A stretch of DNA of 64,000 nucleotides, from the NCBI GenBank assembly GCA_014729135.1, contig WJKK01000001.1, positions 260,588 to 324,587 on the forward strand. The letters are read 5' to 3'. Each line of letters starts with the position of its first letter. The first letter of the stretch is position 1. This document shows positions 1 through 64,000 of the stretch, piece by piece. Both the position numbers and the translations under genes were made by a program. The notes under the pieces are model-generated. The model did not search any database, was not told the origin of the DNA, and saw only the letters and a list, made by a program, of their open reading frames with translations. This DNA is from a candidate division WWE3 bacterium (GTDB lineage: Bacteria; Patescibacteriota; WWE3; UBA101185; UBA10185).

Positions 1-222
1 GAAAGTGCTAAATCTTGGCGACAGGGTTTTCAAAAAGATCAGCTTATTAATGGGGAGAAGGAAGCAAATCCTGTGGAAAAACTTCAAAATCAAACAGGTC
101 ATTTTCAAGGCTTAAAAAACAAGACTAACTTGGTCTTTTTAAATATTGGAGGTTTTTTTACTGCTGCTTTCGTAGGGTTTGCTCAAAAAGACGATGAAAA
201 AGATGATAAAATTGCATGGTGA
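1..222 (+). CDS. 3' end of a hypothetical protein (partial, continues upstream of the window); C-terminal hydrophobic segment
   Basis: Open frame from position 1 with no stop until TGA at 220-222; host-like G/T-rich coding strand; no recognisable domain. Confidence 0.3.
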   Translation, partial: ESAKSWRQGFQKDQLINGEKEANPVEKLQNQTGHFQGLKNKTNLVFLNIGGFFTAAFVGFAQKDDEKDDKIAW

Positions 223-608
223 AAAGGTTTTCAAGATATTTACCTGCAACAATTACTGCCCTTTTAATTTTGGTTTTTACGGCAATGCCCGGCCAAGCAG
301 TAACCTCTGTTGGCTTAGGTAAGGAAAGTTATCATATTAACGGGCACTTTATTGCCTACTTGGTCTTATGCTTAACGCTATTTAGAGCTTTTTCTTTTAT
401 TAAAGGAGCAAAGCGTTTATGGCTCTCCTTTTTAGTAAGCGTAATTTACGGTATTCTTATGGAATTTTTGCAAAAACTTGTGCCGGGACGAGCCTTTCAG
501 TATCTGGATATTGGCGTAAATAGTTTAGGAAGTGTTTTGGCACTTTTGCTCTTATGGAAGCAATCGTTTCTTCTACCAAGGCCACTAAGCAACTGGCTAA
601 AAAAATAG
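216..608 (+). CDS. VanZ-like integral membrane protein
   Basis: 130 aa with 3-4 predicted TM segments; the spacing of TM helices with a conserved E-F-x-Q and a terminal D/G is typical of the VanZ family. Confidence 0.4.
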   Translation: MVKRFSRYLPATITALLILVFTAMPGQAVTSVGLGKESYHINGHFIAYLVLCLTLFRAFSFIKGAKRLWLSFLVSVIYGILMEFLQKLVPGRAFQYLDIGVNSLGSVLALLLLWKQSFLLPRPLSNWLKK

Positions 609-1009
609 CCGAAAAGTTAAAGCCGGGAGATGTTTTGGCTTTATATGGGGATTTAGGTTCAGGCAAGACTACCTTTACACGTTTTTTGGTGGAAGCTTTG
701 GGGATTAAGGCACGTGTTCAAAGCCCTACGTTTATTATTGCGCGTGTTTATGAGGATGATAATGGGGCGGGTAAAGAAAATTTTCTTAGGGCTATTACAA
801 AAGTGAATCATCTAGATCTTTATCGTTTGCAGTCAAAGCCGGAAGTTTTGGATCTTGGCCTACTGGAGTACTTTAAGCAGCCCAAATCCATTACATTGAT
901 AGAATGGCCTGAATTAGCTGAGGATCTATTACCGGAAAAAACTATAGAAATTAAGTTCGAAGTTTTAGCGGAAAATGAAAGGAAAGTTAATGTTCAAAAT
1001 TTACATTGA
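554..1009 (+). CDS. tsaE: tRNA threonylcarbamoyladenosine biosynthesis ATPase TsaE (YjeE)
   Basis: P-loop LALYGDLGSGKTTFTRFLVEALG is the canonical TsaE Walker A context; ~150 aa size; adjacent to a TsaB-like ORF. Confidence 0.75.
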   Translation: MEAIVSSTKATKQLAKKIAEKLKPGDVLALYGDLGSGKTTFTRFLVEALGIKARVQSPTFIIARVYEDDNGAGKENFLRAITKVNHLDLYRLQSKPEVLDLGLLEYFKQPKSITLIEWPELAEDLLPEKTIEIKFEVLAENERKVNVQNLH

Positions 1010-1298
1010 TACAACAAGTCGTTATGAAAAATCAGTGATTTTGTTTAAAGATGGGCAGGAGGTTACTCGAGTGGAGGGGGATATAGATATTGTAGCCTCA
1101 ATTTCTCGGGTTTTAGAAGAAAATAAGCTTTCTTTGGAGGATATCTCGGAAATAGAGCCCAATCCGGGTCCCGGATCTTTTACGGGAATCAAAATCGGAA
1201 TAGTTATTGCTAATGTTTTAAATTGGATCTCAGGAAAGAAGGATCTAGAAGAATTGGCAGATCCTTTTTATGGTGGGGAACCTAACATCCAGTTCTAA
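975..1298 (+). CDS. tsaB: TsaB/YeaZ-like protein, short (N-terminal half only)
   Basis: IYIDTTS...GPGSFTGIKIGIVIANVL matches the Kae1/TsaD/TsaB fold N-terminal region; 107 aa is only about half a normal TsaB. Confidence 0.5.
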   Translation: MKGKLMFKIYIDTTSRYEKSVILFKDGQEVTRVEGDIDIVASISRVLEENKLSLEDISEIEPNPGPGSFTGIKIGIVIANVLNWISGKKDLEELADPFYGGEPNIQF

Positions 1299-1320
1299 TC
1301 TTAATATTTATTCGCAAGTT

Positions 1321-1479
1321 TTAATCTTTATGCTCTACTTCCTTTTTGTCGTCTCCACTTTTCTCCTCTTTTTTTGGAAATCCTATTTTAAAGCTTAAGA
1401 AAAATATAATCCCCCAAATAAGAACCAGCGCTATCGTTACCCGTGGTGAAAGTAAAAATTCTATCCACTCTGCATTCAT
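1321..1479 (-). CDS. small hypothetical membrane protein (52 aa)
   Basis: Manual translation gives MNAEWIEFLLSPRVTIALVLIWGIIFFLSFKIGFPKKEEKSGDDKKEVEHKD; ATGA overlap coupling with the upstream small ORF. Confidence 0.25.
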   Translation of the reverse strand: MNAEWIEFLLSPRVTIALVLIWGIIFFLSFKIGFPKKEEKSGDDKKEVEHKD

Positions 1480-1601
1480 TTTTGATTATTCCTCTTTCGG
1501 TTTTTCAATTTGATTTGCATGTATAGGAAGAGTAATCCAAAAGGAATCATCCCTATAAGTAGCAAAACCTGATTTACTTGTATTCTCGTAATTATATCCA
1601 T
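1476..1601 (-). CDS. small hypothetical membrane peptide (41 aa)
   Basis: Manual translation gives MDIITRIQVNQVLLLIGMIPFGLLFLYMQIKLKNRKRNNQK; an SD-like AAGGGGA lies upstream; its stop overlaps the next ORF's start as ATGA. Confidence 0.25.
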   Translation of the reverse strand: MDIITRIQVNQVLLLIGMIPFGLLFLYMQIKLKNRKRNNQK

Positions 1602-1611
1602 ATCCCCTTTT

Positions 1612-1851
1612 TTATAGAGTTTCTCCCATTTTATCAGTTATCCAAGAGAGTCCCAAAAATAATGAGGATAATGTTAAAGAGTTAATAAGCAGAAACATTG
1701 TTTTAATTGCACTTGCCGGATACGTACCGGTAACAAAGCCTGCAATAAACGAGGCAGTGGCTATGTCTCTAAAGAAGTCTGACAAAATGCGGGCAAGTCT
1801 CGGGTTAAATTCCATTACATACATTGTAATATACTTACTAACGTACGTCAA
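1612..1851 (-). CDS. small hypothetical membrane protein (first of three consecutive small ORFs)
   Basis: 79-aa ORF with hydrophobic stretches, in an otherwise ORF-poor 670-nt region. Confidence 0.3.
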   Translation of the reverse strand: MTYVSKYITMYVMEFNPRLARILSDFFRDIATASFIAGFVTGTYPASAIKTMFLLINSLTLSSLFLGLSWITDKMGETL

Positions 1852-1967
1852 TACATTTTTTCCGTTTTTTTACAGATTTCTAGTCCAACTTGCCCAAAAA
1901 ACTGCGAATTTCTCTGAAATCCCCCATAAAACCCAATCAAAAACCCGATATAGTATAATTCCTCCAT

Positions 1968-2939
1968 ATGAAAATCTTAATCACAGGAGCCGCAGGCTTC
2001 ATAGGATCCAACTTTGCCGACTACTTTCTTAAAAATGACTATGAAGTTGTAGCCGTAGACAACTTTAATGACTTTTATAGTCCCAAAATAAAGGAATTTA
2101 ACATTTCCGAATTTAAAGATCACCCGAATTTCAAACTTTACCGAGTTGACATTTCAGATCGAGCCGCTTTGGAACCTGTTTTTTCCGAAAACACTGATAT
2201 AGATGCTGTAGTTCACTTGGCAGCTTGGGCCGGCGTAACTCAATCCGTTGAAAACCCCCATCAATATGTAAAGGACAACGTCTTGGGAACTAACAACTTA
2301 ACCGATTTTTGCATAAAATACGGAATCAACAACTTTATCTTTGCTTCAACTTCTTCTGTCTACGGGGACAACCCAACGCCCTTCACTGAAGACATGAACA
2401 CAAGCTTTCCAAATGCTCCCTATCCGGCAACAAAAAAATCCAGTGAGGTGCTGCTTTATACAATAAATAAAAATCAGGATCTAAATGTGACAATTTTTAG
2501 GTTTTTTAATCCTTTAGGGCCTCGAATGCGTCCGGATCTGGCGTTGCCTAAGCTAGTTAAATCTGTTGAATACGGCAAGGTTTTTGAGTTGTGGCAGGAC
2601 CCAACTTCAAGTGCGCGTGATTACACCTATATTGATGACATGGCACGTGCTGTTGAGGCTGTAATAAAGGAGCCTCAGGATTTTGTAATTATGAACCTTG
2701 GTAACTCCAATCCTATAAGTCTGCAGGATATGATTGAGACGGTGGAGGAAGTTACGGGAAAATCTGTTACAACAACGGAAAATTATTTGCCAGGTCAAAT
2801 GAAGGAAACTTTTGCGGATATTTCTAGGGCACGTGATCTGATTGGTTATGATCCCAAAACGACTTTAAAGGAGATGGTGGAATTTTATTACAATTGGTTT
2901 TTGCAGCAGCCGGAATGGTATAGAAAGGATGATTATTAG
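1968..2939 (+). CDS. NAD-dependent epimerase/dehydratase (UDP-sugar epimerase family)
   Basis: N-terminal Rossmann MKILITGAAGFIGSNFADYFL with GxxGxxG; 323 aa SDR extended family; upstream of a GT2 gene. Confidence 0.8.
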   Translation: MKILITGAAGFIGSNFADYFLKNDYEVVAVDNFNDFYSPKIKEFNISEFKDHPNFKLYRVDISDRAALEPVFSENTDIDAVVHLAAWAGVTQSVENPHQYVKDNVLGTNNLTDFCIKYGINNFIFASTSSVYGDNPTPFTEDMNTSFPNAPYPATKKSSEVLLYTINKNQDLNVTIFRFFNPLGPRMRPDLALPKLVKSVEYGKVFELWQDPTSSARDYTYIDDMARAVEAVIKEPQDFVIMNLGNSNPISLQDMIETVEEVTGKSVTTTENYLPGQMKETFADISRARDLIGYDPKTTLKEMVEFYYNWFLQQPEWYRKDDY

Positions 2940-2942
2940 CCT

Positions 2943-3947
2943 ATGTCTGAAAATGTAGCTAAGCCTAAGCAGGAAAAGTTAGTTTCACTAGTTATTCCTT
3001 GTTATAACGAAGAGAAAAATATAGAGCGTTATGAGGCGGAGCTAATTCCGGTTTTGGAGGATTTGCCTTATGATTACGAGGCTATCTTAGTGGATGACGG
3101 CTCTACAAAGGATGATACTTGGGGCGCTATTAAGCGTTTGTCGGAAAAGTTTGATACGGTGACGGGGTTGAAGCATTCGCGCAATTATGGGATGGGGGCA
3201 GCTTATCAGACGGGTTTTGACCATTCTAAGGGCGATTATGTAGTGGTGTATTCTTCGGATTTGGAGATTCCTCCTGTAGAGATTGCTAGAGTAGTGGCAA
3301 AAATGGACGAAGGTTTTGATCTTGTTAATACGCATCGTGTTGGTCGCTGGAGTGAAGGCGGAGGGCTGGCTTCTGCCATTAGGCGAGTTCCTTCTAAGAT
3401 TGCTAACGGCCTAATTAAAAGGATTTCCGGTGTTGAAATGCATGACACGGGGTCCGGATTGAAAGGCTTTAAGCGCTTTATCATTGAGAATTTGCGTATT
3501 TACGGAGATATGCATCGGTTTTTGCCTGCTTATGCGGGTCTTTACACCAAAAATTTCTGTGAGTTTGAAGTTGAATATCAGGAGCGTACCTATGGCGAGT
3601 CTGCCTATGGCTCTTTAATGCGAACTTTTAGCGTGTTTTTGGATCTTTTTACAATGAAGTTCATGCTTTCCTTTGCTACAAAGCCCTTCACTATGATGCC
3701 GGGGCGCTTGTTTGGCAGTACGGGATTAGTTTCATTTAGTGTTGGTTTTGTTGCTACTTTATATGCTTTGTTTTTGAAGTTTGGTTTAGGCCAGCCTATT
3801 GGTCAGCGTCCTTTGTTTATCGGGGGTCTTTTACTTACTGTTTTTGGAATGCAGTTAATTATGACCGGTCTTTTAGGAGAGCTTATGATGCGTACGTATT
3901 TTGAGAGTAGTCACAAAACCCCCTACATTGTTTCTGAAGAAGCCTAA
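2943..3947 (+). CDS. family 2 glycosyltransferase, polyprenol-phosphate sugar transferase type (GtrB/ArnC-like) with C-terminal TM helices
   Basis: VSLVIPCYNEEKNI ... VDDGSTKDDT are GT2 signatures (DxD context); C-terminal ~100 aa are hydrophobic. Confidence 0.8.
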   Translation: MSENVAKPKQEKLVSLVIPCYNEEKNIERYEAELIPVLEDLPYDYEAILVDDGSTKDDTWGAIKRLSEKFDTVTGLKHSRNYGMGAAYQTGFDHSKGDYVVVYSSDLEIPPVEIARVVAKMDEGFDLVNTHRVGRWSEGGGLASAIRRVPSKIANGLIKRISGVEMHDTGSGLKGFKRFIIENLRIYGDMHRFLPAYAGLYTKNFCEFEVEYQERTYGESAYGSLMRTFSVFLDLFTMKFMLSFATKPFTMMPGRLFGSTGLVSFSVGFVATLYALFLKFGLGQPIGQRPLFIGGLLLTVFGMQLIMTGLLGELMMRTYFESSHKTPYIVSEEA

Positions 3948-4028
3948 GTTTTAGGTAAAGGATATCTCATTATATTTACGAATATTATACTTGTAAGTAT
4001 AATCTTTGAAATTGGAGATTTTTCCGGA

Positions 4029-4334
4029 CTAGCGATTTGGGGATTCTGTTGACTCGGTAGATTCCGTGCTTTCCTCCGCCAGCTCTTTGCGTACCAGTTC
4101 AAAATAAAGCTTTTTCCAGTCGGGCTCGTTTGGATCACGCTCTTCTTCTTTCGGTTCTGCAACATCCTGTGCCGACAAAACCCCTCCGGTGGAGGATGCA
4201 GGAGACTTAAACCCTGCCAACCCTATAGATGTAATTGGAACTGCCAGAATACCTAACAACAGCGCGGTTAATAAAGCATTAACTCCCAATGCATGTAACT
4301 TGTCTAATCCTTTAAATGAAGCTTCTTTAAACAT
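4029..4334 (-). CDS. hypothetical small membrane/secreted protein with C-terminal EST repeats
   Basis: 101 aa with one TM segment and an ESTESTESTES low-complexity tail. Confidence 0.3.
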   Translation of the reverse strand: MFKEASFKGLDKLHALGVNALLTALLLGILAVPITSIGLAGFKSPASSTGGVLSAQDVAEPKEEERDPNEPDWKKLYFELVRKELAEESTESTESTESPNR

Positions 4335-4394
4335 AGCTTAATAAATCTACCAAAACAGAGTCTTAGTGACTTCTAACTCCTTTTTAACCTTAAC

Positions 4395-5126
4395 TTAAAC
4401 ATAATCATCTCCAAATTCTAAAATGAAATCCTCTTGAGCATCCTCATAGTAATCAAAATCGCTACCCTCCAGCTTACTAATGTCAATTTCCTTTTCCACA
4501 TCAACAATAAAAAGGACAGAAGCTATAATTCCCACAGCTAAATTCACGTAAAAAACCCAAGAATAAACCAAACTAAAAATTGCCATAATCCCTGCTACTA
4601 AGAGCAATAAATATAAATAAGAAACCCAAATAGCTCCTTGAGAGTAAATTTCAAAGGAGTTTTGAATAAACGACGACATTTTTAGCGAAAAAACCTTAGC
4701 GGTAAGCTTAGGCGTGATATGCGAATCATGAAGAAACAAAGACTTTACCAACGTAATTCCCAGGCCTAAAACCAAAGCAGCCAACATAGCAATCAAAGAA
4801 TAAGAGTTAATTTTTAAGTAATCCTCCGGTGAGTTAAAAACAAATCCGGAATTTGAAATTGAATAGGGAATTTCTAAGTATTGACTAATTAAAATTACAG
4901 ACACCAACCGCACCGTCAAAAGTAGAATGGCGGGAACTATGGCTTCGTCGATGAGTTTGATTAGTATTTTTGAAAACATGGCAGGTTTGTATTGATAGAA
5001 TAATAGCAGCATGTTTTTGTTTAAGTCAATTTTCACGAAGGTTTTAAAGGCGTTGTTTTGGGTTTTGGTGATCTTAACTCCTTTAATTTTTGTGTCGGAG
5101 ACCAATGAGTTGTTTGAATTTCCCAA
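4395..5126 (-). CDS. hypothetical polytopic membrane protein
   Basis: Multiple TM helices. The true start is probably an internal Met (about 4976 or 5012), which removes the overlap with the next gene. Confidence 0.4.
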   Translation of the reverse strand: MGNSNNSLVSDTKIKGVKITKTQNNAFKTFVKIDLNKNMLLLFYQYKPAMFSKILIKLIDEAIVPAILLLTVRLVSVILISQYLEIPYSISNSGFVFNSPEDYLKINSYSLIAMLAALVLGLGITLVKSLFLHDSHITPKLTAKVFSLKMSSFIQNSFEIYSQGAIWVSYLYLLLLVAGIMAIFSLVYSWVFYVNLAVGIIASVLFIVDVEKEIDISKLEGSDFDYYEDAQEDFILEFGDDYV

Positions 5127-6384
5127 GATGTTTTTTGTTTATGGAGTAGGGTCTACGATTGTTTTTTTGTTTTTGATGGGGGTGGTTTTGGGGTTTTTTG
5201 AGGTGCGAATTCCTCCCTTGCCGGTGCTTTTATTTGTTGGTAGCGTTTTGGTTTCGGCTGTTTTTTCCACACATGTTTATACGTCTTTTTGGGGGTATTT
5301 TTCGCGTTTCAATGGAGGGGCAGTTTCATTGTTGGTTTATTTTGGCCTTTTTGTTGCAGCAACCAGTTTACTTAATCGTCGTGAAATTTTAGGATTTGTT
5401 TTTTACGGGCTGGTGCTAACTTCTGTGCCCATTAGCATTTTGGCTATTTCGCAGTATTTTGGGTGGGGCAACGTTTCTGCCGAGCGCGTTTATTCCACTT
5501 TAGGTCAGGCTAATTGGTTGGCTGCTTATATTTCCTGGGCCGTTTTGCTCTTTGCTCACGTGCTTTTGAAAATGGACTTTAATAAAAAGTTTTTCCTGTG
5601 GTTGTTTCTTTTTGGTTTGTCTTTTATGTGTTTGTGGTTTACGTTTTCTTTATCGGGTCTTTTAAGTTTTGCATTTGGTTTGGTAGCGCTACTTGGGTTA
5701 AATTACAAGGAGTATTTTTTGAAACGTGCTTTTGTTTTGGCCTTTTTAATGCTTTTTGTGGCAGTTTCCTTTCCGGGTTTGTTTTTTCTAAAGTTTCACG
5801 ACGGTCTGCAGGATGTTTTTAACTTGCTTTCCGGATTGTCTGCTTTAACTCCAGTTTTTGCCCAGGATGTTGCCCATAAGGTTTCAGATCCGGGGTTTAT
5901 TCGTTTTGGCTTGTGGAAGGGAACTTTGGATATGATTTTTTCTTCCTGGCGTAATTTTTTATTGGGAACCGGTCCGGAAACTTTTCCCTATCAATTTCCT
6001 TTTTTTCGACCAAATAATTTAAATTTTTCTTCGGAGTGGGATTACATTTTAAATAAACCGCATAACTTTTTTCTGGAGATTTGGGCAGAAACGGGGGTTT
6101 TTAGTCTGCTTTTTTACGCTTGGCTTAATATGAAAGCTATTTTAAAAAAGCATGCTTGGGTTACTCCTTTAATAATTTCGTTTTTGGTTTCCAACTTTTT
6201 TGGATGGCCTACAGTTACAACCTCTCTTTATTTTTGGTTGATGTTGGCTGCGCTTTTTACAGAGGATTCGGCAAGGTCTTTAAAGGATTCTTTTTTTCGA
6301 GATCCTCCTTTGAAGTTGTTGGCAAAGTTTAGAAAACAGCCGGAGCTGCTAAGTCGGGTTTCAAAAAAAATCTTAAATGTCTAA
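5011..6384 (+). CDS. O-antigen ligase/polymerase-like polytopic membrane protein
   Basis: 457 aa with >10 TM segments and a large loop; Wzy_C-like architecture; glycan-gene neighbourhood. Confidence 0.5.
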   Translation: MFLFKSIFTKVLKALFWVLVILTPLIFVSETNELFEFPKMFFVYGVGSTIVFLFLMGVVLGFFEVRIPPLPVLLFVGSVLVSAVFSTHVYTSFWGYFSRFNGGAVSLLVYFGLFVAATSLLNRREILGFVFYGLVLTSVPISILAISQYFGWGNVSAERVYSTLGQANWLAAYISWAVLLFAHVLLKMDFNKKFFLWLFLFGLSFMCLWFTFSLSGLLSFAFGLVALLGLNYKEYFLKRAFVLAFLMLFVAVSFPGLFFLKFHDGLQDVFNLLSGLSALTPVFAQDVAHKVSDPGFIRFGLWKGTLDMIFSSWRNFLLGTGPETFPYQFPFFRPNNLNFSSEWDYILNKPHNFFLEIWAETGVFSLLFYAWLNMKAILKKHAWVTPLIISFLVSNFFGWPTVTTSLYFWLMLAALFTEDSARSLKDSFFRDPPLKLLAKFRKQPELLSRVSKKILNV

Positions 6385-6994
6385 ATCTATAAGTTTTAAA
6401 AAAGTTCCGTTAATAGTTCGTTTGACTTTGATAGCAGGTTTGATGGGGTCTTACGGAGCTTTTATTTCAATTATTTCAGATTTTTACAGGGCGGATTTAA
6501 AAGCGGTGTCTTCCAAAGATGCTCTCCTCCGGGAGGATTTTGATGCGGCTTTGAAACTAGCAAAGGAGGCTGTAGAACTAAATCCGGAAGAACCTTATTA
6601 CTACAGAATGCGCGCTAAGGCTTATTTGGCAAAGGCAGCTGCAACTGAAACTTACGAGTTTAAAAAAGAGGCGCTGGCTGATTTGATGCGTTCTCGTGAG
6701 TTGAATCCTTTGAATTTGGCTACGCTTAGAAATAATATTCCGCTTTATTATTATCTGGCGCTGACTGATTTTTCGCAGCCGTCTAAGCAGGCGGATTTGG
6801 ATAGTGCTTATTTGTCTTTTGCAGAGGCTTATTTTCAGGATTTAAAGGAGATCTACCCTAATGATGCAGGGCTTTTGGTTTCTTTGGCGCATTATGAGAA
6901 GCGTTTAGACCTTTTAGGGGAGTCTAAATCAACGTTGGAGATGATTAAGCAGCTTCGCCCAGCTCTTTTAGACTGGCATCCCCTGTTGCAGTAG
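6377..6994 (+). CDS. membrane-anchored TPR-repeat protein
   Basis: N-terminal TM then TPR-like helical repeats (YYYRMRAKAYLAKAAATE ...). Confidence 0.45.
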   Translation: MSKSISFKKVPLIVRLTLIAGLMGSYGAFISIISDFYRADLKAVSSKDALLREDFDAALKLAKEAVELNPEEPYYYRMRAKAYLAKAAATETYEFKKEALADLMRSRELNPLNLATLRNNIPLYYYLALTDFSQPSKQADLDSAYLSFAEAYFQDLKEIYPNDAGLLVSLAHYEKRLDLLGESKSTLEMIKQLRPALLDWHPLLQ

Positions 6995-7000
6995 TCTTAG

Positions 7001-8200
7001 TTACTCAATCTCAACATAGGTGGCTGAAACCCATCCCGCTTCGTCAGCAGTCACTTGCAACTTAACCCAAGTCCCCTGCACCTCCAAAACTGGAAACGAC
7101 TCCCCCACATTCACCTTAGTCAACTCCGCTGCTCCCAGACTAGGCTCCGTACGCACACGCAACCATCCCAAACCGGTGGGCAAAATCTTACCCATCTGAC
7201 GAGCCTCAAAAAGCTCCAAATAAGTCTCCTTTGCCGGCTCCGTTAAGCCCGCTCCCAAAGTACCAACACCCAAATAACCTCCTACATCTGCCTCCTGCAA
7301 AGCCTCAAAACCCTCCTGTGTAGAAACCAAATTCCCCAGATTGTCATAAACATTACCTGCGCTATCAAGGAAAAAGTCAAAACCGCCTGCACTTTCTAAC
7401 TCAGCCGCATTACCCACATCCGAAAAACCACGCGTATCTGCCCAATAAACAACCGCCTTAGCCCTATCAGGAGAAGTTCCAAAAGACTCATTGCTAATTG
7501 TCAAATCATACAAATTTTCCGAACCCTCAAACTTCTGAATAGTTTTTGGCATTGGGATAGGGAAAAGCTTAGCCGACACCATCAACTTATAACCATCCTT
7601 AACCTGAATTGGAGCACTTTGACCTTCATAGCCTTCCATACGAACATCCAAAGTATAACTACCCTCAGTAACCTTATCTAAAGTCAAAGGAGTTTCTCCC
7701 ATTTCGGTCCCGTCCAAATAAACGGTAGCTCCCGAAGGCTGCGAAATCACCGTCAAAGTAGTAGCATCCTTTTCCATTACAAAGTTCATTCCCGAAGCAA
7801 AAACAGCCGAAACCCCTGTATCCCGCTGCAAAGCTGTCTCAACTTCCGGGTTAAAATCAAGCCTGTCTATAAATTCCGCCTCAGCACCCACAAGCTTAAT
7901 TTCATGCGTTCCCGGCTCCACCGAAAACTTCTCCAAAGGCGACTCTCCCACTTTTTCACCATCAACATAAACTTCCGCAGTATCATACTGAGTTTGCACC
8001 GTTAAAGCCGACTTCTGCTTCAATCCCGGAACCTGCTGCATTCCTATAGTAACTCCATACGCAATACCTCCCAACACCGCAAAAAGCACCAGATAAGTCA
8101 AAAGAGGCTTAATTTTAGAAAAAAAGGATTGGTTTTGATTTGCAATGGTATATGCCATATGTACCTTAACGTTATCATGGTCTTTAGCAAAATACAACAC
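7001..8200 (-). CDS. PEGA-domain and SH3b-domain membrane-anchored protein
   Basis: Two PEGA-like repeats (AEVYVDGEKVGESPLE ...; ATVYLDGTEMGETPLTLD) and a C-terminal SH3b-like segment (GWLRVRTEPS...). Confidence 0.6.
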   Translation of the reverse strand: MLYFAKDHDNVKVHMAYTIANQNQSFFSKIKPLLTYLVLFAVLGGIAYGVTIGMQQVPGLKQKSALTVQTQYDTAEVYVDGEKVGESPLEKFSVEPGTHEIKLVGAEAEFIDRLDFNPEVETALQRDTGVSAVFASGMNFVMEKDATTLTVISQPSGATVYLDGTEMGETPLTLDKVTEGSYTLDVRMEGYEGQSAPIQVKDGYKLMVSAKLFPIPMPKTIQKFEGSENLYDLTISNESFGTSPDRAKAVVYWADTRGFSDVGNAAELESAGGFDFFLDSAGNVYDNLGNLVSTQEGFEALQEADVGGYLGVGTLGAGLTEPAKETYLELFEARQMGKILPTGLGWLRVRTEPSLGAAELTKVNVGESFPVLEVQGTWVKLQVTADEAGWVSATYVEIE

Positions 8201-8217
8201 TCGACAAAGAGGTTTAT

Positions 8218-10212
8218 TTGCTTTATTATGGCCAAGATATGTCGTTAAGTTCTAAAAATAATCATGATTTGATGCAGCAGGATTCGGCGAATTCTGAGGG
8301 GTCGGATTCGAAGATGCTAAGTTCTAAAGAAATTATTGAGAAATATTTAGATTTTTATAAGAAGCGGGATCATAAAGAGATTCCCAATGTTTCGCTGCTT
8401 CCTAAGGAGGACTCTACACTTTTGTTTGTTAATTCGGGGATGTTTCCGCTGGTGCCCTATTTAATGGGGGAGCCTCATCCTATGGGGACGCGTTTGGTGA
8501 ATGTGCAGCGTTGCATTCGTTTTGAGGATATTGAGGAGGTTGGTGATAATCGGCATACGACGGCTTTTCACATGTTGGGAAATTGGAGTTTGAATGATTA
8601 TTTTAAGGAGGAGCAGCTTCATTGGGTTTATGAGTTTTTTTGGGATGTTTTGAGGCTTAAACCGGAGAAGACTTTTGCTACGGTTTTTGGAGGACGTGAT
8701 GGTGCTTCCAAGGATGAGATTTCTGTTGAGATTTTGGAGGAGATTTTTCGGGGGAAGGGTTTGGAGCTTAAGGAAGGTGAGCGACTCTTTTATTTAGGGA
8801 GTAATTGGTGGCAACGTGGAGATGCTGTTGGGGAGCTTGGTGGCCCTGATAGTGAGGTTTTTTACTATGTTCCTTCTGAAGACTCTGCGTCTCGCCATTC
8901 CTCTCAGTCTCCTGATCATCCTGAACTTGATTCAGAATCCATGCCAAAATCAGCTCAAGACCTAGAAGAACGCGAAGACGAATTCATGGAAATTGGTAAC
9001 TCCGTGTTTTTGCAATACGTAAAAACGGAAGACGGCTGGGAACAAATGGAAATGCAAAATGTAGACTTTGGCGGCGGTTTAGAGCGCTTGGCCATGATGG
9101 TTCAAGAGAAAAGCGACATTTTTGAGACCGATAACTTTTGGCCGGTTATACAGCGTTTGCAAGAGCTGACAAAAAAGACTTATAAAGCAGATCCGGAAAC
9201 CACTCGTCACATGCGGATTATTGCCGATCACATCCGTGCTTCAGTGTTTCTAGCAATGGATGGCGTTTTGCCTTCTAACAAAGATCAGGGTTACATCTTG
9301 CGCCGGTTACTTCGTCGGATTGTTCGGTCAGGTAAAAGTTTAGGTCTAGAAAAGGACATTTCCGTTGAGTTGGTGGGAATTGTGGTTAAAATGTTTTCTT
9401 GGTTGTATCCCGATCTTACGGAAAAGCAGTCCTCGCTTGAGGCGCTTTTTGCAGAGGAGGAGGCGAAGTTTAGAAAGACTTTAAATCGCGCTTCACGGGA
9501 GGTTGAACGTTTTTTGGAGAAGTCTAGCGAAAAGGATTTAAGTGCAGAGAAGCTGGCAAAACAGGCCTTTACTTTCTATCAATCCATGGGTTATCCCGAG
9601 GAGATTTTCCTTGAAGACTTGCGCGAACATGGCGTTACTATTGATACAGCAGACTTCAAATCCCATTTTGACAAGCTAGAACAGCGTCACAAAGAAAAAT
9701 CCCGTAAAGGTGCTGCCAAAAAATTTGAAGGGGGTTTGGCTGCCCATAGCGAAACTACAATTAAGTATCATACTGCAACTCATCTTTTGCATACGGCTTT
9801 GCGGGCGGTTTTAGAAGCGGATTCTGAAACTGATGTGGCTCAAAAAGGGAGTAATATCACGGATGAGCGTTTGCGTTTTGACTTTTCGTTCACGCGAAAG
9901 CTGGAGGAGTCTGAGTTGAAAGAAGTGGAGGCCCTGGTTAATGATGTTATTGAAGCAGGTTTGCCGGTTAATTTTGAGGTTATGCCTTTGGAGGATGCTG
10001 TAGAAACGGGGGCTTTGCACTTTTTTGATGAGAAGTATGGGGATAAGGTAAAGGTTTATTATGTAGGTGAAACTTTGGAATCAGCTTTTAGCAAGGAGTT
10101 TTGTGGGGGGCCTCATGTGGAAAACACTTCTGAGCTTTTTCCAATTGAGATTTACAAGCAAAAGAAGATTGGTAAGGGAGTAATTCGTCTTTACGCTCGT
10201 TTTAAAGAGTAA
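8218..10212 (+). CDS. alaS: alanine--tRNA ligase, short form lacking the C-Ala domain; true start probably near 8314
   Basis: Class II AlaRS core (LLFVNSGM, VQRCIR, HTTAFHMLGNWS, DFGGGLERL, IADHIRAS, GYILRRLLRR) and editing-domain motifs (HTATHLLHTALR, CGGPHV); 664 aa. Confidence 0.85.
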   Translation: MLYYGQDMSLSSKNNHDLMQQDSANSEGSDSKMLSSKEIIEKYLDFYKKRDHKEIPNVSLLPKEDSTLLFVNSGMFPLVPYLMGEPHPMGTRLVNVQRCIRFEDIEEVGDNRHTTAFHMLGNWSLNDYFKEEQLHWVYEFFWDVLRLKPEKTFATVFGGRDGASKDEISVEILEEIFRGKGLELKEGERLFYLGSNWWQRGDAVGELGGPDSEVFYYVPSEDSASRHSSQSPDHPELDSESMPKSAQDLEEREDEFMEIGNSVFLQYVKTEDGWEQMEMQNVDFGGGLERLAMMVQEKSDIFETDNFWPVIQRLQELTKKTYKADPETTRHMRIIADHIRASVFLAMDGVLPSNKDQGYILRRLLRRIVRSGKSLGLEKDISVELVGIVVKMFSWLYPDLTEKQSSLEALFAEEEAKFRKTLNRASREVERFLEKSSEKDLSAEKLAKQAFTFYQSMGYPEEIFLEDLREHGVTIDTADFKSHFDKLEQRHKEKSRKGAAKKFEGGLAAHSETTIKYHTATHLLHTALRAVLEADSETDVAQKGSNITDERLRFDFSFTRKLEESELKEVEALVNDVIEAGLPVNFEVMPLEDAVETGALHFFDEKYGDKVKVYYVGETLESAFSKEFCGGPHVENTSELFPIEIYKQKKIGKGVIRLYARFKE

Positions 10213-10250
10213 GTCTTGCTAAGGTTTCTTTGAGACCTTGTCGGCTTAGC
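10213..10250 (+). terminator. hairpin downstream of alaS (possible terminator)
   Basis: gctaagg...ccttagc nested inverted repeats immediately after the stop codon. Confidence 0.35.
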
Positions 10251-10301
10251 CGCGTTTTCCTGCTCAGTAAAGCTTAACAGGTGTGTTTAAAATCTGACCC
10301 C

Positions 10302-10331
10302 TTGACACTCTCACCCATCGAGTGCTATAAA
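10302..10331 (+). promoter_or_regulatory. CIRCE (HrcA operator) overlapping a sigma70-like promoter of groES-groEL
   Basis: TTGACACTC-N9-GAGTGCTAT versus the CIRCE consensus TTAGCACTC-N9-GAGTGCTAA; also reads as -35 TTGACA, 18 nt, -10 TATAAA. Confidence 0.6.
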
Positions 10332-10428
10332 ATAGAGTGCAAGCAGCCGGTTGAAGGGGATACTCCCTTAAAACGGCCTGCCAAAAACTTAAAAATTACA
10401 AAATTACACAAATAATAAAGGAGGAAAA

Positions 10429-10722
10429 ATGAAAAAAATCAAACCCTTATTTGACTACCTGCTCATAGAACCCATGGAGAAAGAGACAACTCTTCCCTCC
10501 GGTATAGTAATTCCCGATTCAGCAAAAGAAAAACCTCAGCAAGGAAAAGTGATAGCTGCCGGTCCCGGTGCAAAAGACGCCGACGGCAAAACTGTTCCCA
10601 TGCAGGTGAAAGTTGACGATATAGTTATGTACAAAAAGTGGGGAGGTACAGAAATTCAGCTTAAAGGCAAAGACTATATTCTAGTTAAGCAGGAGGATCT
10701 TTTAGCAATTATTGAGGAATAA
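10429..10722 (+). CDS. groES: co-chaperonin GroES
   Basis: 97 aa, LIEPMEKETTLPSGIVIPDSAKEKPQQGKVIAAGPG. Confidence 0.9.
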   Translation: MKKIKPLFDYLLIEPMEKETTLPSGIVIPDSAKEKPQQGKVIAAGPGAKDADGKTVPMQVKVDDIVMYKKWGGTEIQLKGKDYILVKQEDLLAIIEE

Positions 10723-10852
10723 ACTTCTCTCAAGTTTCAAGGCAGGTGCTTTTAAGGTGCTTGCCAAAACAATCTGCCTAAAAACCTGCTCCAAAAAAGA
10801 AAACAAATTAAAGAGTAGCTAGTTAATTATCAGAAAAGAAAGGAAGATAGAA

Positions 10853-12523
10853 ATGGCATCAAAAAACATAATTTATGACGACAAGGCTCGTCAAAAACTT
10901 AAGACAGGAATTGACAAGTTGGCTAAGGCTGTAGTAACAACCTTAGGCCCTAAAGGTCGAAATGTAGGAATAGAAAAAAATTGGGGAGCTCCACAGGTTG
11001 TGCACGACGGAGTTACCGTAGCAAAGGAAGTAGAGCTGGCGGATCCGTTTGAGAACATGGGCGCTCAGCTTGTAAAAGAAGCTGCTACAAAAACCAACGA
11101 CATAGCAGGAGACGGAACTACAACCGCCACCTTGCTAACTCAGTCCATTGTAGATGAAGGGTTGCGCAACATTTCAGCGGGGGCTAACCCTATGATTTTG
11201 CGTCGCGGTTTAGAAGAAGCTTCTAAAAAAGTAGTGGCTCGCATTCAAGAGCTTTCCACAGAGATTTCCACTAAGGAAGAGCGTGCTCAGGTAGCTACAA
11301 TTTCCGCTCAAAGCGAAGAAATCGGTGAAATTATTGCAGAGGCTATGGAAAAAGTAGGCGATGACGGCGTCTTGACCGTTGGAGAATCCCGCGGTTTAGA
11401 GATGGAGCTTGAATACAAGGAAGGTATGCAGTTTGATAAAGGCTATGCTTCCCCTTATTTTGTAACCGACTCCGAAAAAATGATTGCCGAAATTGAAGAC
11501 CCTTACATTTTAGTGACCGACCTTAAAGTGACAAGCATTCAAGAGCTTTTACCTATGCTTGAAAACTTGGTTAAGGTTTCTAAGAATTTGGTGATTTTAG
11601 CGGAAGGAATTGAAGGAGAAGCTTTGGCAACTTTAGTGGTTAACAATTTGCGGGGTACTTTTAATGCCTTAGCTATAGAGGCTCCCGGATTTGGTGACCG
11701 CCGTAAGGCAACCTTGGAAGATATAGCGATTTTAACAGGGGCAACTATGATAAGCGAAGACACAGGTCGAGATTTGGCTTCTGTGACAGTGGATGATCTA
11801 GGGCGCGCCGAAAAGGTGCTTTCCACTAAGGACGACTCCACGATAGTTGGTGGCCAGGGTGACAAGGAAAAGATTGAAGCTCGTGTGGCGCAGCTTAAGG
11901 CGCAAATTGAGCAGTCTGATTCTGACTATGATCAGGAGAAGCTAAAGGAGCGTATGGCTAAGCTTTCGGGAGGTGTGGCAGTGCTTAATGTGGGTGCTGC
12001 AACTGAAACTGAGTTGAAGGAGAAGAAGTTGCGTGTTGAGGATGCTGTTAATGCTACAAAGGCTGCTGTTGAGGAGGGAATTGTTCCCGGTGGAGGAGTG
12101 GCTTTGTTTAGAGCACGAGAAGCTATTCGTGATTTGAAGTTGGAAGGTGACGCTGCTACAGGTGCTAATATTTTGTTGGCAGCTTTGGATCGGCCAATTC
12201 GTCGTTTAATTGAAAATGCCGGTAGAGATGCCGGAGAGGTTGTGGCCGGTATGGAGCAGTTTGCTGAGAGTTCTGACTACAAAGGGAAGAAGGAAAATGT
12301 TGGATTTAACGTGATGACGCTGGAGTATGGCGACATGATTAAGGAGGGAATTATTGATCCGGCTAAGGTTACGCGAACGGCTTTGCAGAATGCAGTTTCC
12401 GTTGCCAACATGGTTCTAACTACTGATTGCTTGATAGCGGAGGAGCCTGAGAAGGATGAGGGTGGTCCCGCTGCAGGGGCCGGTGGTATGGGTGGAATGG
12501 GCGGTATGCCGGGAATGATGTAG
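10853..12523 (+). CDS. groL: chaperonin GroEL
   Basis: 556 aa; [23 protein letters not shown]-terminal GGM repeats. Confidence 0.95.
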
Positions 12524-12552
12524 TAGAGAACTTTTTATTGTGATTAAGCAGG

Positions 12553-12582
12553 AAAGCCCCTTTTTCAAGGGGCTTTTTTGTT
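12553..12582 (+). terminator. rho-independent terminator after groEL
   Basis: aaagcccctt-tttca-aaggggcttt followed by TTTTGTT. Confidence 0.65.
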
Positions 12583-12633
12583 GCTCACTGTTTCTGCTTC
12601 CTTTTAATAAAGCAAATACCTTTCTTCTATAGC

Positions 12634-12677
12634 ACACTATACTAGTAACTTGACTTTCTACTATAGTGTAGTATAGT
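12634..12677 (+). promoter_or_regulatory. promoter (-35 TTGACT 12650-12655, -10 TATAGT 12672-12677) flanked by an imperfect inverted repeat (possible operator); the mRNA is probably leaderless
   Basis: cacactatactag (12634-12646) and ctactatagtgtag (12658-12671) are near-palindromic; the CDS starts 9 nt after the -10 with no SD. Confidence 0.4.
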
Positions 12678-12686
12678 AGTAACCAA

Positions 12687-14147
12687 ATGACCGAAGTAAA
12701 CCTCCAAAAATACATAAGCAATCAAGTAGCGCGCGCTCCGGAAATGCTAAAAATTTATACAGAAGACACCTCCGGGGAAGCCTATTTAAAAAGGGATAAG
12801 TTCTCTTCTTTACTCAAACTTATTGAGGATTTTACCTCTAAAGAAAGCGACGTTCGTGTTATAGGCATTCCCGGATTGCGTGGAACAGGAAAAACTACTT
12901 TGCTTGCTCAACTCTATCTTCACCTTTTTCCTGACCATCCGGGGGATATGCTTTTTATTTCTGCAGATGAACTTGTGGAGGATTTAAACACAGATTTATT
13001 CACTATATTCAAGGAATATGAAAAATATTTGGGAACCCCCTTTGCTGAGCTTGATAGAGACATTTTTATCTTTATAGACGAGATTCAATTTGATCCTAAA
13101 TGGGCAAGTGCTCTTAAAATACTTTATGACCGTTCTCGTCGTGTTTTCGTTTTATGTACGGGATCTTCTGCCCTTTCTTTGCAATCAAATACAGATGCTG
13201 CACGTAGAATTCTTTTTCAAAAACTTTTTCCATTGTCATTTCCGGAATATATGCGTTTAAAGTCCAAGTATGCTTCCATAAAGGATCCTTCCCTTTCAGT
13301 AAAAGATGTTAACAGAGATCTGCGAAATTCCTTAAAAGATGCTCTGTTTTATAGTGAAAATGCTTCCATGGTTCACGAAAACCTTCTTAAAGTTAATGAT
13401 GAAGTGAAAGAATATTGGAAGGGTATTGACACGCTGGAGTTAGGTCGTTATTTACGTTTTGGTACGATGCCCTATTCCCTTAAGTCCCTGGACAATCAGC
13501 GTTTACTAAATCTTACCGATTCGCAAATAGATCGTGTAATTGAGCGTGACTTACCGGAGCTTGGAAAATTTGATACTTCTACGCTTTCTTCTGTGCGTAA
13601 TGTTTTGCTGCTTCTAGCCGGAAGTACAGAGGTTAGTATCACCAATCTTTCAAATAATTTGGCAGGGATGTCGGCTGTGACCCTGCGCAACGTTTTGGAG
13701 GCTTTAGAAAAAGCTGAATTGCTGATTCGTGTTTATCCTTATGGTTCTTCCAGTTATAAAAAAGTTCGTAAGCCGTCAAAATATCACTTTATGTCTCCTG
13801 CAATACGCCATGTTTTGCTTTCTCTGCTGGAAGGTGAGTTATCTTTTTCTAAGCACAAGGGGAATTACTTGGAGGATGCAATGGCTTTATATTTGCATCG
13901 GATTTTTAGTTCTGATCTGATTTCCCCCATTTTTTATGATAGTTCCAAAGGAGGGGCTGATTTTTTAATAAATCTTGTAGTTCGTCGTATTGTCCTTGAA
14001 GTAGGCATGGGACATAAAGGAGTTGAGCAAGTTTTGTCGACTTTGGAAAGGACTAAAAGCACTTATGGTTTGGTGGTTAGTGATTCTGATCTCTCTTTAA
14101 AGGGGGATGTTGTCAAGGTTCCTTTGGAGTTTTTCCTTTTGTTGTAG
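12687..14147 (+). CDS. AAA+ ATPase of the DUF4143 family (AAA_14 + DUF4143)
   Basis: Walker A IGIPGLRGTGKTTLL; ~480 aa architecture typical of the archaeal/CPR-abundant DUF4143 ATPases. Confidence 0.7.
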   Translation: MTEVNLQKYISNQVARAPEMLKIYTEDTSGEAYLKRDKFSSLLKLIEDFTSKESDVRVIGIPGLRGTGKTTLLAQLYLHLFPDHPGDMLFISADELVEDLNTDLFTIFKEYEKYLGTPFAELDRDIFIFIDEIQFDPKWASALKILYDRSRRVFVLCTGSSALSLQSNTDAARRILFQKLFPLSFPEYMRLKSKYASIKDPSLSVKDVNRDLRNSLKDALFYSENASMVHENLLKVNDEVKEYWKGIDTLELGRYLRFGTMPYSLKSLDNQRLLNLTDSQIDRVIERDLPELGKFDTSTLSSVRNVLLLLAGSTEVSITNLSNNLAGMSAVTLRNVLEALEKAELLIRVYPYGSSSYKKVRKPSKYHFMSPAIRHVLLSLLEGELSFSKHKGNYLEDAMALYLHRIFSSDLISPIFYDSSKGGADFLINLVVRRIVLEVGMGHKGVEQVLSTLERTKSTYGLVVSDSDLSLKGDVVKVPLEFFLLL

Positions 14148-14160
14148 TAAAATTTGTTGG

Positions 14161-14189
14161 TTGACAGATATGGCTTTTAGGGTTATAAT
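14161..14189 (+). promoter_or_regulatory. consensus sigma70-like promoter driving the T-box leader
   Basis: TTGACA (14161-14166), 17 nt spacer, TATAAT (14184-14189). Confidence 0.55.
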
Positions 14190-14195
14190 TACCCA

Positions 14196-14540
14196 CGTTA
14201 GTTTGAAAATTAATTAAAAGCTTTGACGGAAGGTCATTAGTAGAATATCTTCAGTGACACCAGAGATTGTGCGGTAGCTGAAAGCACAACGTATGAAGTA
14301 GTTTGAATTACCCTTTCTGAGCTTTCCGACTGAAAAACCTTTTTTAGGTAGTAAGTTGGAACGGGCGATCCCGTTATAGATTTTGGAGTGTGTCACGAAT
14401 CGTAAAACGAAGCAACAGAGCACTTCTCAAGACTCTTATGGTGACATAAGGGTGAATTTAAGGTGGTACCGCGGTAATAAAGCCGTCCTTAGACTTTATC
14501 TATTAATTTAGATGAGGTTTGAGGACGGCTTTTTTTGTTG
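14196..14540 (+). promoter_or_regulatory. T-box riboswitch leader (tRNA-sensing transcription attenuator); specifier tentatively UAC (Tyr)
   Basis: T-box sequence aatttaaGGTGGTACCGCGG (14455-14474); F-box-like CCCGTTATA (14370-14378); AGUA S-turn element and AGAGA box in Stem I; terminator aaagccgtcc...ggacggcttt plus T-tract (14479-14537). Confidence 0.65.
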
Positions 14541-14673
14541 TAAAAAAGTCTTTTAAAAGCACTTTGAAAGAAAAATACTACTGACAATGCAGGAACTATT
14601 GAGATAGTGAGAATTTTTCGCTATTTCTGCGTTTCTGTATTGTTTGTTTCACTACCTAAAAAGGAGGAGCATT

Positions 14674-14886
14674 ATGGAGATGGAGGTAAGACTAGCCCCT
14701 ATTGGTGGGGGGATCTATGTGTTGAAGTCGGTTGTGAGTGGCGATTTTGTGTGTTTGGACCATGGGGGTACTCCGAGAATCACGAGTTTTGAAAGAGCCC
14801 GGAAGGGGACGGCTCAAGAGTTGGAGGAATTGGTCCGAAACCACATAGGATTGTATCTGCAAGAGGATGAGGCGTTGGGATACTAG
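14674..14886 (+). CDS. small hypothetical protein (70 aa from MEMEV...; ORF track gives 14644)
   Basis: Strong SD aaaggagg 8 nt before ATG 14674; GC content rises through the ORF; no recognised domain. Confidence 0.3.
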   Translation: MEMEVRLAPIGGGIYVLKSVVSGDFVCLDHGGTPRITSFERARKGTAQELEELVRNHIGLYLQEDEALGY

Positions 14887-14916
14887 AAAGCACGTGAAAA
14901 CCAGAGGAGATATAAG

Positions 14917-15828
14917 ATGAAAGCTTTACCTGAAAGTTTGGAGGGTTTCAACATCCTCCATGTCGTTTTGGATTCGTTGCGCTTTGACAGCGCGTCCCGG
15001 GCAGATACACCTGTGCTTGATTCCCTGGGGCCACTAATTGCCGCGCGAACTTTGGCACCCTACACTCCCGCAGCACATGCTGCTGCCTGGTTGGGCCACT
15101 TTCCGAGTGCGCCCACATCGGCGCTGCCTTACTACAATGAGACCGTACGGCAGCCCCTACGTATCACCACGGGTCCCGCCCGTGACGCGAACAAAGGCTG
15201 TGGGATGCTTTTGGATGGCGCCGATGTGCTGGATGGCCTGTGTCGAAAGGGTTATTCCACGTTAGGTTGGGGAGGTGTTTCCCAATTTAGTACAGGTAGC
15301 TGGCTTCGCCAGTTTGCCTGGGACCATTTCACTTATTTTGGAGTGGATATGGACGAGGAGCCTCTGGCACCGCGCGCACCTGAAACCTTTCCCTTGAATC
15401 TGAATCGTGTGGGCGAGATTTTGTCCACAATGTCTGATTATGGGAAGGTTCCTTGGTTCCTTTTTCTCAACGACCCCGCGCCACACTATCCCTATGATTG
15501 GGGGGAAGGTATTACCGAGGAAGTGCGGGAGGAGGCTTTTCCCTTGCTTAAGCTCAATCTGCGTTCTCACCATCTTGCCATGGAGAAGCGCGACATGCTG
15601 GCGCTTTATGCCCCTCTCCTTCAGCAGATGCAAGTAGATGGTTTGGAACGTTATATCGATCCTGGTCTTGGGGAACTTTTCAAAGGTCTTCGGCAGATCT
15701 CGGATCGCCCCGTCTTTGCAATTGTGCACGCCGATCATGGTGAGTACTTTGGTGAGGACGGACTGTATGGTCACATGCATGGAGGAATCTATGATATGAC
15801 TGTTCCTCTGTGGATTGGTGTACTCTAA
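14917..15828 (+). CDS. alkaline-phosphatase-superfamily enzyme (sulfatase / nucleotide pyrophosphatase-phosphodiesterase-like); GC-rich, likely acquired
   Basis: N-terminal metal-ligand motif NILHVVLDSLRFD and C-terminal HADHGEYFGE...GHMHGG resemble AlkP-superfamily signatures; local GC (estimated by eye) is far above the flanks. Confidence 0.5.
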   Translation: MKALPESLEGFNILHVVLDSLRFDSASRADTPVLDSLGPLIAARTLAPYTPAAHAAAWLGHFPSAPTSALPYYNETVRQPLRITTGPARDANKGCGMLLDGADVLDGLCRKGYSTLGWGGVSQFSTGSWLRQFAWDHFTYFGVDMDEEPLAPRAPETFPLNLNRVGEILSTMSDYGKVPWFLFLNDPAPHYPYDWGEGITEEVREEAFPLLKLNLRSHHLAMEKRDMLALYAPLLQQMQVDGLERYIDPGLGELFKGLRQISDRPVFAIVHADHGEYFGEDGLYGHMHGGIYDMTVPLWIGVL

Positions 15829-15853
15829 AGGAGGTGAAACAACTATAGTCATC

Positions 15854-15900
15854 GGGCTCCTCGCTCTTGCCAAGCGTCAACTAAGCTTAGCGAGGAGCCC
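15854..15900 (+). terminator. GC-rich hairpin closing the GC-rich block
   Basis: gggctcctcgct (15854-15865) pairs with agcgaggagccc (15889-15900), a 12-bp stem with a 23-nt loop; no clear T-tract. Confidence 0.4.
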
Positions 15901-15938
15901 GGTAGAATTTTACCAGAAACGTTTTAACAAGTTAGAAT

Positions 15939-16520
15939 ATGATTATGAAACTAAAAATACTAGGTATTGCCCAAGATGGGGGAGTACCGCAAATAAATTG
16001 TCAGTGTAAAAATTGTAAGACATCTCGTACTGAAGGTGTGCCTTTGTTTGCGACCTCCTTACTTGTAGAGAGAGCTAAAGGAAAAAGTACCTTAATTGAT
16101 GTTTCTCCCGATATAAAAAATCAGCTGACACCCACTGAATTTAATGGTATAGACAGTATTGTTTTAACCCATGCACATGTAGGTCACATTGGCGGGTTGC
16201 TTCAGTTTGGCTTTGAGATAGCAAATAAAAAAGGCGTTAATCTTTTTGCATCTCCGGAAATGCACTCTTTCTTACAGGATAATGAGCCTTGGAAACAGTT
16301 ATTTGAAAATGGAAATATAGTTCCGTGCAAATTTAGATTTGAAGAAACTTTTGCTCTTGAGGAGTTAAGAGTTACCCCTTTAAAAGTTCCTCATAGGGAT
16401 GAAATAGCAGATACAAGCGGTTTTATATTGGAAGGTGATTTCAAAAAAGTTTTATTTATTCCCGATATTAAGAACTGGCTTGTTTGGGAGAAAGACTTGA
16501 AAGAGGAAGTAAGTAAGTAA
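15939..16520 (+). CDS. MBL-fold metallo-hydrolase (PqqB-like), N-terminal part; interrupted by an in-frame TAA inside a (GTAA)5 repeat
   Basis: LTHAHVGHIGGL metal-binding motif; the ORF ends in ...EVSK* within gtaagtaagtaagtaagtaa. Confidence 0.55.
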   Translation: MIMKLKILGIAQDGGVPQINCQCKNCKTSRTEGVPLFATSLLVERAKGKSTLIDVSPDIKNQLTPTEFNGIDSIVLTHAHVGHIGGLLQFGFEIANKKGVNLFASPEMHSFLQDNEPWKQLFENGNIVPCKFRFEETFALEELRVTPLKVPHRDEIADTSGFILEGDFKKVLFIPDIKNWLVWEKDLKEEVSK

Positions 16521-16529
16521 GTAAGTAAG
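16506..16529 (+). repeat. tetranucleotide repeat, five to six (GTAA)/(AGTA) units
   Basis: gaagtaagtaagtaagtaagtaagg seen directly; it sits between two in-frame ORFs. Confidence 0.8.
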
Positions 16530-16787
16530 GTGGATATTGCCCTTATTGATGGTACCTTTTTTAGTTTAGATGAGTTACCCGGTAGGGATGTTGCGGAAAT
16601 AGGTCATCCCTTAATTAGAGATAGTATTGAGGAATTGGAAGGCTTGTCTGATATCGGGAAAAAGAAAGTTCATTTTATACACTTTAATCACAGCAATCCT
16701 GTTTTGAGTGCCAAAGGAGAAGCGAGGAAATTTATTGCGGAGGCAGGTTTCAATTTGGCGGAGCAAGGAATGGTATTAGAAATATAA
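16530..16787 (+). CDS. MBL-fold metallo-hydrolase (PqqB-like), C-terminal part; same frame as 15939..16520, GTG start
   Basis: Continuation of the beta-lactamase-fold C-terminal region (HFIHFNHSNP); both ORFs start at positions divisible by 3. Confidence 0.45.
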   Translation: MDIALIDGTFFSLDELPGRDVAEIGHPLIRDSIEELEGLSDIGKKKVHFIHFNHSNPVLSAKGEARKFIAEAGFNLAEQGMVLEI

Positions 16788-16797
16788 CTAAGAGTAT

Positions 16798-16883
16798 CCG
16801 GGGATACCAAAGTGGTCAACTGGGGCGGTCTGTAAAACCGCTGGCTTTTGCCTACGCTGGTTCGAATCCAGCTCCCCGGACCA
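16798..16883 (+). tRNA. tRNA-Tyr (anticodon GUA), long variable arm, CCA encoded
   Basis: Acceptor ccgggga/tccccgg; anticodon stem gcggt/accgc with loop CUGUAAA; variable arm tggcttttgcctacgctgg; T-arm gctgg-ttcgaat-ccagc. Confidence 0.8.
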
Positions 16884-16893
16884 ATTTAGAACT

Positions 16894-17976
16894 ATGAAAA
16901 AAGAAGTTAAGAGAAATAAAATTCAGAGGGATTACACGCGCCAAGTGCCTAATCCGGAAGATTTTCAGAGATTTGACCTCTCCGGGGGTAATCCTTGGTT
17001 CCGCGATTTGATTGATGAATGGGTCAGGGAGCTTCCTTTAGATACCCTTATTCATTTTCCTGATAATTTTTCTCGAGTTAAAGCTTTATTAGCGGATTGG
17101 TTAGGTGTTCCTTCTGATATGTTATTCATCAATAATGGTAGCGATTCTATTATAGAGTTACTCCCTAGAGTATTTTTAAAGAGTGATGCCTCTGTAGTCG
17201 TTCCCGTGCCCACCTTCTTTAGATTTATTCAGGCCTCGGAGCGTAATTGCAACAATGTCATAAAAGTTCGTTTTGGAAATAATTTTGTTTGGACACCTGC
17301 GTTTCTTGAACGTTTTTTAACCTCTGTGAACGATCCCTCAGTAAAGCTTGCTTGGTTGGCCAGTCCTAATAACCCCACAGGACTATGTATTCCCCCAGCA
17401 ATGTTAAAAGAAGTTCTTCGTACTGGAAAGCTTGTCGTTTTAGATAGGGCTTTAAATGGATTTGCCCCCGATTTGAGGAAGGACACCTATCTATTAGAGG
17501 AATATCCCAATTTGATTATCTTATCAAGTTTCTCGAAGAATTTCGGGTTGGCGGGATTACGCTTTGGGTTTAGTTTAGCCTCTCCCTCAAATACGCAAAA
17601 ATTGAGGGAATATTCCCTGCCCTTTACCGTTTCCGGTCCTTCTCTGTGGTTTATGGAACGCTTTTTACACTGTCTTGTCCAAGGTGTTGTTTCTGGTGAG
17701 GACTCGGCATCTATCGAGTCTTCGAGGCTTGAGTTAGAGAATTCCCTGCGAACCATCCCGGGATTAGAAGTTGTTTCTGGTTCGCAGGCAAACTTTCTTA
17801 TGTTTCGTCATTCCATGGAGCCTGACTTGTTTGGTAGGTTAAAGGATAGTGGGATTTTAGTTGCTGATTTGAACAATACCTCCGGAATTGAGGGAGAGGG
17901 TTTTGTTCGAATGACCATTCGTAGTGTTTCTGAGAATAGAAAGTTTGTTGAAAAATTAAAGGAGATAGTCGGCTAA
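16894..17976 (+). CDS. class I/II PLP-dependent aminotransferase (HisC/aromatic aminotransferase-like)
   Basis: LASPNNPTG and the PLP-lysine context SFSKNFGLAGLRFG. Confidence 0.75.
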   Translation: MKKEVKRNKIQRDYTRQVPNPEDFQRFDLSGGNPWFRDLIDEWVRELPLDTLIHFPDNFSRVKALLADWLGVPSDMLFINNGSDSIIELLPRVFLKSDASVVVPVPTFFRFIQASERNCNNVIKVRFGNNFVWTPAFLERFLTSVNDPSVKLAWLASPNNPTGLCIPPAMLKEVLRTGKLVVLDRALNGFAPDLRKDTYLLEEYPNLIILSSFSKNFGLAGLRFGFSLASPSNTQKLREYSLPFTVSGPSLWFMERFLHCLVQGVVSGEDSASIESSRLELENSLRTIPGLEVVSGSQANFLMFRHSMEPDLFGRLKDSGILVADLNNTSGIEGEGFVRMTIRSVSENRKFVEKLKEIVG

Positions 17977-17981
17977 GCTGT

Positions 17982-18452
17982 ATGTGGACTTTTGAAAAAA
18001 TAACCTCACTTTTGAGGAGAAGAGGTATTGCTTTTGAAGAAATTCACTTTATGGATGACGGAGCCGTTTCGGCCCGTGCTGCAGATACATCAAAAAACAA
18101 TAACTATGATCCTGACAAGGCTATCAAAACCCTAGTTGTTGTTTCGGGTGACTTCTTGTACGGTGTTGTATTGCGCGCAGATAGTCGCATCGACTCTATC
18201 AAGTTAAAAAAATTGATAGGGAAATGGAGTGTAGTTTCCCTAGATGCTTTAGAGGATTTGGGGTTTGTGCCCGGTGGAGTTAACCCTTTTGTTCTGGATT
18301 TTCCTGTCTTTGCGGATGCTGCAGTTTTGGATTTACCTTTTCTTAGCATGGGTGCCGGTAGTCGAACTAAAGGCATCAACGTTTCTGTATCTGAGTTTGA
18401 AAAAAACCTTGATTATAAAGTTATAGACATAAAGGAGAATGTAAGTACATGA
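17982..18452 (+). CDS. YbaK/ProX-family aminoacyl-tRNA deacylase (trans-editing protein)
   Basis: 156 aa; the KTLVVVSGD...FVPGGVNPF pattern is typical of the YbaK editing domain; it sits directly upstream of tyrS. Confidence 0.6.
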   Translation: MWTFEKITSLLRRRGIAFEEIHFMDDGAVSARAADTSKNNNYDPDKAIKTLVVVSGDFLYGVVLRADSRIDSIKLKKLIGKWSVVSLDALEDLGFVPGGVNPFVLDFPVFADAAVLDLPFLSMGAGSRTKGINVSVSEFEKNLDYKVIDIKENVST

Positions 18453-19582
18453 CTACAAAAGAGAAGTTTAATTTAATTGAGCGTAACACTGAAGAAGTAA
18501 TTATGCCCGAGGAGTTAAAAGGGCTTTTGGATGCAGAGGAAAAGCTTAAGCATTACATTGGTTTCGAGATTTCCGGAAAAATACATTTAGGAACTGGTCT
18601 AATGTGTATGGGTAAAGTAAAAGATTTTATGGAGGCTGGTGTTGAGTGTACGATTTTTTTGGCAGACTGGCATACTTGGATAAACGATAAGTTGGGGGGA
18701 GATATGGAGACAATCCAGGAGATTGCTGTCGGCTATTTTAAGGAGGGTTTGAAAGCCTCCTTGAAAGCCCTCGGAGGCGATCCCGAAAAACTGAATTTTG
18801 TTTTGGGAAGTGAGCTTTACCACAACAATGATGCGTATTGGGCTACCGTTATTGAAGTGTCTAAGAACATAACTTTGTCTCGGAATTTGCGCAGTATCTC
18901 TATTATGGGACGCGAGGAGGGTGAAGGAGTGGATTTTGCTAAATTGATTTATCCACCCATGCAAGTTGCGGATATTTTTGCACAAGGGATTACCTTAGCG
19001 CATGCGGGCATGGATCAGCGTAAGGCCCATGTAGTTATGCGTGACGTTGCGGACAAACTCACTATTTGTCCTGCAAGGAACTCTTTGGGGAAGAAGATCA
19101 AACCCTTAGCAGTGCATCATCCCCTTCTTCTAGGTTTACAGAAACCTCCTATGTGGCCTGTTCCAAAAGAAAAATTGCGTGATGTATGGGCTTCTGCAAA
19201 AATGAGCAAGTCCAAGCCCAAATCTGCTGTTTTTATTACGGATTCTCCTGATGAGATACGGGAAAAGATTCTGGATGCTTTTTGTCCTCAGAACAATGCG
19301 GAGTTTAACCCTGTTTTAGATTGGGTAAAGCGCCTTGTTTTTATGAGCCCTTCGACGATTTTTGAAGTGGATCGCGAAGAAAGGTTTGGGGGTAAAATTT
19401 CTTTTAGCTCTTTTGCGGAAGTAGAAGACGCTTTTGTTTCAGGAGATTTACATTCGCAGGATTTAAAAAGAGCCCTGGCCGAATTTTTGGTAGTTTTGTT
19501 GGAACCTGTTAGGGAGCACTTTGATCTTTCGGAGAATAAAAAGTTATTAGAGCGTATGAACGACTTAGCGATTACTCGTTAG
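18449..19582 (+). CDS. tyrS: tyrosine--tRNA ligase, archaeal/eukaryotic type
   Basis: Near-collinear with Methanocaldococcus TyrRS: FNLIERNTEEV, GFEISGKIHLG (HIGH-like) and KMSKSKP (KMSKS); 377 aa. Confidence 0.85.
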   Translation: MTTKEKFNLIERNTEEVIMPEELKGLLDAEEKLKHYIGFEISGKIHLGTGLMCMGKVKDFMEAGVECTIFLADWHTWINDKLGGDMETIQEIAVGYFKEGLKASLKALGGDPEKLNFVLGSELYHNNDAYWATVIEVSKNITLSRNLRSISIMGREEGEGVDFAKLIYPPMQVADIFAQGITLAHAGMDQRKAHVVMRDVADKLTICPARNSLGKKIKPLAVHHPLLLGLQKPPMWPVPKEKLRDVWASAKMSKSKPKSAVFITDSPDEIREKILDAFCPQNNAEFNPVLDWVKRLVFMSPSTIFEVDREERFGGKISFSSFAEVEDAFVSGDLHSQDLKRALAEFLVVLLEPVREHFDLSENKKLLERMNDLAITR

Positions 19583-19597
19583 AATCTCTTAATGAAA

Positions 19598-19632
19598 CGA
19601 GAAACCCCGGAAAATCCGGGGTTTCTTTGTTT
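19598..19632 (+). terminator. bidirectional rho-independent terminator between tyrS and hsp20
   Basis: gaaaccccgg-aaaat-ccggggtttc followed by TTTGTTT. Confidence 0.55.
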
Positions 19633-19655
19633 AGAGCTTTATTATTCTTAAAGCC

Positions 19656-20075
19656 CTACTTGCTCGTTTTAACCTCAATCTTCTTTCGTTTCTCCTCCTC
19701 TGCAATAGGAACCGTAATCTTTAGGAGACCTTGATTCACTTCCGCTTCTGCCTTATCAGCATTCACACCACGAGGCAAATTAACAGAGTATCGGAAAGAT
19801 CGTTGACGAGTCTCTCGGTAAACAGCTGTCTTTTCATCCCTTTCCTCCTGGGTTTCCGCCGTAGAAGCCTCAATAGTTAGAACATTTCCTTCGACAGAAA
19901 TGTCCACATCTTCCTCAGGAATTCCGGGGACTTGCGCCTCTACAACAACGTTTTCATCCGTTTCGTAGACGTCCAAACCGGAACTAGCGGGAGAGCCTCC
20001 CCAAAAGGGTTCCATCCAGTTGTCATCATCAAAAAATGAAGTGGGGAAATAAGGATTCCATTTTACAATTGCCAT
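19656..20075 (-). CDS. Hsp20/alpha-crystallin family small heat-shock protein
   Basis: 139 aa; alpha-crystallin domain pattern (VYETDENVVVEAQVPGI...GLLKITVP). Confidence 0.85.
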   Translation of the reverse strand: MAIVKWNPYFPTSFFDDDNWMEPFWGGSPASSGLDVYETDENVVVEAQVPGIPEEDVDISVEGNVLTIEASTAETQEERDEKTAVYRETRQRSFRYSVNLPRGVNADKAEAEVNQGLLKITVPIAEEEKRKKIEVKTSK

Positions 20076-20233
20076 GTTTTTTGCTTCACCTCCTTTTATA
20101 ACTTTGTAGATTAAAGATAAAATTTAGTGTTTAGGTTTCCGTTAAGCTTTTGTAAGAGTTGTGTAAGCCAACGGAGTTTCTTTTTTCTCTTCCTGCGCAC
20201 TTATTATCAGTCTAGTACTACAAGTGCCAAGTG

Positions 20234-21097
20234 TCAAGCAATTTTTGTTGAAATATTTTTGAATTTCTCCAAAATGGCTTCTGTTTTGTCGTCTCTATTA
20301 AAGTGGATAAACTTCAATGAAATTTGCTCACTTGTTATTTTCTTTGACATGTAAAACTTTTGCCCAATAAACGCAAAATATTCCAAAACATCCAAAACCC
20401 CAAAATTAAAATTCTTCTTTTTTTCCGGGGTTTGCCACCTAAAATTTGGGAAAAAACCCTTAATCCATGAATTAGCCTCCAAAAACCTCAAATAAGTATC
20501 CCTTTTATCCAAAATCGGCTGCATTCTTACAATTTCAGAAGCCACATACAAATTTTGCCTCTTACTATCCCACGCCAGATTATCTTCAGTAACAAGCAAA
20601 TTAGGGCACACTTTTCCCGCAGGATTCTTATCCGTTCGATACTTTCCCAAAGCCTTCAAATACAAAAACACAAAAAAACGCGTCAACCATAATCGTCTTT
20701 TTTTAGAAACAATGAAAACATCCACATCCCCTTTTTTATCCGGATTAGCAGCAGCTAGCGGTCCTGTTAAAGCAATCATTTGAATCCAGGGAATCTTCTG
20801 CAAAACTTCCAAAATCTCTACATCCTCTTTTACCTTTTTTTTAGTCAGCTTCAACTTCTTATCCCATTTAACCGTATGTTTACCAAAAAGATGATATTTC
20901 CCGTATTTTTGAGAAATCTTTTTTTGCTTTTCCAGTTGCCGAAGAGCTTTAACAAACTTTTTGTACTCATTAACTTCCGCTCCCACATAAGTCCCAAGTT
21001 GGTGAAAGCTTAGAGGATATTTGAAAACTGCGGAATAAGCCAGGGTCTCAAGAATAGCTTTTTTAAGGGTTTTAATATCAGGAGATTTTTTACTCAT
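20234..21097 (-). CDS. hypothetical protein with N-terminal wHTH-like region and a nucleotidyltransferase-like core
   Basis: GDVDVFIVSKK resembles the Pol-beta-type NTase GS...DxD motif; otherwise unrecognised. Confidence 0.3.
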   Translation of the reverse strand: MSKKSPDIKTLKKAILETLAYSAVFKYPLSFHQLGTYVGAEVNEYKKFVKALRQLEKQKKISQKYGKYHLFGKHTVKWDKKLKLTKKKVKEDVEILEVLQKIPWIQMIALTGPLAAANPDKKGDVDVFIVSKKRRLWLTRFFVFLYLKALGKYRTDKNPAGKVCPNLLVTEDNLAWDSKRQNLYVASEIVRMQPILDKRDTYLRFLEANSWIKGFFPNFRWQTPEKKKNFNFGVLDVLEYFAFIGQKFYMSKKITSEQISLKFIHFNRDDKTEAILEKFKNISTKIA

Positions 21098-21175
21098 TTA
21101 ACTTAGCCCTTCCTTTGTTTTTGTAAGGTTTGTCAAAGCGTGTTTTTAAAAAGCTCCCTAAAATTAAGAAGAAAT

Positions 21176-21601
21176 TTAAACCTTGGAATTATCTAAAACC
21201 TCATTTACCAAAGCGTCCGCTTTCTTATTTTTCTCACGAGGAACGTGTTTGTAGGCCACGCGCTCTAACTCCAATTCCAAAGCCTTAATCTCATCAAAAA
21301 ACACCTTCAGCCTAGCATTTTTCATTTTATAAATTCCCCGAAGCTGTTTAACAATTAATTCACTATCTAAATAACATACCAACTGTTTAGCCCCCGCCCT
21401 AAGAGCAGCCTTCATTCCCAAAACTAAAGCAGCATACTCTGCTTCATTATTAGTAGCCTTTCCAAGATAAGTTCCCATTTCCTTTACAAAGCTTTTATCA
21501 GGGGTGCATAAAAACACTCCCGTTGCTGCCGGTCCCGGATTGCCTCTAGAACCTCCATCTGTAAATAAAACAAACTTGTTATTTAAATTTTTCGATTTCA
21601 T
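21176..21601 (-). CDS. rnhA: ribonuclease HI
   Basis: FTDGGSRGNPGPAATGV, EAEYAALVLGMKAA, YLDSELIVKQL catalytic DEDD context. Confidence 0.85.
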   Translation of the reverse strand: MKSKNLNNKFVLFTDGGSRGNPGPAATGVFLCTPDKSFVKEMGTYLGKATNNEAEYAALVLGMKAALRAGAKQLVCYLDSELIVKQLRGIYKMKNARLKVFFDEIKALELELERVAYKHVPREKNKKADALVNEVLDNSKV

Positions 21602-21627
21602 TTTTTAATAGCCTTTCTAATTTAATT

Positions 21628-22245
21628 TTAATTTTGCGCCTCTTTTAAATAATCCTTTAGTGCTAGGAAAAACACACCTAATCCCCAAGTCATAAGTCCC
21701 CCAACAGCAGAAAACACATAAAGATTTCTATAACCTTCCTGAATAACCGGCTTTTCCTTTACACGCGTAATTTTAAGCTGAGGATCCCCTTGAAGGTTAA
21801 TCTCTTTTGAAGTGTTTTCAATATTTAATGTCAAAGCTTCCCAAATTTTTGCAGCATTTTCAGAGGAGTTGTTTTTAACTTCCAGGCCCACCAATTGAGG
21901 TCCTCCATCTTTAACCCGAATTTTTCTTTCTAAATTTCGCAGATTTTTATCCGTAACAGGAATTTCCAAAGTTTCCAAAGCTTTAGCATGTAAAACCTCA
22001 TTTTCCAGAAGGCCTCTAACAGTGTCCGCATAAGACAAAGCTGTTTGCTGCGCATAATATCCTGAATAAGTGTAAAACTCTGCAGACTCTTCCGGGATTC
22101 GCGACACAAATAAAGTCCCTTTACTAACAAAACTTTTCGGTAGCGCAAAAAACGCAGTCCCTCCCAAAATCAACCCGCAAATAAAAAACACCGCTAAATT
22201 TTTCGCCGGCCTCTTAAAAAACTCAAAAAATTCCTTTAGTTCCAT
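21628..22245 (-). CDS. Wzz-like polysaccharide co-polymerase / chain-length determinant (short form)
   Basis: TM helices at both termini flanking a periplasmic-type domain; glycan-gene neighbourhood. Confidence 0.4.
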   Translation of the reverse strand: MELKEFFEFFKRPAKNLAVFFICGLILGGTAFFALPKSFVSKGTLFVSRIPEESAEFYTYSGYYAQQTALSYADTVRGLLENEVLHAKALETLEIPVTDKNLRNLERKIRVKDGGPQLVGLEVKNNSSENAAKIWEALTLNIENTSKEINLQGDPQLKITRVKEKPVIQEGYRNLYVFSAVGGLMTWGLGVFFLALKDYLKEAQN

Positions 22246-22305
22246 AAAAACATTATATCGAATAAATTTTTGTTATATACTTAAATTAGTTTAACGACTG
22301 CCCGT

Positions 22306-25300
22306 ATGTCTAAAAATAGTGTTATTAAAAAATCGCCTTTGGCGCCAACTGTTCTTGTTGCCAATGGAATTTCCTTTCTTGGCCTTAATTTGTGCTCTGC
22401 TTTGCTTGATAAAGGTGCTCGAGTTGTTGTTATAGATCAAGTGGATGAGGAGGTTCGTTCTCGTGCAAAGAAGCTTTTGGCACATCCTAATTTTGCTTTG
22501 TTTAATGCGGATCCTGAGCAGGGGGTTCCCGACAAGATTCAATCTGTTGACTACATTTTTTCGCTGACGTATCCGGATGATTATACGCTGAAAAATCGTA
22601 ATTTGGTTTCGGAGGCTTTTGCTACTAAGAGTTTGCTGGATCTGGCTGTTAAGTCTAAGGCTCGTTTTGCTCTTGTGGAGCCGCTGTTTTATAAGAAGGT
22701 GTCTTCAAAGGAGGGGTCTCGGGGGAAGAGGTCTTCGTCGTTTTCACAGGCGGAAACTTTCTCTAGCCGTCATCCTGAACTTGATTCAGGATCCACCGCA
22801 CAAGACAACGATCAGGCAGGCTACACCTACAGAAAAAACAGCTCCTTTTTGCGGTCGCTAATTTGGGATTACATTGAAAATCGTAAACTGAATGGCCGCA
22901 TTATTCGTCTGCCCGTAATTTATGGTCCCGGCATGCCTTTGGAGTCTTCGATTGGATTAACTCGGTTTTTAAGCGCGCTTTTGCAAGGGAAGAACTTTAA
23001 AATTTTTGGAGACGGTGTTGCAAAAGGGCATTATTTGTATATTGATGAGGCTGTTGAGGGTATTATTAAGCCCTTGTTTTATAAGCGCACTTCAGGAAGG
23101 ATCTTTAAGGTTTTAGGCAGTGACTCTCATGCGGATTTGGAGTTGGCTTTTATTTTGAAGGGTTTGGCTAGTGGTGAGGTGAATTTGGAGTATGGTGAGG
23201 GGGGTTATGCGGAATTTGTTTTTGATACTTTTTTAGGGGAGGCAGTTCCTCGTTGGGAGCAGGAGGTTTCTTTAAAGGAGGGTTTGCAGCAAACCTTGGA
23301 AGGCTTTGGTTATGCGGTAAATGAGCATGCGTTTAAGCCTACAAAGGTGCTTGAGAATAAGTTGCGGGAACGTGAGGAGGTTGAGGCTATTAATTCTTTG
23401 TTGGGGTTGAAGCGCGATCAGGAGGAGGAGATTGCTTCGGGAGAGGTTGCGTATCCGGATGGTCTGGGAGTTTCTCTGCCTTCTTTACCTCGGCTGAGAT
23501 TGCCAAAAATAAAGCTGCCAAAGTTGAGTTTGCCGAAATTAGAGTTCCCGTTTTTCAAGGGAAGGATTCTCAAAGGAAGGTCAGCAAGGGTCAAAAAAAC
23601 CTCCGCAGTGAAATCCAAAAAGACGTCATCCCGGACCTCGACCCGGGAGCCTTCCCCAAAGGCAACCGGCTTCAAAAACGCCGGCTTTAATACAGCTCCT
23701 TCCAAAATCGGCACTGGCTTTAAAGGAACTTGGGTAGGCTATCTAATCACATTTTTAATCTTCATCTTCCTTTTCACACTGGGAGCTCCTTTAGGTCTAA
23801 CCGCCTACTCACTTAAAAAAGCAGCCACCTCTCTAGAAGAAGTTTCGCTTACAATGGCGCAATTGCAGACGAATACCTCCAAAGAATCTGCGGGAGACGC
23901 TTTTGCCAACTTGCATAAAGCTAAAAACTCCTTCAAGCGTTTAAGCTGGGTTTTTACAATCACCGGCCAAAAAGATACATACAAATCCTTGGATAACTTG
24001 TTGGACTCAGTCACCTATTTTACGGGCGCTTTATATCGCTCCTCTAAAGCCTTAGACCCCTTCAGCTCTACTTGGGATGTTCTCAACCCCAACTCCCCAG
24101 AGGTTTTTGCAACGGAAGACTTTGAAGCTAGTCGGCAAGAACTCTCCTATGCTCGCAACACGTTGGATCAGGCTTTGGCAAGCTTTAAGACAGTGCAGCG
24201 TGAAAATCTCCCAAAATTTGTGCAACCAAAATACGACGAATACGCCACTGTTTTGACTAAAGCGGATTCCTTCCTAAGAGATGCCTTGCTGCTTACCAGG
24301 GCGCTTCCCGACGTTGTAGGAGTAGATAGCGAAAAAGAGTATTTGCTGCTTTTACAAAACTCCAATGAGTTGCGCCCCACAGGAGGTTTTATAGGTTCGT
24401 ATGCAACCTTAAGCTTAAAAGAAGGAAAAATTCGCGAACTCACTTTAGATGACATTTATAATCCGGATGGCCAAATTGACAGTCGCGAGATTGTTTCAGA
24501 AATTCCCACGCCTTTAGCGGAATTTTTGGACGAGGAATACCTGCATATTAGAAATGCAAACTGGGATCCTGACTTTCCCACAAGTGTTGACCGTATAGAG
24601 GATCTCTTTTTTAAACTTGAAAATCGTACTTTTGATGGTGTTATAGCCCTAGATTTAAATTTCATTCAGTCGCTTTTGGATGTAACGGGTCCTGTCTTTT
24701 TGGCGGCTTATAACGAGGAAATAAATTCGGAAAATCTATATGAGCGCACGCAATATTACAGCGAGTTTGACTATCAAGAAGGGATTAGTGATAAGCGAGG
24801 CTTCTTGACGGTTTTAGGAAGCAAGCTTTTGGAGCAGGTTTTTGCGTTACCTTCAGAGGAGCTTCCGGAGTTTACTTCGCAAGTTTATCAAGCCTTAGAA
24901 GAGCGTCATCTGCTGGTTTCTTTGGATAATCCCACGATGTCTAACTTTTTGGCGGAGCGCAAGTGGGATGGGGCTATGGTGACTCCCGAGAAGGACTATT
25001 TAATGGTGGTGAACGCCAATTTGGGAGGTACTAAGGCGAACTATTTTGTGGAAAATTCTTATGATTATTCGGTTACGTCGGATACGCGTGATGGTTTGCT
25101 GCGGGCTCAGCTGGATTTGAGTTATAAGCACAATGGCCTTGATAATGCTTGGCCGGGCGGTCCTTATACTGATTATGCGCGTGTGTATGTTCCGCGAGGG
25201 GCTAAGCTTACGGGAGCAACTCAAAGTTTTGATAATGCTGTTCCGGAGAACGTCTTTGAGGAGGTTACGGCTTATGCAGAAGGAGATTATACGGTTTTTG

Positions 25301-25578
25301 CTTTTGATTTTGTTTTGGAGCCTCAGCAGGAGGCGCGTTTTGAGTTGAACTATGATTTGCCCGAAGCTTTGTCTTTTAGTAAGGAGAGCAAGGAGTATGC
25401 GCTGTATTGGCAGAAGCAACCGGGAACTAGTGAGGATGTTTTTAGGTTTGATTTTAAAGGACCTTTTGGAACTGAGATTGTTTCTTACAGCCCTGCCGGA
25501 GTGGTTAAGGAGAAGAATATTGCTGCTTATGAAGGTCTTTTGCAGTCGGACCAATCTGTTGACCTGGTGCTGAAATAG
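22306..25578 (+). CDS. large fusion protein: degenerate SDR/epimerase-like N-domain, basic LPKL-repeat linker, one TM helix, DUF4012-like extracytoplasmic domain
   Basis: N-terminal Rossmann-like domain with a degenerate GxxGxxG (VLVANGISFLGLNL); LPKIKLPKLSLPKLEFP repeats; TM GTWVGYLITFLIFIFLF; NSNELRPTGGFIGSYA motif recalled as a DUF4012 hallmark. Confidence 0.5.
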   Translation: MSKNSVIKKSPLAPTVLVANGISFLGLNLCSALLDKGARVVVIDQVDEEVRSRAKKLLAHPNFALFNADPEQGVPDKIQSVDYIFSLTYPDDYTLKNRNLVSEAFATKSLLDLAVKSKARFALVEPLFYKKVSSKEGSRGKRSSSFSQAETFSSRHPELDSGSTAQDNDQAGYTYRKNSSFLRSLIWDYIENRKLNGRIIRLPVIYGPGMPLESSIGLTRFLSALLQGKNFKIFGDGVAKGHYLYIDEAVEGIIKPLFYKRTSGRIFKVLGSDSHADLELAFILKGLASGEVNLEYGEGGYAEFVFDTFLGEAVPRWEQEVSLKEGLQQTLEGFGYAVNEHAFKPTKVLENKLREREEVEAINSLLGLKRDQEEEIASGEVAYPDGLGVSLPSLPRLRLPKIKLPKLSLPKLEFPFFKGRILKGRSARVKKTSAVKSKKTSSRTSTREPSPKATGFKNAGFNTAPSKIGTGFKGTWVGYLITFLIFIFLFTLGAPLGLTAYSLKKAATSLEEVSLTMAQLQTNTSKESAGDAFANLHKAKNSFKRLSWVFTITGQKDTYKSLDNLLDSVTYFTGALYRSSKALDPFSSTWDVLNPNSPEVFATEDFEASRQELSYARNTLDQALASFKTVQRENLPKFVQPKYDEYATVLTKADSFLRDALLLTRALPDVVGVDSEKEYLLLLQNSNELRPTGGFIGSYATLSLKEGKIRELTLDDIYNPDGQIDSREIVSEIPTPLAEFLDEEYLHIRNANWDPDFPTSVDRIEDLFFKLENRTFDGVIALDLNFIQSLLDVTGPVFLAAYNEEINSENLYERTQYYSEFDYQEGISDKRGFLTVLGSKLLEQVFALPSEELPEFTSQVYQALEERHLLVSLDNPTMSNFLAERKWDGAMVTPEKDYLMVVNANLGGTKANYFVENSYDYSVTSDTRDGLLRAQLDLSYKHNGLDNAWPGGPYTDYARVYVPRGAKLTGATQSFDNAVPENVFEEVTAYAEGDYTVFAFDFVLEPQQEARFELNYDLPEALSFSKESKEYALYWQKQPGTSEDVFRFDFKGPFGTEIVSYSPAGVVKEKNIAAYEGLLQSDQSVDLVLK

Positions 25579-25635
25579 CCTCCCGGAGTGATTTCTTTTA
25601 TTCACAATAGTTTGTAGAACCTCTATAATAAGGAA

Positions 25636-26433
25636 ATGAGGAAATATTTATCTCTTTTTAAAAGCCACTTATCTGTATCTTTAGATTACAGAGCTGATTT
25701 AATTGGTACCTTTATTCTAGAGCTATTGAGTGTTGGTAGTGCAATAATTTTATGGTTTGCGATATACCGTACGAATGAAGATGTTGGAGGTTACTCATTG
25801 GAGGAAGTTGTTCTATATTATGTGCTAGTGCCCTTTGTGGGGTTTCTTACATCTGTAGACGTATCCAGGAAGTTAGCACAAAGTGTACGAAATGGTAGCT
25901 TATCTAATCAGCTTTTAAAACCCTATAAGATTTGGCTGGATGCTTTAATGGAGGCTTTGTCAAAGAAGGTGGTGTATTTGTCTATCTCTTTACCTCTATA
26001 TGTCTTATTCTTGTTTCTTGGAATTAATGCTCGAGTGCTTTCACCGTACATCTTAAGCATTCAGAGCTTGCTATTAGGTTTTTCTTTTATTGTTCTAGCT
26101 TTTTTGCTTCATTTCTTTTTGGATTTGTTTGTTTCGTGGTTGGCTTTTTGGTTTAGCGACATATGGTCTTTTAAACATTTCAAACGCATTGTTTTTGCCA
26201 TGTTGGGAGGGGTCAGTTTTCCCTTTGATCTCTTGCCGGCAAATGTTAGGGCGTTTTTTGAATTACTGCCGTTTAAATATTTTTATTTTACGCCTATAAG
26301 CTATTTACTGGGAAAAGGTACAAATGTTTTAAAGGATATACTTTTGCTGTTGTTTTGGTTTCTCGTTTTTGTTTTATTGACAAACTTGATTTGGAGAAGA
26401 GGTATTAAAAAGTATGAGGCATATGGTAATTAA
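25636..26433 (+). CDS. ABC-2 family transporter permease
   Basis: 265 aa with 6 TM helices, paired with a second permease and a COG4586-like ATPase. Confidence 0.6.
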   Translation: MRKYLSLFKSHLSVSLDYRADLIGTFILELLSVGSAIILWFAIYRTNEDVGGYSLEEVVLYYVLVPFVGFLTSVDVSRKLAQSVRNGSLSNQLLKPYKIWLDALMEALSKKVVYLSISLPLYVLFLFLGINARVLSPYILSIQSLLLGFSFIVLAFLLHFFLDLFVSWLAFWFSDIWSFKHFKRIVFAMLGGVSFPFDLLPANVRAFFELLPFKYFYFTPISYLLGKGTNVLKDILLLLFWFLVFVLLTNLIWRRGIKKYEAYGN

Positions 26434-27232
26434 AGATCTGCCAAGGTACATAAGAATATATAGAGTATTACTGAAATTTAGTTTCATTCAAGCAACAGCT
26501 TATCCTGTAAGTTTTATTATCGAGCTTTTTGTGGAGGTTGGTCATCAGTTAGTATCCATCGTGTTTTTCAAAATAATGTATACAAACGTTGAAGAGATAG
26601 CAGGTTGGACTTTTTATGAAATTTTGTTTTTTGTTGGCATGAGTATTGTGGTCGCGGAAATATTTTTAGGCCTTGTATATATTTGGAATCTACGGGAGTT
26701 ACCGGAAAAGGTGCGCACCGGGGATGTTGATCTCGCTCTATTAATGCCTATTAACTCGCTCTTTAACTTAAGCTTGGGCAGACCCTATTTTACAAGTATT
26801 CTTTCCACATTTTCAGGGTTTTATCTTATGTTTTACGCTTTTGGTAAGTCAGGAAGTGTGTTCAGTTTTCCAAATCTGCTTGTAGGTTTTTTGATATTGC
26901 TGGCGGGTCTTGTGATTTGTTACTCCTTTGGTGTTATTTTCAGTTCTTTTGCCTTTGTAGTTGATAATGCCTATACACTGCCTTATATAGCCGAGAGAAT
27001 TTTCATATATTTTGCAGAGAATCCCCATCAGGTTTACAGAGGTGTGCTAAGGGCCTTATTCTTTTTTGTAGTACCTGTTATATTTGTTATAAGTGTACCT
27101 TCTGCAACTATATTAAAAGGTATCGATTGGAAGTATGTTTGGCAAAGCTTGTTGCTTGCGTTTATATTTTTGGTTGTTGCGGTAAAGACGTGGAAGCACA
27201 TGCTTAGCAAGTATTCAAGTGCAAGCAGTTAA
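26414..27232 (+). CDS. ABC-2 family transporter permease
   Basis: 272 aa with 6 TM helices; overlaps the neighbouring genes. Confidence 0.6.
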   Translation: MRHMVIKDLPRYIRIYRVLLKFSFIQATAYPVSFIIELFVEVGHQLVSIVFFKIMYTNVEEIAGWTFYEILFFVGMSIVVAEIFLGLVYIWNLRELPEKVRTGDVDLALLMPINSLFNLSLGRPYFTSILSTFSGFYLMFYAFGKSGSVFSFPNLLVGFLILLAGLVICYSFGVIFSSFAFVVDNAYTLPYIAERIFIYFAENPHQVYRGVLRALFFFVVPVIFVISVPSATILKGIDWKYVWQSLLLAFIFLVVAVKTWKHMLSKYSSASS

Positions 27233-28232
27233 TAAATGTATGGAAACTGTAATAAAGGTAGACAACTTAACTAAAAACTTCAGAGTCAGAGACAAGGAGC
27301 CTGGTTTTAAAGGTAGTTTGAAAGGACTTTTTAAGCGGGAATATAAGAATATAGAGGCTGTAAAAAATGTAAGTTTTGAAATTGGGCGCGGTGAGTTAAT
27401 TGGCTTTATAGGTCCGAACGGTGCGGGGAAAACTACTACGCTTAAAATGCTAAGTGGTTTGCTTTATCCAACAGAGGGGACTGTGGAAGTTTTGGGATAT
27501 AGGCCTCAAGATCGAAGTCATGATTTTCTCAAGAGTATAAGTTTGATTATGGGTCAAAAAAATCAGCTGTGGTGGGATTTACCTGCTATTGAGGCCTTTA
27601 ATCTTAATAGGGAAATATATGAAATAGAGGAAAAGAGTTACAAACGAATACTGGGTGAATTAATAGACTTGCTGGATGTTAGTGATGCTGTTCAGCATCA
27701 AGTGAGGAGATTGAGCCTTGGCCAGCGAATGAAATGTGAACTGATTGCTTCACTCCTTCACACACCGGATGTGCTTTTTTTAGATGAGCCGACGATAGGC
27801 TTGGATGTGGTAATGCAGAAAAAAATTCGAGAATTTATTTTGGAATATAACAAGCGCCATAATGCCACGATAATACTAACTTCTCATTATATGGATGATG
27901 TTAAGGAAATATGTGACAGGGTTATTATGATAAATGAGGGCAGTAAAGTCTATGATGGTGACCTGGACAGCATGATTAAAGAATATGCTGATTACAAAAT
28001 ACTTATTCCAATATTCAACGACAGAGTGTCACGAAAAGAACTTTCGAAATACGGTGATGTGGTGTCCTACGATCATCCTAAAGCTGTTATAAATGTTTCC
28101 CGAAGAGATGCTTCCAAAATTGCTTCTGAAATTTTAAACAACTATGATATTGACGATCTTGATATAAATGAGCCACGTCTTGAAGATATAATTAGAGATG
28201 CTTTTGAAAATGGCATTAAAACTGTTGTCTAA
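27219..28232 (+). CDS. ABC transporter ATP-binding protein
   Basis: Walker A GPNGAGKTT, signature LSLGQRMK, Walker B LFLDEPTIGLD. Confidence 0.85.
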   Translation: MQAVNKCMETVIKVDNLTKNFRVRDKEPGFKGSLKGLFKREYKNIEAVKNVSFEIGRGELIGFIGPNGAGKTTTLKMLSGLLYPTEGTVEVLGYRPQDRSHDFLKSISLIMGQKNQLWWDLPAIEAFNLNREIYEIEEKSYKRILGELIDLLDVSDAVQHQVRRLSLGQRMKCELIASLLHTPDVLFLDEPTIGLDVVMQKKIREFILEYNKRHNATIILTSHYMDDVKEICDRVIMINEGSKVYDGDLDSMIKEYADYKILIPIFNDRVSRKELSKYGDVVSYDHPKAVINVSRRDASKIASEILNNYDIDDLDINEPRLEDIIRDAFENGIKTVV

Positions 28233-28266
28233 AGTAGTCGTTGAGCTGGTGTTGAAATAGTTTTTT

Positions 28267-28722
28267 ATGGATCACGTAGCAATTCTCAGAAAATCCAACC
28301 TTAAAAAGGGAGATGATTTGTTAGGGGACATTCTAGCGGGAACAAAGACTATAGAATCTCGATGGTATGTAAATCGAGTAGCTCCTTGGGATAGAGTAGC
28401 TAAAGGAGATACTGTTTACTTCAAGCAATCAGGATGCAATGTTACAGCTAGAGCAAAGGTTTCCAAAGTACTTCAATTTTCAGATCTAACTGACACAACA
28501 ATTGAGTATATTTTGCAGACTTACGGGCGGAAAATAGCCCCACATACTCCCCCCGAGGAGTTTATTGCCTGGGTTAAGCGGCAAAAGAAGAAACGTTATT
28601 GTATTCTAATTTTTTTGACAGACGTGGAAAAAGTGGAACCCTTTTCCATTGATAAATCCGGTTACGGCAGTGCTTGTGCTTGGTTGGTTACTGAAGATAT
28701 TGAGGAATTGAAAGCTTGTTAG
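28267..28722 (+). CDS. ASCH-domain (PUA-like) protein
   Basis: ILAGTKTIESRWY matches the ASCH GxKxxExR motif. Confidence 0.5.
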   Translation: MDHVAILRKSNLKKGDDLLGDILAGTKTIESRWYVNRVAPWDRVAKGDTVYFKQSGCNVTARAKVSKVLQFSDLTDTTIEYILQTYGRKIAPHTPPEEFIAWVKRQKKKRYCILIFLTDVEKVEPFSIDKSGYGSACAWLVTEDIEELKAC

Positions 28723-28922
28723 ACATTAGTTTCAAGAGAAGGAACATTTAGCGAAGGAACGAAATTTTCCACATTCTTAACTTCAACTTCTTCTCTATAA
28801 ACAACCATGTTTTATCAACAATTATTTTTTAATATCTCTCATGTGTGATCTGTACGAGATAATGGTCATTTTTGGCAAGGTTCTCATATAATCCACACAT
28901 TTTTGGATGATATACTGTCACC

Positions 28923-29864
28923 ATGCACATCATGCAATCCCCCATTTGGGAACAATTTAAAAACGCATACGGAACCACTGCAATTCGCGTAGAAAACACA
29001 CTCTACACAAAACACAGGATTCCCTTTACCAACAGCTACTATGCCTACTGTCCCAAAGCAGACCCTTTTAAAATAAACTTTGATGTCCTTCGCAAATCTC
29101 TAGCCCAAAACAACTGCATAGCTATAAACTTTGACGTTCCCAACATAGTCGACTCTTCCGAAGAGGCCTCAGAAGCCATGGAAATCTTTACAGAAGCCGG
29201 TTGTAAAAAGGCTCCTCGTGACACTTTTACTCCCTACAACCTAATCCTTGATTTAACCCCCTCCAAAGAAGATCTTTTAAAAAACATGCACTCAAAACAG
29301 CGTTATAACGTTCGCTACGCCAAAAGAAAAGGTGTAGAAGTGCGCGAAGAATTCGGCAAAAAAGCTTTTGAAATTTTTTACGATTTGGCTATAAAAACGG
29401 CGGAGCGACAGGGTTTTTACATTCATCCAAAAACTTACTACGAAAAAATGTGGGAAACTTTAGGCAATGAAGGTGTAGCTCATATTTTAAACGCTTACTA
29501 CAAAGATGAACCGCTAGCTTCTTGGATGTTTTTTGTTTATGACGAGGTTTTGTACTACCCTTATGGGGGTTCTGCTGCTAAATTGCGTAACCTTCAAGCC
29601 AGCACTTTAGTTGGTTGGGAAGGTATGCTTTTAGGTAAGCGCTTGGGTTGTAAGACTTTTGATTTGTGGGGAGCTTGCGAAGATCCCAATGACCGCAGTG
29701 ATCCTGAGTGGGGCTTTACCCATTTTAAGCAAAAGTTTGGGGCTAAGCATGTGAAATACATTCCTTCTTATGATTTGGTTTTGAATCCCTTTTTATACGA
29801 GAGTTTTAACTTTGCTAACAGAGCTCGTTGGACAGTGTTAAATTTTAAAAAGCAGTTTTCTTAG
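28923..29864 (+). CDS. FemAB-family aminoacyl-tRNA-dependent peptidyltransferase (FemX-like)
   Basis: N-terminal QSPIWEQFK start and C-terminal FTHFKQKFGAKHVKY resemble FemAB/lipid II:glycine glycyltransferase family ends; paralog of the next gene. Confidence 0.6.
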   Translation: MHIMQSPIWEQFKNAYGTTAIRVENTLYTKHRIPFTNSYYAYCPKADPFKINFDVLRKSLAQNNCIAINFDVPNIVDSSEEASEAMEIFTEAGCKKAPRDTFTPYNLILDLTPSKEDLLKNMHSKQRYNVRYAKRKGVEVREEFGKKAFEIFYDLAIKTAERQGFYIHPKTYYEKMWETLGNEGVAHILNAYYKDEPLASWMFFVYDEVLYYPYGGSAAKLRNLQASTLVGWEGMLLGKRLGCKTFDLWGACEDPNDRSDPEWGFTHFKQKFGAKHVKYIPSYDLVLNPFLYESFNFANRARWTVLNFKKQFS

Positions 29865-29888
29865 GTTTGCGCTTTTTTTCGTCTGTGT

Positions 29889-30842
29889 TTGCATATGGCA
29901 GCTTCTAATTCTTCTTCACCCGCTTCACCCTATCCTCTAGACCTTCGCCAATCAAAAGAGTGGGGTCAATATTTAGAGTTTTTGGGATGGCAGATTTTTA
30001 CTACTTCTAATGGTGTTCGTTATGCGGTTATGCAGGACCGCTTGGGAAACGTGGTTAAGGTACAGCGCCCTCGTGGAGTTACTCCGGTGGATTTGCAGGA
30101 AATTGAGGAAAAGGCGCAAGAACTGGGGTCCGCTTTAATAAAAGTAGAGCCCGATTTAAGTCAAGATTTAGAGGTTTTTAAAAAGGAGGGTTATGTAAAA
30201 AATATGTCTCCTTTATGCCCGCCATCAACGCTATTTATTGATTTACGCAAGTCTGAAAAGGAGCTTTATGCCGATTTGTCGGGGAGTTGTAAGTATTCTA
30301 TTCGGCGTGCTTATCGTGAAGGGGCGCAGGTTGAATTTTTTGTGAATCCTAAGGGGGAGATTTTGGAGAAGTTTTTTAAGATTCACAAGTCCACAGGCAA
30401 GCAAAAGAGTTTTTATACGCAGGGTTTTGATGATATTTCTAAGAAAGTGGAAGTTTTTGGTGACCAGGCGGTTTTGGGAGTGGTTTCATCCCCTTTGGAG
30501 GAAGGTGGCGATCCCGTTGCTACAGGTGCTAATTTGTATCTGGGTTTTGGTAAGGGTGTTTGGTATATGCATGGAGGCACTACGGAGGAGGGGCGTAATA
30601 CTCGCAATGGTTATGTGCTTTACTGGGAGTTAATTTTGCATTTGAAGAAGCTGGGTTATGAATGGCTCGATTTTGAAGGAGTCGATGATAAGCGTTTTCC
30701 TAGTTTTACACGCAATTGGGGTGGTTTGAGTCATTTTAAGGAGAAGTTTGGCGGTGGGCGTGTTGAGTTTCCCGCACCTCGTGTGAAGTATCTAAAGCCT
30801 ATTCTAAAAAAGCTCTCTAAGTTTATCGACCTTCCGGTTTAA
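29889..30842 (+). CDS. FemAB-family aminoacyl-tRNA-dependent peptidyltransferase (FemX-like), paralog
   Basis: GGLSHFKEKFGGGRVEF C-terminus parallels the upstream paralog; GNAT-like duplicated fold size. Confidence 0.6.
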   Translation: MHMAASNSSSPASPYPLDLRQSKEWGQYLEFLGWQIFTTSNGVRYAVMQDRLGNVVKVQRPRGVTPVDLQEIEEKAQELGSALIKVEPDLSQDLEVFKKEGYVKNMSPLCPPSTLFIDLRKSEKELYADLSGSCKYSIRRAYREGAQVEFFVNPKGEILEKFFKIHKSTGKQKSFYTQGFDDISKKVEVFGDQAVLGVVSSPLEEGGDPVATGANLYLGFGKGVWYMHGGTTEEGRNTRNGYVLYWELILHLKKLGYEWLDFEGVDDKRFPSFTRNWGGLSHFKEKFGGGRVEFPAPRVKYLKPILKKLSKFIDLPV

Positions 30843-30850
30843 GTTGGTCT

Positions 30851-33763
30851 TTAGCCCTTCCAAACTTTGGGGCAGATGTCCTTGTAATCACACCACCTGC
30901 AATGATAACCCGGGTCAGCTTCAAACCCGCCTTCTTTAATATTTGCAATAATCTCCTTTGTTTCCTCCCTCACACTCTCAATATCCTCCTCCGTACGTGT
31001 CGTACTAACCCTTTCTCCTGCCTCCACAAAATGCAGTGTCATCTTTTGCGGATCAAGTCCCAATGCCTCCTTAGCCCCTAAAGCATAAAAAGTCACCTGC
31101 TTGTCCTTATCAACATCCTTTTGGCTTTTTAACTTGCCTGTCTTATAGTCAATAATTTCAACACCCTGCGAATTCCCTGACTCTTCGGAACCCAACCGAT
31201 CAATCCGGTCAATACGTCCATAAAACCTAATCCCATCAATCTTAATATTAAACGACTTCTCCAACCCCAAAGGTTTCTGCCCCTTATCAACCTCCTCATA
31301 ATAATTTTGCAACAAATTCTCTCCCGCTTTAAAACGCTCCCGACGATGTTCTTCATTTAAATAACCCAAAGGCTCCCAATTTTTCTCATAAATTTCCATC
31401 AAATCCTCCAAAGAAACCTCCTCAAACAAAAGCTTCTCATGAAACTCCTTTAACGTCTCATGAATTGTAATTCCAAAACTTAACGCATGACTTGGCAGCG
31501 TTGGAACATGCAAAATATATTTGTACTTATACTGAAGGGGACAAGTTTCATACGTTGAAATTTGCGTATAACTTAAAAAGCTTGGTGTAAAATTTGAAAT
31601 CTTTTTTAGCGCCGGCTCCCGATAAGAAGAATTAACGCCAAACAAACTTTCCTGCTTCTCCTTTTGATCCCGCTCCATAACCACCTCCTGCGTTTCCAGA
31701 CCCGCCTCCTCCAAAAACCCACTAGGACGCTTTTCACGAGTACCTCCATAATCCTTTGCATACGCCATATACAGATACTTTTTCGCCCGCGTCATTCCCA
31801 CATAAAACAAACGACGCTCCTCTTGAATATGCGCATTGCCTTCAGGAAGCGTCTCCTTAATTAGGTCATCGGGAATTTCAATTTTATCGCTTCTATTTCG
31901 CGTAGGAAAACGGCTTGCCACCAAATTCACCATAAAAATCACCGGAAACTCCAGCCCCTTGGAAGCATGCACCGTCAGCAAATTAATCGTGTCAATATCC
32001 TCAATTTCAGCCTGCGCCGGATTATCTCCCGCCTCAATAAGCATCTCCATATGCTCCACAAAATCCACTAACGTAGGAATCTCTCCCGTATCCCGATTAA
32101 ACTGCACTTCAAACTTTTTCACCTTGTCCAAAAACAGGTCCATGTTTTTAATGCATAGCTGATTTTGGATAGTATCTTCCTCCAGAAACTGCTCCACATA
32201 GCCAATTTCACTTACAAGATTGTAAATCAGTTCCACCGGAGTCTTTTTTGCAATTTCCTGCCGATATTTATTGGTTAGCTCTTTAAAATTTTGTAGCCCT
32301 GCATTCTTGGAAGCTTTCACCGCCTCCCATAGGTCAATTTTTTTAAACTTGGCTGTTGAAAGCGTTTTAGCAACTGTCTCCTTATTAATGCCTGTTCCAT
32401 CAACCCCCAAAGTCTCAATATTTAGAGCTCGATATAGGCTTATAGCATCGTTAGGGTCTATCAAAGTTTTAACTAAAGCCATAATATCGCGGACTTCATT
32501 ACGATCATAAAGACCTCGATTTCCCACCAGCTGGTAAGGCAGTTTATATTTTCGTAGCGCTAAAACAAAAGGATCCAAATGGTTATTGGCACGCGCTAAA
32601 ATTGCAAAGTCTTTATAGGTGTATTGCGGCTCTTTTCCTAAAATCTCAATAATTTTTGTAATCACAAAATCCACTTCATCTTCTGCTGTCTCCACCTCAA
32701 TAACTTGCGGTTTTTGGTTGGTTTGTTTAATTTGGCTAACAAGCTCTTTTGAAATTCCCAGCTTGGTTTCCAGCGTATCGGGATTATTGTTTTGCACAAC
32801 TTTGTAAGCTGCATCCAAAATGTCCTGTTCTGATCGGTAGTTTTTTAGAAGCGTTACCATTTCCGCATTTGGGTAATCGTCTTTAAATTGGAGAATGTTG
32901 GAGATTGCTGCTCCCCGAAATTTGTAGATTGATTGGGAGTCGTCTCCCACTACGGTTAGGGATCTTTCTGTGGTGTTTTTGTTTGCTTTTTCGGTAGGGA
33001 ACAGAAGTTTAATAAGTTCATATTGCGCATAGTTAGTGTCTTGAAACTCGTCTACTAAAATGTGCTTAAATTTTTTACGATAGTTTTCCAAGATGTTTGG
33101 GCGTTCTTTAAAAAGTTTTATAGTCCAGGTGATTAAATCGCCAAAATCCATTTTTGATTCTTGAATTTTAATTTCCTGGTAAGTTTTGTAAATTTTTACC
33201 AGCTCTTGCCAGCGCTCTTTTTCTTCTTTTTCGGGGAATTCCTTTGTTTCCACATAGTTTTTTAACTCTTCCGGTGAGATGTTTTCATCTTGAAGGCGTG
33301 AAATAAACTTTAAAATTGCGGATATAAACTTAGTCGGATTGCCTAAGGGAAGGTAATATTTCAGGTTCATGGAGAAGATGTTTTTCCTAAGGAGCATCCA
33401 TTGTTCAGGGTAGGCGATGATTTTATAGGAGGGATCTAGGCCAATTTCCAGTGCTTCTTTTTTTAGGAGGCGATCACAAAAGGAGTGAAATGTGTAGATC
33501 CAGGGTTCTTCGTAGGCTAGGGGCATTGATTCTTGGGAGCGAAAGAGCATTTCTTCGGAGGCTTTTTCTGTGAATGTTAAAGCAAGGATTTGCATGGGGT
33601 CGATTTTGTCATGGTTTATAAGGGAGTTGATTTTTTCGGAAATGACGCGGGTTTTTCCGGTTCCGGCGCCTGCTACTACAATGAGGGGTCCTTGTTTGTG
33701 ATCTACCGCTTTTTGCTGGTTTTTATTAAGTGTGATTTTTTGATCTGCTTGTGGTGTTGGCAT
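30851..33763 (-). CDS. UvrD/PcrA-family SF1 helicase fused to a C-terminal Cas4/AddB-like PD-(D/E)XK nuclease with an Fe-S cysteine cluster
   Basis: Walker A VVAGAGTGKTRV; helicase motifs (TFH, VDEFQDTN, GDDSQSIYKFRGA); C-terminal YETCPLQYKYKY ... IDRIDRL ... IIDYKTGK ... CRWCDYKDICP. Confidence 0.8.
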   Translation of the reverse strand: MPTPQADQKITLNKNQQKAVDHKQGPLIVVAGAGTGKTRVISEKINSLINHDKIDPMQILALTFTEKASEEMLFRSQESMPLAYEEPWIYTFHSFCDRLLKKEALEIGLDPSYKIIAYPEQWMLLRKNIFSMNLKYYLPLGNPTKFISAILKFISRLQDENISPEELKNYVETKEFPEKEEKERWQELVKIYKTYQEIKIQESKMDFGDLITWTIKLFKERPNILENYRKKFKHILVDEFQDTNYAQYELIKLLFPTEKANKNTTERSLTVVGDDSQSIYKFRGAAISNILQFKDDYPNAEMVTLLKNYRSEQDILDAAYKVVQNNNPDTLETKLGISKELVSQIKQTNQKPQVIEVETAEDEVDFVITKIIEILGKEPQYTYKDFAILARANNHLDPFVLALRKYKLPYQLVGNRGLYDRNEVRDIMALVKTLIDPNDAISLYRALNIETLGVDGTGINKETVAKTLSTAKFKKIDLWEAVKASKNAGLQNFKELTNKYRQEIAKKTPVELIYNLVSEIGYVEQFLEEDTIQNQLCIKNMDLFLDKVKKFEVQFNRDTGEIPTLVDFVEHMEMLIEAGDNPAQAEIEDIDTINLLTVHASKGLEFPVIFMVNLVASRFPTRNRSDKIEIPDDLIKETLPEGNAHIQEERRLFYVGMTRAKKYLYMAYAKDYGGTREKRPSGFLEEAGLETQEVVMERDQKEKQESLFGVNSSYREPALKKISNFTPSFLSYTQISTYETCPLQYKYKYILHVPTLPSHALSFGITIHETLKEFHEKLLFEEVSLEDLMEIYEKNWEPLGYLNEEHRRERFKAGENLLQNYYEEVDKGQKPLGLEKSFNIKIDGIRFYGRIDRIDRLGSEESGNSQGVEIIDYKTGKLKSQKDVDKDKQVTFYALGAKEALGLDPQKMTLHFVEAGERVSTTRTEEDIESVREETKEIIANIKEGGFEADPGYHCRWCDYKDICPKVWKG

Positions 33764-33884
33764 GGTTTTGTTTGTGTTGTCCTATTATACATTTGAGTTG
33801 AAGGGAAGTTATTTTAGTTGCGGTTTCCTTTGCTATGGGGTATTATTTATGCAGCTAAAGAATCTATTTAGAGGGGGTGAGGAA

Positions 33885-33977
33885 ATGGATCCGCTGGGCT
33901 GGTGTGTGGTTGGGTTTGTCTTTGTGATTGTAGGAGTTGTGGGCTATGCCCGCACCGTTCTGGGCTCCTCGAGTTAG
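33885..33977 (+). CDS. small hydrophobic peptide (30 aa) in a GC-rich mini-island
   Basis: SD agggggtgagg 6 nt upstream of ATG; MDPLGWCVVGFVFVIVGVVGYARTVLGSSS has one TM helix. Confidence 0.3.
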   Translation: MDPLGWCVVGFVFVIVGVVGYARTVLGSSS

Positions 33978-33987
33978 GAGGTGGGTG

Positions 33988-34104
33988 ATGGGGATCGGTA
34001 TTGGCATCGGCGTTGGCATTTTGGTGCTCGGTTTCGCGATTCTTGTGGTGACCCGTGGTCGCGAAGCGAGCGAGGAGACCGCCGAAATGTTTCGGAATCG
34101 GTGA
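33988..34104 (+). CDS. small hydrophobic peptide (38 aa) in a GC-rich mini-island
   Basis: SD aggaggtgggtg immediately upstream; MGIGIGIGVGILVLGFAILVVTRGREASEETAEMFRNR has a Gly-zipper TM helix and a charged tail. Confidence 0.3.
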   Translation: MGIGIGIGVGILVLGFAILVVTRGREASEETAEMFRNR

Positions 34105-34219
34105 TCTTCTCGTTTTGGCAAGGAGTCGGTTGGAAATGAAAGGGGAGGAGGTTTTCCTCAATCATTTCCAGCCGGCTTGCAGTAAGCGCTTCGGAGCTTT
34201 TTCATGCTAAACTTTCCCC

Positions 34220-35989
34220 ATGACAGAACCAAAAACATTCCCTGGTAAACCCAAAACCACCTGGAACTTAGACCTCATAGGCAACACAACCCTCCAAAAA
34301 GTTCAAAAAGAAGCCAAGAAATTCATCGAAAAATGGAAAAAGCGCAAAGATTACCTCCAAAAACCCTCCATATTAAAAGAAGCTCTGGATGACTACAACC
34401 AATGGGAGGAAAAATACTCCATGGGAGGCGATGAAGCCTACAAACTGATACTAAAACTCACACTTGATCAAAACAACGCAAAATTAAAAGCTCAATACAA
34501 CAAACTTCATGAAAAATACATTGAACTCTACAACTCACTCCAGTTTTTTATGCTAAACATCTCAAAAATTCCGCCAAAGGAACAGCCAAAATTCCTAAAA
34601 GCACCGGAGCTTGCAAAATACCGTTACTTTTTAAAAGGTCAGTTTGAAATAGCTAAATACCTGCTTACCGAAAAGGAAGAGCGAATTCTAAACTTAAAAT
34701 CAAAAGTAGCCTTTGGCAATTGGGTGGACATGACAGAAAATCTTATTTCAAAAGAAACTCGTGACGGCAAAAGTTTCTCCGAAATCCTATCTGAAACAAG
34801 CGACCCTAATAAATCCAAGCGGGATAAAGCAGCAAAATGGCTAAATGAAATCTTTGAAAATCACATTGATCCGGGGGAGCATGAGTTAAATTCGGTTTTA
34901 GAAAACGCCAAAATTAATCAAAAGTTGCGCGGTTATAAGCGCCCTGATGAGCCTCGGCACGTTGGCGATGACATAGAAACCGAAGTAGTAGATGCTTTGC
35001 TTACGGCGGTAACTTCTCGTTATGACATTTCGCAAAAGTTTTATGAGTTAAAGGCTAAGCTTTTGGGCTTTGAGCAGCTGGAATATCACGAGCGCAATGT
35101 GCCTTATGGCAAGGCCGAGAAGGAGTATGAGTTTGAAGATGCTTTGGCACTTGTAAATGAGACTTTTTATGATTTGGATCCCGAGTTTGCCCAGTATTTT
35201 CATAACTATTTTAAGCAAGGTCAATTTGATGCCTTCCCCAAAAAAGGAAAAAGTTCAGGTGCAGCTTGCTTTTCCGGTTTAAAAACCCAGCCGATTTATA
35301 TCTATTTAAACTTCACAAAAAAGCTTAGAAACGTTACTACAATAGCGCATGAGATGGGACATGCAATTCATAGCGAGTTGGTTTTTAAGTCGCAGCCGGC
35401 TATTTATGCAGGCACTTCTTTGGCAACGGCAGAAACGGCTAGCACTTTAATGGAGGATTTTGTTGTTCAACGGATTCTGCATGACGCCGATGATGAGTTG
35501 AAGCTGGCACTCCAAATGGAGCAGCTTAATGATTCGGTTTCTACAATTCAGCGTCAAATTGCTTGTTATAAGTTTGAGCAAGAGCTTCATGAGAGTTTTC
35601 GCAGGGAGGGCTATCTTTCCAAGGAGCAAATTGGGGAGCTTTTTCAAAAGCACATGGCTGCTTATATGGGGGATTTTGTGGAGCAGTCAAAGGGTTCGCA
35701 AAATTGGTGGCTTTATTGGAGTCATATTCGCCGTCACTTTTATGTTTATTCTTATGCCAGCGGGCTTTTAATTTCTAAGTCGCTGCAAAAGCGTGTTAAG
35801 GAGACTCCGGAGTTTATAAAGGAGGTTAAGGAGGTTTTAGCTTTAGGTACTTCAAAATCCCCTAAGGATGCGTTTTTGGAGATAGACATTGACATTTCTA
35901 ATCCTGATTTTTGGTTGCAGGGTTTAAAGGAGCAGTCGCAGCTTTTAGATGACACTTGGACATTAGCGGAAAAACTTGGCAAAATATAG
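34220..35989 (+). CDS. pepF: oligoendopeptidase F (M3B family)
   Basis: HEMGHAIH zinc motif; ~590 aa M3B architecture. Confidence 0.85.
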   Translation: MTEPKTFPGKPKTTWNLDLIGNTTLQKVQKEAKKFIEKWKKRKDYLQKPSILKEALDDYNQWEEKYSMGGDEAYKLILKLTLDQNNAKLKAQYNKLHEKYIELYNSLQFFMLNISKIPPKEQPKFLKAPELAKYRYFLKGQFEIAKYLLTEKEERILNLKSKVAFGNWVDMTENLISKETRDGKSFSEILSETSDPNKSKRDKAAKWLNEIFENHIDPGEHELNSVLENAKINQKLRGYKRPDEPRHVGDDIETEVVDALLTAVTSRYDISQKFYELKAKLLGFEQLEYHERNVPYGKAEKEYEFEDALALVNETFYDLDPEFAQYFHNYFKQGQFDAFPKKGKSSGAACFSGLKTQPIYIYLNFTKKLRNVTTIAHEMGHAIHSELVFKSQPAIYAGTSLATAETASTLMEDFVVQRILHDADDELKLALQMEQLNDSVSTIQRQIACYKFEQELHESFRREGYLSKEQIGELFQKHMAAYMGDFVEQSKGSQNWWLYWSHIRRHFYVYSYASGLLISKSLQKRVKETPEFIKEVKEVLALGTSKSPKDAFLEIDIDISNPDFWLQGLKEQSQLLDDTWTLAEKLGKI

Positions 35990-37290
35990 GTATGGTGGAT
36001 AAAACAGCTAATTTGGAGGTGGGCCAACCCGACAATTCAGGCCAGGTTCAACCGACAGGAGACTTGGAAAATTCCTCGAACAAAATTGAAAATTCCGGTG
36101 AGGGCAATCAAAAAGCTTCTCCGAAGGGCAATCAAAAACAAAAAAAGCGTTTTCACATGTCATTTCTATTAAAACTTCTGCTACTTGGAGCAGCCGCTTT
36201 TCTAGCAGTTTTTGCTTACCTTGTGATAACTCAAAACCCTGCTGTGATGCGAGACGAGCTAGAACCTGAAGAGCCTCAAGTTATAACAAAGCCCGAGCTG
36301 GAAAATCCTATAAAGACGTACACAAGTGAAAAGTTTAAATTTTCGATTCAATATAATACTGACATTCATGAATTTGAGCGTCGTGCTGCTTTTTCAACAC
36401 AGCCTCCGCAGTTTGTTATTACGCATCAAGGAGCTAATCAGGCTGATTTAGACACGGAAAAGGACTTAACGGATGGTTACATTGTTAAAATTTCAGCTTA
36501 TGAAAATCCGGGAATTGATGCGCTTGTTTCGGCTCAAAGGAAGCGGGAAAAGTTTACGCTGGAGTGTCCGGAAATTACGGAGGTTCGGGAAATTTATTCT
36601 CGCAATATTGATGGCGCTGAAGCAAAAAGTTTTGAAGTTATTAATTGTCCGCAAAATTACGTAGAGAATTTTATTGGTTTTGGTGACGATGTTTTGGAGA
36701 TTACGCAGATTTATCGCGGGGATATTGGTTTTAAGCAAAGTTACAGAGCCCAAACGGATGAAATTGTTCGAAATTTTAAGTTGCTGCGGGATCCTGAGGA
36801 GGCTCCGGAAATAGCTTCGTTTGAAAGCCTTGAATATCAGCTTAGCTTTATCCATCCCGTTTTAAATGCTAAGTGTTGTTCGGTTACGGCTCCTTCTATT
36901 GAAGGGCTGGAGAAGGTGGTGGTTTTGGCGGATGCCTCCGAAACGGATGAGGAGGGTAATGTTTTAAACAAACTGGGGATTTTTGCATATCCGTCTAAAG
37001 GTAAGTCGTTTGATTTGTTTTTAAATGAGCAAAAGCAAGCGCTAATTCAGGAGTTTAAGATTGTTGAGGAGGAGAATCCTACAAATTTGCGTGAGGAGGT
37101 AGTTTCTGTAGGTGGTCGTGACGCTTATAAGTTGGTGAATTATGCTTGGTGGGGGGATATTGTGTTTTTGGAGCATCCTAATGCGAATTATTTTTTGGTG
37201 TTTGTTATTCCTGAAGATGCAACAGAGGATTTTTCGGCTGTAGTTGGGGAGATTTTCGCCTCCTTTGGATTTGTGGTTGAAGAGGAGTAG
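35956..37290 (+). CDS. hypothetical membrane-anchored extracytoplasmic protein
   Basis: Low-complexity N-terminus, TM LLKLLLLGAAAFLAVFAYLVI, ~350 aa extracellular region with no recognised motif. Confidence 0.4.
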   Translation: MDISGKTWQNIGMVDKTANLEVGQPDNSGQVQPTGDLENSSNKIENSGEGNQKASPKGNQKQKKRFHMSFLLKLLLLGAAAFLAVFAYLVITQNPAVMRDELEPEEPQVITKPELENPIKTYTSEKFKFSIQYNTDIHEFERRAAFSTQPPQFVITHQGANQADLDTEKDLTDGYIVKISAYENPGIDALVSAQRKREKFTLECPEITEVREIYSRNIDGAEAKSFEVINCPQNYVENFIGFGDDVLEITQIYRGDIGFKQSYRAQTDEIVRNFKLLRDPEEAPEIASFESLEYQLSFIHPVLNAKCCSVTAPSIEGLEKVVVLADASETDEEGNVLNKLGIFAYPSKGKSFDLFLNEQKQALIQEFKIVEEENPTNLREEVVSVGGRDAYKLVNYAWWGDIVFLEHPNANYFLVFVIPEDATEDFSAVVGEIFASFGFVVEEE

Positions 37291-37324
37291 AGAGCTGCAA
37301 GTCTTGGGCTTGTGTGCGAAGTTT

Positions 37325-37400
37325 TGGTGACCCCACGGGGAATTGAACCCCGGTTTTCGGGATGAGAACCCGATGTCCTAGTCCACTAGACGATGGGGCC
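37325..37400 (-). tRNA. tRNA-Glu (anticodon CUC), CCA encoded
   Basis: Reverse complement ggccccatcgtctagtggactaggacatcgggTTCTCATcccgaaaaccggggttcaattccccgtggggtcacca parallels E. coli tRNA-Glu; anticodon loop UUCUCAU. Confidence 0.75.
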
Positions 37401-37517
37401 TAAGGAAAACCGCAAAGCTTCGTCATTCTAACAAAAAAATCCTTGGTAGTTAAGCTTTAAATAGATTATCTTTTTGACGACTTCCGTGAATTAAAAAAGT
37501 AACCCTGTTCGAATAAC

Positions 37518-37934
37518 CTAAAACTTCACCAACTCCATCTCCTCAAACACCTCAAAATCCTTAACATTATTCGTTGCAATCTTATAAATAGAATTTGACA
37601 AGGCTGTTGCCACTAAATAGGCATCATATATCTTATTTGAAGTTACTTTGTACTTTTTAAGCAACCTAAAGAAATGTTCCCTTGTGTATATGTTAGGAGA
37701 AATATGTATGCATAAATCACTTACTCTTTTTACCGCTTCCATTGCATCCTTTAAAGAAGCCGTCTTTTTGTACTTTTCATGTGTAAGGACTCTAATTGCT
37801 TCGTTTATGTTTTGATCTGCTAAGGCAAGCTGGGGAAGATGAAGGTTTATGAATTCCCTTGCTTGCTGATTTAAGAGATCATTTTCATTTATAGAGAAGA
37901 TCAGAATATTTGTGTCCAGGAGGATTTCAGGCAT
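37518..37934 (-). CDS. PIN-domain ribonuclease (VapC-like toxin)
   Basis: MPEILLDTNILI N-terminal PIN signature with downstream acidic residues; 138 aa. Confidence 0.7.
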   Translation of the reverse strand: MPEILLDTNILIFSINENDLLNQQAREFINLHLPQLALADQNINEAIRVLTHEKYKKTASLKDAMEAVKRVSDLCIHISPNIYTREHFFRLLKKYKVTSNKIYDAYLVATALSNSIYKIATNNVKDFEVFEEMELVKF

Positions 37935-38591
37935 TTAGCTTTGGTAATAGTCCTCTCGTGTTAAATCGTGAGGAATATCCAGATCTAAGGTCATAAAGTT
38001 CACTTTTTTCTTACTGGGGATTTTCTTTCGTAACTCGTTTTTTTTCTGAGCTCTGAAAATATTTTTTCTGTAGTATTCCAGTTCCGCAATGGATTCTTTG
38101 ATATCTTCTAAGGCTCTGTGGTTCTTTTTCTTTTCGAACTTCGGAATTTCCGGGAACCATCTCTGAGCTAGAAGCTTAGTTGTAGTTATATCTATCAATC
38201 TGTAATGTAAGTAACTATCAAGTTTTTTCATATAGTTTTTTAAGAACATCCTATCCATATATATTGAGTTTCCACATAAAGGAGATTCACCTTCTGCAAC
38301 ATGTTTTTTAATAAATTCCAAAATTTCTTTTTCAGCGCTTTCCTCTGTATATGAAGATTCTTTCATTTTTTCGATGAATCCTGAGTCAAAAAAAGTTTCC
38401 TTCATAAAGGGATTTGTTACATCAAATAGGCTTTCCTCTTGTTTTATGATTATTTCTGGGCCTTCTGCAATAACTTCAAGATTTTCATTTGTTATGAGGC
38501 ACGCTATTTCTGTGATTCGATCTGTAAATGGATCCAGTCCTGTCATTTCAAGATCCATCCAAACCAGATTACTTGCCTTTCTGTGAGTCAT
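37935..38591 (-). CDS. orn: oligoribonuclease (DEDDh 3'-5' exonuclease) with a ~37 aa basic/acidic C-terminal extension
   Basis: WMDLEMTGLDP (Exo I), HRALEDIKESIAELEYYR (Exo III H-x4-D); 218 aa versus ~181 aa typical. Confidence 0.8.
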   Translation of the reverse strand: MTHRKASNLVWMDLEMTGLDPFTDRITEIACLITNENLEVIAEGPEIIIKQEESLFDVTNPFMKETFFDSGFIEKMKESSYTEESAEKEILEFIKKHVAEGESPLCGNSIYMDRMFLKNYMKKLDSYLHYRLIDITTTKLLAQRWFPEIPKFEKKKNHRALEDIKESIAELEYYRKNIFRAQKKNELRKKIPSKKKVNFMTLDLDIPHDLTREDYYQS

Positions 38592-38630
38592 ATCGGAATT
38601 TTATCATAAAGTGCATGCTATAATCCCCCT

Positions 38631-39476
38631 ATGACAACAACAGAACTCAAACAAGATATTATCTCTGTTGAAACGCGGGCCTGGTTAGACAATCCTCAAA
38701 AGATCAAGACAGCTTTGGAAAATCAAGGAGCCAAGTTAATTTCCTCTTTCACAATAGAAGACGAATTTTATGCGGATTTAAGCAATCTTTCAGCAAAAAG
38801 TCACACATTTGACCAAAAACAAGAAGCTGCGCGAATCCGTAAGATCACAAACGCCAATGATTCCATGTTTGTAGCTTGTGTAAAGTCTGCCTTAGAAGAA
38901 ACTCCCGAGAATTTAAACCTGCATGACATGACGCAAATAACCTACTACGAAGAGGCTCCCGTGGAAAAGGCGCAAAAGGATCGTTTGGTTAAAAAGTTGG
39001 CGGAAAAAGGCTTTCCGACTCTGCTTAAAAAGATAACTAAAGAGCGAACGGCCTATACTTTGAATAATTTTACAGTCACAATTGACGAGATTAAAGGATT
39101 TAGTACGGCTATAGAAGTTAGAACTTCGCTTTCTAATCCGGCGGAAGCTCCGGAGGTTAAGATGACAGAGATTGAATTTTTAAAGGCTTTGGGTATTCCA
39201 CAGGAGGATATTATTGAGAAAAGTTACACTCACCTGATTTTAGATGCGCACATTAGGTCGAATCCGGATTTGAAGCTGCCACATTTGAAGGAGGAGTTGA
39301 AGCGCCTAAAGGAGAAGCGTAAGGAGCTTTTGTTGCGAAGTGAGGAGCATTACAGAGAAGGTGGCGATGGGTGGCACGATAATGCAAGCTGGGATATTCT
39401 AATGGAGCGTATTAAGGTGCTTGATGCTAAGATTTCTAATTTGAAAATGGAGATTTTTGAGTTGCGCCGGAAATAG
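38631..39476 (+). CDS. hypothetical protein; C-terminal coiled-coil segment with a Gre-factor-like GDxxENAxY-type motif
   Basis: GGDGWHDNASWDILMERIKVLDAKISNL resembles the GreA N-terminal motif (MGDISENAEYDAARQEQ in the greA nearby). Confidence 0.35.
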   Translation: MTTTELKQDIISVETRAWLDNPQKIKTALENQGAKLISSFTIEDEFYADLSNLSAKSHTFDQKQEAARIRKITNANDSMFVACVKSALEETPENLNLHDMTQITYYEEAPVEKAQKDRLVKKLAEKGFPTLLKKITKERTAYTLNNFTVTIDEIKGFSTAIEVRTSLSNPAEAPEVKMTEIEFLKALGIPQEDIIEKSYTHLILDAHIRSNPDLKLPHLKEELKRLKEKRKELLLRSEEHYREGGDGWHDNASWDILMERIKVLDAKISNLKMEIFELRRK

Positions 39477-39541
39477 CGGAAACTCCCTTGTTTTAAAACT
39501 CCTACTAAGAGTCTCAGAAATTTTGTTAAAATACCCTTACC

Positions 39542-40672
39542 ATGACACCTGCTCAAACAACTCTCATAATCACAATCGTAATACTCTCCGGTTTAGGCCT
39601 TTTGGCCTATGTAGTAACGCAAAAGCTCAACTCCATAAAAAACGACCTTAAAGAGGACCTCAAAAAAGACACCGTTTTAACCCAATGGCTTGCGGAAATG
39701 AAAAAATCCATGGATCGCAACACAGACACCTTGCAAAGTCAGCTAAACGAGCAGCGTAAAACTTTAGATACAGAGCTTAAAAGTCAGCGGGAGGCTATGA
39801 ACAAGCAAACAAAGGTTATGTGGGAGCGCTTGGAAAACGCCTCCAAAGTTATTGGAAACGTCCAAAAGCACCTGGGAGGTCTAACCGAGTTGGGCAAGGA
39901 CATGAAAGACCTAAACAACATCTTAAAATCGCCAAAACTTCGAGGAGGTTTAGGTGAACAATTTTTATACGAAATCCTTGAAACTGCCCTTCCTAACGAC
40001 CTTTTCAAAACGCAATACAAATTTAAAAACGGTGCTACTTGTGATGCAGTTGTCTTCACAGATAAAGGCATAATTCCAATAGACTCCAAATTCCCCATGG
40101 AAAATTTTAAGGCCATGATTACAGCGGAAATAGAAAAAGAGCGTACAAGTTTTAAGCGCAAATTCATTCGCGATGTTAAAAAGCGAATAGATGAGATTTC
40201 CGATAAATACATCTTGCCGGAAGAAGGCACTACAGAGCAGGCAATAATGTACATTCCTTCTGAAAACGTCTTCTATGATTTAATAGTGCATTCCCCTAAA
40301 GTAGAGGAATATGCCCGTAGGAAGAGCGTTTTAATGACCTCGCCTAACACGCTTTCATTTTTTGTAAAAACGGTTTTAGTGGCTTATCAGCAGCATGAAC
40401 TGGCGAAGCACGCGCAACATATCATTAAGGCTTTAGCTGGAATAAAAGTGGAGGCTAGCAAGTTTGGTAGTGATTTAGAGACTTTGGGCAGGCATATAAC
40501 CAACTCCCATAAGAATATGGACAAAATTACGTCATCCTTTAATGAGCTTTTTGGTCGTATTGAAAGGGTTCAAACAGTAGAAGGAGTTGAAAACCTAGAC
40601 ACCCTAAATGAAGCGGAATCCATAGATAAATTGACAACAAAAAATACCTCTGATAAACTTCCCTCTGTTTGA
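39542..40672 (+). CDS. rmuC: DNA recombination protein RmuC
   Basis: N-terminal TM plus long coiled coil plus C-terminal RmuC nuclease-like domain; 376 aa. Confidence 0.7.
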   Translation: MTPAQTTLIITIVILSGLGLLAYVVTQKLNSIKNDLKEDLKKDTVLTQWLAEMKKSMDRNTDTLQSQLNEQRKTLDTELKSQREAMNKQTKVMWERLENASKVIGNVQKHLGGLTELGKDMKDLNNILKSPKLRGGLGEQFLYEILETALPNDLFKTQYKFKNGATCDAVVFTDKGIIPIDSKFPMENFKAMITAEIEKERTSFKRKFIRDVKKRIDEISDKYILPEEGTTEQAIMYIPSENVFYDLIVHSPKVEEYARRKSVLMTSPNTLSFFVKTVLVAYQQHELAKHAQHIIKALAGIKVEASKFGSDLETLGRHITNSHKNMDKITSSFNELFGRIERVQTVEGVENLDTLNEAESIDKLTTKNTSDKLPSV

Positions 40673-40735
40673 GCTTATGAAATGACTATAAAGCTTTTTT
40701 CATCAACGCCCCAATTTTAGAGGCGTTGTTTTTAT

Positions 40736-41227
40736 TTGATTAAAATTTACGGAGGAAATATGTCCGATACTGTCTACATAACAAAAGAAGGTTTAGAAAA
40801 ATTAAAGAAACAACTTACGGAACTCAAGGAAGAGCGTCGTCCGGCTGTTGCCAAAAGGATTAAAGAGGCAAGAGAGATGGGTGATATTTCCGAGAATGCC
40901 GAGTATGATGCTGCACGTCAGGAGCAGGCCTTTATTGAAGGTAAGATCTCGGAATTAGAGGAAGTTATTAAGGATGCTGAGGTAGTTGAGGAAGGTGCTA
41001 ATGGAGGCGATGGAGTTGTTCGTGTAGGCGCCAAGGTAACGGTGCATATTGAGGGTGAGGAAGAGACGTTTCATTTGGTAGGTGCTCATGAGGCTAATCC
41101 TATGGAGAACAAGATTTCGCATGAGTCTCCTTTGGGTGCTTCTTTGATGGGCAAAAAGGTTGGGGATAGCTTTGAGGTTGAAGCTCCTATTGGGAAGTTG
41201 ATTTATAAGATTAAGGCTGTTGAGTAG
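40736..41227 (+). CDS. greA: transcription elongation factor GreA
   Basis: MGDISENAEYDAARQEQAFIEGKISELE plus C-terminal FKBP-like domain; 163 aa. Confidence 0.85.
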   Translation: MIKIYGGNMSDTVYITKEGLEKLKKQLTELKEERRPAVAKRIKEAREMGDISENAEYDAARQEQAFIEGKISELEEVIKDAEVVEEGANGGDGVVRVGAKVTVHIEGEEETFHLVGAHEANPMENKISHESPLGASLMGKKVGDSFEVEAPIGKLIYKIKAVE

Positions 41228-41267
41228 GTTTTGTCTTAAGGGATTTTGTTGATTCCCTAAGTGTGTG

Positions 41268-41945
41268 TTAGATACTCTTCTGAAGCTGATTTAATCCCAG
41301 TTGCAAATCCTTTTTATCAATAATAAACGTCAACTCTGTTGCAGTGGAAACAACCTCAATAAGATTGATATTTTTAAGAGCCATTCTACGCATTAATCCG
41401 TACATAACATTGGGAATTTTTAAACAGCTTAGATCAAATTTTACTGTAATTCCCACCAAATCCTCCTTGTAATAGATAGTTTTTTTGTCCTTCAGAGCCT
41501 CTTTAAACTCAGCTAGCACCGAACTTTCAGCAACTATAGTAATCTCATTGATTCCCTGAGTGACCGTGACATAGGTTTTATTGTCCACATTTGTTTCTTT
41601 GTATATGTCTCGGATTCTCCTTGAAGTCTCCTCCGTCCTCTCATAGCTTATCCCTTCTAGATTGGAATGCACCGCAAGACTTTGAATTATGTTTTCTGTG
41701 GGAACCTTGTACGGAGGTATAGTGTCAATATACCTATTTACGGCTACAACTATGGATCCTACTTTAACCTCTTTCATTAAGGTTTCCTCTATTTCCGGCC
41801 TTATCTCACGAGCATAAGCTGAAGCATTTAGAAGTCCTCTAGAGGCCAGTGCTATAACTAAATCATCCCTTTTTATTATTTCTTCCACTATTTCTGAGAT
41901 TTTTATCATGTTTGTATTATAGCAAAACTGTATAAAATTATACAA
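41268..41945 (-). CDS. hypothetical protein with tandem ACT-like regulatory domains
   Basis: Two beta-alpha-beta-beta-alpha-beta-like segments reminiscent of aspartokinase regulatory ACT domains; weak. Confidence 0.3.
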   Translation of the reverse strand: MYNFIQFCYNTNMIKISEIVEEIIKRDDLVIALASRGLLNASAYAREIRPEIEETLMKEVKVGSIVVAVNRYIDTIPPYKVPTENIIQSLAVHSNLEGISYERTEETSRRIRDIYKETNVDNKTYVTVTQGINEITIVAESSVLAEFKEALKDKKTIYYKEDLVGITVKFDLSCLKIPNVMYGLMRRMALKNINLIEVVSTATELTFIIDKKDLQLGLNQLQKSI

Positions 41946-42012
41946 ACGTATAATTAATGTACATTAAGATTAAAAATTTTACATGATCTCTTTATTATCC
42001 TAAAATCCTGCC

Positions 42013-42285
42013 ATGCTATTTATCTCGTTATCATTAATAATTGGTTTTACGTTGGGGCTTGTGTTTAGGGGAAGATTCAGTAACCTTGAATTTTTGGAAA
42101 AGGTCATGGACCTATTGGTCCTACTACTTATTTTCTCTATAGGCATGAATTTAGGTTCCAACACCGTTTTGTTGGAGAATTTCTCCACACTTGGATTTCA
42201 GAGTATCCTTTTGGCTCTCTTCTGCTCCGCAGGAAGTGTCCTCTTAGTATTTCTTTTTACACTTAGGAGAAATAAGAATGTTTAA
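42013..42285 (+). CDS. LysO/DUF340-family membrane protein, small subunit
   Basis: 90-aa three-TM protein overlapping a 197-aa paralogous-fold membrane protein, the typical split DUF340 pair. Confidence 0.4.
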   Translation: MLFISLSLIIGFTLGLVFRGRFSNLEFLEKVMDLLVLLLIFSIGMNLGSNTVLLENFSTLGFQSILLALFCSAGSVLLVFLFTLRRNKNV

Positions 42286-42871
42286 AACAGGTACTGCTTT
42301 CTTATTGGGGACATTTGGAGGTTATTTGCTGTTGCGCAATTTTTCCCTTGATATAAGTTCCGCCATTTCTTACCTAGTTGCTCTTTTGCTGTTTTTTGTT
42401 GGTTTTTTGGTTGGAAATGATAGTAGGATTCTCGGAGATTCTTCCTGGAGAGTTCGTGATTATTTGGTGCCTTTGTTTTCCTTGATGGGTTCTGTCCTTG
42501 GGGGTTTATTAGTTGCTGCCCTTATTGGATCATTGCCTTTTTCGGATGCACTTCTCGCCTCTTTGGGAATGGGTTATTACAGTGTTCCTAGCATAATAGT
42601 TACCGCTCGTTTAAGTACCTCTATTGGTTCTTTAGTTCTGCTTACAAACATTTTACGTGAGGTGCTGGTTTTACTCTTTACTCCTCTTTTGGTTAAGAAA
42701 TTAAATAGGTTAGCACCCATTGCTCTTGGAGGTACTACAACAATGGATGTTTCGCTGCCCATAATTACAGAGTATTCGGGAAAGGACTATGTGGTGCCTG
42801 CTTTTATAAATGGAGTTGTTTTAACGGTAATAGTTCCATTGTTAGTAAGTTTAACCGTTTCTTTAATTTAA
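42278..42871 (+). CDS. LysO/DUF340-family membrane protein, large subunit
   Basis: 197-aa six-TM protein; ATGA-type overlap with the upstream partner. Confidence 0.4.
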   Translation: MFKTGTAFLLGTFGGYLLLRNFSLDISSAISYLVALLLFFVGFLVGNDSRILGDSSWRVRDYLVPLFSLMGSVLGGLLVAALIGSLPFSDALLASLGMGYYSVPSIIVTARLSTSIGSLVLLTNILREVLVLLFTPLLVKKLNRLAPIALGGTTTMDVSLPIITEYSGKDYVVPAFINGVVLTVIVPLLVSLTVSLI

Positions 42872-42880
42872 GGAGTTTTT

Positions 42881-43306
42881 ATGAAACAGGATTTTAGTAA
42901 AAAGATTAGTATAGTTATTAGCAATGAAATTCCCGACTGGAAGGCTATGAATGCTGTAGGCCATATAGCCGCTTATTTCGGTAATAAAATGGATGCAGTA
43001 TTTGATACGGGGGAGTCTTTTGTTGCACAGGATGGTGTGGCAATACCCCGTAACTCTCAATATGGCATTGTCGTTCTACAGGCGGATCAGGAGGGCTTGA
43101 ACGAATGGGCTTTAGAAATGCGTTCTGTCACCGATGTCCAGACAATGTTTTTTGTTAAAGAGATGATTGATACGGGGGATGATATTGAGTTGCAGCAAAT
43201 GTTGGATGTTCAAGACTTCAAGGATATTATCTTTTATGGAGTGGGTCTTTTTGGAGGGAATGAGATTTTAAGGGGTTATACAAATGCTTTCAAACTCTGG
43301 AGTTAG
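42881..43306 (+). CDS. hypothetical cytoplasmic protein
   Basis: 141 aa with no recognised motif; SD-adjacent to the previous gene. Confidence 0.35.
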   Translation: MKQDFSKKISIVISNEIPDWKAMNAVGHIAAYFGNKMDAVFDTGESFVAQDGVAIPRNSQYGIVVLQADQEGLNEWALEMRSVTDVQTMFFVKEMIDTGDDIELQQMLDVQDFKDIIFYGVGLFGGNEILRGYTNAFKLWS

Positions 43307-43330
43307 GATTTGCCTGAGTAAGTGAATAAG

Positions 43331-43359
43331 TTGTCTCCTCTGCTTTTTCATGCTAGAAT
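43331..43359 (+). promoter_or_regulatory. sigma70-like promoter driving the second T-box leader
   Basis: TTGTCT (43331-43336), 17 nt spacer, TAGAAT (43354-43359). Confidence 0.45.
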
Positions 43360-43365
43360 CCTGTC

Positions 43366-43675
43366 ATTGAAAAATAAATACTAAAAGCTATGATGAAGAG
43401 AGTACCAATAGGAAACGGTTTTACAGAGAGCGGTGCAAAGGTGAGAGTGCCGCATTTACGCCCTTTTGGGAACAAAGCTTCGGAGCTGCTGGAAGAAATT
43501 GCGTTTCGCGCAAGAGTAGAACCGTGCCGGGAGAGCCCGTTATAGCCGAAAACCTTGCTAGAGGTTGTAAGGCCTGTCTGGAAACGGATAGGTAAAAAGA
43601 GGTGGTACCGCGACAATAATCGCCCTCATTTGGATCTAAGTATATGCTTGGGTTTAGGTGAGGGCGTTTTTTGTT
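43366..43675 (+). promoter_or_regulatory. T-box riboswitch leader; specifier tentatively AAA (Lys)
   Basis: Stem I parallels the glyQS Stem I: K-turn AUGAUGA, GAAG, AGAGAGUA, upper stem ccaatagg/ccttttgg, loop GAACAAAG, CUUC. F-box CCCGTTATA (43536-43544), T-box GGTGGTACCGCGA (43601-43613), terminator cgccctca...tgagggcg plus T-tract (43621-43672). Confidence 0.65.
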
Positions 43676-43720
43676 GCCCTAATAAATAACGGGTTACATT
43701 TATAAGCAAGGAGGTTCGAG

Positions 43721-44908
43721 ATGGGGAAGCAAGTTTTGGTGATGGGGGTTAGGCGGCAATATCAGTTCGACGGAGATTGGGGAGACTGGCTTCGGCTCGG
43801 TGTTCGGCGTCTTCTGACTTTACAGTCAGGAGATGTTGCAGTCCTGCCGGAGATTTGGGGCATTCCCGAGTATGTGGAGCACTTGCAGGAGGTTTGGGGT
43901 ATCAATTTGGAGGTCCTGTGGGTGAGCGGTAGGTTTTACCTCCTGGATAGCGCTATTCTGGAGACCCCGAGGGTTCTCGGGCGTCTTCAGGAACTGGGAG
44001 GACAAGGTGCAGTTTTTGTGCTGTACGATAGTTCGACGTCACACTTCCAGTCTTGGTGGCGATTGATGCCGCAGGAAGCTCGTTTGTGTGGAGAGACTTT
44101 GGAGTGGGGTAGTCGATGGAACACCAAGAAGTGGTTGTACCGAGACGCTAGGAATCCAGAGCAACCTTCGATTGCCGAACGGTTGGATATTCCGGTACTC
44201 TCAGGCTACAATGCAGGATCCGTCGCGGAGCTGTTGAAGGCTTGGGACCTAATAGGATGTGGCTCGGTTATCATCAAGCCGTTGACAGCGGCGTTTGGTG
44301 ACGGTTTGGTGGTTGCGCATGAACGGAGTGATTTGGAGTCCTATACTTTCCCACTCGGTTCGGTGGGTGTGGAGGAGTATGTGGAAGGTTATCCCCAGCC
44401 TTGGTCCACCCACTGGGTAGGGGAGGAGCTGCTTGGACCTCCGACTTCCCAGCTTCTTCACGGGAGCACTGCCGTGGGAAACGTCACTCCAGGGGATTTT
44501 GACGCGGCGATGCAGGGGCAGCTTCTGGCGTTGACCCGTGAGTTTGTTCGGGCAGCCCAGCCCCGCGGCTATGGGGGCCTCAACGGGTTGATCGACGCCG
44601 AAGGGGTACCCCGCGTGACGGATGCCAATTGTAGGGAGACGGGTGTTTGCTCGACGCTCGTTTTCCGTGACCGTTATTGTCCCGGGGCGGTGACGGTAAA
44701 CAAGAAGTTGGGGAGACCTAACATGTCCGTTGGAGATGCTTGGCAGTGTCTTCAAGCGGCAGGCTTAGCATTCGACATCTCGGCGCGACGAGGAATAGCC
44801 CTCCAGGGGTGGTTACCCTCGATGTGGAGTCGCATGACCTGCGCCGCAGACACGAGGCAAGAGGCCTTAGAGCTGCTCAATGCAGCAAAGGAGGCTTTAG
44901 GTATGTAA
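43721..44908 (+). CDS. ATP-grasp-fold enzyme (RimK/LysX-like ligase family); GC-rich, likely acquired
   Basis: Strong SD aaggagg. VIIKPLTAAFGDGLVV (central ATP-grasp lysine strand), VGVEEYVEGY (E-x-Y-I/V hinge), LIDAEGVPRVTDANCRETG (Mg-binding Asp/Asn loop). Local GC (estimated by eye) is well above the flanks. Confidence 0.5.
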   Translation: MGKQVLVMGVRRQYQFDGDWGDWLRLGVRRLLTLQSGDVAVLPEIWGIPEYVEHLQEVWGINLEVLWVSGRFYLLDSAILETPRVLGRLQELGGQGAVFVLYDSSTSHFQSWWRLMPQEARLCGETLEWGSRWNTKKWLYRDARNPEQPSIAERLDIPVLSGYNAGSVAELLKAWDLIGCGSVIIKPLTAAFGDGLVVAHERSDLESYTFPLGSVGVEEYVEGYPQPWSTHWVGEELLGPPTSQLLHGSTAVGNVTPGDFDAAMQGQLLALTREFVRAAQPRGYGGLNGLIDAEGVPRVTDANCRETGVCSTLVFRDRYCPGAVTVNKKLGRPNMSVGDAWQCLQAAGLAFDISARRGIALQGWLPSMWSRMTCAADTRQEALELLNAAKEALGM

Positions 44909-44927
44909 TGTAAAAAGTTGTGTTGAC

Positions 44928-44976
44928 GCGATGGGAGGGTATGGGCCGGTTGGATATCGTCCAACCCTCCTATCGC
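44928..44976 (+). terminator. long imperfect GC-rich hairpin closing the second GC-rich block
   Basis: gcgatgggagg...[ggttgg-atatcgt-ccaacc]...cctcctatcgc nested stems 20 nt after the ATP-grasp stop. Confidence 0.4.
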
Positions 44977-44996
44977 GCATCAATTGTAAGGTAAAA

Positions 44997-46091
44997 ATGA
45001 TAAACAGACAAAGATTAATAAATACATTTTTAGAAATAGTTCAGATTGATAGCCCTTCGGGTGCGGAAGGAGCTATGGTGGAATACGTAACTTCTTTTCT
45101 ACACGCGTTAGGAGTGCGCCATGTAGTGGATTCTTTTGGCAACGTTATTGCTTATACTGAAGGTTCCGGAGGGCCTCTCTTGTTAAGTGCGCACTTAGAT
45201 ACAGTTGAGCCCGGAAGAGCTATTGCTCCTGTCATTGAAGACGGCTTTATCAGAAGTTCCGGCGACACCATTTTAGGCGCTGATAACAAGGTTGCAGTAG
45301 CCTCTCTGTTGGAGTTGATACGTACACTGACGGAAGCATCTGTAACCGATATTCCTTCTTTAGAGGTTATTTTTACGCTTTCAGAGGAAGTTGCGAATTT
45401 GGGAGCTGTAAATCTTGATTATTCTCTTCTGAGTGCGCGAGAAGGTTTTACTTTTGATAGTGGAAGTTCTTTGGGTACAGTTATTACCGACTCTCCTTTC
45501 TATAATCGGTTTGATATAGTTGTTAATGGTGTTGCCTGCCATGCAGGACATCCGGAAAGAGGCCTAAATGCTTTAAGTTTGGTGGTTAATGCGCTATCTC
45601 AAATTACTCTGGGTCAGACCGGTCTTGAAACCACTTGCAACATAGGTTTGATTGAGGGGGGAGTTGCACGCAATATTGTCCCCGGGCAAATTACTCTCCG
45701 AGGAGAAGTACGCAGTTTTGTAGAGAGTGTCCTAGAGGAAATGTGCACGGATATTAGTAGCGTTTTTCAGAAAGTAGTTGCAGAAAATGAGGGCTCCGTG
45801 GAAATAGAGATTGTTCGCGAAAATAGTGGCTTCAGTTTTTCTGCTGATGACCCTCTGTTGAGATACACTATGCGAATTCTAGAAGATTTAGAGCTTTCCC
45901 CAACCCCGCGTGTTTCTACGGGTTGTTATGATGCTAACATATTTCAGGAGCATGGGATTTGTGTTCTAAACTTGGGTAATGGTTCCGTGGATAATCACAC
46001 AATTAGGGAAAAGATTTCTGTGGTAGACTTAGAAATGCTGGCAAACCTTGTATATAGTTTAGTGATGGGTTTTAATAGGTACAGGAATTAA
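44997..46091 (+). CDS. M20-family metallopeptidase (PepT/tripeptidase-like); the ORF-track start 44931 lies inside the upstream hairpin, so ATG 44997 is preferred
   Basis: MINRQRLINTFLEIVQIDSPSG, HLDTVEPG and the dimerisation-domain layout of M20B peptidases. Confidence 0.7.
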   Translation: MINRQRLINTFLEIVQIDSPSGAEGAMVEYVTSFLHALGVRHVVDSFGNVIAYTEGSGGPLLLSAHLDTVEPGRAIAPVIEDGFIRSSGDTILGADNKVAVASLLELIRTLTEASVTDIPSLEVIFTLSEEVANLGAVNLDYSLLSAREGFTFDSGSSLGTVITDSPFYNRFDIVVNGVACHAGHPERGLNALSLVVNALSQITLGQTGLETTCNIGLIEGGVARNIVPGQITLRGEVRSFVESVLEEMCTDISSVFQKVVAENEGSVEIEIVRENSGFSFSADDPLLRYTMRILEDLELSPTPRVSTGCYDANIFQEHGICVLNLGNGSVDNHTIREKISVVDLEMLANLVYSLVMGFNRYRN

Positions 46092-46105
46092 AAGGAGTTT
46101 ATAAA

Positions 46106-47581
46106 ATGTCGACAATAGCAGATCTTCGTAAGGTAAGGCTTGAACAACTGGAGAAAATAAAAAAGCTTGGTTTAAATCCCTATCCTGCTGAATCCAAAAA
46201 AGACTATCCAAATAAAGAAATTCTAGATAATTTTGAGGATCTTGAAGGCAAGAGCGCAAATATTACAGGGCGCATAACTTCAATACGTGAACATGGAGCT
46301 TTAGTTTTCATAGATTTAGCCGATGAGTCCGGTGTAATTCAACTTTATATTAGAGAGGACACACTAAAAGCAACAGATCTCCAAGATCAGATTTTAGGTT
46401 TTGACCATATAAGCCTTTTAGGTACAGGTGATTTTATTCAAGCTTTTGGAGAAGTTACAAAAACAAAGTCGGGTCAAATTTCCCTAAAAGTAGAATCACT
46501 AAAACTTCTCTCAAAGTCCTTGCGACCAATCCCGGAAGAACTAAAAGATATTGAAGAGCGTTACCGCAAACGTTACCTGGATTTTCTACTAAATCCCCGT
46601 TCAAAGGAAATCTTGGATACGCGTTGGAAAATAGAGGAAGAAACACGTAAATTCCTTTGGAATCAAGGATTTAAAGAGGTGGAAACTCCCATTTTGCAGA
46701 CGCTTTATGGAGGTACTAATGCCGAACCTTTTACAACACATTTTAATGCTTTAAATACCGATTTTTATCTTCGTATAGCCCCAGAACTTTATTTAAAGCG
46801 TTTAATAGTGGGAGGTTACGAAAAAGTTTTTGAAATAGCCCGCAACTTTAGAAACGAGGGCATAGATCAAACGCACTTTCCTGAATTTACAATGCTTGAA
46901 TGGTATGAGGCTTATGCTGATTACCATCGGGTTATGGATTTAGCGGAGGCTTTGACAAAGCATCTGGTCTTGAAATTAACAGGCGGAACAACAATAAAAG
47001 TTAATGATCAAGAAATAGATATTAGCGGTACTTGGCCACGTATTCCTGTAGAGGATTTGGCGAAGGAACACCTGGGCATTGAGTGGGATTCCATAGCGGA
47101 TGATGAAATTAAGGATCTGTTGAATAAGCACAAAATTCAAGTTGCAGGTGTTTGGGATCGGGAAAAAGCTTTGTTTACTTTGTATGATCATCTGGTTACG
47201 CCTAAATTAATAGAGCCTGTTTGGGCAATAGATTATCCGCAGTCTGTAAGTCCTTTATCTAAGGCGCATAGAACCAAGGAAAAGCGTGCAGAAAGATTTG
47301 AAGGTTACATTGGAGGTGTGGAGATTTTTGACGGATGGAGTGAGATTGTTTCAGGTCTTGAACAACGTCGTCGTTTTGAGGTGGAGCAGCGAAACATGAA
47401 AGAGGGCGATAAGGAAGCCATGCCTTTAGATGAGGAGTTTATTGAAGCCTTAGAGTACGGTTGCCCTCCTTTGGGTGGAATTGGTTTTGGGATTGACCGC
47501 TTGGTTATGTTTTTAACGGATACTTGGGGTATAAAAGATGTTGTAGCCTTCCCGATTTTAAAGCCTCGCTCCGATAGTTAA
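46106..47581 (+). CDS. lysS: lysine--tRNA ligase (class II)
   Basis: N-terminal OB-fold anticodon-binding domain; class II motifs (FRNEGID, LGGIGFGIDRLVM); 491 aa. Confidence 0.9.
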   Translation: MSTIADLRKVRLEQLEKIKKLGLNPYPAESKKDYPNKEILDNFEDLEGKSANITGRITSIREHGALVFIDLADESGVIQLYIREDTLKATDLQDQILGFDHISLLGTGDFIQAFGEVTKTKSGQISLKVESLKLLSKSLRPIPEELKDIEERYRKRYLDFLLNPRSKEILDTRWKIEEETRKFLWNQGFKEVETPILQTLYGGTNAEPFTTHFNALNTDFYLRIAPELYLKRLIVGGYEKVFEIARNFRNEGIDQTHFPEFTMLEWYEAYADYHRVMDLAEALTKHLVLKLTGGTTIKVNDQEIDISGTWPRIPVEDLAKEHLGIEWDSIADDEIKDLLNKHKIQVAGVWDREKALFTLYDHLVTPKLIEPVWAIDYPQSVSPLSKAHRTKEKRAERFEGYIGGVEIFDGWSEIVSGLEQRRRFEVEQRNMKEGDKEAMPLDEEFIEALEYGCPPLGGIGFGIDRLVMFLTDTWGIKDVVAFPILKPRSDS

Positions 47582-47637
47582 CCCCCTCTCTAAAAAACTG
47601 GCCAAAAACATATATAATTACAACGAAAGGAAAAAAG

Positions 47638-47859
47638 ATGTCAAAAAAACTAGACCCAAAAGACAAAAATTACGTCGACAAACTAGCTGACAACCTTGAA
47701 GGTGTAGGATTTTCCGGCTCCGAAGAATTAGGCGCTGCCGTAAAAGAAGTAGCAGAAGCCAACGGATATTCCTCCAAAAAAGGACGCGGAAAATTTTTCA
47801 CCACAATAAAAAGACTTTTAGGATTACCTGTAAAATCAAAGGACGAAGCTAATGATTAA
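47638..47859 (+). CDS. small hypothetical protein
   Basis: 73-aa ORF with an SD; no recognised motif. Confidence 0.3.
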   Translation: MSKKLDPKDKNYVDKLADNLEGVGFSGSEELGAAVKEVAEANGYSSKKGRGKFFTTIKRLLGLPVKSKDEAND

Positions 47860-48397
47860 TCGTGAGGAAGCTCAAGCACTTTTGGAAGAGCATGTAACGG
47901 ACGAATATCAGCTGCTGCACGCTTTTATGGTGGCCTCTGCAATGGAAGCTTACGCTGAAGAGTTGGGTGAAGATGCTGACGTTTGGTTTCTGACGGGACT
48001 TTTGCATGACCTGGATTACGAGGAATTCCCTGAAGAGCACCCTATGCGGTCGATTCACTGGTTATCCGATGAGGACGTTCCGGAAGAGCTTTTGCATGCA
48101 ATTGAAGCGCACGCCTATTTAAGAACCGGTGTTGAACCTGAAACTAATCTGGCAGCAGCGCTAATTGCGGTGGATGAGCTTTCCGGCTTTATGTACGCTT
48201 ATTCGCTAATGAGACCTTCCGGTTTTGAAGGCATGAAAGCATCCAAAGTGGTTAAAAAGCTGAAAGATAAAGCCTTTGCAGCAAAGATCTCTCGTGAGGA
48301 TATTTATTATGGCGTTGAAAAATTTGAGGTTGATATGAAGGAGCATATTAACTTTTTGCTGGGGGTTTTTAACGATTTACCGGAGTTGGAAAAATAA
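47852..48397 (+). CDS. HD-domain phosphohydrolase
   Basis: H...HD motif (LLHDLDYEEF) and downstream His/Asp ligands; 181 aa. Confidence 0.6.
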   Translation: MINREEAQALLEEHVTDEYQLLHAFMVASAMEAYAEELGEDADVWFLTGLLHDLDYEEFPEEHPMRSIHWLSDEDVPEELLHAIEAHAYLRTGVEPETNLAAALIAVDELSGFMYAYSLMRPSGFEGMKASKVVKKLKDKAFAAKISREDIYYGVEKFEVDMKEHINFLLGVFNDLPELEK

Positions 48398-48403
48398 ACT
48401 TTC

Positions 48404-49750
48404 ATGCTTGATATCAGCTTTATTAGAGAAAATCCGGAGGAGGTTAAGCAGGCTCTGTATGATAGGCAAGTTGAGCTTGATTTGGATGCGTTTTTAAATC
48501 TGGACTCTCGTCGTAGAAGTTCTCTGCAGCATTTGGAAACTAAGCGAGCCCTGCGAAATTCTTTATCTGAGGCAATTGCAGAGGTGGCCGATTCGGAGAG
48601 AGCTTCTTTAATAGAGGAGGCGCGTCAAGTGAAAAACGATATTAAGGACTTGGAAAAAGAGTTTGACGTTTTAGACAAGGAATATCATGAGACTCTAATT
48701 CGAATTCCCAATGTTCCCTCTAAAGAAATGCCTGTTGGTAAGGGCGAAGAGGATAATGCTGTTTTAAAAGTATGGCTGCCTAAAGAGGGCTATTTAGATG
48801 TTGAAGGCGCTGATTACACCGATGTTTCTTACATGCCGCAAACTTCTTTTAAATACAAGGATCATGTTGAACTTGGTAAGGATCTGGATCTAATTGATGT
48901 TGAGCAGAGTGCTATTGTTTCCGGGAGTCGCTTTTACTATTTGAAAAATGAGGCGGTTTTGCTGCAGGAGGCGGTTTTTGCCTTGTTGAAAAACAAGCTT
49001 TTAAAGGAAGGTTACATGCCCATGATTTCTCCTCTGTTGGTAAAGGAAAAGTCTTTGTTTGGTACAAGTCATTTTCCGGAAGGGCGCGATCAAATTTATA
49101 AAATAGAAAGCTTTAATGTTGAGGATAAAAATGAGCTTTATTTAGTGGGGTCTTCGGAGCCTTCAAACTTTTCATATTTCATGGATAAAAAGTTTTCGGT
49201 TGAAGAGCTGCCTATTAAGGTTTTTGTGGAGAGCACTTGTTTTAGGAGTGAGGTAGGCTCTTGGGGGAAGGATGTTCGTGGAATTAAGCGGGTGCATCAG
49301 TTTGATAAGGTGGAGATGAATACTATTTGTACTCCTGCTAAGGCTCGCGAAGTTTTTGATGAGTACTTGGCAATTAACGAGTGGATGCTGCAGGAGCTAA
49401 AGCTTCCTTATCGAATTATTAGCAAGTGTACGGGGGATGCCGGTTATAACGCGTCGCATCTTCAGTTTGATTGGGATTATTGGCGTCCGGGTGAGCGCGA
49501 GTTTATGGAAGGTGGAACGGATACTTGGGCTACTGATTATCAGGCCCGTCGTTTAGGGATTCGCTATGAGGCTGATGATGAAGCTGCTTATGTGCATACG
49601 GTTAACGACACGGGAGCAACTACGCGAGTTATAATTGCAATTTTGGAAAACTATCAGCAGGAGGACGGCTCCATTTTGATCCCGGAGGCCTTGCACCCTT
49701 ATGTGGGTGGACTTGAAAAAATCTCTCATGCTAAGATTAAGCGGAAATAA
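48404..49750 (+). CDS. serS: serine--tRNA ligase
   Basis: N-terminal coiled-coil tRNA-binding arm and class II core motifs; 448 aa. Confidence 0.9.
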   Translation: MLDISFIRENPEEVKQALYDRQVELDLDAFLNLDSRRRSSLQHLETKRALRNSLSEAIAEVADSERASLIEEARQVKNDIKDLEKEFDVLDKEYHETLIRIPNVPSKEMPVGKGEEDNAVLKVWLPKEGYLDVEGADYTDVSYMPQTSFKYKDHVELGKDLDLIDVEQSAIVSGSRFYYLKNEAVLLQEAVFALLKNKLLKEGYMPMISPLLVKEKSLFGTSHFPEGRDQIYKIESFNVEDKNELYLVGSSEPSNFSYFMDKKFSVEELPIKVFVESTCFRSEVGSWGKDVRGIKRVHQFDKVEMNTICTPAKAREVFDEYLAINEWMLQELKLPYRIISKCTGDAGYNASHLQFDWDYWRPGEREFMEGGTDTWATDYQARRLGIRYEADDEAAYVHTVNDTGATTRVIIAILENYQQEDGSILIPEALHPYVGGLEKISHAKIKRK

Positions 49751-49753
49751 GCT

Positions 49754-50449
49754 ATGTCTGTTTTTGCCGGAATAAAACCACCCGAAATTTTGCTTGAAAC
49801 TTCCTCTAAGTACAATAAATCCATTAAGGTTCTAAAAGTTGGGGATGTTTTGAAGCTAAGCGTTAATAATTTTATTCAGTCATTTAGTAAGAATTCTAAG
49901 TCGGCTCATAGGCTTTGTTGGGGTCAGGCTGTTGATTTGATTAAAAAGGAGTCTAGTGATGTGCCGGTTGATAAGATTTTAGTTCTTGGAATGGGTGGGG
50001 GAACTATGCAGCACATGCTTAGGGAGCAGTTTCCTGAGGCGCATATTGTGAGTGTGGAAATTGATCCGGTAATGGTTGATATTGCCCGGGAGTATTTTGA
50101 TATTGAGGATCTTGATAACCACGAAATCGTTGTCGAGGATGCTTTGCGTTTTGTGGTGGAGCCGCAGGAGCATGGTTTTGAGAAGCAGTCTTTTGATGTG
50201 ATTGTTGTGGATACGGTTTTAGGTGATGAGTTTCCTGATCTTGGTAAGTCAGGCAATTTTTTGGCCGCTGTTAAGCAGTTGTTGGTTCCTGGTGGATTGA
50301 TTTTGTTTAATCGCATGTATTTGGATGAGCATCAGGAAAGCGCTAATACTTTTGTGGAGTATGTGGAGAATTTTTTTGAGGGAGTTGATACGCATGTGGT
50401 TGCAGGGCATACGAATTCGGATAATATTTTGATTTACGGGCGTTCTTAG
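49754..50449 (+). CDS. spermidine-synthase-like / class I SAM-dependent methyltransferase-fold protein
   Basis: ILVLGMGGGTMQ glycine-rich motif I and VEIDPVMVDIAREYF spermine/spermidine synthase-like context. Confidence 0.55.
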   Translation: MSVFAGIKPPEILLETSSKYNKSIKVLKVGDVLKLSVNNFIQSFSKNSKSAHRLCWGQAVDLIKKESSDVPVDKILVLGMGGGTMQHMLREQFPEAHIVSVEIDPVMVDIAREYFDIEDLDNHEIVVEDALRFVVEPQEHGFEKQSFDVIVVDTVLGDEFPDLGKSGNFLAAVKQLLVPGGLILFNRMYLDEHQESANTFVEYVENFFEGVDTHVVAGHTNSDNILIYGRS

Positions 50450-50479
50450 GCTTTTTAAGAGCCTGAGTATGGCGAGGGT

Positions 50480-51256
50480 TTGGCTTTTATGACTGTTTTT
50501 CAAGCTTTAATTTTAGGTGTAGTTCAGGGGTTAACTGAGTTTTTACCTGTTTCTTCTTCAGCACATTTAGTGGTTTTACCGGAAATTTTTGGTTGGCAGG
50601 CGCATTCTTTGGTTTTTGATACTACTTTGCATTTGGGAACCTCCTTGGCTTTGCTGGCTTACTTTTGGAAGGATTTGTGGGAGATTTTACGTAGTCCTAA
50701 GAAGTGGTGGTTTAAGTTATTTTTAGGGATGTTGCCGGCGGGAGTTTTGGGATTTTTGTTTAATGATTTATTTGAGGAGTATTTCCGGGATATTTCTTTT
50801 GTGGTTGTGTTTTTGGTTTTAGGGAGTGTTTTAATGCATGTAGCTGAGAAGTTTTTTTCTTCCGGTAATGCTTCTGCTGAGGAGGTTTCCGCTAAGAAAA
50901 GTTTTTTGGTAGGACTTTTTCAGAGCTTAGCTTTGTTTCCGGGATTTTCTCGTTCCGGTTCTACGATTTCAGGGGGTATGATTCTTGGAATGTCGAGGGA
51001 AGCAGCAGCTAAGTTTTCGTTTTTACTTTCAATTCCTTTGGTGTGGGCAGCGGGAGGTTTGGAGTTTGTTCAATTGTTTTCTGCAGGTGTTGGTGGGAGC
51101 AGCGTTTCTGCTTTTGCTCTGTTAGTGGGAGCAGTTTCCAGCTTTTTAACGGGAGTTTTATGCATTAAATTCTTCATGCGCTTTGTAAAAAGCAATTCCT
51201 TAATCCCTTTTGTAGTCTACCGCCTTCTCCTCGCCCTGGCTTTGATTATGCTTTAA
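50480..51256 (+). CDS. uppP: undecaprenyl-diphosphatase
   Basis: QGLTEFLPVSSSAHL and GFSRSGSTISGG conserved BacA motifs; 8 TM helices. Confidence 0.85.
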   Translation: MAFMTVFQALILGVVQGLTEFLPVSSSAHLVVLPEIFGWQAHSLVFDTTLHLGTSLALLAYFWKDLWEILRSPKKWWFKLFLGMLPAGVLGFLFNDLFEEYFRDISFVVVFLVLGSVLMHVAEKFFSSGNASAEEVSAKKSFLVGLFQSLALFPGFSRSGSTISGGMILGMSREAAAKFSFLLSIPLVWAAGGLEFVQLFSAGVGGSSVSAFALLVGAVSSFLTGVLCIKFFMRFVKSNSLIPFVVYRLLLALALIML

Positions 51257-51860
51257 AATCCGCTGCTGATTCTCGTAAAAAAGTTTTAACTTCTTGCCAT
51301 TTGGTGGGTTTCAAATAATCCGGTTCCAGGTCACTCTCAACATCTACAAAATACGTTAACGATTTAAGAATATGTGTTCTTTGATAATCTCTCTTTTCGT
51401 ACTTTTTTTCCAAGGCCTTCACTAAATCCTTTAAATCGAGTGTTTGCAATATCTCGTACAGATCCACAAAGTCTTTTTTGGCACTCCTTTGAGAAATGGC
51501 AATTATTTTCATGCAGGCAATATCTAGTACAGATGCCATTTTTATCGCCTTATATCTAACAGTTTCTTTCAAAAGGGGATATGCATATTCCAAAAAGCTT
51601 ATTTTTACTCCCTCAATTTGCAAATGTAGCGTTCCCGGTTTTTCTTCAGTTATTGTTGGTTGATATTTTTCCAGAGCTTTGATGAGTTTTTCTTGTGAAG
51701 GAAACTTTTTTGCAAAAAAATCCAGATCAATGGATTTTCTATGCCCTAGTTGCAGCGCTAGAGCGGTTCCTCCTGCCAAGTAAAACTTCTCTAAAATTGG
51801 CTCATTTTGAATCTTTTCAAGAACTTCTTTTGTTTTTAAATAGAGTGTTTCTTCATGCAT
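51246..51860 (-). CDS. AbiEii/AbiGii-family nucleotidyltransferase toxin (DUF1814)
   Basis: LAGGTALALQLGHRKSIDLDFF matches the DUF1814 GGTAL...R.S.D(I/L)DF nucleotidyltransferase motif. Confidence 0.6.
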   Translation of the reverse strand: MHEETLYLKTKEVLEKIQNEPILEKFYLAGGTALALQLGHRKSIDLDFFAKKFPSQEKLIKALEKYQPTITEEKPGTLHLQIEGVKISFLEYAYPLLKETVRYKAIKMASVLDIACMKIIAISQRSAKKDFVDLYEILQTLDLKDLVKALEKKYEKRDYQRTHILKSLTYFVDVESDLEPDYLKPTKWQEVKTFLRESAADFKA

Positions 51861-52114
51861 TCTAGATTTTTCGCGGGAACTTTGTAATATAAGGCATAAA
51901 AATTCCCTGTTTTGGGGCTTATATTTTTGGAGTTTTTTAGGGTTTCTACAATCTTTTTTCTATCATAAGTCTTATTTAGCCATTTTATTTCTTCCAGATC
52001 TCCCCACTCCAGAATTCGCTCAATAATAAATTTATAGTGTTTGTCTATTGAAATGTTTTCCAAAGGAGTATCCCAAAAGAATACCTTAAAAGACTTAGGT
52101 AGCTTCCTTTCCAT
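51836..52114 (-). CDS. small protein overlapping the AbiEii-like gene; putative cognate antitoxin
   Basis: 92-aa ORF immediately upstream of the toxin gene, overlapping it by 25 nt in the typical TA arrangement; no motif recognised. Confidence 0.3.
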   Translation of the reverse strand: MERKLPKSFKVFFWDTPLENISIDKHYKFIIERILEWGDLEEIKWLNKTYDRKKIVETLKNSKNISPKTGNFYALYYKVPAKNLECMKKHSI

Positions 52115-52139
52115 GCTTTAATTATACCAAGCCTATTCA

Positions 52140-52168
52140 TTCTGAGTTTGCTGCAGCAATGATATAAT
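52140..52168 (+). promoter_or_regulatory. candidate secA promoter
   Basis: TTCTGA, 17 nt spacer, TGATATAAT extended -10 (52160-52168). Confidence 0.35.
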
Positions 52169-52177
52169 CCCTACGTC

Positions 52178-54826
52178 ATGCTAGAAAAAATATTTGGCGT
52201 AATCTTTGACACCAACGAAAAACAACTCAAAAAACTGCAACCTCTTGTGCAAAAAGTAAACTCCCATGAAAACGAAGTGCAAAATTGGTCAGCCCAAGAC
52301 TTTAAAGATCAGACAAAAAAATGGCAAGAACAACTGCAACAAAAACCCTACGAAAAACAGCAAGAAATCCTAAACCAAATACTCCCTAAAGCCTTTGCTG
52401 CAGCCAGAGAGGCTGCAAAAAGAACCGTAGAAATGCGCCCTTACGACGTACAGGTTTTAGCAGGAATCGTCCTCCATCAGGGAAAAATTGCCGAGCAAAA
52501 AACAGGAGAAGGAAAGACCCTAACAGCCACAATGCCTCTTTATCTAAACGCCCTAACCGGAAAAGGCTGCCACTTAGTCACTCCCAACGACTACTTATCC
52601 AGACACGGCGCAGGCTGGATGGGCTCCGTTTACAACTACCTAGGACTTTCCGTTGGCGTAATCATGCAGGAAAAAGCCTTCATCTACGACTCCGAATACG
52701 AAAACTCTACATTTCAAGACGAATACGCCAAGCATCTAAAAGAAGTTGATCGAAAAGAAGCCTACAAAGCCGACGTAACCTATGGAACAAATCACGAATT
52801 TGGCTTTGACTACCTTCGCGACAACATGAAACACAACTTAGAAGAACTCGTTCAAACCAATCCCAATGGAACCTTAGGCACACACAATTTTGCCATTGTT
52901 GACGAAGTAGACTCCATTTTAATTGACGTGGCACGAACGCCTCTAATAATTTCCACGTCATACTCGCAACCCACTTCTCGCTATCAGGAAGCCAACAATA
53001 TTGTTAAAGGGCTTTTAAAAGGAACCGACTATGAGGTGGATGAGAAGTATCGCAGCTCCACTCTAACCGAGTTAGGAATTCGCAAAGTGGAAAAACTTTT
53101 AGGTGTGGGGAATTTGTACGAGGAAGATTTTGAGATGGTGCATTTAATTGAGCAAGCTTTAATTGCAAATACGCTTTATGAAAAGGACACGGACTATGTG
53201 GTTAAGGATGGTCAGGTAGTTATTGTGGATCAGTTTACAGGGCGTTTGTTGCCAAGTAATCGCTATTCGCATGGGTTGCATCAGGCTATTGAGGCTAAAG
53301 AAGGAGTTGCTATTCAGGAAGAATCCCGTACGCTTGCGGAAATCTCGTATCAGAACTATTTTAGGATGTATTCAAAACTTGCCGGCATGACAGGTACTGC
53401 AGCAACGGAGGCGGAGGAGTTTAAAAAGATTTACGATCTTGACGTTGTTATTGTTCCGACGCATCGTCCTATTGCGCGAAAAGATCACAACGATGTGGTC
53501 TATAAAACTATTTCCGCTAAGTTTAAGGCAGTGGCGGATGAAATTGAGGAGCGTCACAACAAGGGTCAGCCGGTTTTGGTGGGTACGACTTCAGTTGAGA
53601 AGAGCCAACTTTTGCATAATTATTTGGTGCGAAAAAAGATTTCTCATGAGATTTTGAATGCTAAGAATCATGAGCGGGAGGCTTTAATTATTGCTCAGGC
53701 AGGTAAGCCGGGAGCAGTTACGGTTTCTACAAATATGGCCGGTCGAGGTGTGGACATTATTTTGGGAGGGGATCCTTCTACTGATGAGGAGCAGGAGAAG
53801 GTTAAGGAGTTGGGTGGTTTGCATGTTATTGGTACTGAGCGGCATGAGTCTCGCCGTATTGACAATCAGCTTAGAGGCCGTTCAGGGAGGCAGGGCGATC
53901 CGGGGTCTTCCAGGTTTTTTGTGTCTCTGCAGGATGATTTGATGCGAATTTTTGGAGGAGCTCGTGTGGAGGCGCTGATGAATCGTTTTGGGCTGGATGA
54001 GAATGTGCCTTTGGAAGCAGGAATGGTGAGTAAGGCCATTGAGAACGCGCAAAAGAAGGTGGAGGGTTTTAACTTTGACCGCCGTAAGAGTTTGGTGGAG
54101 ATGGATGACGTTATGAATGTGCATCGTGAGGTAGTTTATAAGTTGCGTCGTCGTATTTTGGAGCTTGCTTCTGGGGATGAGTCTCATGTGGATTGGTTTT
54201 TGCAGGAGCTTGCGGAGAAGGCTGGTTTTGATGCTGCGGTTTGGGAGGAGAAGAAGTCTTCGTTTGTTTCGGAGCATGGTTTGGGGCAGTGGCGGGAGGT
54301 TTTGAAGCAGTTGACTTTGCCGGTGGTGGATCTTTTGTGGATGGAGCATTTGGTGGATATGGATCAGCTGAAGGAGGGGATTGGTTTGCGGGGTTATGCG
54401 CAGCGGGATCCTATGGTGGAGTATAAAAAGGAGGGGCATGCGCGGTTTGAGGTTTTGGTTCGCAAGATTTATGCGTCTATTGCGGATCGGCTGGAGCGTT
54501 TTCGTGGGGCGGGTCGTGCAGAGGATTCGTCGGCTTTGTCGGGAGGTTCTCGAGGGGATGTTTTGGAGCGTAGTATGGCTCAGGCGCAGTATACGAAAGG
54601 GGATTTGGAGGCGGGGGTTTCTGATGAGGCTGCTTTGGTCCAGCAGGGGCGTGGGCCGGGTAGTTCCGGAGGTTCCGGTAGCTCTGATGACGGCTTGCGC
54701 GACAGGATAGGTCGCAATTTCAAGGTTAAAAAGGTCAGTGGATCTTCTTCAGAGGATGTAGGTAGAAACGATCCCTGCCCTTGTGGAAGCGGCAAAAAAT
54801 ACAAGTACTGCTGCGGCAAAAACTAA
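52178..54826 (+). CDS. secA: preprotein translocase ATPase SecA
   Basis: DEAD-motor motifs, preprotein cross-linking domain, C-terminal zinc finger CPCGSGKKYKYCCG; 882 aa. Confidence 0.95.
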   Translation: MLEKIFGVIFDTNEKQLKKLQPLVQKVNSHENEVQNWSAQDFKDQTKKWQEQLQQKPYEKQQEILNQILPKAFAAAREAAKRTVEMRPYDVQVLAGIVLHQGKIAEQKTGEGKTLTATMPLYLNALTGKGCHLVTPNDYLSRHGAGWMGSVYNYLGLSVGVIMQEKAFIYDSEYENSTFQDEYAKHLKEVDRKEAYKADVTYGTNHEFGFDYLRDNMKHNLEELVQTNPNGTLGTHNFAIVDEVDSILIDVARTPLIISTSYSQPTSRYQEANNIVKGLLKGTDYEVDEKYRSSTLTELGIRKVEKLLGVGNLYEEDFEMVHLIEQALIANTLYEKDTDYVVKDGQVVIVDQFTGRLLPSNRYSHGLHQAIEAKEGVAIQEESRTLAEISYQNYFRMYSKLAGMTGTAATEAEEFKKIYDLDVVIVPTHRPIARKDHNDVVYKTISAKFKAVADEIEERHNKGQPVLVGTTSVEKSQLLHNYLVRKKISHEILNAKNHEREALIIAQAGKPGAVTVSTNMAGRGVDIILGGDPSTDEEQEKVKELGGLHVIGTERHESRRIDNQLRGRSGRQGDPGSSRFFVSLQDDLMRIFGGARVEALMNRFGLDENVPLEAGMVSKAIENAQKKVEGFNFDRRKSLVEMDDVMNVHREVVYKLRRRILELASGDESHVDWFLQELAEKAGFDAAVWEEKKSSFVSEHGLGQWREVLKQLTLPVVDLLWMEHLVDMDQLKEGIGLRGYAQRDPMVEYKKEGHARFEVLVRKIYASIADRLERFRGAGRAEDSSALSGGSRGDVLERSMAQAQYTKGDLEAGVSDEAALVQQGRGPGSSGGSGSSDDGLRDRIGRNFKVKKVSGSSSEDVGRNDPCPCGSGKKYKYCCGKN

Positions 54827-54880
54827 CCCTCAATTTTTCCCAAAGGAGCTGTCCCTTAAATCTGGTACAATCTAAGCACA

Positions 54881-55312
54881 ATGAAATTTACTAAAAAGTT
54901 TTATTTCAGCTTTGCCTTGCTCCTCACAGTTAGCGCTTTAAGTTACACTGCCTTTATCACATTCAGCCCACGCCTCTTAGCCAAAGTTTCCGAAAGCGTA
55001 AAAGGCACCTACATCCACAGCGAATTCTCCTACCTTCCCTCCATTGAAGACGCCACCGAAATCAGCGCCAACTACAAATCCGAAGGGTTTGAACGCTCCT
55101 TTGTAATGAGTCAATCCTGCGAAAACGTTCCCCAACGCTTCTATAAAAACGTATTAACTGCCGACGAATGGATTGCCGAAAAAACAGAAAGCAAAGAAAG
55201 CTACCAAGCCACCACCTACAAAAAAGGAACGCAAAAAATTAGAGTCGCCTCCTTTGATGATCCCGAAAAAGATGAATGTCTAATAACCCTAGTAGGCTAC
55301 CGCTCCGAATAA
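54881..55312 (+). CDS. hypothetical secreted protein
   Basis: N-terminal signal peptide/TM MKFTKKFYFSFALLLTVSALSYTAF; 143 aa. Confidence 0.4.
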   Translation: MKFTKKFYFSFALLLTVSALSYTAFITFSPRLLAKVSESVKGTYIHSEFSYLPSIEDATEISANYKSEGFERSFVMSQSCENVPQRFYKNVLTADEWIAEKTESKESYQATTYKKGTQKIRVASFDDPEKDECLITLVGYRSE

Positions 55313-55320
55313 ACCGCCGT

Positions 55321-57117
55321 CTACTCCGCCGTTCCCACCAAAAACACCGCTCGCCAAGGCCTATACACACTCTTATAAGTCTCCTCAAACAAAACCTCCT
55401 CATCCTTACTAACCGTACGCGAAAAAACAGAAGTCCCTCCCGGAGCAGCAAAATCTATCTGTCTAGTTACCCCTTTAGCCAGAGTATCCGTTTCCTCATA
55501 CAAAGGGGCCGGCGCACCCGTCACTCCTGTAATTTCAGGATCCGTAATTTCAACCTCACGCCCATCGGGAGTTCCATAAATATTAAAAGCCAACTTACTT
55601 TCTTCCGGCATCGATTCAGCCTGCACCAAAACGTAATTTGGCGTATCGTTTTTAAATCTAAAATCCAGGGCGGGCTGATAAATGGAGGCGTCAAAGCCCA
55701 CAGGTTTGTCCTGCTCGTAATAGGAAACTCGATAAGCATGTGGATGGCGCTCTACAACAGGAAGGCCTGAATTCAAAACCGCCCTAAAAAGTGTAGTAGA
55801 CGTTTGGCAGACCCCTCCTCCCGCACCTAAAATAGTTCGTCCGTTAGAAATTATCCAGGCAGAGTTATATCCGGTTGCTCCACTAATGGCGCCAACAGCT
55901 TGGTTTAAAGAATAAGTTTCCCCGGGAGGTACCAGGACTCCACTTGCCCTTTCAGCAGCCAGCGTTAAATTATGAACTCGAGAAGCTCCTGAACCTGAAT
56001 AATCCGATTCCCCTCGCCCCAACAGAGCAAAAATCCCATACTTAGTTAGATCTGAGGAATTGTTTGTTGGAATAGTTGTAACAGCAACTTTTTCTTTATT
56101 TTCAAAAAGAGCTTCCTTAAAATCCTCTGTAAAGGCTTTAATATCAAGTTCCTCGCCTTCCTCAATAATTTCAAACTCTAAAACTTGGCCTTCCTCCGTT
56201 TCCTCAGTAACCAAACCTCTAGGAAGCACATTAACTTTTTCCGCCAGCCTTTCCAGATAACTTTCAAAAGTCTTAGTATTTAATTTCAAGCTTAATTCTC
56301 CCTCTCCTAGATCCCCATCCGTTTTAGCCACGCTCACATACTCCAACTTTTCCTTAGGGGTAATTTCCCAAGCATTTTCATTATGCGTTACCGTTAAATC
56401 GTTGCGCGCCAAAATCTCCACATCTGCTTTCAATCCCTGCAAATCCGACGCCAAAATATCAGCTTCTTCCACAACAACCGGCAGCTCCTTCTCGGAATAC
56501 TCCAGATTTTCAAAACTTTGCAGCACCAGGCGATAAAGCGCATTACTGTTAATCTTCCTGCCCACTTGATCCTTTTGGATTTGCACGTTTTCCTCTTCAT
56601 CCAGATAGAAGCGCGCATTTACAGAAGGTTGATCCACCAAACCCTTAATTTCACTTAAACGCTGCTCCAAAAGGTTGGTATTAAAGTCGCTTGCCGCCTT
56701 TATAGGTTGCGGTTTAATTAAACCAGCCAGCTTTGTCTTTAAATCAACGAGAAAATTTCCGGTTCGCCCGGCATTAAAAGCTGCTTTAACTGTGCTTTCA
56801 GCGTCATATTCCAACTCTAAATTTTGGGTTTTAATTTCATAAACGGCGCTCTCCTCCGAGTCCTTTAAAACTAGCGTATACTCCTTCTCAAAAGGATTCT
56901 CCAAAACCTTTAAAGCTTCCGTTGCAGTCATCCCTCCAAGTTTTATATCTGCAACTCTAACCCCCGGGATTATCTTGTTGGCAAAGTAAGCATGATAGGC
57001 CGAAAATATCAAAAGCCCCCCAAAGACAGCAAGCACAAGGGTTTTCCCCCACACAGGTAACTTTGCCTGCATCATCTTATCCCAGGTTTTGTTGATTTCC
57101 TTTTTAGCTTTAGCCAC
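55321..57117 (-). CDS. VanW-family protein (membrane-anchored, peptidoglycan-associated)
   Basis: N-terminal TM; GGGVCQTSTTLFRAVLNSGLPVVERHPH matches the conserved VanW-domain core. Confidence 0.6.
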   Translation of the reverse strand: MAKAKKEINKTWDKMMQAKLPVWGKTLVLAVFGGLLIFSAYHAYFANKIIPGVRVADIKLGGMTATEALKVLENPFEKEYTLVLKDSEESAVYEIKTQNLELEYDAESTVKAAFNAGRTGNFLVDLKTKLAGLIKPQPIKAASDFNTNLLEQRLSEIKGLVDQPSVNARFYLDEEENVQIQKDQVGRKINSNALYRLVLQSFENLEYSEKELPVVVEEADILASDLQGLKADVEILARNDLTVTHNENAWEITPKEKLEYVSVAKTDGDLGEGELSLKLNTKTFESYLERLAEKVNVLPRGLVTEETEEGQVLEFEIIEEGEELDIKAFTEDFKEALFENKEKVAVTTIPTNNSSDLTKYGIFALLGRGESDYSGSGASRVHNLTLAAERASGVLVPPGETYSLNQAVGAISGATGYNSAWIISNGRTILGAGGGVCQTSTTLFRAVLNSGLPVVERHPHAYRVSYYEQDKPVGFDASIYQPALDFRFKNDTPNYVLVQAESMPEESKLAFNIYGTPDGREVEITDPEITGVTGAPAPLYEETDTLAKGVTRQIDFAAPGGTSVFSRTVSKDEEVLFEETYKSVYRPWRAVFLVGTAE

Positions 57118-57129
57118 GTTTTTGTTTTG

Positions 57130-57660
57130 CTATTTTCTTGATCCGTTTTTCTTAGGATTGCCTATTAAGTATTTTGGAGCGTCTTCTGACATGTCGATCA
57201 TTTCTTCGGCTTCTTCCGACAAGTGTTTGGAAGCTGTTTGTCCAAAAGCAATGACCTCTGCTTTAACACCTCTACTCTTAGCATACTTCAAAAGCTCTGT
57301 GTAGTCACCATCTCCGGAGACCAGCACCACTACGTCTATTTTAGGAAGTAGTCGAATTACGTCCATACAGATTCCCACGTCCCAGTCGCCTTTTTTAGCC
57401 CCTCCATAGAAAATTTGAAGTTCTTTTTCTTTAACTTCAAAGCCTATTTTATTTAGCGCTTCGAAAAACTGTTCTTCAGCACCAACATCAGCTTTAATTA
57501 CATAGGCAAAGGCTCTAATTAGCTTCCTTTTTCCTACGGCTGCTTTTAATACTTGGGAAAAATCTACTTTAGCGGAGTAGAGATTTTTTGCGGAGTAGTA
57601 CATGTTTTGCACGTCTACAAAGACGGCTACACGTTGCTCTTTATATTTTGTTGTACTCAT
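57130..57660 (-). CDS. NYN-domain (LabA-like) protein
   Basis: VAVFVDVQNMYY ... VVLVSGDGDY are NYN/LabA PIN-like signatures. Confidence 0.7.
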   Translation of the reverse strand: MSTTKYKEQRVAVFVDVQNMYYSAKNLYSAKVDFSQVLKAAVGKRKLIRAFAYVIKADVGAEEQFFEALNKIGFEVKEKELQIFYGGAKKGDWDVGICMDVIRLLPKIDVVVLVSGDGDYTELLKYAKSRGVKAEVIAFGQTASKHLSEEAEEMIDMSEDAPKYLIGNPKKNGSRK

Positions 57661-57765
57661 TTTTTAAACCTTTCTTGTGAATAATTTTTAAAAGTCAGCC
57701 CCTAATTCACTTTTGTTTATAGGGCTGTTGGGGGTATTTTAACATGTGGGGGAGTTTTTTCTTTT

Positions 57766-58197
57766 TTATTTAAGATACTTAGCGAATATCACATAATCAG
57801 TGTCGCCAAAGTGTCTTGGCAAACTTCCTTCAATTTTGTATCCAAGTTTCTTATAAAATTCCACGGCAGATCTCCAATTTTCTCCGGTTTCAAAATAGAT
57901 TTTATGAACATCATTATTTCCGGATACTTCTTCCACCTTTTCCATTAGCTTTTTTCCAATACTCTTTCTGTAGTGTTTTGGACTCACAATTATTTCATCC
58001 AGATAAGTCACATTTGCCTGAATTGTGAACTCTATATAGCCCACTATTTCATCTTCTTGTACGGCTGTGTACATGAATTTACGTTTTTCCCAGTCAAAAC
58101 TTCTGCCGGGATAGTGTTCTTTATCTGCATGGTCCCAAGCTTCATCAAGGAATTTGTTTAATCTATCTGATTTTTCTTGTATCTTTGTTATTCTCAT
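57766..58197 (-). CDS. GNAT-family N-acetyltransferase
   Basis: acetyl-CoA binding motif YRKSIGKKLMEKV (R/Q-x-x-G-x-G/A); 143 aa. Confidence 0.75.
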   Translation of the reverse strand: MRITKIQEKSDRLNKFLDEAWDHADKEHYPGRSFDWEKRKFMYTAVQEDEIVGYIEFTIQANVTYLDEIIVSPKHYRKSIGKKLMEKVEEVSGNNDVHKIYFETGENWRSAVEFYKKLGYKIEGSLPRHFGDTDYVIFAKYLK

Positions 58198-58227
58198 GGG
58201 GTTAAAAGCTTTGTATGCTTTTGTACT

Positions 58228-58830
58228 TTAGAGCTCAATTTCCCACGCGTGCCTAACTTTTTTGTTTTCATCTGTGTATCTGAAAGCAATTTTAGCAATT
58301 TCGATTTTTTTCGGTGCTTCCTCCACGCATTTTTCAAACGCTTCTTCTGCCTTTTCGGGTTTACACCAAATACACATGTTCATATGATCTCCAACTATGC
58401 TTTCTCCCTTACTCCTTGGGTCAATTTTGTGTATATACTCCACGTATTCCCGTGTTGTAGAAACTCCTAGTTTTTCAAGAATTTCTTCGCAGAATCCGGA
58501 AAAATCTTGCAAATGTTTATCGTGGAATCTAAGTGCTATCCAGTTATGCGCTACGTTTTTTTCATCATTAGCCGATTTATGTACGTTGGTTACATGGTCG
58601 TATGTTACCGGAAACGGTTTTTTCTTTTTCAGGGTGTTTTCAAAGGTTTTTTTGATGGTTTCGATTTGTGTCTCGTCTTTATAAACACCGGAGGCCAGTG
58701 TTATATGAGCATCATTAACGTTGTTGCTTCTAGTATCTCTAAATCCGTTTTTATTGAAGAAGAGTCTGATTTCGTTTAATTTTTCTAAGTTTTCCTTTTT
58801 TGGTAAGGCTACTATGAAGAATCTGTTCAT
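58228..58830 (-). CDS. 2H-phosphoesterase-superfamily protein (LigT-like)
   Basis: HITL H-x-T-x motif near the N-terminus; a second motif was not confidently found. Confidence 0.35.
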   Translation of the reverse strand: MNRFFIVALPKKENLEKLNEIRLFFNKNGFRDTRSNNVNDAHITLASGVYKDETQIETIKKTFENTLKKKKPFPVTYDHVTNVHKSANDEKNVAHNWIALRFHDKHLQDFSGFCEEILEKLGVSTTREYVEYIHKIDPRSKGESIVGDHMNMCIWCKPEKAEEAFEKCVEEAPKKIEIAKIAFRYTDENKKVRHAWEIEL

Positions 58831-58878
58831 GTGAGTATTGTAGCGTGTATTGTTTTGTATTTCCTTTTATTTCCAGGT

Positions 58879-59445
58879 TTATGCAATTAATAATTCCAGC
58901 AATTCGGGGAACTCCTCTGTTCCTAGATTGTCAAAGCAAAAGTGTCCCTTATTCTCAAATTTAGTTACGGGCAAACCATCTACAGCCGAAGTAAGTTTTT
59001 TCACGGATTCGAGAACACTAGGCATATCATCCGCTGAATACAATACGTGAAATTTGTTGGCTTTTGCTACCAAATTCTTATCTACGTCAAAGTCAAAGAA
59101 ATCAGACGTTCTTCTATTTTCCGGATCGAGCCAAGGGGCAACTAGAACTACCTTGTCAACATTAACATCGTTTTCACTCAACCATCTGACTAAAAACCCT
59201 CCCCCGCAGCTATGCCCTACTAGAATTGTTTCCGCTGTTATGTCATGTCTTTCAAACTCTTTTTTCCAATCTTCGTATGTAGGTCCATATGCTTTTGGCA
59301 ATTCGGGTGTCTGCGTAAATATGTCTCTGATCAAAAGCTGCTTTTGCAGCCATGGGAACCAATGACTATTCGATAAAGAGGGATACTCATCACTGTAGTA
59401 CTCTTCTTTATCACAAGAACCATGTAATAGAAGTGCGTTTTTCAT
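58879..59445 (-). CDS. YdeN/RBBP9-family alpha/beta serine hydrolase
   Basis: LLLHGS ... WFPWL ... VGHSCGG nucleophile elbow; 188 aa. Confidence 0.65.
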   Translation of the reverse strand: MKNALLLHGSCDKEEYYSDEYPSLSNSHWFPWLQKQLLIRDIFTQTPELPKAYGPTYEDWKKEFERHDITAETILVGHSCGGGFLVRWLSENDVNVDKVVLVAPWLDPENRRTSDFFDFDVDKNLVAKANKFHVLYSADDMPSVLESVKKLTSAVDGLPVTKFENKGHFCFDNLGTEEFPELLELLIA

Positions 59446-59450
59446 ATCAA

Positions 59451-59969
59451 TTATATTTCCTTTAAAACTTTATACCTTAATTGAACTAATTCGTTATTGA
59501 TCTCCTTGGTTTCCAAAAGTTGGAGTTTTACATCTAAATCTGATTTTCCAAAGAGAGTTAGACCCTGTCCTATAATCAGGGGATGCACACTTAACACAAT
59601 CTCATCTATTAAATCCGCCCTTAAAAATTGCCCATTTGTATTTTCACCGCCAATAATCAGTAGATTTTCAAATCCCTTTTTTCTTGCAAAATTCACAATG
59701 TCGTTTGCACTACCTTCCCTTATCGAGAGATTCTCTGCTTCCTTGTGTAAATCTTCATTTGAAGTTAGGACTATGTTAAAGGAGTTTTCTATGGGGAATT
59801 CATCGGAATCAAACTGTTCCATGGTTTTTCTACCCATTATTACAGCATCGCTTGCCTTTATATAGGAGTAGAATTGATCCCAATCAGTCTCAGATACCCA
59901 ACTACTGTCTTCCTGCCCTCTTGTTATGTAGCCATCTATTGATGTAGCCATGTATAAAGTTATTTTCAT
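59451..59969 (-). CDS. dihydrofolate-reductase-family protein (RibD C-terminal-like)
   Basis: MKITLYMATSIDGYI ... LLIIGG ... resembles the RibD_C/DHFR fold. Confidence 0.65.
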   Translation of the reverse strand: MKITLYMATSIDGYITRGQEDSSWVSETDWDQFYSYIKASDAVIMGRKTMEQFDSDEFPIENSFNIVLTSNEDLHKEAENLSIREGSANDIVNFARKKGFENLLIIGGENTNGQFLRADLIDEIVLSVHPLIIGQGLTLFGKSDLDVKLQLLETKEINNELVQLRYKVLKEI

Positions 59970-60250
59970 GATAATGGAATTATATCAGTTTAGATTTATG
60001 GGAGTTATCCGGTATTATTTGCTTTAGTTAAAGGAGCAGCCCACCATTTGCCTTTGGCAAATGCTCCAGGTAGTTTCAACCCTTTTCAAGTTCTGACGAA
60101 CTTGAAAGGTAGCAAACAAATGTTCGCTTTCGCTCACATTTGCTTGGACCAAACGGGTCGCAAAGCGACACGTTTGGCTGAGCATACGGATCTAGAACTA
60201 TTTTACTCTCCAGGATGCATTTGAGACAAATGAGACAGTATAAAAAGGTA

Positions 60251-60823
60251 TTAGTTTGTTACATTTGGGTAATAACCATTGAATTCTTCAGTGGACAATA
60301 TATTTTGAGCATCCTGTTTAACTTTAATCTTGCTTTTACTATTAATTCTGGATGGTAAGCAATCCTGAAATATCTTTTTTATAGATTCATTTGGAGGTGT
60401 AATAAACCTATAGCCGCTAATTCTTCTCTCAACCCGATTTACAAGATTTCTGTTGTATTTTTTGCTGCCATTTCCAAAAACAAGCACATAACTCTCTCCA
60501 ACCTCAAACATAGGCACTATTGAAAGAAGTTCCTTTTTACCTTTTTTTAGTTCAACTTTCGGACGTTCAAAGCCATCACGTTTTAAAGTTCGGATGTCTG
60601 TTTTAACACCAAGTCCAGTTACTTCCTCAATATTTTTAAACACTTCAACTGCGTTTTCAAAAGCACACTCGTTTACGAATATATCAACGTCCTCGTTATT
60701 TCTATAAAAATGGCCCTGAACCGCTGCAAGTGCTATACCTCCATAAACCCAATATTCTATTCCACTATTTTCTAGTGAGGGCATAACAGTTTCAAAAATT
60801 ACTTTGAGATGTTTGTTGTTCAT
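60251..60823 (-). CDS. nucleotidyltransferase, aminoglycoside 2''-adenylyltransferase (ANT(2'')/LinB-like) family
   Basis: WVYGGIALAAVQG ... EDVDIFV parallels ANT(2'')-Ia WIGGGWAIDA ... DDIDL. Confidence 0.5.
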   Translation of the reverse strand: MNNKHLKVIFETVMPSLENSGIEYWVYGGIALAAVQGHFYRNNEDVDIFVNECAFENAVEVFKNIEEVTGLGVKTDIRTLKRDGFERPKVELKKGKKELLSIVPMFEVGESYVLVFGNGSKKYNRNLVNRVERRISGYRFITPPNESIKKIFQDCLPSRINSKSKIKVKQDAQNILSTEEFNGYYPNVTN

Positions 60824-60829
60824 GTGATT

Positions 60830-61441
60830 TTAGCTTACCTCCACCATAAACATTGCACCATCATAGAAAACATAAACCCAGACATAAATAAACTCTTCAT
60901 CATTATTATAAGCTCTCCAATACCTGAAAACTCCATCTCCAATCTCAGCATATCGGAATTTATTTAGTGTATTATCAATCAGATCTTGAGTCGGTTTCAA
61001 CATGGTTACTTTATATTTTTTGTTTATTGGGTTAATTTCGGGTCTGTGGTGAACTATTAATCCTTTAGTGAGCCTAATCAAAAATTTCTCAGCTCTCTCT
61101 ACAGGAATTGTAATTGCGGAATGTTGTAGTCCCTGTGCATCAGTCAAATTTGTTCTTATTAAGCTTTTTTTAACATTTTCTTTCAGTTTAGGACTCCTTT
61201 TGAATGAAGATCCCATAACCTTATTTTTCCATATCCAAGCGCCTTCAGAAGATCTGTTGATTTGTGCCGTTGTAAAAATTCTAAATGCTTCATCATCAAG
61301 GGATAAAACTTTATGGCAGTCTCCACAACAGCTAACCGTAACTAGGTTATATCTTTTATTTGGTGGAAAAAAACCCTTAGGTGGAATATGATCTCTTGTT
61401 AAATTTTCAGTTGAGCCACAAAGATAACAATTATCTTCCAT
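60830..61441 (-). CDS. HNH endonuclease-domain protein with an uncharacterised C-terminal domain
   Basis: CYLCGSTENLTRDHIPPK ... CCGDCH is a C-x2-C ... DH ... C-x2-C-H HNH zinc-finger nuclease motif. Confidence 0.65.
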   Translation of the reverse strand: MEDNCYLCGSTENLTRDHIPPKGFFPPNKRYNLVTVSCCGDCHKVLSLDDEAFRIFTTAQINRSSEGAWIWKNKVMGSSFKRSPKLKENVKKSLIRTNLTDAQGLQHSAITIPVERAEKFLIRLTKGLIVHHRPEINPINKKYKVTMLKPTQDLIDNTLNKFRYAEIGDGVFRYWRAYNNDEEFIYVWVYVFYDGAMFMVEVS

Positions 61442-62556
61442 TACATTCCTGCTAAAATCTCGTGTAGACCGCGATCTTCAATTTTAAATAATTCGTCACT
61501 AATCCCTGAAATATTTTTATATATAGGTATATCTGCAGTTGAAATATAGTATTTTGGAATATCTTGGTATCCAAGATCACGCAGTTTCTTTAAAACACAT
61601 CCGACAAACATATTTATTGCAATATAAAAATGGGGGTCATTCTTAGTTGTAATATCCTCTGTATCGTTGAATACAAAGTCTGTTGTTGAAACTACATTAC
61701 CATGAATAATTCGATGCCTTAGTTTATAGAATTCTTCAGCCCATATTTCCGGTAAAGATAAGTTAAGATTTCTAATTACAGCTCCTGTCTGCGTGTGAAC
61801 TTCGGGATAAGAGTATTTTTGCTCTGAGCTGGGATCACGTGAAACGTAATTTAAAATATTACTTCTAAAATTTGATCTGCTTGATTCCCCAAATAGTAAC
61901 TCAAAGGCCATTATGAGATTTAGTATTCTTGTATGCATTGGTATTTCAGTAGTATTTTTGTATGTGTAAAAGAAAGGTCCTAGGGAATTGTAAATATTTG
62001 CTTTGTCCAAATTAGTTTCCCGATCTTTGTATAAATCTAAAAGCGCGCTAAGGGTAGGAATATCAAAATTCACAGGTTGGTTTGCTACATGTATGTATTC
62101 TGGTTTTTGAAATTGAATTTCATCCATAGTATATCCACCGGTTGATATACCATGAATTGCACCAGCCTGGGTAGAAATCCCAGTATTTCCTATCTGGAAT
62201 CTCTGGTAATAGCTCAAAAAATTATCGCTGGTTATAAAATTCCATGAATTCATTTTTAATATAGAAGGTATAAGTAGTGCCTGTTTTGTGTATTCAATTT
62301 TATCTATTGTCTTTTTGTAGATATTTGGAAACTCATATCTGTAATTAGTTATAATGGTTGGATTTTCTATGCTTCTACCACTGACGTACGTATATGTTTG
62401 AAGAATTTTTTCAAGATGTGTCTTTAAAGCGGTATCACTTATATTTTTATCCTTATATTTATGAAAAGGCCAAATTCTTAAGTTATCAAACCCAATCTCA
62501 CCATTTAAATATAAGTAAGGTAATATTGTGACTGTATTGTAATTTCTTGTTGGCAT
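61441..62556 (-). CDS. hypothetical protein with a HEPN-like Rx4H motif (Abi-like?)
   Basis: No recognised domain except KLRHRIIHGN near the C-terminus (R-x4-H); ends 1 nt from the HNH gene. Confidence 0.3.
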   Translation of the reverse strand: MPTRNYNTVTILPYLYLNGEIGFDNLRIWPFHKYKDKNISDTALKTHLEKILQTYTYVSGRSIENPTIITNYRYEFPNIYKKTIDKIEYTKQALLIPSILKMNSWNFITSDNFLSYYQRFQIGNTGISTQAGAIHGISTGGYTMDEIQFQKPEYIHVANQPVNFDIPTLSALLDLYKDRETNLDKANIYNSLGPFFYTYKNTTEIPMHTRILNLIMAFELLFGESSRSNFRSNILNYVSRDPSSEQKYSYPEVHTQTGAVIRNLNLSLPEIWAEEFYKLRHRIIHGNVVSTTDFVFNDTEDITTKNDPHFYIAINMFVGCVLKKLRDLGYQDIPKYYISTADIPIYKNISGISDELFKIEDRGLHEILAGM

Positions 62557-62635
62557 ACCAATAAAAAACCCACGCTAAACTAAAGCATGGGCAGTTACTT
62601 TCTGCATCTATTCTAGTAGAAACATCAACGGAGTG

Positions 62636-62866
62636 CTATTTCTTGCTTGAAGAAACCGTAATTTTAGGCTTTTCTTTTTCTATTTTTGGATGTTTTTTAA
62701 GGAATTCCTTGTTCTCATAGACAAAAAACACTGTGCAGTAAATAGCCCCACTAGAATCTTTAAGCTGGCTGGCCTTCAAAAATCCAGTTCTTACGTATTT
62801 TCCTCTAGTTGCAGGATGAACACCGTGTTTTAAGGCATAAAAGTACTGAAAACATAAGATTAGCAT
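62636..62866 (-). CDS. small hypothetical protein
   Basis: 76-aa ORF; unrecognised. Confidence 0.2.
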   Translation of the reverse strand: MLILCFQYFYALKHGVHPATRGKYVRTGFLKASQLKDSSGAIYCTVFFVYENKEFLKKHPKIEKEKPKITVSSSKK

Positions 62867-62914
62867 TAAAGTGTATAAATAAAGCCCTTTACCTGCATAA
62901 TAGAAGCATTCTCC

Positions 62915-63736
62915 CTAGTCCTGTGTCTTCTTGATACCTGTTGTGAAAAGGTATAGAGGATAAAAGGAGTATTTTGTAAGTTCTGGATATTTTCCTAATA
63001 CCTTATCATCCTTTAGTAAAGGTTCTTCTGTTTTTACTTTATTAAATCCTACTTGCTCAAATATTTGTTTGTACCTTTCAATAGGTCTCATATAATAGGT
63101 TAAAGGTCCTACCGTTTTATTAAGATACACCTCAAACTGCCGTTCTTTAGTAATATCCTTTGTTAATACATACTTAGGTTTGTCTGTATCTAGGTTCTCC
63201 CAATAACCTACATGAAAAGTATTAGGGTTAATACTTGATGTAACAAAAGTTCCTCCTGGTTTTAAGATTCTAAACATTTCTTTTGCGATGGTGCTCAAGT
63301 CCACTACCCAATGAAACATAAGTGAGGAAATTACTAAGTCAAAGCTATTGTTTTCAAAGGGTAGTTCATGACAGTCCGCTGGAATCAGTTCTATAGCGTC
63401 TTTTTCTATGGCAGTTTCCTCTAGCATATTTGGAAGATCCATTCCCACTAAATTACAATTCTTACAAATAAAGCTTAACTTATTCAACATATAACCATCT
63501 CCACACCCTATGTCTAATATCCTTTTGTTAGTTAAGTCTGGCAGTAAAGAAAAGAAGAAAGGGTCATGGTAAAGCTTCTTAGTTAAGTTGATTTCATTTG
63601 CGGAATTAGGATCTATGCTCTTGACATAAATTTGACTAACTTCCTTATCTTCCCAACTTTTTTTACTCATATAACTGAAAGGTAGATTAATATCTATCTC
63701 GAAAGGAATTTTGAATTTTTGACATAAAACCGCCAA
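62915..63736 (-). CDS. class I SAM-dependent methyltransferase (true start possibly Met at 63670)
   Basis: Motif I ILDIGCGDGYM, motif post-I GMDL, motif II/III region; 273 aa. Confidence 0.75.
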   Translation of the reverse strand: MAVLCQKFKIPFEIDINLPFSYMSKKSWEDKEVSQIYVKSIDPNSANEINLTKKLYHDPFFFSLLPDLTNKRILDIGCGDGYMLNKLSFICKNCNLVGMDLPNMLEETAIEKDAIELIPADCHELPFENNSFDLVISSLMFHWVVDLSTIAKEMFRILKPGGTFVTSSINPNTFHVGYWENLDTDKPKYVLTKDITKERQFEVYLNKTVGPLTYYMRPIERYKQIFEQVGFNKVKTEEPLLKDDKVLGKYPELTKYSFYPLYLFTTGIKKTQD

Positions 63737-64000
63737 TTTTTATGCTTGTAACCATCTTCATAGTCGCCAATTCCCACTCGTTTATCTGTTTCTACTTCAA
63801 AGTTTACAAAATCCCCTAAATCGCAAATTATTATATCAGAGGTCCTTAAATTTTGCCCATAGTTTTTTTTAGTTATATTTAATGCTTGTGTAATTTTTGC
63901 AGGACCGCTTAAAAGATTAGCTGGCTTTTCAGTACCTCTGCGTCTTTTAATTTCCTCTATTCCAAAGATTGGCTTGATGGCTCTAATTAGGGTTACGTTG
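63694..64000 (-). CDS. DNA-3-methyladenine glycosylase (MPG/AAG family), C-terminal part; the gene continues beyond the window end
   Basis: Manual minus-strand translation is open to position 64000: ...LSGPAKITQALNITKKNYGQNL ... KRVGIGDYEDGYKHKNWRFYVKNSKF, matching MPG family GP.KL.QAL.I and PLRFYV motifs; stop at 63694-63696. Confidence 0.6.
   Translation of the reverse strand, partial: NVTLIRAIKPIFGIEEIKRRRGTEKPANLLSGPAKITQALNITKKNYGQNLRTSDIIICDLGDFVNFEVETDKRVGIGDYEDGYKHKNWRFYVKNSKFLSR

What the first reader, a model, noticed from the sequence alone, without database searches (positions are those of the whole stretch)
8884..9000. 25-nt near-identical in-frame insert shared by alaS and the DUF4012-like fusion gene
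catcctgaacttgattcagaatcca (8917-8941, alaS) and catcctgaacttgattcaggatcca (22771-22795, in the 22306..25578 gene) are identical at 24 of 25 positions. Both encode HPELDS(E/G)S inside longer low-complexity, Ser/Asp/Glu-rich inserts. The flanks are also related (tct-c/a-gcc-a/g-t upstream, caagac downstream). Both inserts are C/A-rich, unlike the G/T-rich host coding style. In AlaRS the insert sits in the surface loop between the FYY and (E)IGNxVF motifs. In the epimerase-like domain it sits just before the YxxxK catalytic position. This suggests a small mobile in-frame element, gene conversion, or a shared targeting or epitope module.
Basis: seen in the sequence. Interest (0 to 1): 0.6.

Follow-up and report, generated by a model that had tools for sequence, protein, structure and literature searches.

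The report
Hairpin DNA repeat inside two genes
The shared 25-mer is two copies of a known small DNA hairpin repeat (a CGTC-tagged REP, the motif recognised by Ssn single-strand nucleases) that occurs base-for-base in bacteria of many phyla and here sits in frame in tolerant loops of two genes, so it is an ordinary new example of a known kind.

Summary
8916-8941 and 22770-22795 match at 25 of 26 bases, with none expected by chance. The interpretation needs correcting. The two copies are not copies of each other, and they are not a protein module. Each is a solo copy of a dispersed 28-nt DNA hairpin: head CGTC, 8-bp stem ATCCTGAA/TTCAGGAT, loop CTTGA, tail CCA.

The hits span at least 15 phyla and are mostly intergenic. 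The anatomy fits the CGTC-tagged REPs of Di Nocera et al. 2013. It also fits the NTS/SRM motifs that flank ssn genes, which encode single-domain GIY-YIG ssDNA endonucleases (Chenal et al. 2025). I reproduced that association independently: 71 of 80 ssn loci are bracketed by such hairpins.

None of 120 AlaRS relatives has the 19-aa insert, which AlphaFold models as a low-confidence loop. A Berkelbacteria AlaRS carries the same hairpin, in the same frame, at a different site. The copy in the 22306..25578 gene is intact; the alaS copy is decayed. A third, degenerate remnant lies at 23624-23652.

In-frame REPs in genes are already known (Rickettsia RPEs, aaRS genes). One thing is unexplained: the two sharpest codon-style switches in the window fall exactly at the two copies.

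The parts
22768..22795 (+). Intact CGTC-tagged REP / Ssn-related hairpin. Head CGTC 22768-22771, 5' stem ATCCTGAA 22772-22779, loop CTTGA 22780-22784, 3' stem TTCAGGAT 22785-22792, tail CCA 22793-22795. Read in frame as R155-HPELDSGS-T.
   Evidence: Sequence. Identical to the consensus of 147 copies in 120 loci of other genomes. Perfect 8-bp hairpin, -6.4 kcal/mol as ssDNA, z -3.7. Fits the CGTC REP anatomy quoted.
8914..8941 (+). Decayed copy of the same hairpin in alaS. Head GATC instead of CGTC (8914-8917), 5' stem 8918-8925, loop CTTGA 8926-8930, 3' stem TTCAGAAT 8931-8938 (a G>A change breaks one pair), tail CCA 8939-8941. Read as D233-HPELDSES. A half-site-like GTCTCCTGA abuts it at 8907-8915.
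   Evidence: The hairpin is weakened to 5 bp, -2.9 kcal/mol, z -0.4. Upstream half-sites (GTCATCC within 50 nt) occur at 16 of 147 copies elsewhere.
8896..8952 (+). Lineage-specific 57-nt (19-aa) insertion in AlaRS, HSSQSPDHPELDSESMPKS (residues 227-245 of the ORF that starts at 8218). It contains the hairpin. The exact gap placement is uncertain by a few codons.
   Evidence: Absent from all 25 aligned orthologues (A2). No REP-type peptide occurs in any of the 120 best homologues. In the AlphaFold model, residues 224-231 and 234-241 have pLDDT below 50 and lie between strands 211-217 and 256-270.
8314..10212 (+). alaS (alanine--tRNA ligase), the host gene. The ORF is listed from 8218, but orthologues align from Met33, which is 8314.
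   Evidence: Pfam tRNA-synt_2c 1.2e-101 and tRNA_SAD. Best relatives are candidate division WWE3 and other Patescibacteria, at most 69% identity.
22705..22795 (+). Region of the epimerase-like domain that holds about 66 extra nt (22 aa) relative to homologues, including the intact hairpin. The aligner places the gap at residues 134-155, but the placement is ambiguous.
   Evidence: Alignment A3 with 8 homologues, the nearest at 37% identity.
23624..23652 (+). Third, degenerate CGTC-REP/SRM-like remnant of a different stem class, CGTCATCCCGGACCTCGACCCGGGAGCCT. It lies in the linker of the same gene and is read in another frame (SSRTSTREP).
   Evidence: Matches the published SRM search pattern. 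24 of 29 bases match L119 without gaps and 23 of 29 match L089. It is one of only two GTCAT-headed hairpins in the window with a perfect stem of at least 6 bp.
22306..25578 (+). Host gene 2: a 1090-aa fusion of an NAD-epimerase-like domain and DUF4012.
   Evidence: Pfam Epimerase 1.9e-10 and DUF4012 3.8e-26. ORF.

Best explanation
The shared 25-mer is the core of two independent solo copies of a dispersed 28-nt DNA hairpin repeat of the CGTC-tagged REP family, also described as NTS/SRM, the Ssn-related motif. Its parts are an unpaired head CGTC, an 8-bp stem beginning AT, the loop CTTGA and the tail CCA. Across bacteria the same sequence occurs mostly between genes, and inverted copies bracket the genes of Ssn nucleases. 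Ssn nucleases are 95-aa single-domain GIY-YIG enzymes that bind the hairpin on one strand of single-stranded DNA and cut a few bases upstream.

In this candidate-division WWE3 (Patescibacteria) genome, each copy entered a coding region as part of a 57-66-nt insertion. Each survived for three reasons: its length is a multiple of three, it is read in one of the three stop-free frames of the motif (HPELDSGS), and it lies in a loop that tolerates extra residues. At the protein level the copies are most likely neutral decorations. At the DNA level the intact copy at 22768-22795 is still a potential Ssn binding and cleavage site whenever the + strand is single-stranded. The alaS copy has lost its head and part of its stem.

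Shown: the family identity, the hairpin anatomy and covariation, the Ssn-gene association, the lineage-specific inserts and the loop location. Inferred: that insertion happened by the family's own spreading process through ssDNA, that Ssn drives it, and that this genome encodes an Ssn at all.
For: The loci come from at least 15 phyla, including eight Patescibacteria lineages. The copies share only the unit YGTCATCCTGAACTTGATTCAGGATC[CT] and have unrelated flanks.

Selecting sites only on head GTCAT, loop CTTGA and tail ATC, 25 of 38 distinct 6-nt inner stems are perfectly complementary.

The anatomy equals the published description of CGTC REPs: CGTC or TGTC tag, 8-9-bp stem starting AT, 4-5-nt loop, CCA tail, with in-frame intragenic copies including aaRS genes (PMC3733652).

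A recurrent neighbour in the motif-selected loci is a stand-alone GIY-YIG ORF. In 80 metagenome loci chosen only by that protein, 71 have such hairpins within 200 nt. Upstream hairpins are 65 '+' against 14 '-'; downstream hairpins are 63 '-' against 20 '+'. Density is 4.8 per kb near the gene against 0.30 per kb further away. This reproduces Chenal et al. 2025 (PMC11893778).

The exact variant of the finding brackets ssn genes in L076, L081, L106 and L108, and lies at the gene's start in L085, a CPR genome.

The inserts are private to this lineage. The AlaRS insert is a low-confidence loop. A Berkelbacteria AlaRS (L099) carries SRHPELDSGS at another site, within an 18-aa insertion.
Against: No ssn gene lies in the 64-kb window (hmmsearch). 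The rest of the genome could not be found: the AlaRS search returned nothing above 69% identity and the exact GroEL sequence is not on record. No WWE3-labelled Ssn was among the top 120 homologues.

The published degenerate SRM pattern does not match this stem/loop variant.

Only 28 of the 57-66 inserted nucleotides are accounted for by the hairpin, and no target-site duplication is visible.

Mobility of CGTC REPs/SRMs has never been shown experimentally, and GIY-YIG nucleases are not known to catalyse transposition (PMC11893778 discussion).

All copies in the window are intragenic, whereas only about 6% are elsewhere.
Confidence: 0.8

Rival explanations
1. The hairpins mark the edges of recombination or repair patches. 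Each REP arrived with, or later triggered replacement of, the DNA just downstream of it, for example by homologous recombination with foreign DNA or by nick-initiated resynthesis from an Ssn cut. Under this reading the hairpins are landmarks of mosaic genes rather than simple insertions. This would add to the main explanation rather than replace it.
For: The two largest step-downs of third-position G+T among 15,505 intragenic positions of the window lie at nt 22753 and nt 8935, which is at the two copies. Upstream codons end in G/T (0.9) and downstream codons end in A/C (0.35-0.45). In alaS the downstream style continues about 150 nt into conserved coding sequence. NTS/dRS3 repeats are linked to recombination and transformation in Neisseria (PMC11893778).
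Against: The nearest AlaRS orthologues are the same on both sides of the hairpin, although relatives are only about 70% identical, so the test is weak. The nine intragenic copies in other genomes show no consistent step. Low third-position G+T also occurs at many gene starts in this window where there is no hairpin.
Confidence: 0.15
2. One gene's insert was copied into the other by direct gene conversion or duplication.
For: 24 of 25 bases are identical, with the same strand and the same reading frame.
Against: Identity ends exactly at the limits of a repeat family present in at least 120 other genomic loci. The flanks are unrelated. The copy in the 22306..25578 gene equals the family consensus, so no donor inside the window is needed.
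Confidence: 0.04
3. HPELDS(E/G)S is a peptide module, such as a targeting signal, an epitope or a linear motif, kept by selection on the proteins.
For: The same frame is used in both window genes and in the AlaRS of L099 and the ORFs of L117 and L061.
Against: Most copies are non-coding. Intragenic copies use the opposite-strand frame LNQVQDD as often (5 against 4). The stem covaries to keep base pairs, not amino acids. In AlaRS the segment is modelled with pLDDT below 50, and the alaS copy has drifted (R to D, G to E).
Confidence: 0.03
4. The sequence is a classical GTAG-type REP/REPIN or an IS200/IS605-derived hairpin mobilised by a Y1 HUH transposase (RAYT).
For: The general look is similar: a short hairpin with an unpaired 5' tag, often in inverted pairs that form MITE-like units.
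Against: The tag is CGTC/TGTC, not GTAG. The only recurrent neighbouring gene that abuts or is bracketed by the hairpins is a GIY-YIG nuclease, not a Y1 transposase. Di Nocera et al. found no RAYT for CGTC REPs.
Confidence: 0.04

Closest known systems
CGTC-tagged REPs (Di Nocera, De Gregorio & Rocco 2013, BMC Genomics 14:522). By the paper's description, the closest are the families with an 8-bp stem and a 5-nt loop.
   Same: Unpaired head CGTC or TGTC, 8-bp stem whose first two pairs are A-T, 5-nt loop, CCA tail. High copy number and mostly intergenic, with some copies in frame inside genes encoding 8-30 extra residues, including aaRS, truB and dnaE2 (for example RHPGLDPGS in E. litoralis dnaE2).
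   Different: That survey found them in five phyla, mostly Alphaproteobacteria, and mostly as head-to-head dimers. Here the host is a WWE3 (Patescibacteria) genome, the copies are solo, and all three in the window are intragenic. I could not see the paper's figure with the family consensus sequences, so assignment to a numbered family rests on the text description only.
NTS / Ssn-related motifs (SRM) and the Ssn family of single-domain GIY-YIG ssDNA endonucleases (Chenal et al. 2025, Nat Commun 16:2388). The Neisseria dRS3/NTS repeat is the type case.
   Same: The same head (CGTCAT), the same hairpin-plus-tail layout and the same directionality. The exact variant of the finding lies beside ssn genes and brackets them in inverted orientation in other genomes, including a CPR genome.
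   Different: The stem is A/T-richer and the loop is CTTGA rather than GMAV. The published degenerate search pattern does not match it. No ssn gene lies in the window. NTS copies are only 2% intragenic in N. meningitidis. The known biological role, lowering transformation in Neisseria, is untested outside that genus.
Rickettsia palindromic elements (RPE; Ogata et al. 2000). RPE-4 and RPE-6 are CGTC REPs according to Di Nocera et al.
   Same: Palindromic selfish DNA inserted in frame into protein-coding genes, adding surface-loop peptides without destroying the protein.
   Different: The classical RPE-1 is 100-150 bp and specific to Rickettsia. Here the recognisable unit is 28 nt within 57-66 nt of extra sequence, and the host is a free-living or episymbiotic CPR bacterium.
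GTAG REPs / REPINs with RAYT (TnpA-REP) transposases
   Same: The same logic: a short tagged hairpin repeat plus a single-copy gene for a ssDNA-hairpin-specific nuclease, bracketed by inverted copies (a REPtron-like layout).
   Different: A different tag (GTAG) and a different enzyme superfamily (HUH Y1 transposase, not GIY-YIG).

Membership tests
CGTC-tagged REP (Di Nocera 2013) | Unpaired 5' tag CGTC (variants TGTC, CCTC) | tested here: met
   22768-22771 is CGTC. The alaS copy has GATC and so fails this feature on its own. Most of the 147 copies elsewhere have CGTC or TGTC.
CGTC-tagged REP (Di Nocera 2013) | Stem of 8-9 bp beginning with complementary A-T at positions 1 and 2; loop of 4-5 nt | tested here: met
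   ATCCTGAA / CTTGA / TTCAGGAT. The 8-bp stem is perfect in the copy at 22768-22795 and has one broken pair in alaS.
CGTC-tagged REP (Di Nocera 2013) | Short unpaired tail, consensus CCA | tested here: met
   CCA at 22793-22795 and at 8939-8941.
CGTC-tagged REP (Di Nocera 2013) | Many dispersed copies within one genome, often as head-to-head dimers | not testable with these tools
   Only 64 kb of this genome is available. It holds 2 copies plus 1 remnant, all solo. The genome was not found in the collections. Other genomes show several copies per 8 kb, including inverted pairs.
Ssn-related motif (SRM; Chenal 2025) | Matches the published degenerate search sequence HGTCWYN(0-2)YYVSBRHN(0-5)WNVSBRGN(0-2)RNCYNB | tested here: not met
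   Neither copy matches, and neither does the cross-phylum consensus. The canonical NTS and the remnant at 23624 do match. The pattern is a search tool built from 29 genomes, not a functional definition.
Ssn-related motif (SRM; Chenal 2025) | Copies flank ssn (single-domain GIY-YIG, cd10448-type) genes in inverted orientation | tested here: met
   The exact variant brackets GIY-YIG ORFs in L076, L081, L106 and L108 and lies at the start of the one in L085. The family-wide association was reproduced in 71 of 80 loci.
Ssn-related motif (SRM; Chenal 2025) | A cognate ssn gene is present in the same genome | tested here: inconclusive
   None among the ORFs of at least 50 aa in the window. The rest of the genome is unavailable. 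Ssn homologues are common in other CPR lineages.
Ssn-related motif (SRM; Chenal 2025) | Strand-specific binding and cleavage of the ssDNA form by Ssn, a few nt upstream of the motif | not testable with these tools
   This needs a biochemical assay. Only the predicted ssDNA hairpin stability could be computed.
GTAG REP / REPIN-RAYT | GTAG tag and an associated Y1 HUH transposase gene | tested here: not met
   The tag is CGTC. The recurrent neighbour that abuts or is bracketed by the hairpins is GIY-YIG, and no Y1-transposase cluster was seen among 2003 ORFs of 120 loci. The Y1 family was not searched with its own profile.
Rickettsia palindromic element (in-frame selfish DNA) | Palindromic repeat inserted in frame in a conserved gene and absent from orthologues | tested here: met
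   Alignments A2, A3 and A6. This is membership in the phenomenon, not in the Rickettsia-specific RPE-1 sequence family.

The most novel reading that the evidence does not exclude
In this genome the hairpins are active, polar DNA-level elements rather than inert passengers. Cleavage or stalling at the motif on the coding strand would restart repair synthesis or recombination downstream. That would explain why the two sharpest switches in the window, from G/T-ending to A/C-ending codons, fall exactly at the two copies. Together with the independent insertion of the same hairpin at a second site of AlaRS in another CPR lineage, this would be natural evidence that Ssn-type repeats both move into new sites and locally reshape mutation or recombination in host genes.
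Probability: 0.12. Interest if true: 0.6.

Novelty: new member of a known kind. Interest (0 to 1): 0.3.

Why it matters
The result removes an apparent oddity. The shared in-frame insert is neither a new kind of mobile protein module nor a gene-conversion event. It is a known hairpin repeat family caught inside genes.

It adds some small points of record:
- The CCTGAA/CTTGA variant is conserved to the base across at least 15 phyla, including several Patescibacteria lineages.
- The published SRM search pattern misses this variant, even though it brackets ssn genes.
- It has entered AlaRS independently at two different sites in two CPR lineages.

Private insertions like these are indirect evidence that CGTC REPs/SRMs do reach new sites, which has not been shown experimentally. 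For annotation, peptides such as HPELDSGS, ILNQVQDD, VIPAKAGI and SFPRKRES in otherwise conserved proteins should be read as REP-derived.

Tried and rejected
- **Rfam on six loci with the repeat:** only sub-threshold microRNA-like hits caused by the long inverted pairs. No known RNA family.
- **Full-text search for the raw sequence:** no paper prints it.
- **Longer shared element around the core:** pairwise alignment and 8-mer sharing between the window flanks and the flanks of 147 other copies found nothing beyond chance. The unit is the 26-28-nt hairpin, not the whole 57-66-nt insert.
- **Target-site duplications:** by eye, nothing longer than 3 nt at the aligned insert boundaries, and those boundaries are themselves ambiguous.
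- **Second, inverted partner in the window (REPIN or MITE form):** none within 3 mismatches.
- **ssn gene in the window:** none. The Pfam scan of 64 window ORFs prints only the top 25 of 106 families, so it cannot exclude a transposase.
- **Locating the source genome:** the AlaRS search gave nothing above 69% identity, and the exact GroEL sequence is not on record.
- **A dedicated Ssn clade for the CTTGA-loop class:** rejected. Ssn identity within and between hairpin classes is alike (0.54, 0.60 and 0.56), the nearest neighbour is of the same class in only 30 of 65 cases, and 13 genes are flanked by both classes.
- **Foreign recombination patch in alaS:** no change of nearest orthologues across the hairpin.
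- **Generality of the codon-style step:** not seen consistently at nine intragenic copies in other genomes.
Full report
**1.

The two 25-mers are at the stated coordinates on the + strand and differ at one base. With one more base the match is 25 of 26, 8916-8941 against 22770-22795. No other repeat in the window comes close. Shuffles gave zero matches even with three mismatches allowed.

Both copies lie in ORFs and are read in the same frame. One ORF is alaS (Pfam tRNA-synt_2c, 1.2e-101). The other is a 1090-aa fusion of an epimerase-like domain and DUF4012. By its AlaRS relatives the window comes from a candidate division WWE3 / Patescibacteria genome. The best hit is only 69% identical, and neither this AlaRS nor the exact GroEL sequence is on record in the collections.

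**2. The sequence is not private to these two genes**

My estimate of the chance expectation is about one (596 Gb, two strands, 4^20).

The record titles cover these groups:
- Bacteroidota
- Alpha-, Gamma- and Deltaproteobacteria
- Campylobacterota
- Spirochaetota
- Elusimicrobiota
- Chloroflexota
- Nitrospirota
- Armatimonadota
- Melainabacteria
- Margulisbacteria
- Actinomycetota
- Babeliales
- Rhodothermota/Balneolales
- eight Patescibacteria lineages (WWE3, Kazan, Roizman-, Moran-, Berkel-, Sacchari-, Gracili- and Parcubacteria)

The list includes cultured isolates. The copies share only the unit YG-TCATCCTGAACTTGATTCAG-GATC(C/T), and the DNA on either side is unrelated. Some copies form inverted pairs 100-140 nt apart, like MITEs. 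Others form tandem arrays or sit next to hairpins with the same head, loop and tail but a different stem.

The unit is itself a hairpin. When sites are selected only on head GTCAT, loop CTTGA and tail ATC, 25 of 38 distinct inner 6-nt stems are perfectly complementary. The chance for each is 1 in 4096. So base pairing, not sequence, is what is kept in the stem.

**3. What it is**

The anatomy is CGTC | ATCCTGAA | CTTGA | TTCAGGAT | CCA. This is word for word the description of CGTC-tagged REPs by Di Nocera et al. 2013: a CGTC or TGTC tag, a stem of 8-9 bp starting with two A-T pairs, a loop of 4-5 nt and a CCA tail (PMC3733652).

That paper already lists in-frame intragenic copies encoding 8-30 residues. 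They include aminoacyl-tRNA synthetases, truB and dnaE2, and it equates Rickettsia RPE-4 and RPE-6 with this family. It reported no dedicated transposase.

Looking for one, I clustered all ORFs of the 120 loci. One recurrent cluster abutted or was bracketed by the hairpins: a 95-aa protein that Pfam calls a stand-alone GIY-YIG catalytic domain.

I then fetched 80 metagenome loci chosen only by that protein. Of these, 71 have CGTC/TGTC hairpins within 200 nt of the gene. Upstream copies point one way (65 against 14) and downstream copies point the other (63 against 20). Density is 4.8 per kb near the gene and 0.30 per kb further out.

This association turned out to be published. Chenal et al. 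2025 named the protein family Ssn and the repeats NTS (in Neisseria, equal to dRS3) or SRM. They showed that SsnA binds the hairpin strand-specifically on single-stranded DNA and cuts a few nucleotides upstream. It has no activity on dsDNA or RNA, and in N. meningitidis it lowers transformation by NTS-flanked DNA (PMC11893778). My result is therefore an independent replication, not a discovery.

The exact variant of the finding brackets ssn genes in L076, L081, L106 and L108. It lies at the start of the ssn gene in L085, which is a Moranbacteria (CPR) genome. The authors' degenerate search pattern does not match this A/T-richer stem with its CTTGA loop.

**4. The inserts are lineage-specific and sit in tolerant loops**

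In an alignment with 25 orthologues, the window AlaRS alone has 19 extra residues, HSSQSPDHPELDSESMPKS (nt 8896-8952), between the FYY strand and EIGNSVF. None of the 120 best homologues contains any REP-type peptide.

An AlphaFold model (mean pLDDT 78) gives pLDDT below 50 for residues 224-231 and 234-241. That is the insert, which lies between two confident strands.

The epimerase-like domain has about 22 extra residues at the hairpin relative to eight homologues. The nearest is only 37% identical and the gap placement is ambiguous.

Elsewhere, 9 of the 147 copies lie inside long ORFs. Four use the frame HPELDS and five use the opposite-strand frame LNQVQDD. One of the nine is another AlaRS, from a Berkelbacteria genome (L099). 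It has SRHPELDSGS within an 18-aa insertion about 70 residues downstream of the window's site. That is an independent insertion into the same enzyme. Others are a truB with a REP dimer and an ORF whose sequence resembles a cysteine desulfurase, which I judged by eye and did not scan.

**5. State of the copies**

- **Copy at 22768-22795:** equals the consensus and folds as a perfect 8-bp ssDNA hairpin (-6.4 kcal/mol, z -3.7).
- **alaS copy:** has GATC for CGTC and a G-to-A change in the 3' arm, and folds weakly (-2.9 kcal/mol, z -0.4). It looks older or disabled.
- **Third remnant at 23624-23652:** CGTCATCCCGGACCTCGACCCGGGAGCCT, a degenerate copy of a different stem class. It lies in the linker of the same gene and is read in another frame. 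It matches the published SRM pattern and 24 of 29 bases of a copy in L119.

**6. How it most likely works**

These points are shown:
- The shared sequence is a member of the CGTC-REP/SRM hairpin family.
- The family is structure-constrained and travels with ssn genes.
- The window copies are private insertions in loops.

These points are inferred:
- The copies arrived by the family's own, still uncharacterised, spreading process. That process presumably goes through single-stranded DNA and involves an Ssn nuclease encoded elsewhere in this genome or in an ancestor.
- They persist because they are a multiple of three long, fall in one of the three stop-free frames of the motif, and sit where extra residues do no harm.

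I found no evidence for any function of the peptide.

**7. Rival explanations**

Direct gene conversion between the two genes, a selected peptide module, and a classical GTAG-REP/RAYT element each fail specific tests. Identity stops at the family consensus. Conservation is at the DNA level and independent of frame. The tag and the associated enzyme are the wrong ones.

I also tested whether the CTTGA-loop class has its own Ssn clade. It does not. Ssn similarity does not sort by hairpin class, and many ssn genes are flanked by both classes.

**8. One thing remains unexplained**

Third codon positions in this window are strongly and patchily G/T-biased on the coding strand of both orientations. 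Values reach 0.9-0.98. They often rise from about 0.2-0.3 at the start of a long gene to about 0.7-0.98 further in.

Among 15,505 intragenic positions, the two largest step-downs (30 codons before against 30 codons after) are at nt 22753 and nt 8935, which is at the two hairpins. In alaS the A/C-ending style continues about 150 nt into conserved sequence before recovering.

The nearest AlaRS orthologues do not change across the hairpin. Intragenic copies in other genomes show no consistent step. I therefore cannot say whether this reflects young DNA brought in with the repeat, a polar repair or recombination effect of the hairpin, or coincidence.

**9. Verdict**

The kind is known (CGTC-tagged REP = Ssn-related motif; in-frame REPs as in Rickettsia). 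These are new members in a new host lineage. Interest is modest.

Noticed in passing
window, all genes; sharpest at 8935 and 22753; gradients in 30851-33763(-), 34220-35989(+), 52178-54826(+), 28923-29864(+), 1968-2939(+): Third codon positions are extremely and patchily G/T-rich on the coding strand of both orientations. Many long genes rise from about 0.2-0.3 at the 5' end to about 0.7-0.98 further in. groES, the ORF at 54881-55312 and several short genes at 57130-59969 stay at 0.23-0.51. The two largest intragenic step-downs in the window coincide with the two hairpin copies. No explanation was found.
   Followed up: partly
window 23624-23652 (+): A third, degenerate CGTC-REP/SRM-like remnant of another stem class lies inside the same fusion gene, translated as SSRTSTREP in the linker before the DUF4012 part. 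It matches the published SRM pattern and 24 of 29 bases of a copy in L119.
   Followed up: yes
window 22306-23400 (+), residues 1-365: The epimerase-like domain looks catalytically degenerate. The Gly-rich NAD motif reads NGISFLG where homologues have GGAGFIG. The STS(E) catalytic-Ser segment reads VEP. The family's YxxxK Lys aligns two residues off. The nearest homologue (P0121, 37% identity) keeps the Gly motif (alignment A3).
   Followed up: partly
L099 3037-4980 (+) (Candidatus Berkelbacteria, JAPLVK010000015.1): A second CPR AlaRS carries the same hairpin in the same frame (SRHPELDSGS), within an 18-aa insertion at a different site. It also has other private insertions, for example after MLGNFSF and around SACHPDLAEGS.
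   Followed up: partly
L015, L027, L031, L041, L044, L055, L120 and others; window 8907-8915: A partial copy of the head and 5' arm (GTCATCCTGAAC) often lies upstream of a full hairpin. GTCATCC occurs within 50 nt upstream at 16 of 147 copies, and in the examples read by eye the gap is roughly 8-15 nt. The alaS copy has a similar GTCTCCTGA abutting it. The meaning is unknown.
   Followed up: no
Published SRM search pattern against window 22768-22795 and loci L076, L081, L106, L108: The degenerate SRM pattern of Chenal et al. 2025 does not match hairpins with the CTTGA loop and stems such as CCTGAA or TCCGGG, although these bracket ssn genes. Published SRM counts may therefore undercount this class.
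   Followed up: partly
window 9800-9830 (+), AlaRS residues about 529-532: The window AlaRS has a second small private insertion (ADSE, in LEADSETDVAQ) that is absent from all 25 aligned orthologues. It has no hairpin signature.
   Followed up: no
window 8218-8313 (+): The alaS ORF extends 32 codons upstream of the Met where all orthologues begin, from a TTG. The true start is probably 8314.
   Followed up: no

What the first reader, a model, noticed from the sequence alone, without database searches (positions are those of the whole stretch)
14161..14540. T-box riboswitch leader with consensus promoter, far from any synthetase start
Seen directly: a perfect TTGACA-17-TATAAT promoter, followed about 260 nt later by the T-box motif aatttaaGGTGGTACCGCGG, a CCCGTTATA F-box-like element, and a canonical terminator hairpin plus U-tract. 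Stem I can be folded by hand like the glyQS Stem I, with an AGUA element on the 5' strand and GAAUUACCC on the 3' strand of the specifier loop. Reading GAA-N-codon gives UAC (Tyr). The nearest downstream synthetase on this strand is tyrS, about 3.9 kb away, preceded by tRNA-Tyr. Alternative registers give UUA (Leu) or AUU (Ile), so the specifier call is tentative. The two minus-strand ORFs called across this leader are artefacts.
Basis: partly seen in the sequence, partly recalled or inferred. Interest (0 to 1): 0.75.

Follow-up and report, generated by a model that had tools for sequence, protein, structure and literature searches.

The report
Tyrosine T-box riboswitch operon leader
This is a genuine tyrosine-sensing T-box riboswitch in a tiny-genome WWE3 (CPR) bacterium, heading a five-kilobase operon that ends in an archaeal-type tyrosyl-tRNA synthetase and, unusually, also contains the gene for the very tRNA the riboswitch senses.

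Summary
Window 14161-14540 holds the only perfect TTGACA-17-TATAAT in 64 kb, a full-length Rfam T-box (RF00230, 108.5 bits, cutoff 93), and a weak antiterminator that shares a strand with a very strong terminator plus U-tract.

Six homologous leaders from relatives show compensatory changes in Stem I, antiterminator and terminator.

The Tyr call is supported. All seven leaders read xAA-N-UAC-C, while the rival UUA/AUU triplets are not conserved, and every operon ends in a TyrRS.

The leader is not an orphan. It heads an operon of sulfatase-like hydrolase, PqqB-like MBL (interrupted), tRNA-Tyr(GUA), HisC-like aminotransferase, YbaK-like deacylase and archaeal-type TyrRS.

In 6 of 6 WWE3-type loci the tRNA-Tyr gene (C1:G72, A73) lies inside the T-box operon. 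In one, only about 17 nt separate the terminator from the tRNA. None of 93 reference T-box leaders has a tRNA within 6 kb downstream.

The archaeal-type TyrRS/tRNA-Tyr pair in WWE3 was published in 2017. Its T-box control was not found in the searchable literature.

Verdict: an ordinary family member by mechanism, with an unusual target and a shifted specifier. Co-transcription is inferred, not shown.

The parts
14161..14189 (+). Sigma-70-type promoter, TTGACA-17-TATAAT. The predicted transcription start is near 14196, about 17 nt before the T-box model begins.
   Evidence: 12/12 match. Unique in the window, with 0/100 shuffles giving a match. Homologous leaders have TTGACA-17-TAAGAT (L081), TTGACA-17-TAACAT (L085) and TTGACA-17-TAGTAT (L218, read) at the same relative position.
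14214..14493 (+). T-box leader RNA: Stem I with K-turn, specifier loop and distal AG bulge/loop; Stem II; the IIA/B-F-box region; Stem III; and the antiterminator.
   Evidence: RF00230, 108.5 bits, model positions 1-219 of 219, E = 4.9e-23. In the Stem I consensus fold, 12 of 23 pairs show compensatory changes across 6 leaders.
14305..14312 (+). 3' side of the specifier loop, GAAUUACC. GAA (14305-14307) is the S-turn partner of AGUA (14239-14242). The specifier UAC (Tyr) is at 14309-14311. The trailing C at 14312 can pair with an invariant G.
   Evidence: Invariant in 6 WWE3-type leaders; L218 reads CAAAUACC. The helix below the loop covaries (G-C to A-U at the second pair) while the closing G-C is invariant. 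The reference B. subtilis tyrS loop is GAA-UAC-A-helix (PMC2879506).
14460..14490 (+). Antiterminator, with helix A1 (AAGG/CCUU) and helix A2 (GCGGU/GCCGU). The 7-nt bulge is UGGUACC, and its UGGU (14464-14467) is complementary to the ACCA 3' end of tRNA-Tyr.
   Evidence: -7.3 kcal/mol. 98.4% of cells pair and 3 pairs show compensatory change across 7 leaders; the slid controls fall to 29-59%. All six operon tRNAs end in A73-CCA.
14480..14538 (+). Intrinsic terminator, a roughly 23-bp hairpin followed by U7. Its 5' strand (14482-14490) is the 3' strand of the antiterminator.
   Evidence: -35.8 kcal/mol. 9 of 22 pairs show compensatory changes across 7 leaders.
14674..14886 (+). 70-aa ORF with a strong Shine-Dalgarno (GGAGG, 6 nt upstream). 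It has no family assignment and is not conserved in relatives, so its status is uncertain.
   Evidence: No similarity to the small ORFs at the same position in L095 or L218.
14917..15828 (+). Sulfatase-like (alkaline-phosphatase superfamily) hydrolase, 303 aa, with GC 0.53 against 0.41 for the window.
   Evidence: Weak STM4013-family hit. Homologues carry PF00884 Sulfatase. The 57%-identical homologue in L218 also lies behind a Tyr T-box.
15939..16787 (+). PqqB-like metallo-beta-lactamase-fold gene, interrupted by a (GTAA)5 repeat at about 16508-16528 that puts a TAA stop in every frame.
   Evidence: The intact 273-aa L218 orthologue aligns across the stop as a single HSP at 48% identity.
16798..16883 (+). 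tRNA-Tyr (anticodon GUA), with C1:G72, A73, an encoded CCA and a long variable arm. This is the predicted ligand of the riboswitch, encoded inside the regulated unit.
   Evidence: It starts 10 nt after the preceding ORF and ends 10 nt before the next.
16894..17976 (+). HisC-family class I/II aminotransferase, 360 aa. It is a candidate aromatic aminotransferase making Tyr from 4-hydroxyphenylpyruvate; that function is inferred.
   Evidence: PF00155. TIGR01141 hisC at 179 bits, below its cutoff.
17982..18452 (+). Free-standing YbaK-like aminoacyl-tRNA editing-domain protein, 156 aa.
   Evidence: PF04073 tRNA_edit. The same gene precedes tyrS in L081, L092 and L095.
18449..19582 (+). Archaeal/eukaryal-type tyrosyl-tRNA synthetase, 377 aa. 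It overlaps the preceding gene by 4 nt.
   Evidence: NF006330 (PRK08560), 407.6 bits against a cutoff of 220. 100% identical to a candidate division WWE3 protein; the next-best hits are 72% identical and then DPANN archaea at 63-66%.
19600..19626 (.). GC-rich palindromic hairpin between the convergent tyrS and hsp20 genes; the likely operon end.
   Evidence: It was called on the minus strand, but the stem is self-complementary.

Best explanation
The element is a transcriptional T-box riboswitch specific for tRNA-Tyr. Transcription starts at a consensus promoter near 14196.

Stem I presents the triplet UAC (14309-14311) to the GUA anticodon. Its distal AG bulge and loop dock on the tRNA elbow. 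The UGGU of the antiterminator bulge pairs with the free ACCA end of uncharged tRNA-Tyr. That pairing stabilises a weak antiterminator against a much stronger terminator, so RNA polymerase reads on. Charged tRNA-Tyr cannot do this, and transcription stops at the U-tract near 14538.

Read-through expresses one operon of about 5.1 kb (14.2-19.6 kb). It encodes a sulfatase-like hydrolase, a PqqB-like MBL enzyme (interrupted here), the tRNA-Tyr gene itself, a HisC-like aminotransferase, a YbaK-like deacylase and an archaeal-type TyrRS. The circuit therefore raises tyrosine supply, tRNA-Tyr and its synthetase together when tRNA-Tyr charging falls.

Shown here: family membership, the mutually exclusive folds, covariation, conservation of UAC, conserved gene order, and the presence of tRNA-Tyr in the operon in all relatives.

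Inferred: actual tRNA binding, co-transcription across the whole 5 kb, and the enzymes' roles in tyrosine supply.
For: - Family and switch: RF00230 at 108.5 bits over the full model. Antiterminator -7.3 against terminator -35.8 kcal/mol, sharing a strand.
- Covariation: compensatory changes in Stem I (12 of 23 pairs), terminator (9 of 22) and antiterminator (98.4% paired, 3 pairs).
- Homologous leaders precede TyrRS operons in L085, L081, L092, L093, L095 and L218 at 92-105 bits; the 5'-truncated L092 scores 53.5.
- Specifier: xAA-N-UAC-C is invariant in 7 of 7 leaders.
- Acceptor-end match: UGGU in all leaders matches A73-CCA in all six operon tRNAs.
- Operon continuity in the window: gene gaps downstream of the MBL gene's start (15939) are no more than 10 nt, or overlap. 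No promoter-like site lies on the + strand between 15938 and the tRNA, and there is no convincing internal terminator.
- Relatives: in L081 the tRNA-Tyr gene begins about 17 nt after the terminator U-tract. In L085 no promoter-like site lies between the leader promoter and the tRNA or tyrS.
- Same-genome precedent: a second T-box with a canonical Lys specifier lies about 2.5 kb upstream of a class II D/K/N-type synthetase, with an M20 peptidase between.
Against: - Nothing here is experimental. No transcript data show that read-through reaches the tRNA or tyrS 2.3-3.9 kb downstream.
- A 110-nt gap at 15829-15938 contains weak (9/12) promoter-like matches.
- The specifier loop departs from the characterised rule. 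The nucleotide 3' of the codon is C, not the conserved purine that contacts tRNA U33 in B. subtilis tyrS (PMC2879506). If the invariant G-C closing pair forms, the default TBDB '+0' frame (PMC7778990) would read UUA.
- One gene of the operon (the MBL) is interrupted, so part of the unit may be decaying.
Confidence: 0.8

Rival explanations
1. The T-box is functional but controls only the proximal genes (the 70-aa ORF, the sulfatase-like gene and the MBL). The tRNA-Tyr, aminotransferase, YbaK-like gene and tyrS would then be transcribed from an internal promoter that the consensus scan cannot see, so the tRNA gene is not under riboswitch control in this genome.
For: The synthetase is 3.9 kb from the terminator. 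CPR promoters are poorly characterised. Weak promoter-like matches exist at 15909-15938. The MBL gene just upstream of the tRNA is disrupted, which would be tolerated more easily if the downstream genes had their own promoter.
Against: Intergenic gaps around the tRNA are 10 nt on each side, and tyrS overlaps its upstream gene. No + strand promoter-like site lies between 15938 and 16894, and there is no convincing terminator. In L081 the tRNA follows the T-box terminator by about 17 nt. In L085 it follows the only intervening gene by 7 nt, with no promoter-like site. All six relatives keep the T-box, tRNA-Tyr and tyrS on one strand in one cluster.
Confidence: 0.15
2. The specifier is not Tyr. 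In the default register (three bases followed by one unpaired base before the helix), the loop GAAUUAC|C reads UUA. The riboswitch would then sense tRNA-Leu(UAA), or AUU/tRNA-Ile in the -1 register.
For: If the invariant G-C pair closes the loop, the loop is 7+7 nt, like B. subtilis tyrS and O. iheyensis glyQ. The default frame then gives UUA followed by C. The UGGU bulge would also match the A73 that I recall for tRNA-Leu and tRNA-Ile (background knowledge; not checked here).
Against: L218's homologous leader reads CAAAUACC. That keeps UAC but turns UUA into AUA and AUU into AAU. All seven operons encode TyrRS, and six encode tRNA-Tyr(GUA). UAC makes up 99% of Tyr specifiers, whereas UUA is 1% of Leu and AUU 1% of Ile specifiers in TBDB, and NNC specifiers are preferred overall (PMC7778990). 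The same genome's Lys T-box uses the GAA-N-NNN-R register.
Confidence: 0.03
3. The leader is an evolutionary relic that no longer switches. It would act as a constitutive attenuator, or be bypassed altogether.
For: The terminator is unusually strong (-35.8 kcal/mol) relative to the antiterminator (-7.3). The trailing purine of the specifier is missing. One operon gene is broken.
Against: All functional motifs are intact and score above Rfam's curated threshold. Compensatory substitutions maintain Stem I, antiterminator and terminator across leaders that are only about 73% identical on average. The promoter is a perfect consensus.
Confidence: 0.02

Closest known systems
Bacillus subtilis tyrS T-box leader (the founding Tyr-specific T-box; specifier-loop structure PDB 2KHY, PMC2879506)
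   Same: It is a transcriptional T-box with a UAC specifier for tRNA-Tyr(GUA). It has an AGUA/GAA loop-E (S-turn) above the specifier, a UGGN bulge pairing with the NCCA end, mutually exclusive antiterminator and terminator folds, and it regulates a tyrosyl-tRNA synthetase gene.
   Different: - In B. subtilis the loop is GAA-UAC-A-helix, with an unpaired purine that contacts tRNA U33. Here it is GAA-U-UAC-C, so the codon sits one position closer to the helix, and the following base is a C that can pair with an invariant G.
- B. subtilis tyrS follows its leader directly and encodes a bacterial-type TyrRS. Here tyrS is the last gene of a 5-kb operon and is archaeal-type.
- Here the ligand tRNA carries C1:G72, and its gene lies inside the operon.
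T-box-regulated multigene amino-acid operons of Firmicutes (for example S. aureus metICFE-mdh, PMC3771891; the regulons catalogued in PMC2494555 and TBDB, PMC7778990)
   Same: One T-box leader controls several genes for supply of the cognate amino acid. The specifier can be used to guess the substrate of unknown downstream enzymes.
   Different: The catalogued targets I am aware of are synthetases, biosynthetic enzymes, transporters and regulators. I found no catalogued case with the cognate tRNA gene in the regulated unit, and 0 of 93 reference leaders had any tRNA gene within 6 kb downstream. The enzymes here (sulfatase-like, PqqB-like MBL, and AstE/AspA-like in relatives) are not known tyrosine-pathway genes.
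Archaeal-type TyrRS with C1:G72 tRNA-Tyr in CPR bacteria (Mukai, Reynolds, Crnkovic and Soll, Life 2017; PMC5370408)
   Same: It is the same synthetase type and the same tRNA identity, reported for Katanobacteria (WWE3) among other CPR phyla. Both V-arm-containing and V-arm-lacking tRNA-Tyr were reported. The window's tRNA is the V-arm type and the relatives' are V-arm-lacking.
   Different: That paper does not mention a T-box, or an operon context for the Tyr pair (0 occurrences of 'T-box'/'T box'). It describes a tRNA-synthetase operon only for the Trp pair.
tRNA genes co-transcribed with protein-coding genes (for example the E. coli thrU-tyrU-glyT-thrT-tufB operon; background knowledge)
   Same: A tRNA embedded in a polycistronic transcript has to be excised by RNase P and 3' processing enzymes.
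   Different: Those operons are not gated by a riboswitch that senses the embedded tRNA.

Membership tests
T-box leader (Rfam RF00230) | Covariance-model score at or above the curated gathering threshold over the full model | tested here: met
   108.5 bits against 93, model positions 1-219 of 219, E = 4.9e-23.
T-box leader (Rfam RF00230) | Stem I with a specifier loop that has an AGUA/GAA S-turn above a triplet complementary to a tRNA anticodon | tested here: met
   AGUA is at 14239-14242, GAA at 14305-14307 and UAC at 14309-14311. The triplet is complementary to the GUA anticodon of the operon tRNA. The flanking helices covary.
T-box leader (Rfam RF00230) | An unpaired conserved purine immediately 3' of the specifier, which contacts tRNA U33 | tested here: not met
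   The base after UAC is C in all 7 homologous leaders and faces an invariant G. The rule and the B. subtilis reference are from PMC2879506. This feature is conserved but not defining; TBDB allows such '+1' frames.
T-box leader (Rfam RF00230) | Stem I distal AG bulge and distal loop motifs that form the tRNA-elbow platform | tested here: met
   AGAGA (14262-14266) and GCGGNNGNUGNAAGC are invariant in the leaders and align to the model consensus. Docking itself was not tested.
T-box leader (Rfam RF00230) | The 14-nt T-box sequence forming an antiterminator whose 7-nt bulge starts UGGN, with N complementary to the tRNA discriminator | tested here: met
   The bulge is UGGUACC, and U pairs with A73 of all six operon tRNA-Tyr genes.
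T-box leader (Rfam RF00230) | Mutually exclusive and more stable terminator (transcriptional class), followed by a U-tract | tested here: met
   Terminator -35.8 against antiterminator -7.3 kcal/mol, sharing strand 14482-14490, with a U7 tract.
T-box leader (Rfam RF00230) | Uncharged cognate tRNA induces read-through and charged tRNA does not | not testable with these tools
   This needs in vitro antitermination or in vivo reporter assays.
Tyr-specific T-box regulon | Downstream genes concern tyrosine (tyrS, or Tyr synthesis or uptake) | tested here: met
   TyrRS scores 407.6 bits to NF006330. tRNA-Tyr is in the operon. TyrRS is present in all 7 homologous operons. The roles of the other enzymes are unknown.
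Archaeal-identity Tyr pair in CPR (Mukai et al. 2017) | Archaeal/eukaryal-type TyrRS lacking the bacterial S4-like C-terminal domain, together with a tRNA-Tyr bearing C1:G72 | tested here: met
   The PRK08560-type TyrRS is 377 aa and its only Pfam hit is PF00579. Its closest non-WWE3 relatives are DPANN archaea. All six operon tRNAs start with C and have G72 and A73.

The most novel reading that the evidence does not exclude
In WWE3 bacteria the T-box gates transcription of its own ligand. The tRNA-Tyr gene, possibly the only one in these roughly 0.9-Mb genomes, is made only by read-through of a terminator that uncharged tRNA-Tyr itself suppresses, and it is co-expressed with its synthetase.

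That would be a riboswitch-controlled tRNA gene. It would form an autocatalytic loop on the tRNA, balanced by negative feedback through TyrRS and fixing the tRNA:synthetase ratio.

It would also be a natural case of a bacterial riboswitch wired to a laterally acquired, archaeal-identity tRNA/synthetase pair. This would show that T-box recognition is blind to the 1:72 pair and the variable arm that define aminoacylation identity.
Probability: 0.55. Interest if true: 0.7.

Novelty: new member of a known kind. Interest (0 to 1): 0.5.

Why it matters
- It places working-looking T-box riboswitches in the Candidate Phyla Radiation: two in this 64-kb window, and six more in related contigs. I found no paper in the searchable library that links T-boxes with CPR or Patescibacteria.
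- It shows how a synthetase and tRNA identity set borrowed from archaea was placed under a typically bacterial control element.
- If the tRNA gene really is transcribed through the leader, this would be the first riboswitch-controlled tRNA gene that I could find, and an unusual feedback design.
- The Tyr and Lys specifiers tag neighbouring genes of unknown function as candidate amino-acid salvage enzymes, in organisms that cannot make amino acids. These are the sulfatase-like hydrolase, the PqqB-like MBL, the AstE/AspA-like deacylase, an M20 peptidase and several unassigned proteins.

Tried and rejected
- Genome-collection scan with a TyrRS alignment. It returned 80 loci, nearly all DPANN or Asgard archaea and Chloroflexota. 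None carries the T-box core motif, and none of the 17 bacterial loci has a co-oriented tRNA-Tyr.
- Metagenome scan with a Stem I distal pattern. I reused these loci as a reference set for specifier-loop layout and as the tRNA baseline.
- Exact look-up of the window's TyrRS. It is not on record, so the rest of the 864-kb genome could not be fetched. Whether a second tRNA-Tyr or a bacterial TyrRS exists elsewhere is untested.
- P0009 and P0010 contexts. These had no T-box or tRNA called (L086 and L089 scanned) and different neighbourhoods, so I set them aside.
- The idea that the GC-rich 70-aa ORF and sulfatase-like gene are a recent random insertion between the leader and its true target. I rejected it because L218 has the same T-box, sulfatase-like, MBL, TyrRS order.
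- The idea that the small ORF after the leader is a conserved peptide gene. I rejected it because the ORFs in the window, L095, L218 and L216 share no significant similarity, and the one in L218 overlaps its terminator.
- A four-base specifier-anticodon pairing (UUAC with G34-A37). I dropped it because L218 has A, not U, before UAC.
- Cluster look-up for taxon names of the relatives. It returned no organism names.
Full report
**1. The observation**

- The promoter TTGACA-17-TATAAT at 14161-14189 is a 12/12 match. It is the only such site in the whole window, with none in 100 dinucleotide-preserving shuffles.
- Rfam's T-box model RF00230 matches 14214-14493 on the + strand from the first to the last model position. 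The score is 108.5 bits against a gathering score of 93, with E = 4.9e-23 (repeated).
- The leader folds much better than shuffled versions (z = -5.3).
- The T-box sequence GGUGGUACCGCG (14462-14473) can form the canonical antiterminator at 14460-14490 (helices AAGG/CCUU and GCGGU/GCCGU, 7-nt bulge UGGUACC). Its energy is -7.3 kcal/mol.
- The antiterminator's 3' strand, GCCGUCCUU (14482-14490), is also the 5' strand of a roughly 23-bp terminator hairpin of -35.8 kcal/mol, followed by seven U.

**2. Source and neighbourhood**

The TyrRS encoded at 18449-19582 is 100% identical to a protein of a 'candidate division WWE3 bacterium' on an 864-kb contig. WWE3 (Katanobacteria) belongs to the Candidate Phyla Radiation.

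Downstream of the leader, all on the + strand, lie:
- a 70-aa ORF with a strong ribosome-binding site but no family;
- a GC-rich sulfatase-like hydrolase (14917-15828);
- a PqqB-like metallo-beta-lactamase-fold gene (15939-16787);
- tRNA-Tyr(GUA) (16798-16883);
- a HisC-family aminotransferase (16894-17976);
- a YbaK-like editing-domain protein (17982-18452);
- an archaeal-type TyrRS (NF006330, 407.6 bits).

From the MBL gene's start (15939) onward, gaps are 10 nt or less, or the genes overlap. The scan found no + strand promoter-like site between 15938 and the tRNA, and no convincing internal terminator. A GC-rich hairpin at 19600-19626 separates tyrS from a convergent hsp20 gene.

**3. Relatives**

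A scan of one genome per species with a TyrRS alignment returned mainly DPANN and Asgard archaea and Chloroflexota. None of those loci carries the T-box core motif.

I then looked up the contigs of the closest TyrRS proteins (66-72% identical) directly. Every one with enough upstream sequence has a homologous T-box on the same strand:

| Locus | T-box position (score) | Gene order after the T-box |
|---|---|---|
| L085 | 1345-1600 (100.3 bits) | AstE/AspA-like deacylase, tRNA-Tyr, TyrRS |
| L081 (WWE3 CG08_land_8_20_14_0_20_41_10) | 6675-6934 (92 bits) | tRNA-Tyr, AstE/AspA-like, 448-aa unknown, YbaK-like, TyrRS |
| L092 | 5'-truncated (53.5 bits) | AstE/AspA-like, 512-aa unknown, tRNA-Tyr, YbaK-like, B3_4-domain protein, TyrRS |
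| L093 | 123-381 (103.3 bits) | AstE/AspA-like, 377-aa unknown, 56-aa ORF, tRNA-Tyr, TyrRS |
| L095 | 940-1196 (104.9 bits) | 70-aa ORF, tRNA-Tyr, YbaK-like, TyrRS |

A search with the sulfatase-like protein led to L218/L219. There a T-box (5457-5753, 104.1 bits) precedes a 57%-identical sulfatase-like gene, an intact PqqB-like MBL gene and a bacterial-type TyrRS with an S4 domain, but no tRNA gene.

So the sulfatase-like/MBL pair is a conserved Tyr-T-box module, not a random insertion. A leader far from its synthetase is the normal layout in this group.

**4. Structure support**

The leaders average 73% column identity.

- Stem I: RNAalifold on six leaders predicts 23 pairs, 12 with compensatory changes.
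- Terminator: on seven 3' domains, 9 of 22 pairs show compensatory changes.
- Antiterminator: counted explicitly on the same alignment, 98.4% of cells pair and three pairs show double changes. Sliding the partner strand by 1-3 columns drops pairing to 29-59%.

With only seven related sequences these numbers are supportive rather than statistically decisive. They agree with the covariance-model scores.

**5. Specifier**

All six WWE3-type leaders read GAAUUACC on the 3' side of the specifier loop, and L218 reads CAAAUACC. The common core is therefore xAA-N-UAC-C.

UAC is.
- UAC is complementary to the GUA anticodon of the tRNA encoded in the operon.
- All seven operons encode a TyrRS.
- In TBDB, UAC accounts for 99% of Tyr specifiers, while UUA is 1% of Leu and AUU 1% of Ile specifiers (PMC7778990).

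The register deserves a comment. In the solved B. subtilis tyrS specifier domain the strand is GAA-UAC-A followed by the helix, and the unpaired A contacts tRNA U33 (PMC2879506). The gut T-boxes fetched show both GAA-NNN-R-helix and GAA-N-NNN-R-helix. The window's own second T-box reads GAA-C-AAA-G-helix.

In the Tyr leaders the base after UAC is always C and faces an invariant G. The next pair down covaries between G-C and A-U. Two readings follow:
- the G-C pair forms, and the codon abuts the helix (TBDB's '+1' frame); or
- the pair stays open, and C replaces the conserved purine.

Sequence alone cannot decide between them. In both cases the U33 contact seen in B. subtilis is lost. This is a real but modest departure from the canonical loop.

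**6. The tRNA in the operon**

All six operons with the archaeal-type TyrRS contain a tRNA-Tyr(GUA) gene between the leader and tyrS. All six tRNAs have C1, G72, A73 and an encoded CCA.

- A73 matches the U of the UGGU bulge found in every leader.
- The five relatives have a short variable arm, as in archaeal tRNA-Tyr. The window's tRNA has a long one, as in bacterial tRNA-Tyr.
- In L081 only about 17 nt separate the terminator's U-tract from the first base of the tRNA, which leaves no room for a separate promoter.
- In L085 the tRNA starts 7 nt after the single intervening gene, with no promoter-like site anywhere after the leader promoter.
- In the window it starts 10 nt after the MBL gene.

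As a baseline, I took 93 distinct T-box leaders from the metagenome scan, 47 of them with at least 2 kb downstream. None has any tRNA gene within 6 kb downstream. The same pipeline finds all six tRNA-Tyr genes in the WWE3-type loci. Other bacteria with archaeal-type TyrRS do not have this linkage.

The most economical reading is that the riboswitch gates transcription of its own ligand's gene together with the synthetase. This is inferred from gene layout. It has not been shown with transcripts, and I could not check whether another tRNA-Tyr gene exists elsewhere in the genome.

**7. Mechanism proposed**

Uncharged tRNA-Tyr would bind the nascent leader at three points: anticodon to UAC, elbow to the Stem I distal platform, and ACCA to UGGU. 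This would hold the weak antiterminator long enough for polymerase to pass the terminator.

The read-through transcript encodes putative tyrosine-supply enzymes, more tRNA-Tyr, a trans-editing factor and TyrRS. RNase P and 3' processing would release the tRNA and cut the transcript in two.

Rising TyrRS and tyrosine would convert the inducer to Tyr-tRNA-Tyr and shut the operon off. Basal read-through would have to supply the first tRNA molecules.

**8. Relation to published work**

Mukai et al. 2017 (PMC5370408) reported archaeal-type TyrRS with C1:G72 tRNA-Tyr, with or without a V-arm, in several CPR phyla including WWE3. So the synthetase/tRNA pair is already known.

That paper does not mention a T-box or an operon for the Tyr pair. 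Full-text searches that combined T-box terms with 'Candidate Phyla Radiation' or 'Patescibacteria' returned nothing. Searches for T-box operons containing tRNA genes returned no such case. The library does not hold most subscription journals, so this is absence of evidence only.

**9. Verdict**

By mechanism and family it is an ordinary T-box, so I file it as a new member of a known kind. Three things make it more than routine:
- the host (CPR);
- the target, an operon that includes the cognate tRNA gene and an archaeal-type synthetase;
- the shifted specifier with no trailing purine.

Interest is 0.5. It would be higher if co-transcription of the tRNA and its uniqueness in the genome were shown.

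Noticed in passing
window 43381-43630 (+), operon to 47581: There is a second T-box leader, missed at Rfam's gathering threshold (89.8 bits against 93, E = 3e-20). It has a canonical specifier loop, GAA-C-AAA-G (Lys), the T-box sequence at 43601 and a terminator with a U-tract near 43668. It precedes a GC-rich 395-aa protein with no family, an M20-family peptidase (44931-46091) and a class II D/K/N-type synthetase (46106-47581), presumably LysRS. Lys T-boxes are among the rarest classes in TBDB.
   Followed up: partly
window about 16508-16528: A (GTAA)5 tetranucleotide repeat sits inside the PqqB-like MBL gene and puts a TAA stop in every reading frame. This splits the gene into 193-aa and 85-aa ORFs in the same frame. 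The intact L218 orthologue aligns straight across it (48% identity, one HSP). The gene could be a pseudogene, a two-piece gene with re-initiation at the GTG at 16530, or an assembly artefact.
   Followed up: partly
window 14917-15828 and 43721-44908: The first sizeable gene after each of the two T-boxes is markedly GC-rich (0.53 and 0.565) against 0.41 for the window. The L218 sulfatase-like homologue is also richer than its surroundings (0.457 against 0.373). The cause is unknown; it could be lateral origin or composition of the protein family.
   Followed up: partly
L081 7083-9421; L085 1647-2609; L092 255-2752; L093 442-2531: In the relatives, the gene behind the Tyr T-box is an AstE/AspA-family (aspartoacylase/desuccinylase-like) protein. 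In three of the four it is followed by a 377-512-aa protein with no Pfam family. From background knowledge, mammalian aminoacylase 3 of this family deacetylates N-acetyl aromatic amino acids, so an N-acyl-tyrosine salvage role is a lead worth testing.
   Followed up: no
window 17982-18452; L081 9524-10000; L092 2958-4124; L095 1703-2098: A free-standing YbaK-like editing-domain gene directly precedes the archaeal-type tyrS in four of six operons. L092 adds a free-standing B3_4 domain, which is the PheRS-beta editing fold. This suggests trans-editing linked to Tyr/Phe discrimination.
   Followed up: no
window 16798-16883 compared with L085 2617-2691 and others: Within one clade of closely related operons, the tRNA-Tyr has a long, bacterial-style variable arm in the window but a 5-nt, archaeal-style one in all five relatives. 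The acceptor stem and the anticodon stem-loop are nearly identical. The same T-box family evidently accommodates both tRNA shapes.
   Followed up: partly
L081 1-1916, 11489-14978 and flanks: In the WWE3 CG08 contig, the Tyr operon lies between the 16S and 23S rRNA genes. Both rRNA genes are interrupted by LAGLIDADG homing-endonuclease ORFs, and there is a weak group II intron domain hit at 2186-2277.
   Followed up: no
L095 125-194: There is a DUF3800-IX RNA (RF02968, 51.3 bits) next to a DUF3800 protein gene, upstream of the Tyr T-box operon.
   Followed up: no

What the first reader, a model, noticed from the sequence alone, without database searches (positions are those of the whole stretch)
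14640..15905. GC-rich gene block inserted directly behind T-box leader 1
Composition changes abruptly from the host-like AT-rich, G/T-skewed style to roughly 55-58% GC (estimated by eye) across the 70-aa ORF and the 303-aa alkaline-phosphatase-superfamily ORF. It returns to host composition right after a 12-bp GC hairpin at 15854-15900. Several long antisense ORFs appear only here, which is a typical artefact of high GC. The block sits between a T-box leader and the tRNA-Tyr/ybaK/tyrS genes it would be expected to control. It looks like foreign DNA captured under riboswitch control.
Basis: partly seen in the sequence, partly recalled or inferred. Interest (0 to 1): 0.8.

Follow-up and report, generated by a model that had tools for sequence, protein, structure and literature searches.

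The report
Tyrosine T-box operon with GC-rich hydrolase gene
The GC-rich stretch is real, but its main gene is the usual first gene of a tyrosine-sensing riboswitch operon found in many ultra-small (CPR) bacteria, not a random piece of foreign DNA; what the enzyme does is still unknown.

Summary
The window comes from a candidate division WWE3 (CPR) genome. The composition anomaly is real but smaller than estimated. The 303-aa gene (AP303) is 53.1% GC and the 70-aa ORF 50.7%, against 40.7% for the window. AP303 ranks second of 59 genes for GC3 (z=2.4). About 55% of its excess comes from GC-rich amino acids and about 45% from codon choice.

One promoter and one Tyr-specific T-box (specifier UAC) precede ORF70, AP303, a 13-bp hairpin, a PqqB/PhnP-like metallo-beta-lactamase (MBL) gene, tRNA-Tyr, a HisC-like aminotransferase, a YbaK-like gene and an archaeal-type TyrRS.

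AP303 is not a chance capture. Eight other CPR lineages have the same AP, MBL, tyrS order, six of them behind a T-box. Four of those also have a GC-enriched AP gene followed by the same kind of hairpin.

What does look foreign or variable is the slot right behind the T-box: orphan ORF70 here, a 62%-GC PAPS-synthase gene in another WWE3, and tRNA-Tyr in a third genome. The closest TyrRS relatives lack AP and MBL.

The window's second T-box (Lys) is also followed by its most GC-rich gene.

Verdict: a conserved but mobile accessory module of the tyrosine T-box regulon, of unknown enzymatic function. Interest is moderate.

The parts
14161..14189 (+). Sigma-70-type promoter, TTGACA-17-TATAAT, 12 of 12 matches, 25 nt upstream of the T-box
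14214..14493 (+). T-box leader (RF00230). The specifier codon UAC (Tyr) is at 14309-14311 and the conserved T-box sequence GGTGGTACCGCG at 14462-14473.
   Evidence: 108.5 bits, gathering score 93; specifier invariant in 6 aligned leaders; motif
14482..14537 (+). T-box intrinsic terminator: a stem of about 20 pairs followed by a T7 run
   Evidence: I1
14674..14886 (+). ORF70, an orphan small ORF with a strong Shine-Dalgarno sequence (AAAGGAGGAG), 50.7% GC, GC3 0.58. It occupies the variable slot directly behind the T-box.
   Evidence: An exhaustive search found only itself plus weak hits to repeat proteins. No tblastn hit in any related locus.
14917..15828 (+). AP303, a small cytoplasmic alkaline-phosphatase-superfamily enzyme of the sulfatase / phosphoethanolamine-transferase branch. 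Thr50 sits in place of the sulfatase formylglycine Cys. Conserved D19, T50, H54, D273-H274 and H286. 53.1% GC.
15853..15901 (+). 13-bp GC-rich hairpin directly after the AP303 stop codon. Equivalent hairpins follow the AP gene in L001, L007, L008 and L009.
   Evidence: (I2)
15939..16787 (+). PqqB/PhnP-like MBL-fold gene, AT-rich (GC3 0.30). It is interrupted by an in-frame TAA (16518-16520) created by a 12-nt expansion of an (AAGT)n repeat at 16507-16529. The pieces are 15939-16520 and 16530-16787.
16798..16883 (+). tRNA-Tyr (GUA) inside the operon, with a C1-G72 acceptor pair and a long variable arm
16894..17976 (+). HisC/CobD-like class I/II aminotransferase, a candidate aromatic aminotransferase
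17982..18452 (+). YbaK/ProX-like aminoacyl-tRNA trans-editing domain protein
18449..19582 (+). Archaeal (DPANN)-type tyrosyl-tRNA synthetase
   Evidence: (NF006330, 407 bits)
19600..19626 (.). 12-bp hairpin after tyrS. It was found by the terminator scan on the minus strand only, after the convergent Hsp20 gene. I infer that it also ends the tyrS operon.

Best explanation
The block is the leading part of one tyrosine-starvation operon.

How it works. A consensus promoter drives a Tyr-specific T-box leader (specifier UAC). When tRNA-Tyr is uncharged, the leader prevents termination at 14482-14537. RNA polymerase then reads through ORF70, AP303, the hairpin, the PqqB/PhnP-like MBL gene, tRNA-Tyr, a HisC-like aminotransferase, a YbaK-like editing protein and TyrRS.

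What AP303 is. AP303 is not random cargo. Together with the MBL gene it forms an accessory module that accompanies tyrS behind Tyr T-boxes in many CPR genomes. AP303 is a metal-dependent alkaline-phosphatase-superfamily enzyme with a threonine nucleophile.

Inferred function (not shown). AP303 and the MBL enzyme are two hydrolases that release tyrosine, or a direct precursor, from an esterified form such as a phospho- or sulfo-ester. This would parallel the AstE/AspA-like deacylase found in the same operon position in the nearest relatives and the aminotransferase found in this operon.

Why it is GC-rich. About half of the GC excess reflects the family's amino-acid make-up. The rest is raised GC3, which is shared by the version of the cassette that carries a trailing hairpin. 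Together with incongruent AP, MBL and TyrRS trees, this points to lateral exchange of the cassette among CPR lineages. ORF70 is an orphan sitting in a variable insertion slot just behind the leader.
For: Operon anatomy:
- Promoter, T-box terminator and a hairpin after tyrS are in place, and no internal promoter matches better than 9 of 12.
- T-box at 108.5 bits. UAC is invariant in six leaders and matches tRNA-Tyr GUA.

Conservation:
- Of 11 close AP homologues whose context I could read, 10 have the MBL gene adjacent and 9 have the order AP, MBL, TyrRS.
- T-boxes lie upstream in the window, L001, L004, L007, L008, L105 and L107.
- The neighbourhood pheST / PBP / T-box-AP-MBL-tyrS / recG-rpmF-nusB-rnc-rpsP is shared by L001, L004, L007, L008, L105 and L107.

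Enzyme:
- D19, T50, H54, D273-H274 and H286 are at least 90% conserved.
- T50 aligns with the formylglycine Cys of sulfatases.

Composition:
- Decomposition of the GC excess.
- GC3-enriched AP plus spacer hairpin occurs in 5 of 5 loci (window, L001, L007, L008, L009). There is no hairpin and no enrichment in 4 of 4 others (L004, L105, L106, L107).
- The window, L001 and L007 hairpins share the base CGGGCU/AGCCCG, with compensatory changes above it (read directly).

Gene replacement:
- L004 against L008: AP 69%, TyrRS 70%, but MBL only 38% identical. There are two TyrRS types and two MBL clades.

Links to tyrosine supply:
- Nearest relatives carry an AstE/AspA-like deacylase in the same operon position.
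- Archaeal AP homologues are followed by ThiH/HydG-like radical-SAM genes, a family whose best-known members use tyrosine.
Against: - No experiment supports any substrate, and the tyrosine-ester hydrolase role is pure inference.
- One AP homologue (L109) is followed by a histidine-decarboxylase-like gene, and L108 has a HisN-like neighbour. The non-CPR contexts are therefore not uniformly about tyrosine.
- No T-box was detected in L009 or L106.
- The MBL partner in this genome carries an in-frame stop, so the module may be decaying here.
- Raised GC3 in AP persists across lineages that are only about 55% identical, while the adjacent MBL gene is very AT-rich. Neither a single old transfer nor plain vertical descent explains that.
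- The NJ trees are crude and unbootstrapped.
Confidence: 0.7

Rival explanations
1. A recent one-off horizontal capture. A GC-rich fragment (ORF70 plus AP303 plus hairpin) from an unrelated donor landed between the T-box and the tyrS genes of this genome and is now expressed by accident of position.
For: - GC3 is 0.52-0.58 against a host value of 0.38.
- The closest TyrRS and T-box relatives (L022, L019) lack AP and MBL.
- The best AP homologue is only 64% identical and lies in a different context.
- ORF70 is an orphan.
- L008 shows a truly foreign 62%-GC gene in the same slot.
Against: - The same T-box, AP, hairpin, MBL, tyrS order occurs in independent CPR lineages.
- The AT-rich MBL partner is present next to AP303, as in those lineages.
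- No integrase, transposase, flanking direct repeats or tRNA-edge signature was found. The repeats that were found are at chance level.
- No donor-like sequence was found.
- More than half of the GC excess is due to protein composition.
Confidence: 0.17
2. The module is inherited vertically and its GC-rich codon usage is maintained by selection. Possible reasons are mRNA stability or expression of the first cistron after the riboswitch, with the trailing hairpin acting as a 3' stabiliser or partial terminator. No transfer is needed.
For: - The AP-rich, MBL-poor GC contrast recurs in five lineages whose proteins are only 54-68% identical. Neutral amelioration should have erased a single ancient import over that distance.
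- The two most GC3-rich of the window's 59 genes are the two genes nearest a T-box.
- The hairpin is conserved in position, with compensatory changes.
Against: - Four lineages keep the operon with an AT-rich AP gene and no hairpin.
- The T-box-proximal AstE-like gene of L022 is not GC-rich.
- AP, MBL and TyrRS trees are incongruent.
- I know of no mechanism that demands GC-rich codons over 1 kb downstream of a T-box.
Confidence: 0.1
3. An assembly chimera: a GC-rich read set from another organism was wrongly joined into this metagenome-assembled contig.
For: The sequence is metagenome-derived, and the composition step is sharp.
Against: - The same gene order, including both junctions (T-box to AP, and AP through the hairpin to MBL), is seen in several independent assemblies.
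- The source contig is 864 kb.
- ORF70 and AP303 both have proper ribosome-binding sites in register with the operon.
Confidence: 0.03

Closest known systems
T-box-regulated tyrS operons of Firmicutes (e.g. Bacillus subtilis tyrS; Rfam RF00230)
   Same: The leader has Stem I, a UAC specifier, the conserved GGUGGUACCGCG sequence and an intrinsic terminator. It controls a tyrosyl-tRNA synthetase. Reading of uncharged tRNA-Tyr is the expected logic.
   Different: The host is a CPR (WWE3) bacterium. The leader controls a 5.4-kb operon whose first genes are an AP-superfamily enzyme and a PqqB-like MBL enzyme. It also includes the tRNA-Tyr gene itself, an aminotransferase and a YbaK-like protein. 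The synthetase is of the archaeal type. I found no paper in the searchable library linking T-boxes with CPR taxa.
STM4013/SEN3800 family hydrolase (NCBIfam NF038075)
   Same: This is the best named family hit: 83 bits over nearly the full length (residues 11-297 against model positions 8-255 of 261). It is a small, soluble AP-superfamily protein.
   Different: The score is far below the family cut-off (250). The Salmonella family is not known to be linked to T-boxes, MBL genes or tyrS. Its function is also unknown.
S1 sulfatases, phosphonate monoester hydrolases and phosphoethanolamine transferases (AP superfamily, Pfam PF00884)
   Different: It is only 303 aa, against 450-550 for sulfatases. 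It has no signal peptide or membrane domain. Thr-Pro-Ala-Ala-His replaces the Cys/Ser-x-Pro-x-Arg formylglycine motif. The window protein is sub-threshold for PF00884 (15 bits against 25).
PqqB / PhnP branch of the metallo-beta-lactamase fold
   Same: It has the N-terminal GGxPQxxCxCxxC zinc-ribbon-like motif and the MBL core. The best named NCBIfam hits are PqqB (72 + 53 bits) and PhnP. The closest solved chains include PqqB and PhnP.
   Different: All scores are below the equivalog cut-offs. No pqq or phn genes are nearby. The metal motif reads H-x-H-x-G-H in this protein and its CPR relatives (reading; the comparison with the canonical motif is from memory). The copy in this window is interrupted by a stop codon.
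Compositionally atypical genomic islets acquired by lateral transfer
   Same: GC and GC3 are well above the host values. An orphan ORF sits at the edge. The module is absent from the nearest available relatives.
   Different: There is no integrase, no flanking repeats and no tRNA-edge insertion. The same gene sits at the same operon position in many lineages.

Membership tests
T-box leader (RF00230) | Covariance-model score at or above the curated gathering score | tested here: met
   108.5 bits against 93, full-length model match 1-219
T-box leader (RF00230) | Specifier codon in the Stem I loop that matches the anticodon of the cognate tRNA and the amino acid of the regulated synthetase | tested here: met
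   UAC at 14309-14311 is invariant in 6 aligned leaders. tRNA-Tyr GUA and TyrRS are in the operon.
T-box leader (RF00230) | Conserved T-box sequence followed by an intrinsic terminator | tested here: met
   GGTGGTACCGCG at 14462-14473. Terminator at 14482-14529 plus a T-run. The antiterminator fold was not modelled separately.
T-box leader (RF00230) | tRNA-dependent antitermination | not testable with these tools
   Needs in vitro transcription or in vivo reporters.
Alkaline phosphatase superfamily, sulfatase-like branch (PF00884) | Core alpha/beta fold | tested here: met
Alkaline phosphatase superfamily, sulfatase-like branch (PF00884) | Conserved metal ligands (Asp after strand 1; Asp-His and His near the C-terminus) and a nucleophile | tested here: met
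   D19, T50, D273, H274 and H286 are invariant or at least 90% conserved in 26 sequences. Their positions in 3D were not inspected.
Alkaline phosphatase superfamily, sulfatase-like branch (PF00884) | Pfam gathering score | tested here: not met
   15.2 bits against 25 for the window protein. Many homologues carry a precomputed PF00884 hit.
Formylglycine-dependent (S1) sulfatases | Cys/Ser-x-Pro-x-Arg motif at the nucleophile | tested here: not met
   Thr50-Pro-Ala-Ala-His54 aligns to the C-x-P-x-R position.
STM4013/SEN3800 family hydrolase (NF038075) | Score at or above the curated cut-off | tested here: not met
   83.1 bits against 250
PqqB (TIGR02108) / PhnP (TIGR03307) | Score at or above the curated cut-off | tested here: not met
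   71.5 + 53.4 bits against 245, and 51.3 against 272
PqqB (TIGR02108) / PhnP (TIGR03307) | Genomic context of pqq or phn genes | tested here: not met
   None in the window operon or in related loci
Laterally acquired genomic islet | Atypical composition | tested here: met
   GC3 z=2.4, tetranucleotide z=2.6. Codon-choice excess is 5 GC points.
Laterally acquired genomic islet | Mobility genes or flanking repeats | tested here: not met
   No integrase or transposase in 12.6-19.6 kb. Repeats are at chance level.
Laterally acquired genomic islet | Absence from the syntenic site of close relatives | tested here: inconclusive
   Absent in L022 and L019, but these are only 66-72% identical in TyrRS. 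Present at the equivalent site in 8 other CPR lineages.

The most novel reading that the evidence does not exclude
T-box operons of CPR bacteria may act as landing pads where laterally acquired, GC-rich amino-acid-salvage genes become wired to starvation sensing.

The AP303 plus PqqB-like MBL pair would then be a new two-enzyme route that frees tyrosine from an esterified environmental or host-derived form, for organisms that cannot make tyrosine.

In this window, both T-box leaders (Tyr and Lys) are followed immediately by the two most GC3-rich of 59 genes. Related WWE3 tyrS operons carry other GC-rich guests: Sat/CysC in L008 and a 448-aa orphan in L019.
Probability: 0.25. Interest if true: 0.65.

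Novelty: new member of a known kind. Interest (0 to 1): 0.45.

Why it matters
- T-box regulons are a reliable guide to genes that supply a given amino acid. A conserved pair of uncharacterised enzymes locked to tyrS behind Tyr T-boxes in CPR bacteria is a concrete, testable lead to how these auxotrophic, host-dependent organisms obtain tyrosine.
- The case shows that a compositional step next to a riboswitch need not mean random capture. Here it marks a dedicated, apparently mobile operon module.
- If GC-rich genes recur behind T-boxes across whole genomes, that would say something new about how reduced genomes recruit foreign genes under ready-made regulation.

Tried and rejected
- **Metagenome scan.** The metagenome-contig scan with the AP alignment returned only distant relatives (at most 36% identity; one short 58-residue segment reached 50%), because one pattern was too permissive. 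It gave no usable context.
- **ORF70 homologues.** The exhaustive representative search gave only the protein itself. The other hits were summed weak matches to Ig-like and beta-trefoil repeat proteins, which I do not treat as homology. tblastn against all loci found nothing.
- **Insertion scars.** I looked for flanking direct or inverted repeats. One 14-nt, 86%-complementary pair brackets the block (14644-14657 and 15829-15842), but about 7 such pairs are expected by chance in 2.1 kb by my estimate.
- **Hairpin alignment.** MAFFT/RNAalifold on the five post-AP hairpins failed because the loops differ in length. I read the compensatory changes by eye instead.
- **A PAPS/sulfate theme.** Prompted by Sat/CysC in L008, I checked the IMPase-like neighbour in L108. 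It scores best as HisN or IMPase, not CysQ. Idea dropped.
- **A third tyrosine link.** The decarboxylase next to AP in L109 scores as histidine decarboxylase (469 bits), not MfnA tyrosine decarboxylase. Idea dropped.
- **Homology between GC-rich guests.** The window 395-aa protein and the L019 448-aa protein are not related.
- **Homologue search for the 395-aa ORF.** It found nothing, not even the ORF itself.
- **Canonical WWE3 neighbours.** PBP, RecG, PheST and NusB are not in this 64-kb window.
- **Depletion of tyrosine in AP303.** Not seen: 13 Tyr in 303 residues, counted from the sequence.
- **Literature.** No paper in the library links T-boxes with CPR taxa, and there is only one passing mention of STM4013.
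Full report
**Source and observation**

The 303-aa protein is identical to GF360_01340 of a candidate division WWE3 bacterium (CPR), on an 864-kb contig.

The composition step is real:
- 300-bp windows rise from 0.37-0.40 to 0.48-0.60 between about 14650 and 15550. They fall back to 0.40 by 15850 and to 0.35-0.36 inside the next gene.
- AP303 (14917-15828) is 53.1% GC (GC3 0.52) and ORF70 (14674-14886) is 50.7%. The window is 40.7%.
- Among 59 non-overlapping ORFs, AP303 is second for GC3 (z=2.4). Its tetranucleotide deviation is z=2.6.
- The claim that antisense ORFs occur only here is wrong.
- With host codon usage, the AP303 amino-acid sequence would give 47.9% GC, against 41.5% for host genes and 53.1% observed. 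So about 55% of the excess is protein composition and about 45% is codon choice.
- The hairpin at 15853-15901 is a perfect 13-bp stem, dG -33.4 kcal/mol, z=-5.4.

**Anatomy of the locus**

- A 12/12 consensus promoter (14161-14189) precedes a T-box leader (14214-14493; 108.5 bits against a gathering score of 93). The leader has the conserved GGTGGTACCGCG sequence and a terminator at 14482-14529 plus a T-run.
- The specifier is UAC (14309-14311). It is invariant in six aligned leaders and matches the tRNA-Tyr(GUA) gene at 16798-16883.
- Downstream on the same strand, with no convincing internal promoter, lie:
  - ORF70;
  - AP303;
  - the hairpin;
  - a PqqB/PhnP-like MBL gene (15939-16787);
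  - tRNA-Tyr;
  - a HisC/CobD-like aminotransferase;
  - a YbaK-like editing-domain protein;
  - an archaeal-type TyrRS.
- A hairpin at 19600-19626 follows tyrS. The scan called it on the minus strand only, and I infer that it ends the operon.

**What AP303 is**

- It is a small soluble member of the alkaline-phosphatase superfamily.
- The best named family is STM4013/SEN3800 hydrolase, but far below cut-off (83 against 250 bits).
- A 26-sequence alignment keeps D19, T50, H54, D273-H274 and H286.
- In a profile alignment to choline sulfatase, T50 falls exactly on the formylglycine cysteine and H54 on the arginine of C-x-P-x-R.
- It is therefore not a formylglycine sulfatase. By analogy with the threonine-nucleophile branches of the superfamily (my knowledge of the family), it more likely acts on phosphoryl, or possibly sulfuryl, esters.

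**Related loci: the decisive evidence**

Only 28 close homologues (42-64% identity) exist among 5.8 billion proteins. I could read the context of 11, counting the window.
- Ten have a PqqB-like MBL gene adjacent.
- Nine have the order AP, MBL, TyrRS: the window, L001 (also L002 and L003), L004, L007, L008, L009, L105, L106 and L107.
- A T-box lies directly upstream in the window, L001, L004, L007, L008, L105 and L107. None was detected in L009 or L106.
- Six loci share the neighbourhood pheST / PBP / [T-box AP MBL tyrS] / recG rpmF nusB rnc rpsP. One of them (L008) is labelled WWE3.

The AP gene is therefore the regular first enzyme of a Tyr T-box/tyrS operon in these bacteria.

**Composition across the family**

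| Loci | AP gene GC3 | MBL gene GC3 | Spacer and hairpin after AP |
|---|---|---|---|
| window, L001, L007, L008, L009 | 0.44-0.55 | 0.29-0.30 | 90-120-nt spacer with a strong 12-17-bp hairpin |
| L004, L105, L106, L107 | 0.25-0.36 | 0.26-0.35 | no spacer, no hairpin |

- In the first group the AP gene is 7-12 GC points above its locus.
- The split is 5/5 against 0/4.
- The window, L001 and L007 hairpins share the base CGGGCU/AGCCCG. Above it they differ by paired, compensatory substitutions (read).
- The hairpin therefore belongs to the cassette. It is not a scar of a recent insertion in this genome.

**Signs of mobility**

- The component trees disagree. L004 and L008 share 69% (AP) and 70% (TyrRS) identity but only 38% (MBL). 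TyrRS occurs as a bacterial or an archaeal type, and MBL falls into two deep clades.
- The window's TyrRS and T-box are closest to L022 (72% protein identity, 69% leader identity). In L022 the T-box is followed by an AstE/AspA-like deacylase, then tRNA-Tyr, then TyrRS, with no AP or MBL. L019 (WWE3 CG08) is similar.
- The closest AP homologue (64%) lies on a 46%-GC contig with no MBL gene or T-box.
- The slot directly behind the T-box is variable:
  - ORF70 here, an orphan;
  - tRNA-Tyr in L007;
  - a bifunctional ATP-sulfurylase/APS-kinase at 62% GC and GC3 0.80 in L008;
  - nothing in L001.
- No mobility genes or meaningful flanking repeats are present.

**A parallel inside the window**

- A second T-box-like leader (motif at 43601-43612, terminator after it, probable AAA Lys specifier) was missed by Rfam at the gathering threshold.
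- It is followed at once by the most GC-rich gene of the window: 43721-44908, 56.5% GC, GC3 0.61, with only weak pre-ATP-grasp and PGM1_C hits and no detectable homologue.
- An M20 peptidase and LysRS come next.
- The two top-GC3 genes of 59 are thus the two T-box-proximal genes. That is 1 chance in 1711 if positions were random.
- L019 also carries a GC-rich 448-aa orphan in its tyrS operon.

**Mechanism**

- Shown by sequence: the arrangement and the Tyr specificity of the switch.
- Inferred from established T-box biology: uncharged tRNA-Tyr stabilises the antiterminator, and the whole operon is transcribed.
- Inferred with low confidence: AP303 and the MBL enzyme act as a pair of ester hydrolases that increase the tyrosine supply. 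The support is as follows:
  - their strict association with tyrS and Tyr T-boxes;
  - other supply-type enzymes in equivalent operons (an AstE/AspA-like deacylase in relatives, a HisC-like aminotransferase here);
  - ThiH/HydG-like radical-SAM genes directly after archaeal AP homologues.
- Contrary hints are the histidine-decarboxylase-like and HisN-like neighbours in L109 and L108.
- A tRNA-end repair role (cyclic phosphodiesterase plus phosphatase) cannot be excluded.
- In this genome the MBL gene carries an in-frame TAA. It was created by a 12-nt expansion of an (AAGT) repeat relative to all homologues, so the pair may be impaired here.

**Unexplained**

GC3 enrichment of AP persists in lineages that are only 54-68% identical at the protein level, next to an extremely AT-rich MBL gene. 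A single ancient import should have ameliorated by now. The remaining options are repeated exchange from a GC-richer pool or selection on the transcript, and the data do not separate them.

**Verdict**

Its core claim is wrong, because AP303 is a dedicated, conserved operon member rather than captured random DNA.

Novelty: new member genes of a known kind of regulon, in a phylum group for which I found no T-box literature. Interest 0.45.

Noticed in passing
window 43385-47581: A second T-box-like leader is present: GGTGGTACCGCG at 43601-43612, a terminator at about 43625-43672, and a probable AAA (Lys) specifier near 43470. Rfam missed it at the gathering threshold. It is followed directly by the most GC-rich gene of the window (43721-44908, 395 aa, 56.5% GC, GC3 0.61), which has only weak pre-ATP-grasp and PGM1_C hits and no homologue in the protein search. 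An M20 peptidase and LysRS follow.
   Followed up: partly
window 16507-16529: An (AAGT)5.8 microsatellite lies inside the PqqB-like MBL gene. It is 12 nt longer than the equivalent stretch in all nine homologues and creates an in-frame TAA. This could be pseudogenisation, phase variation or an assembly error.
   Followed up: partly
window 16798-16883 and 18449-19582; L019, L022, L007: The TyrRS is of the archaeal (DPANN-like) type, 63-66% identical to Nanoarchaeota and Woesearchaeota enzymes. The operon's tRNA-Tyr has the archaeal/eukaryal-style C1-G72 pair but a long, bacterial-style variable arm. L019 and L022 (same TyrRS type) have C1-G72 with a short arm. L007 (bacterial TyrRS) has G1-C72 with a long arm. 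The acceptor pair therefore tracks the synthetase type.
   Followed up: partly
L008 4219-5946: In another WWE3 genome, a bifunctional ATP-sulfurylase/APS-kinase gene (62% GC, GC3 0.80, in a 43%-GC genome) sits between the Tyr T-box and the AP gene. This is a clear case of foreign DNA in the slot that ORF70 occupies in the window.
   Followed up: partly
L007 (DATKWK010000023.1, 274.8 kb): The contig is labelled Candidatus Bathyarchaeia, but it carries a bacterial class A penicillin-binding protein, a T-box, bacterial TyrRS, RecG, NusB and RNase III in the same order as WWE3 loci. It is very likely a mis-binned CPR contig.
   Followed up: no
L010 3047-3889; L017 6860-7954: In two archaeal loci, AP-family homologues (37-43% identity) are followed immediately by ThiH/HydG-like radical-SAM genes (158-210 bits, below cut-off) and preceded by a divergent TrmB-like regulator.
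   Followed up: partly
L019 7078-8424: The tyrS operon of WWE3 CG08 contains a 448-aa protein with no Pfam or NCBIfam hit. It is GC-rich (53.7% GC, GC3 0.57) relative to its neighbours (0.40-0.42).
   Followed up: no
window 14644-14657 and 15829-15842: A 14-nt inverted pair (86% complementary) brackets the ORF70-AP303 block almost exactly. By my estimate, about 7 such pairs are expected by chance in this 2.1-kb region, so I do not treat it as significant.
   Followed up: yes
window 12687-14147: An AAA_14/DUF4143 ATPase gene lies directly upstream of the operon promoter, and groEL lies before it. This flank differs from the pheST/PBP flank of the canonical WWE3 tyrS locus.
   Followed up: no
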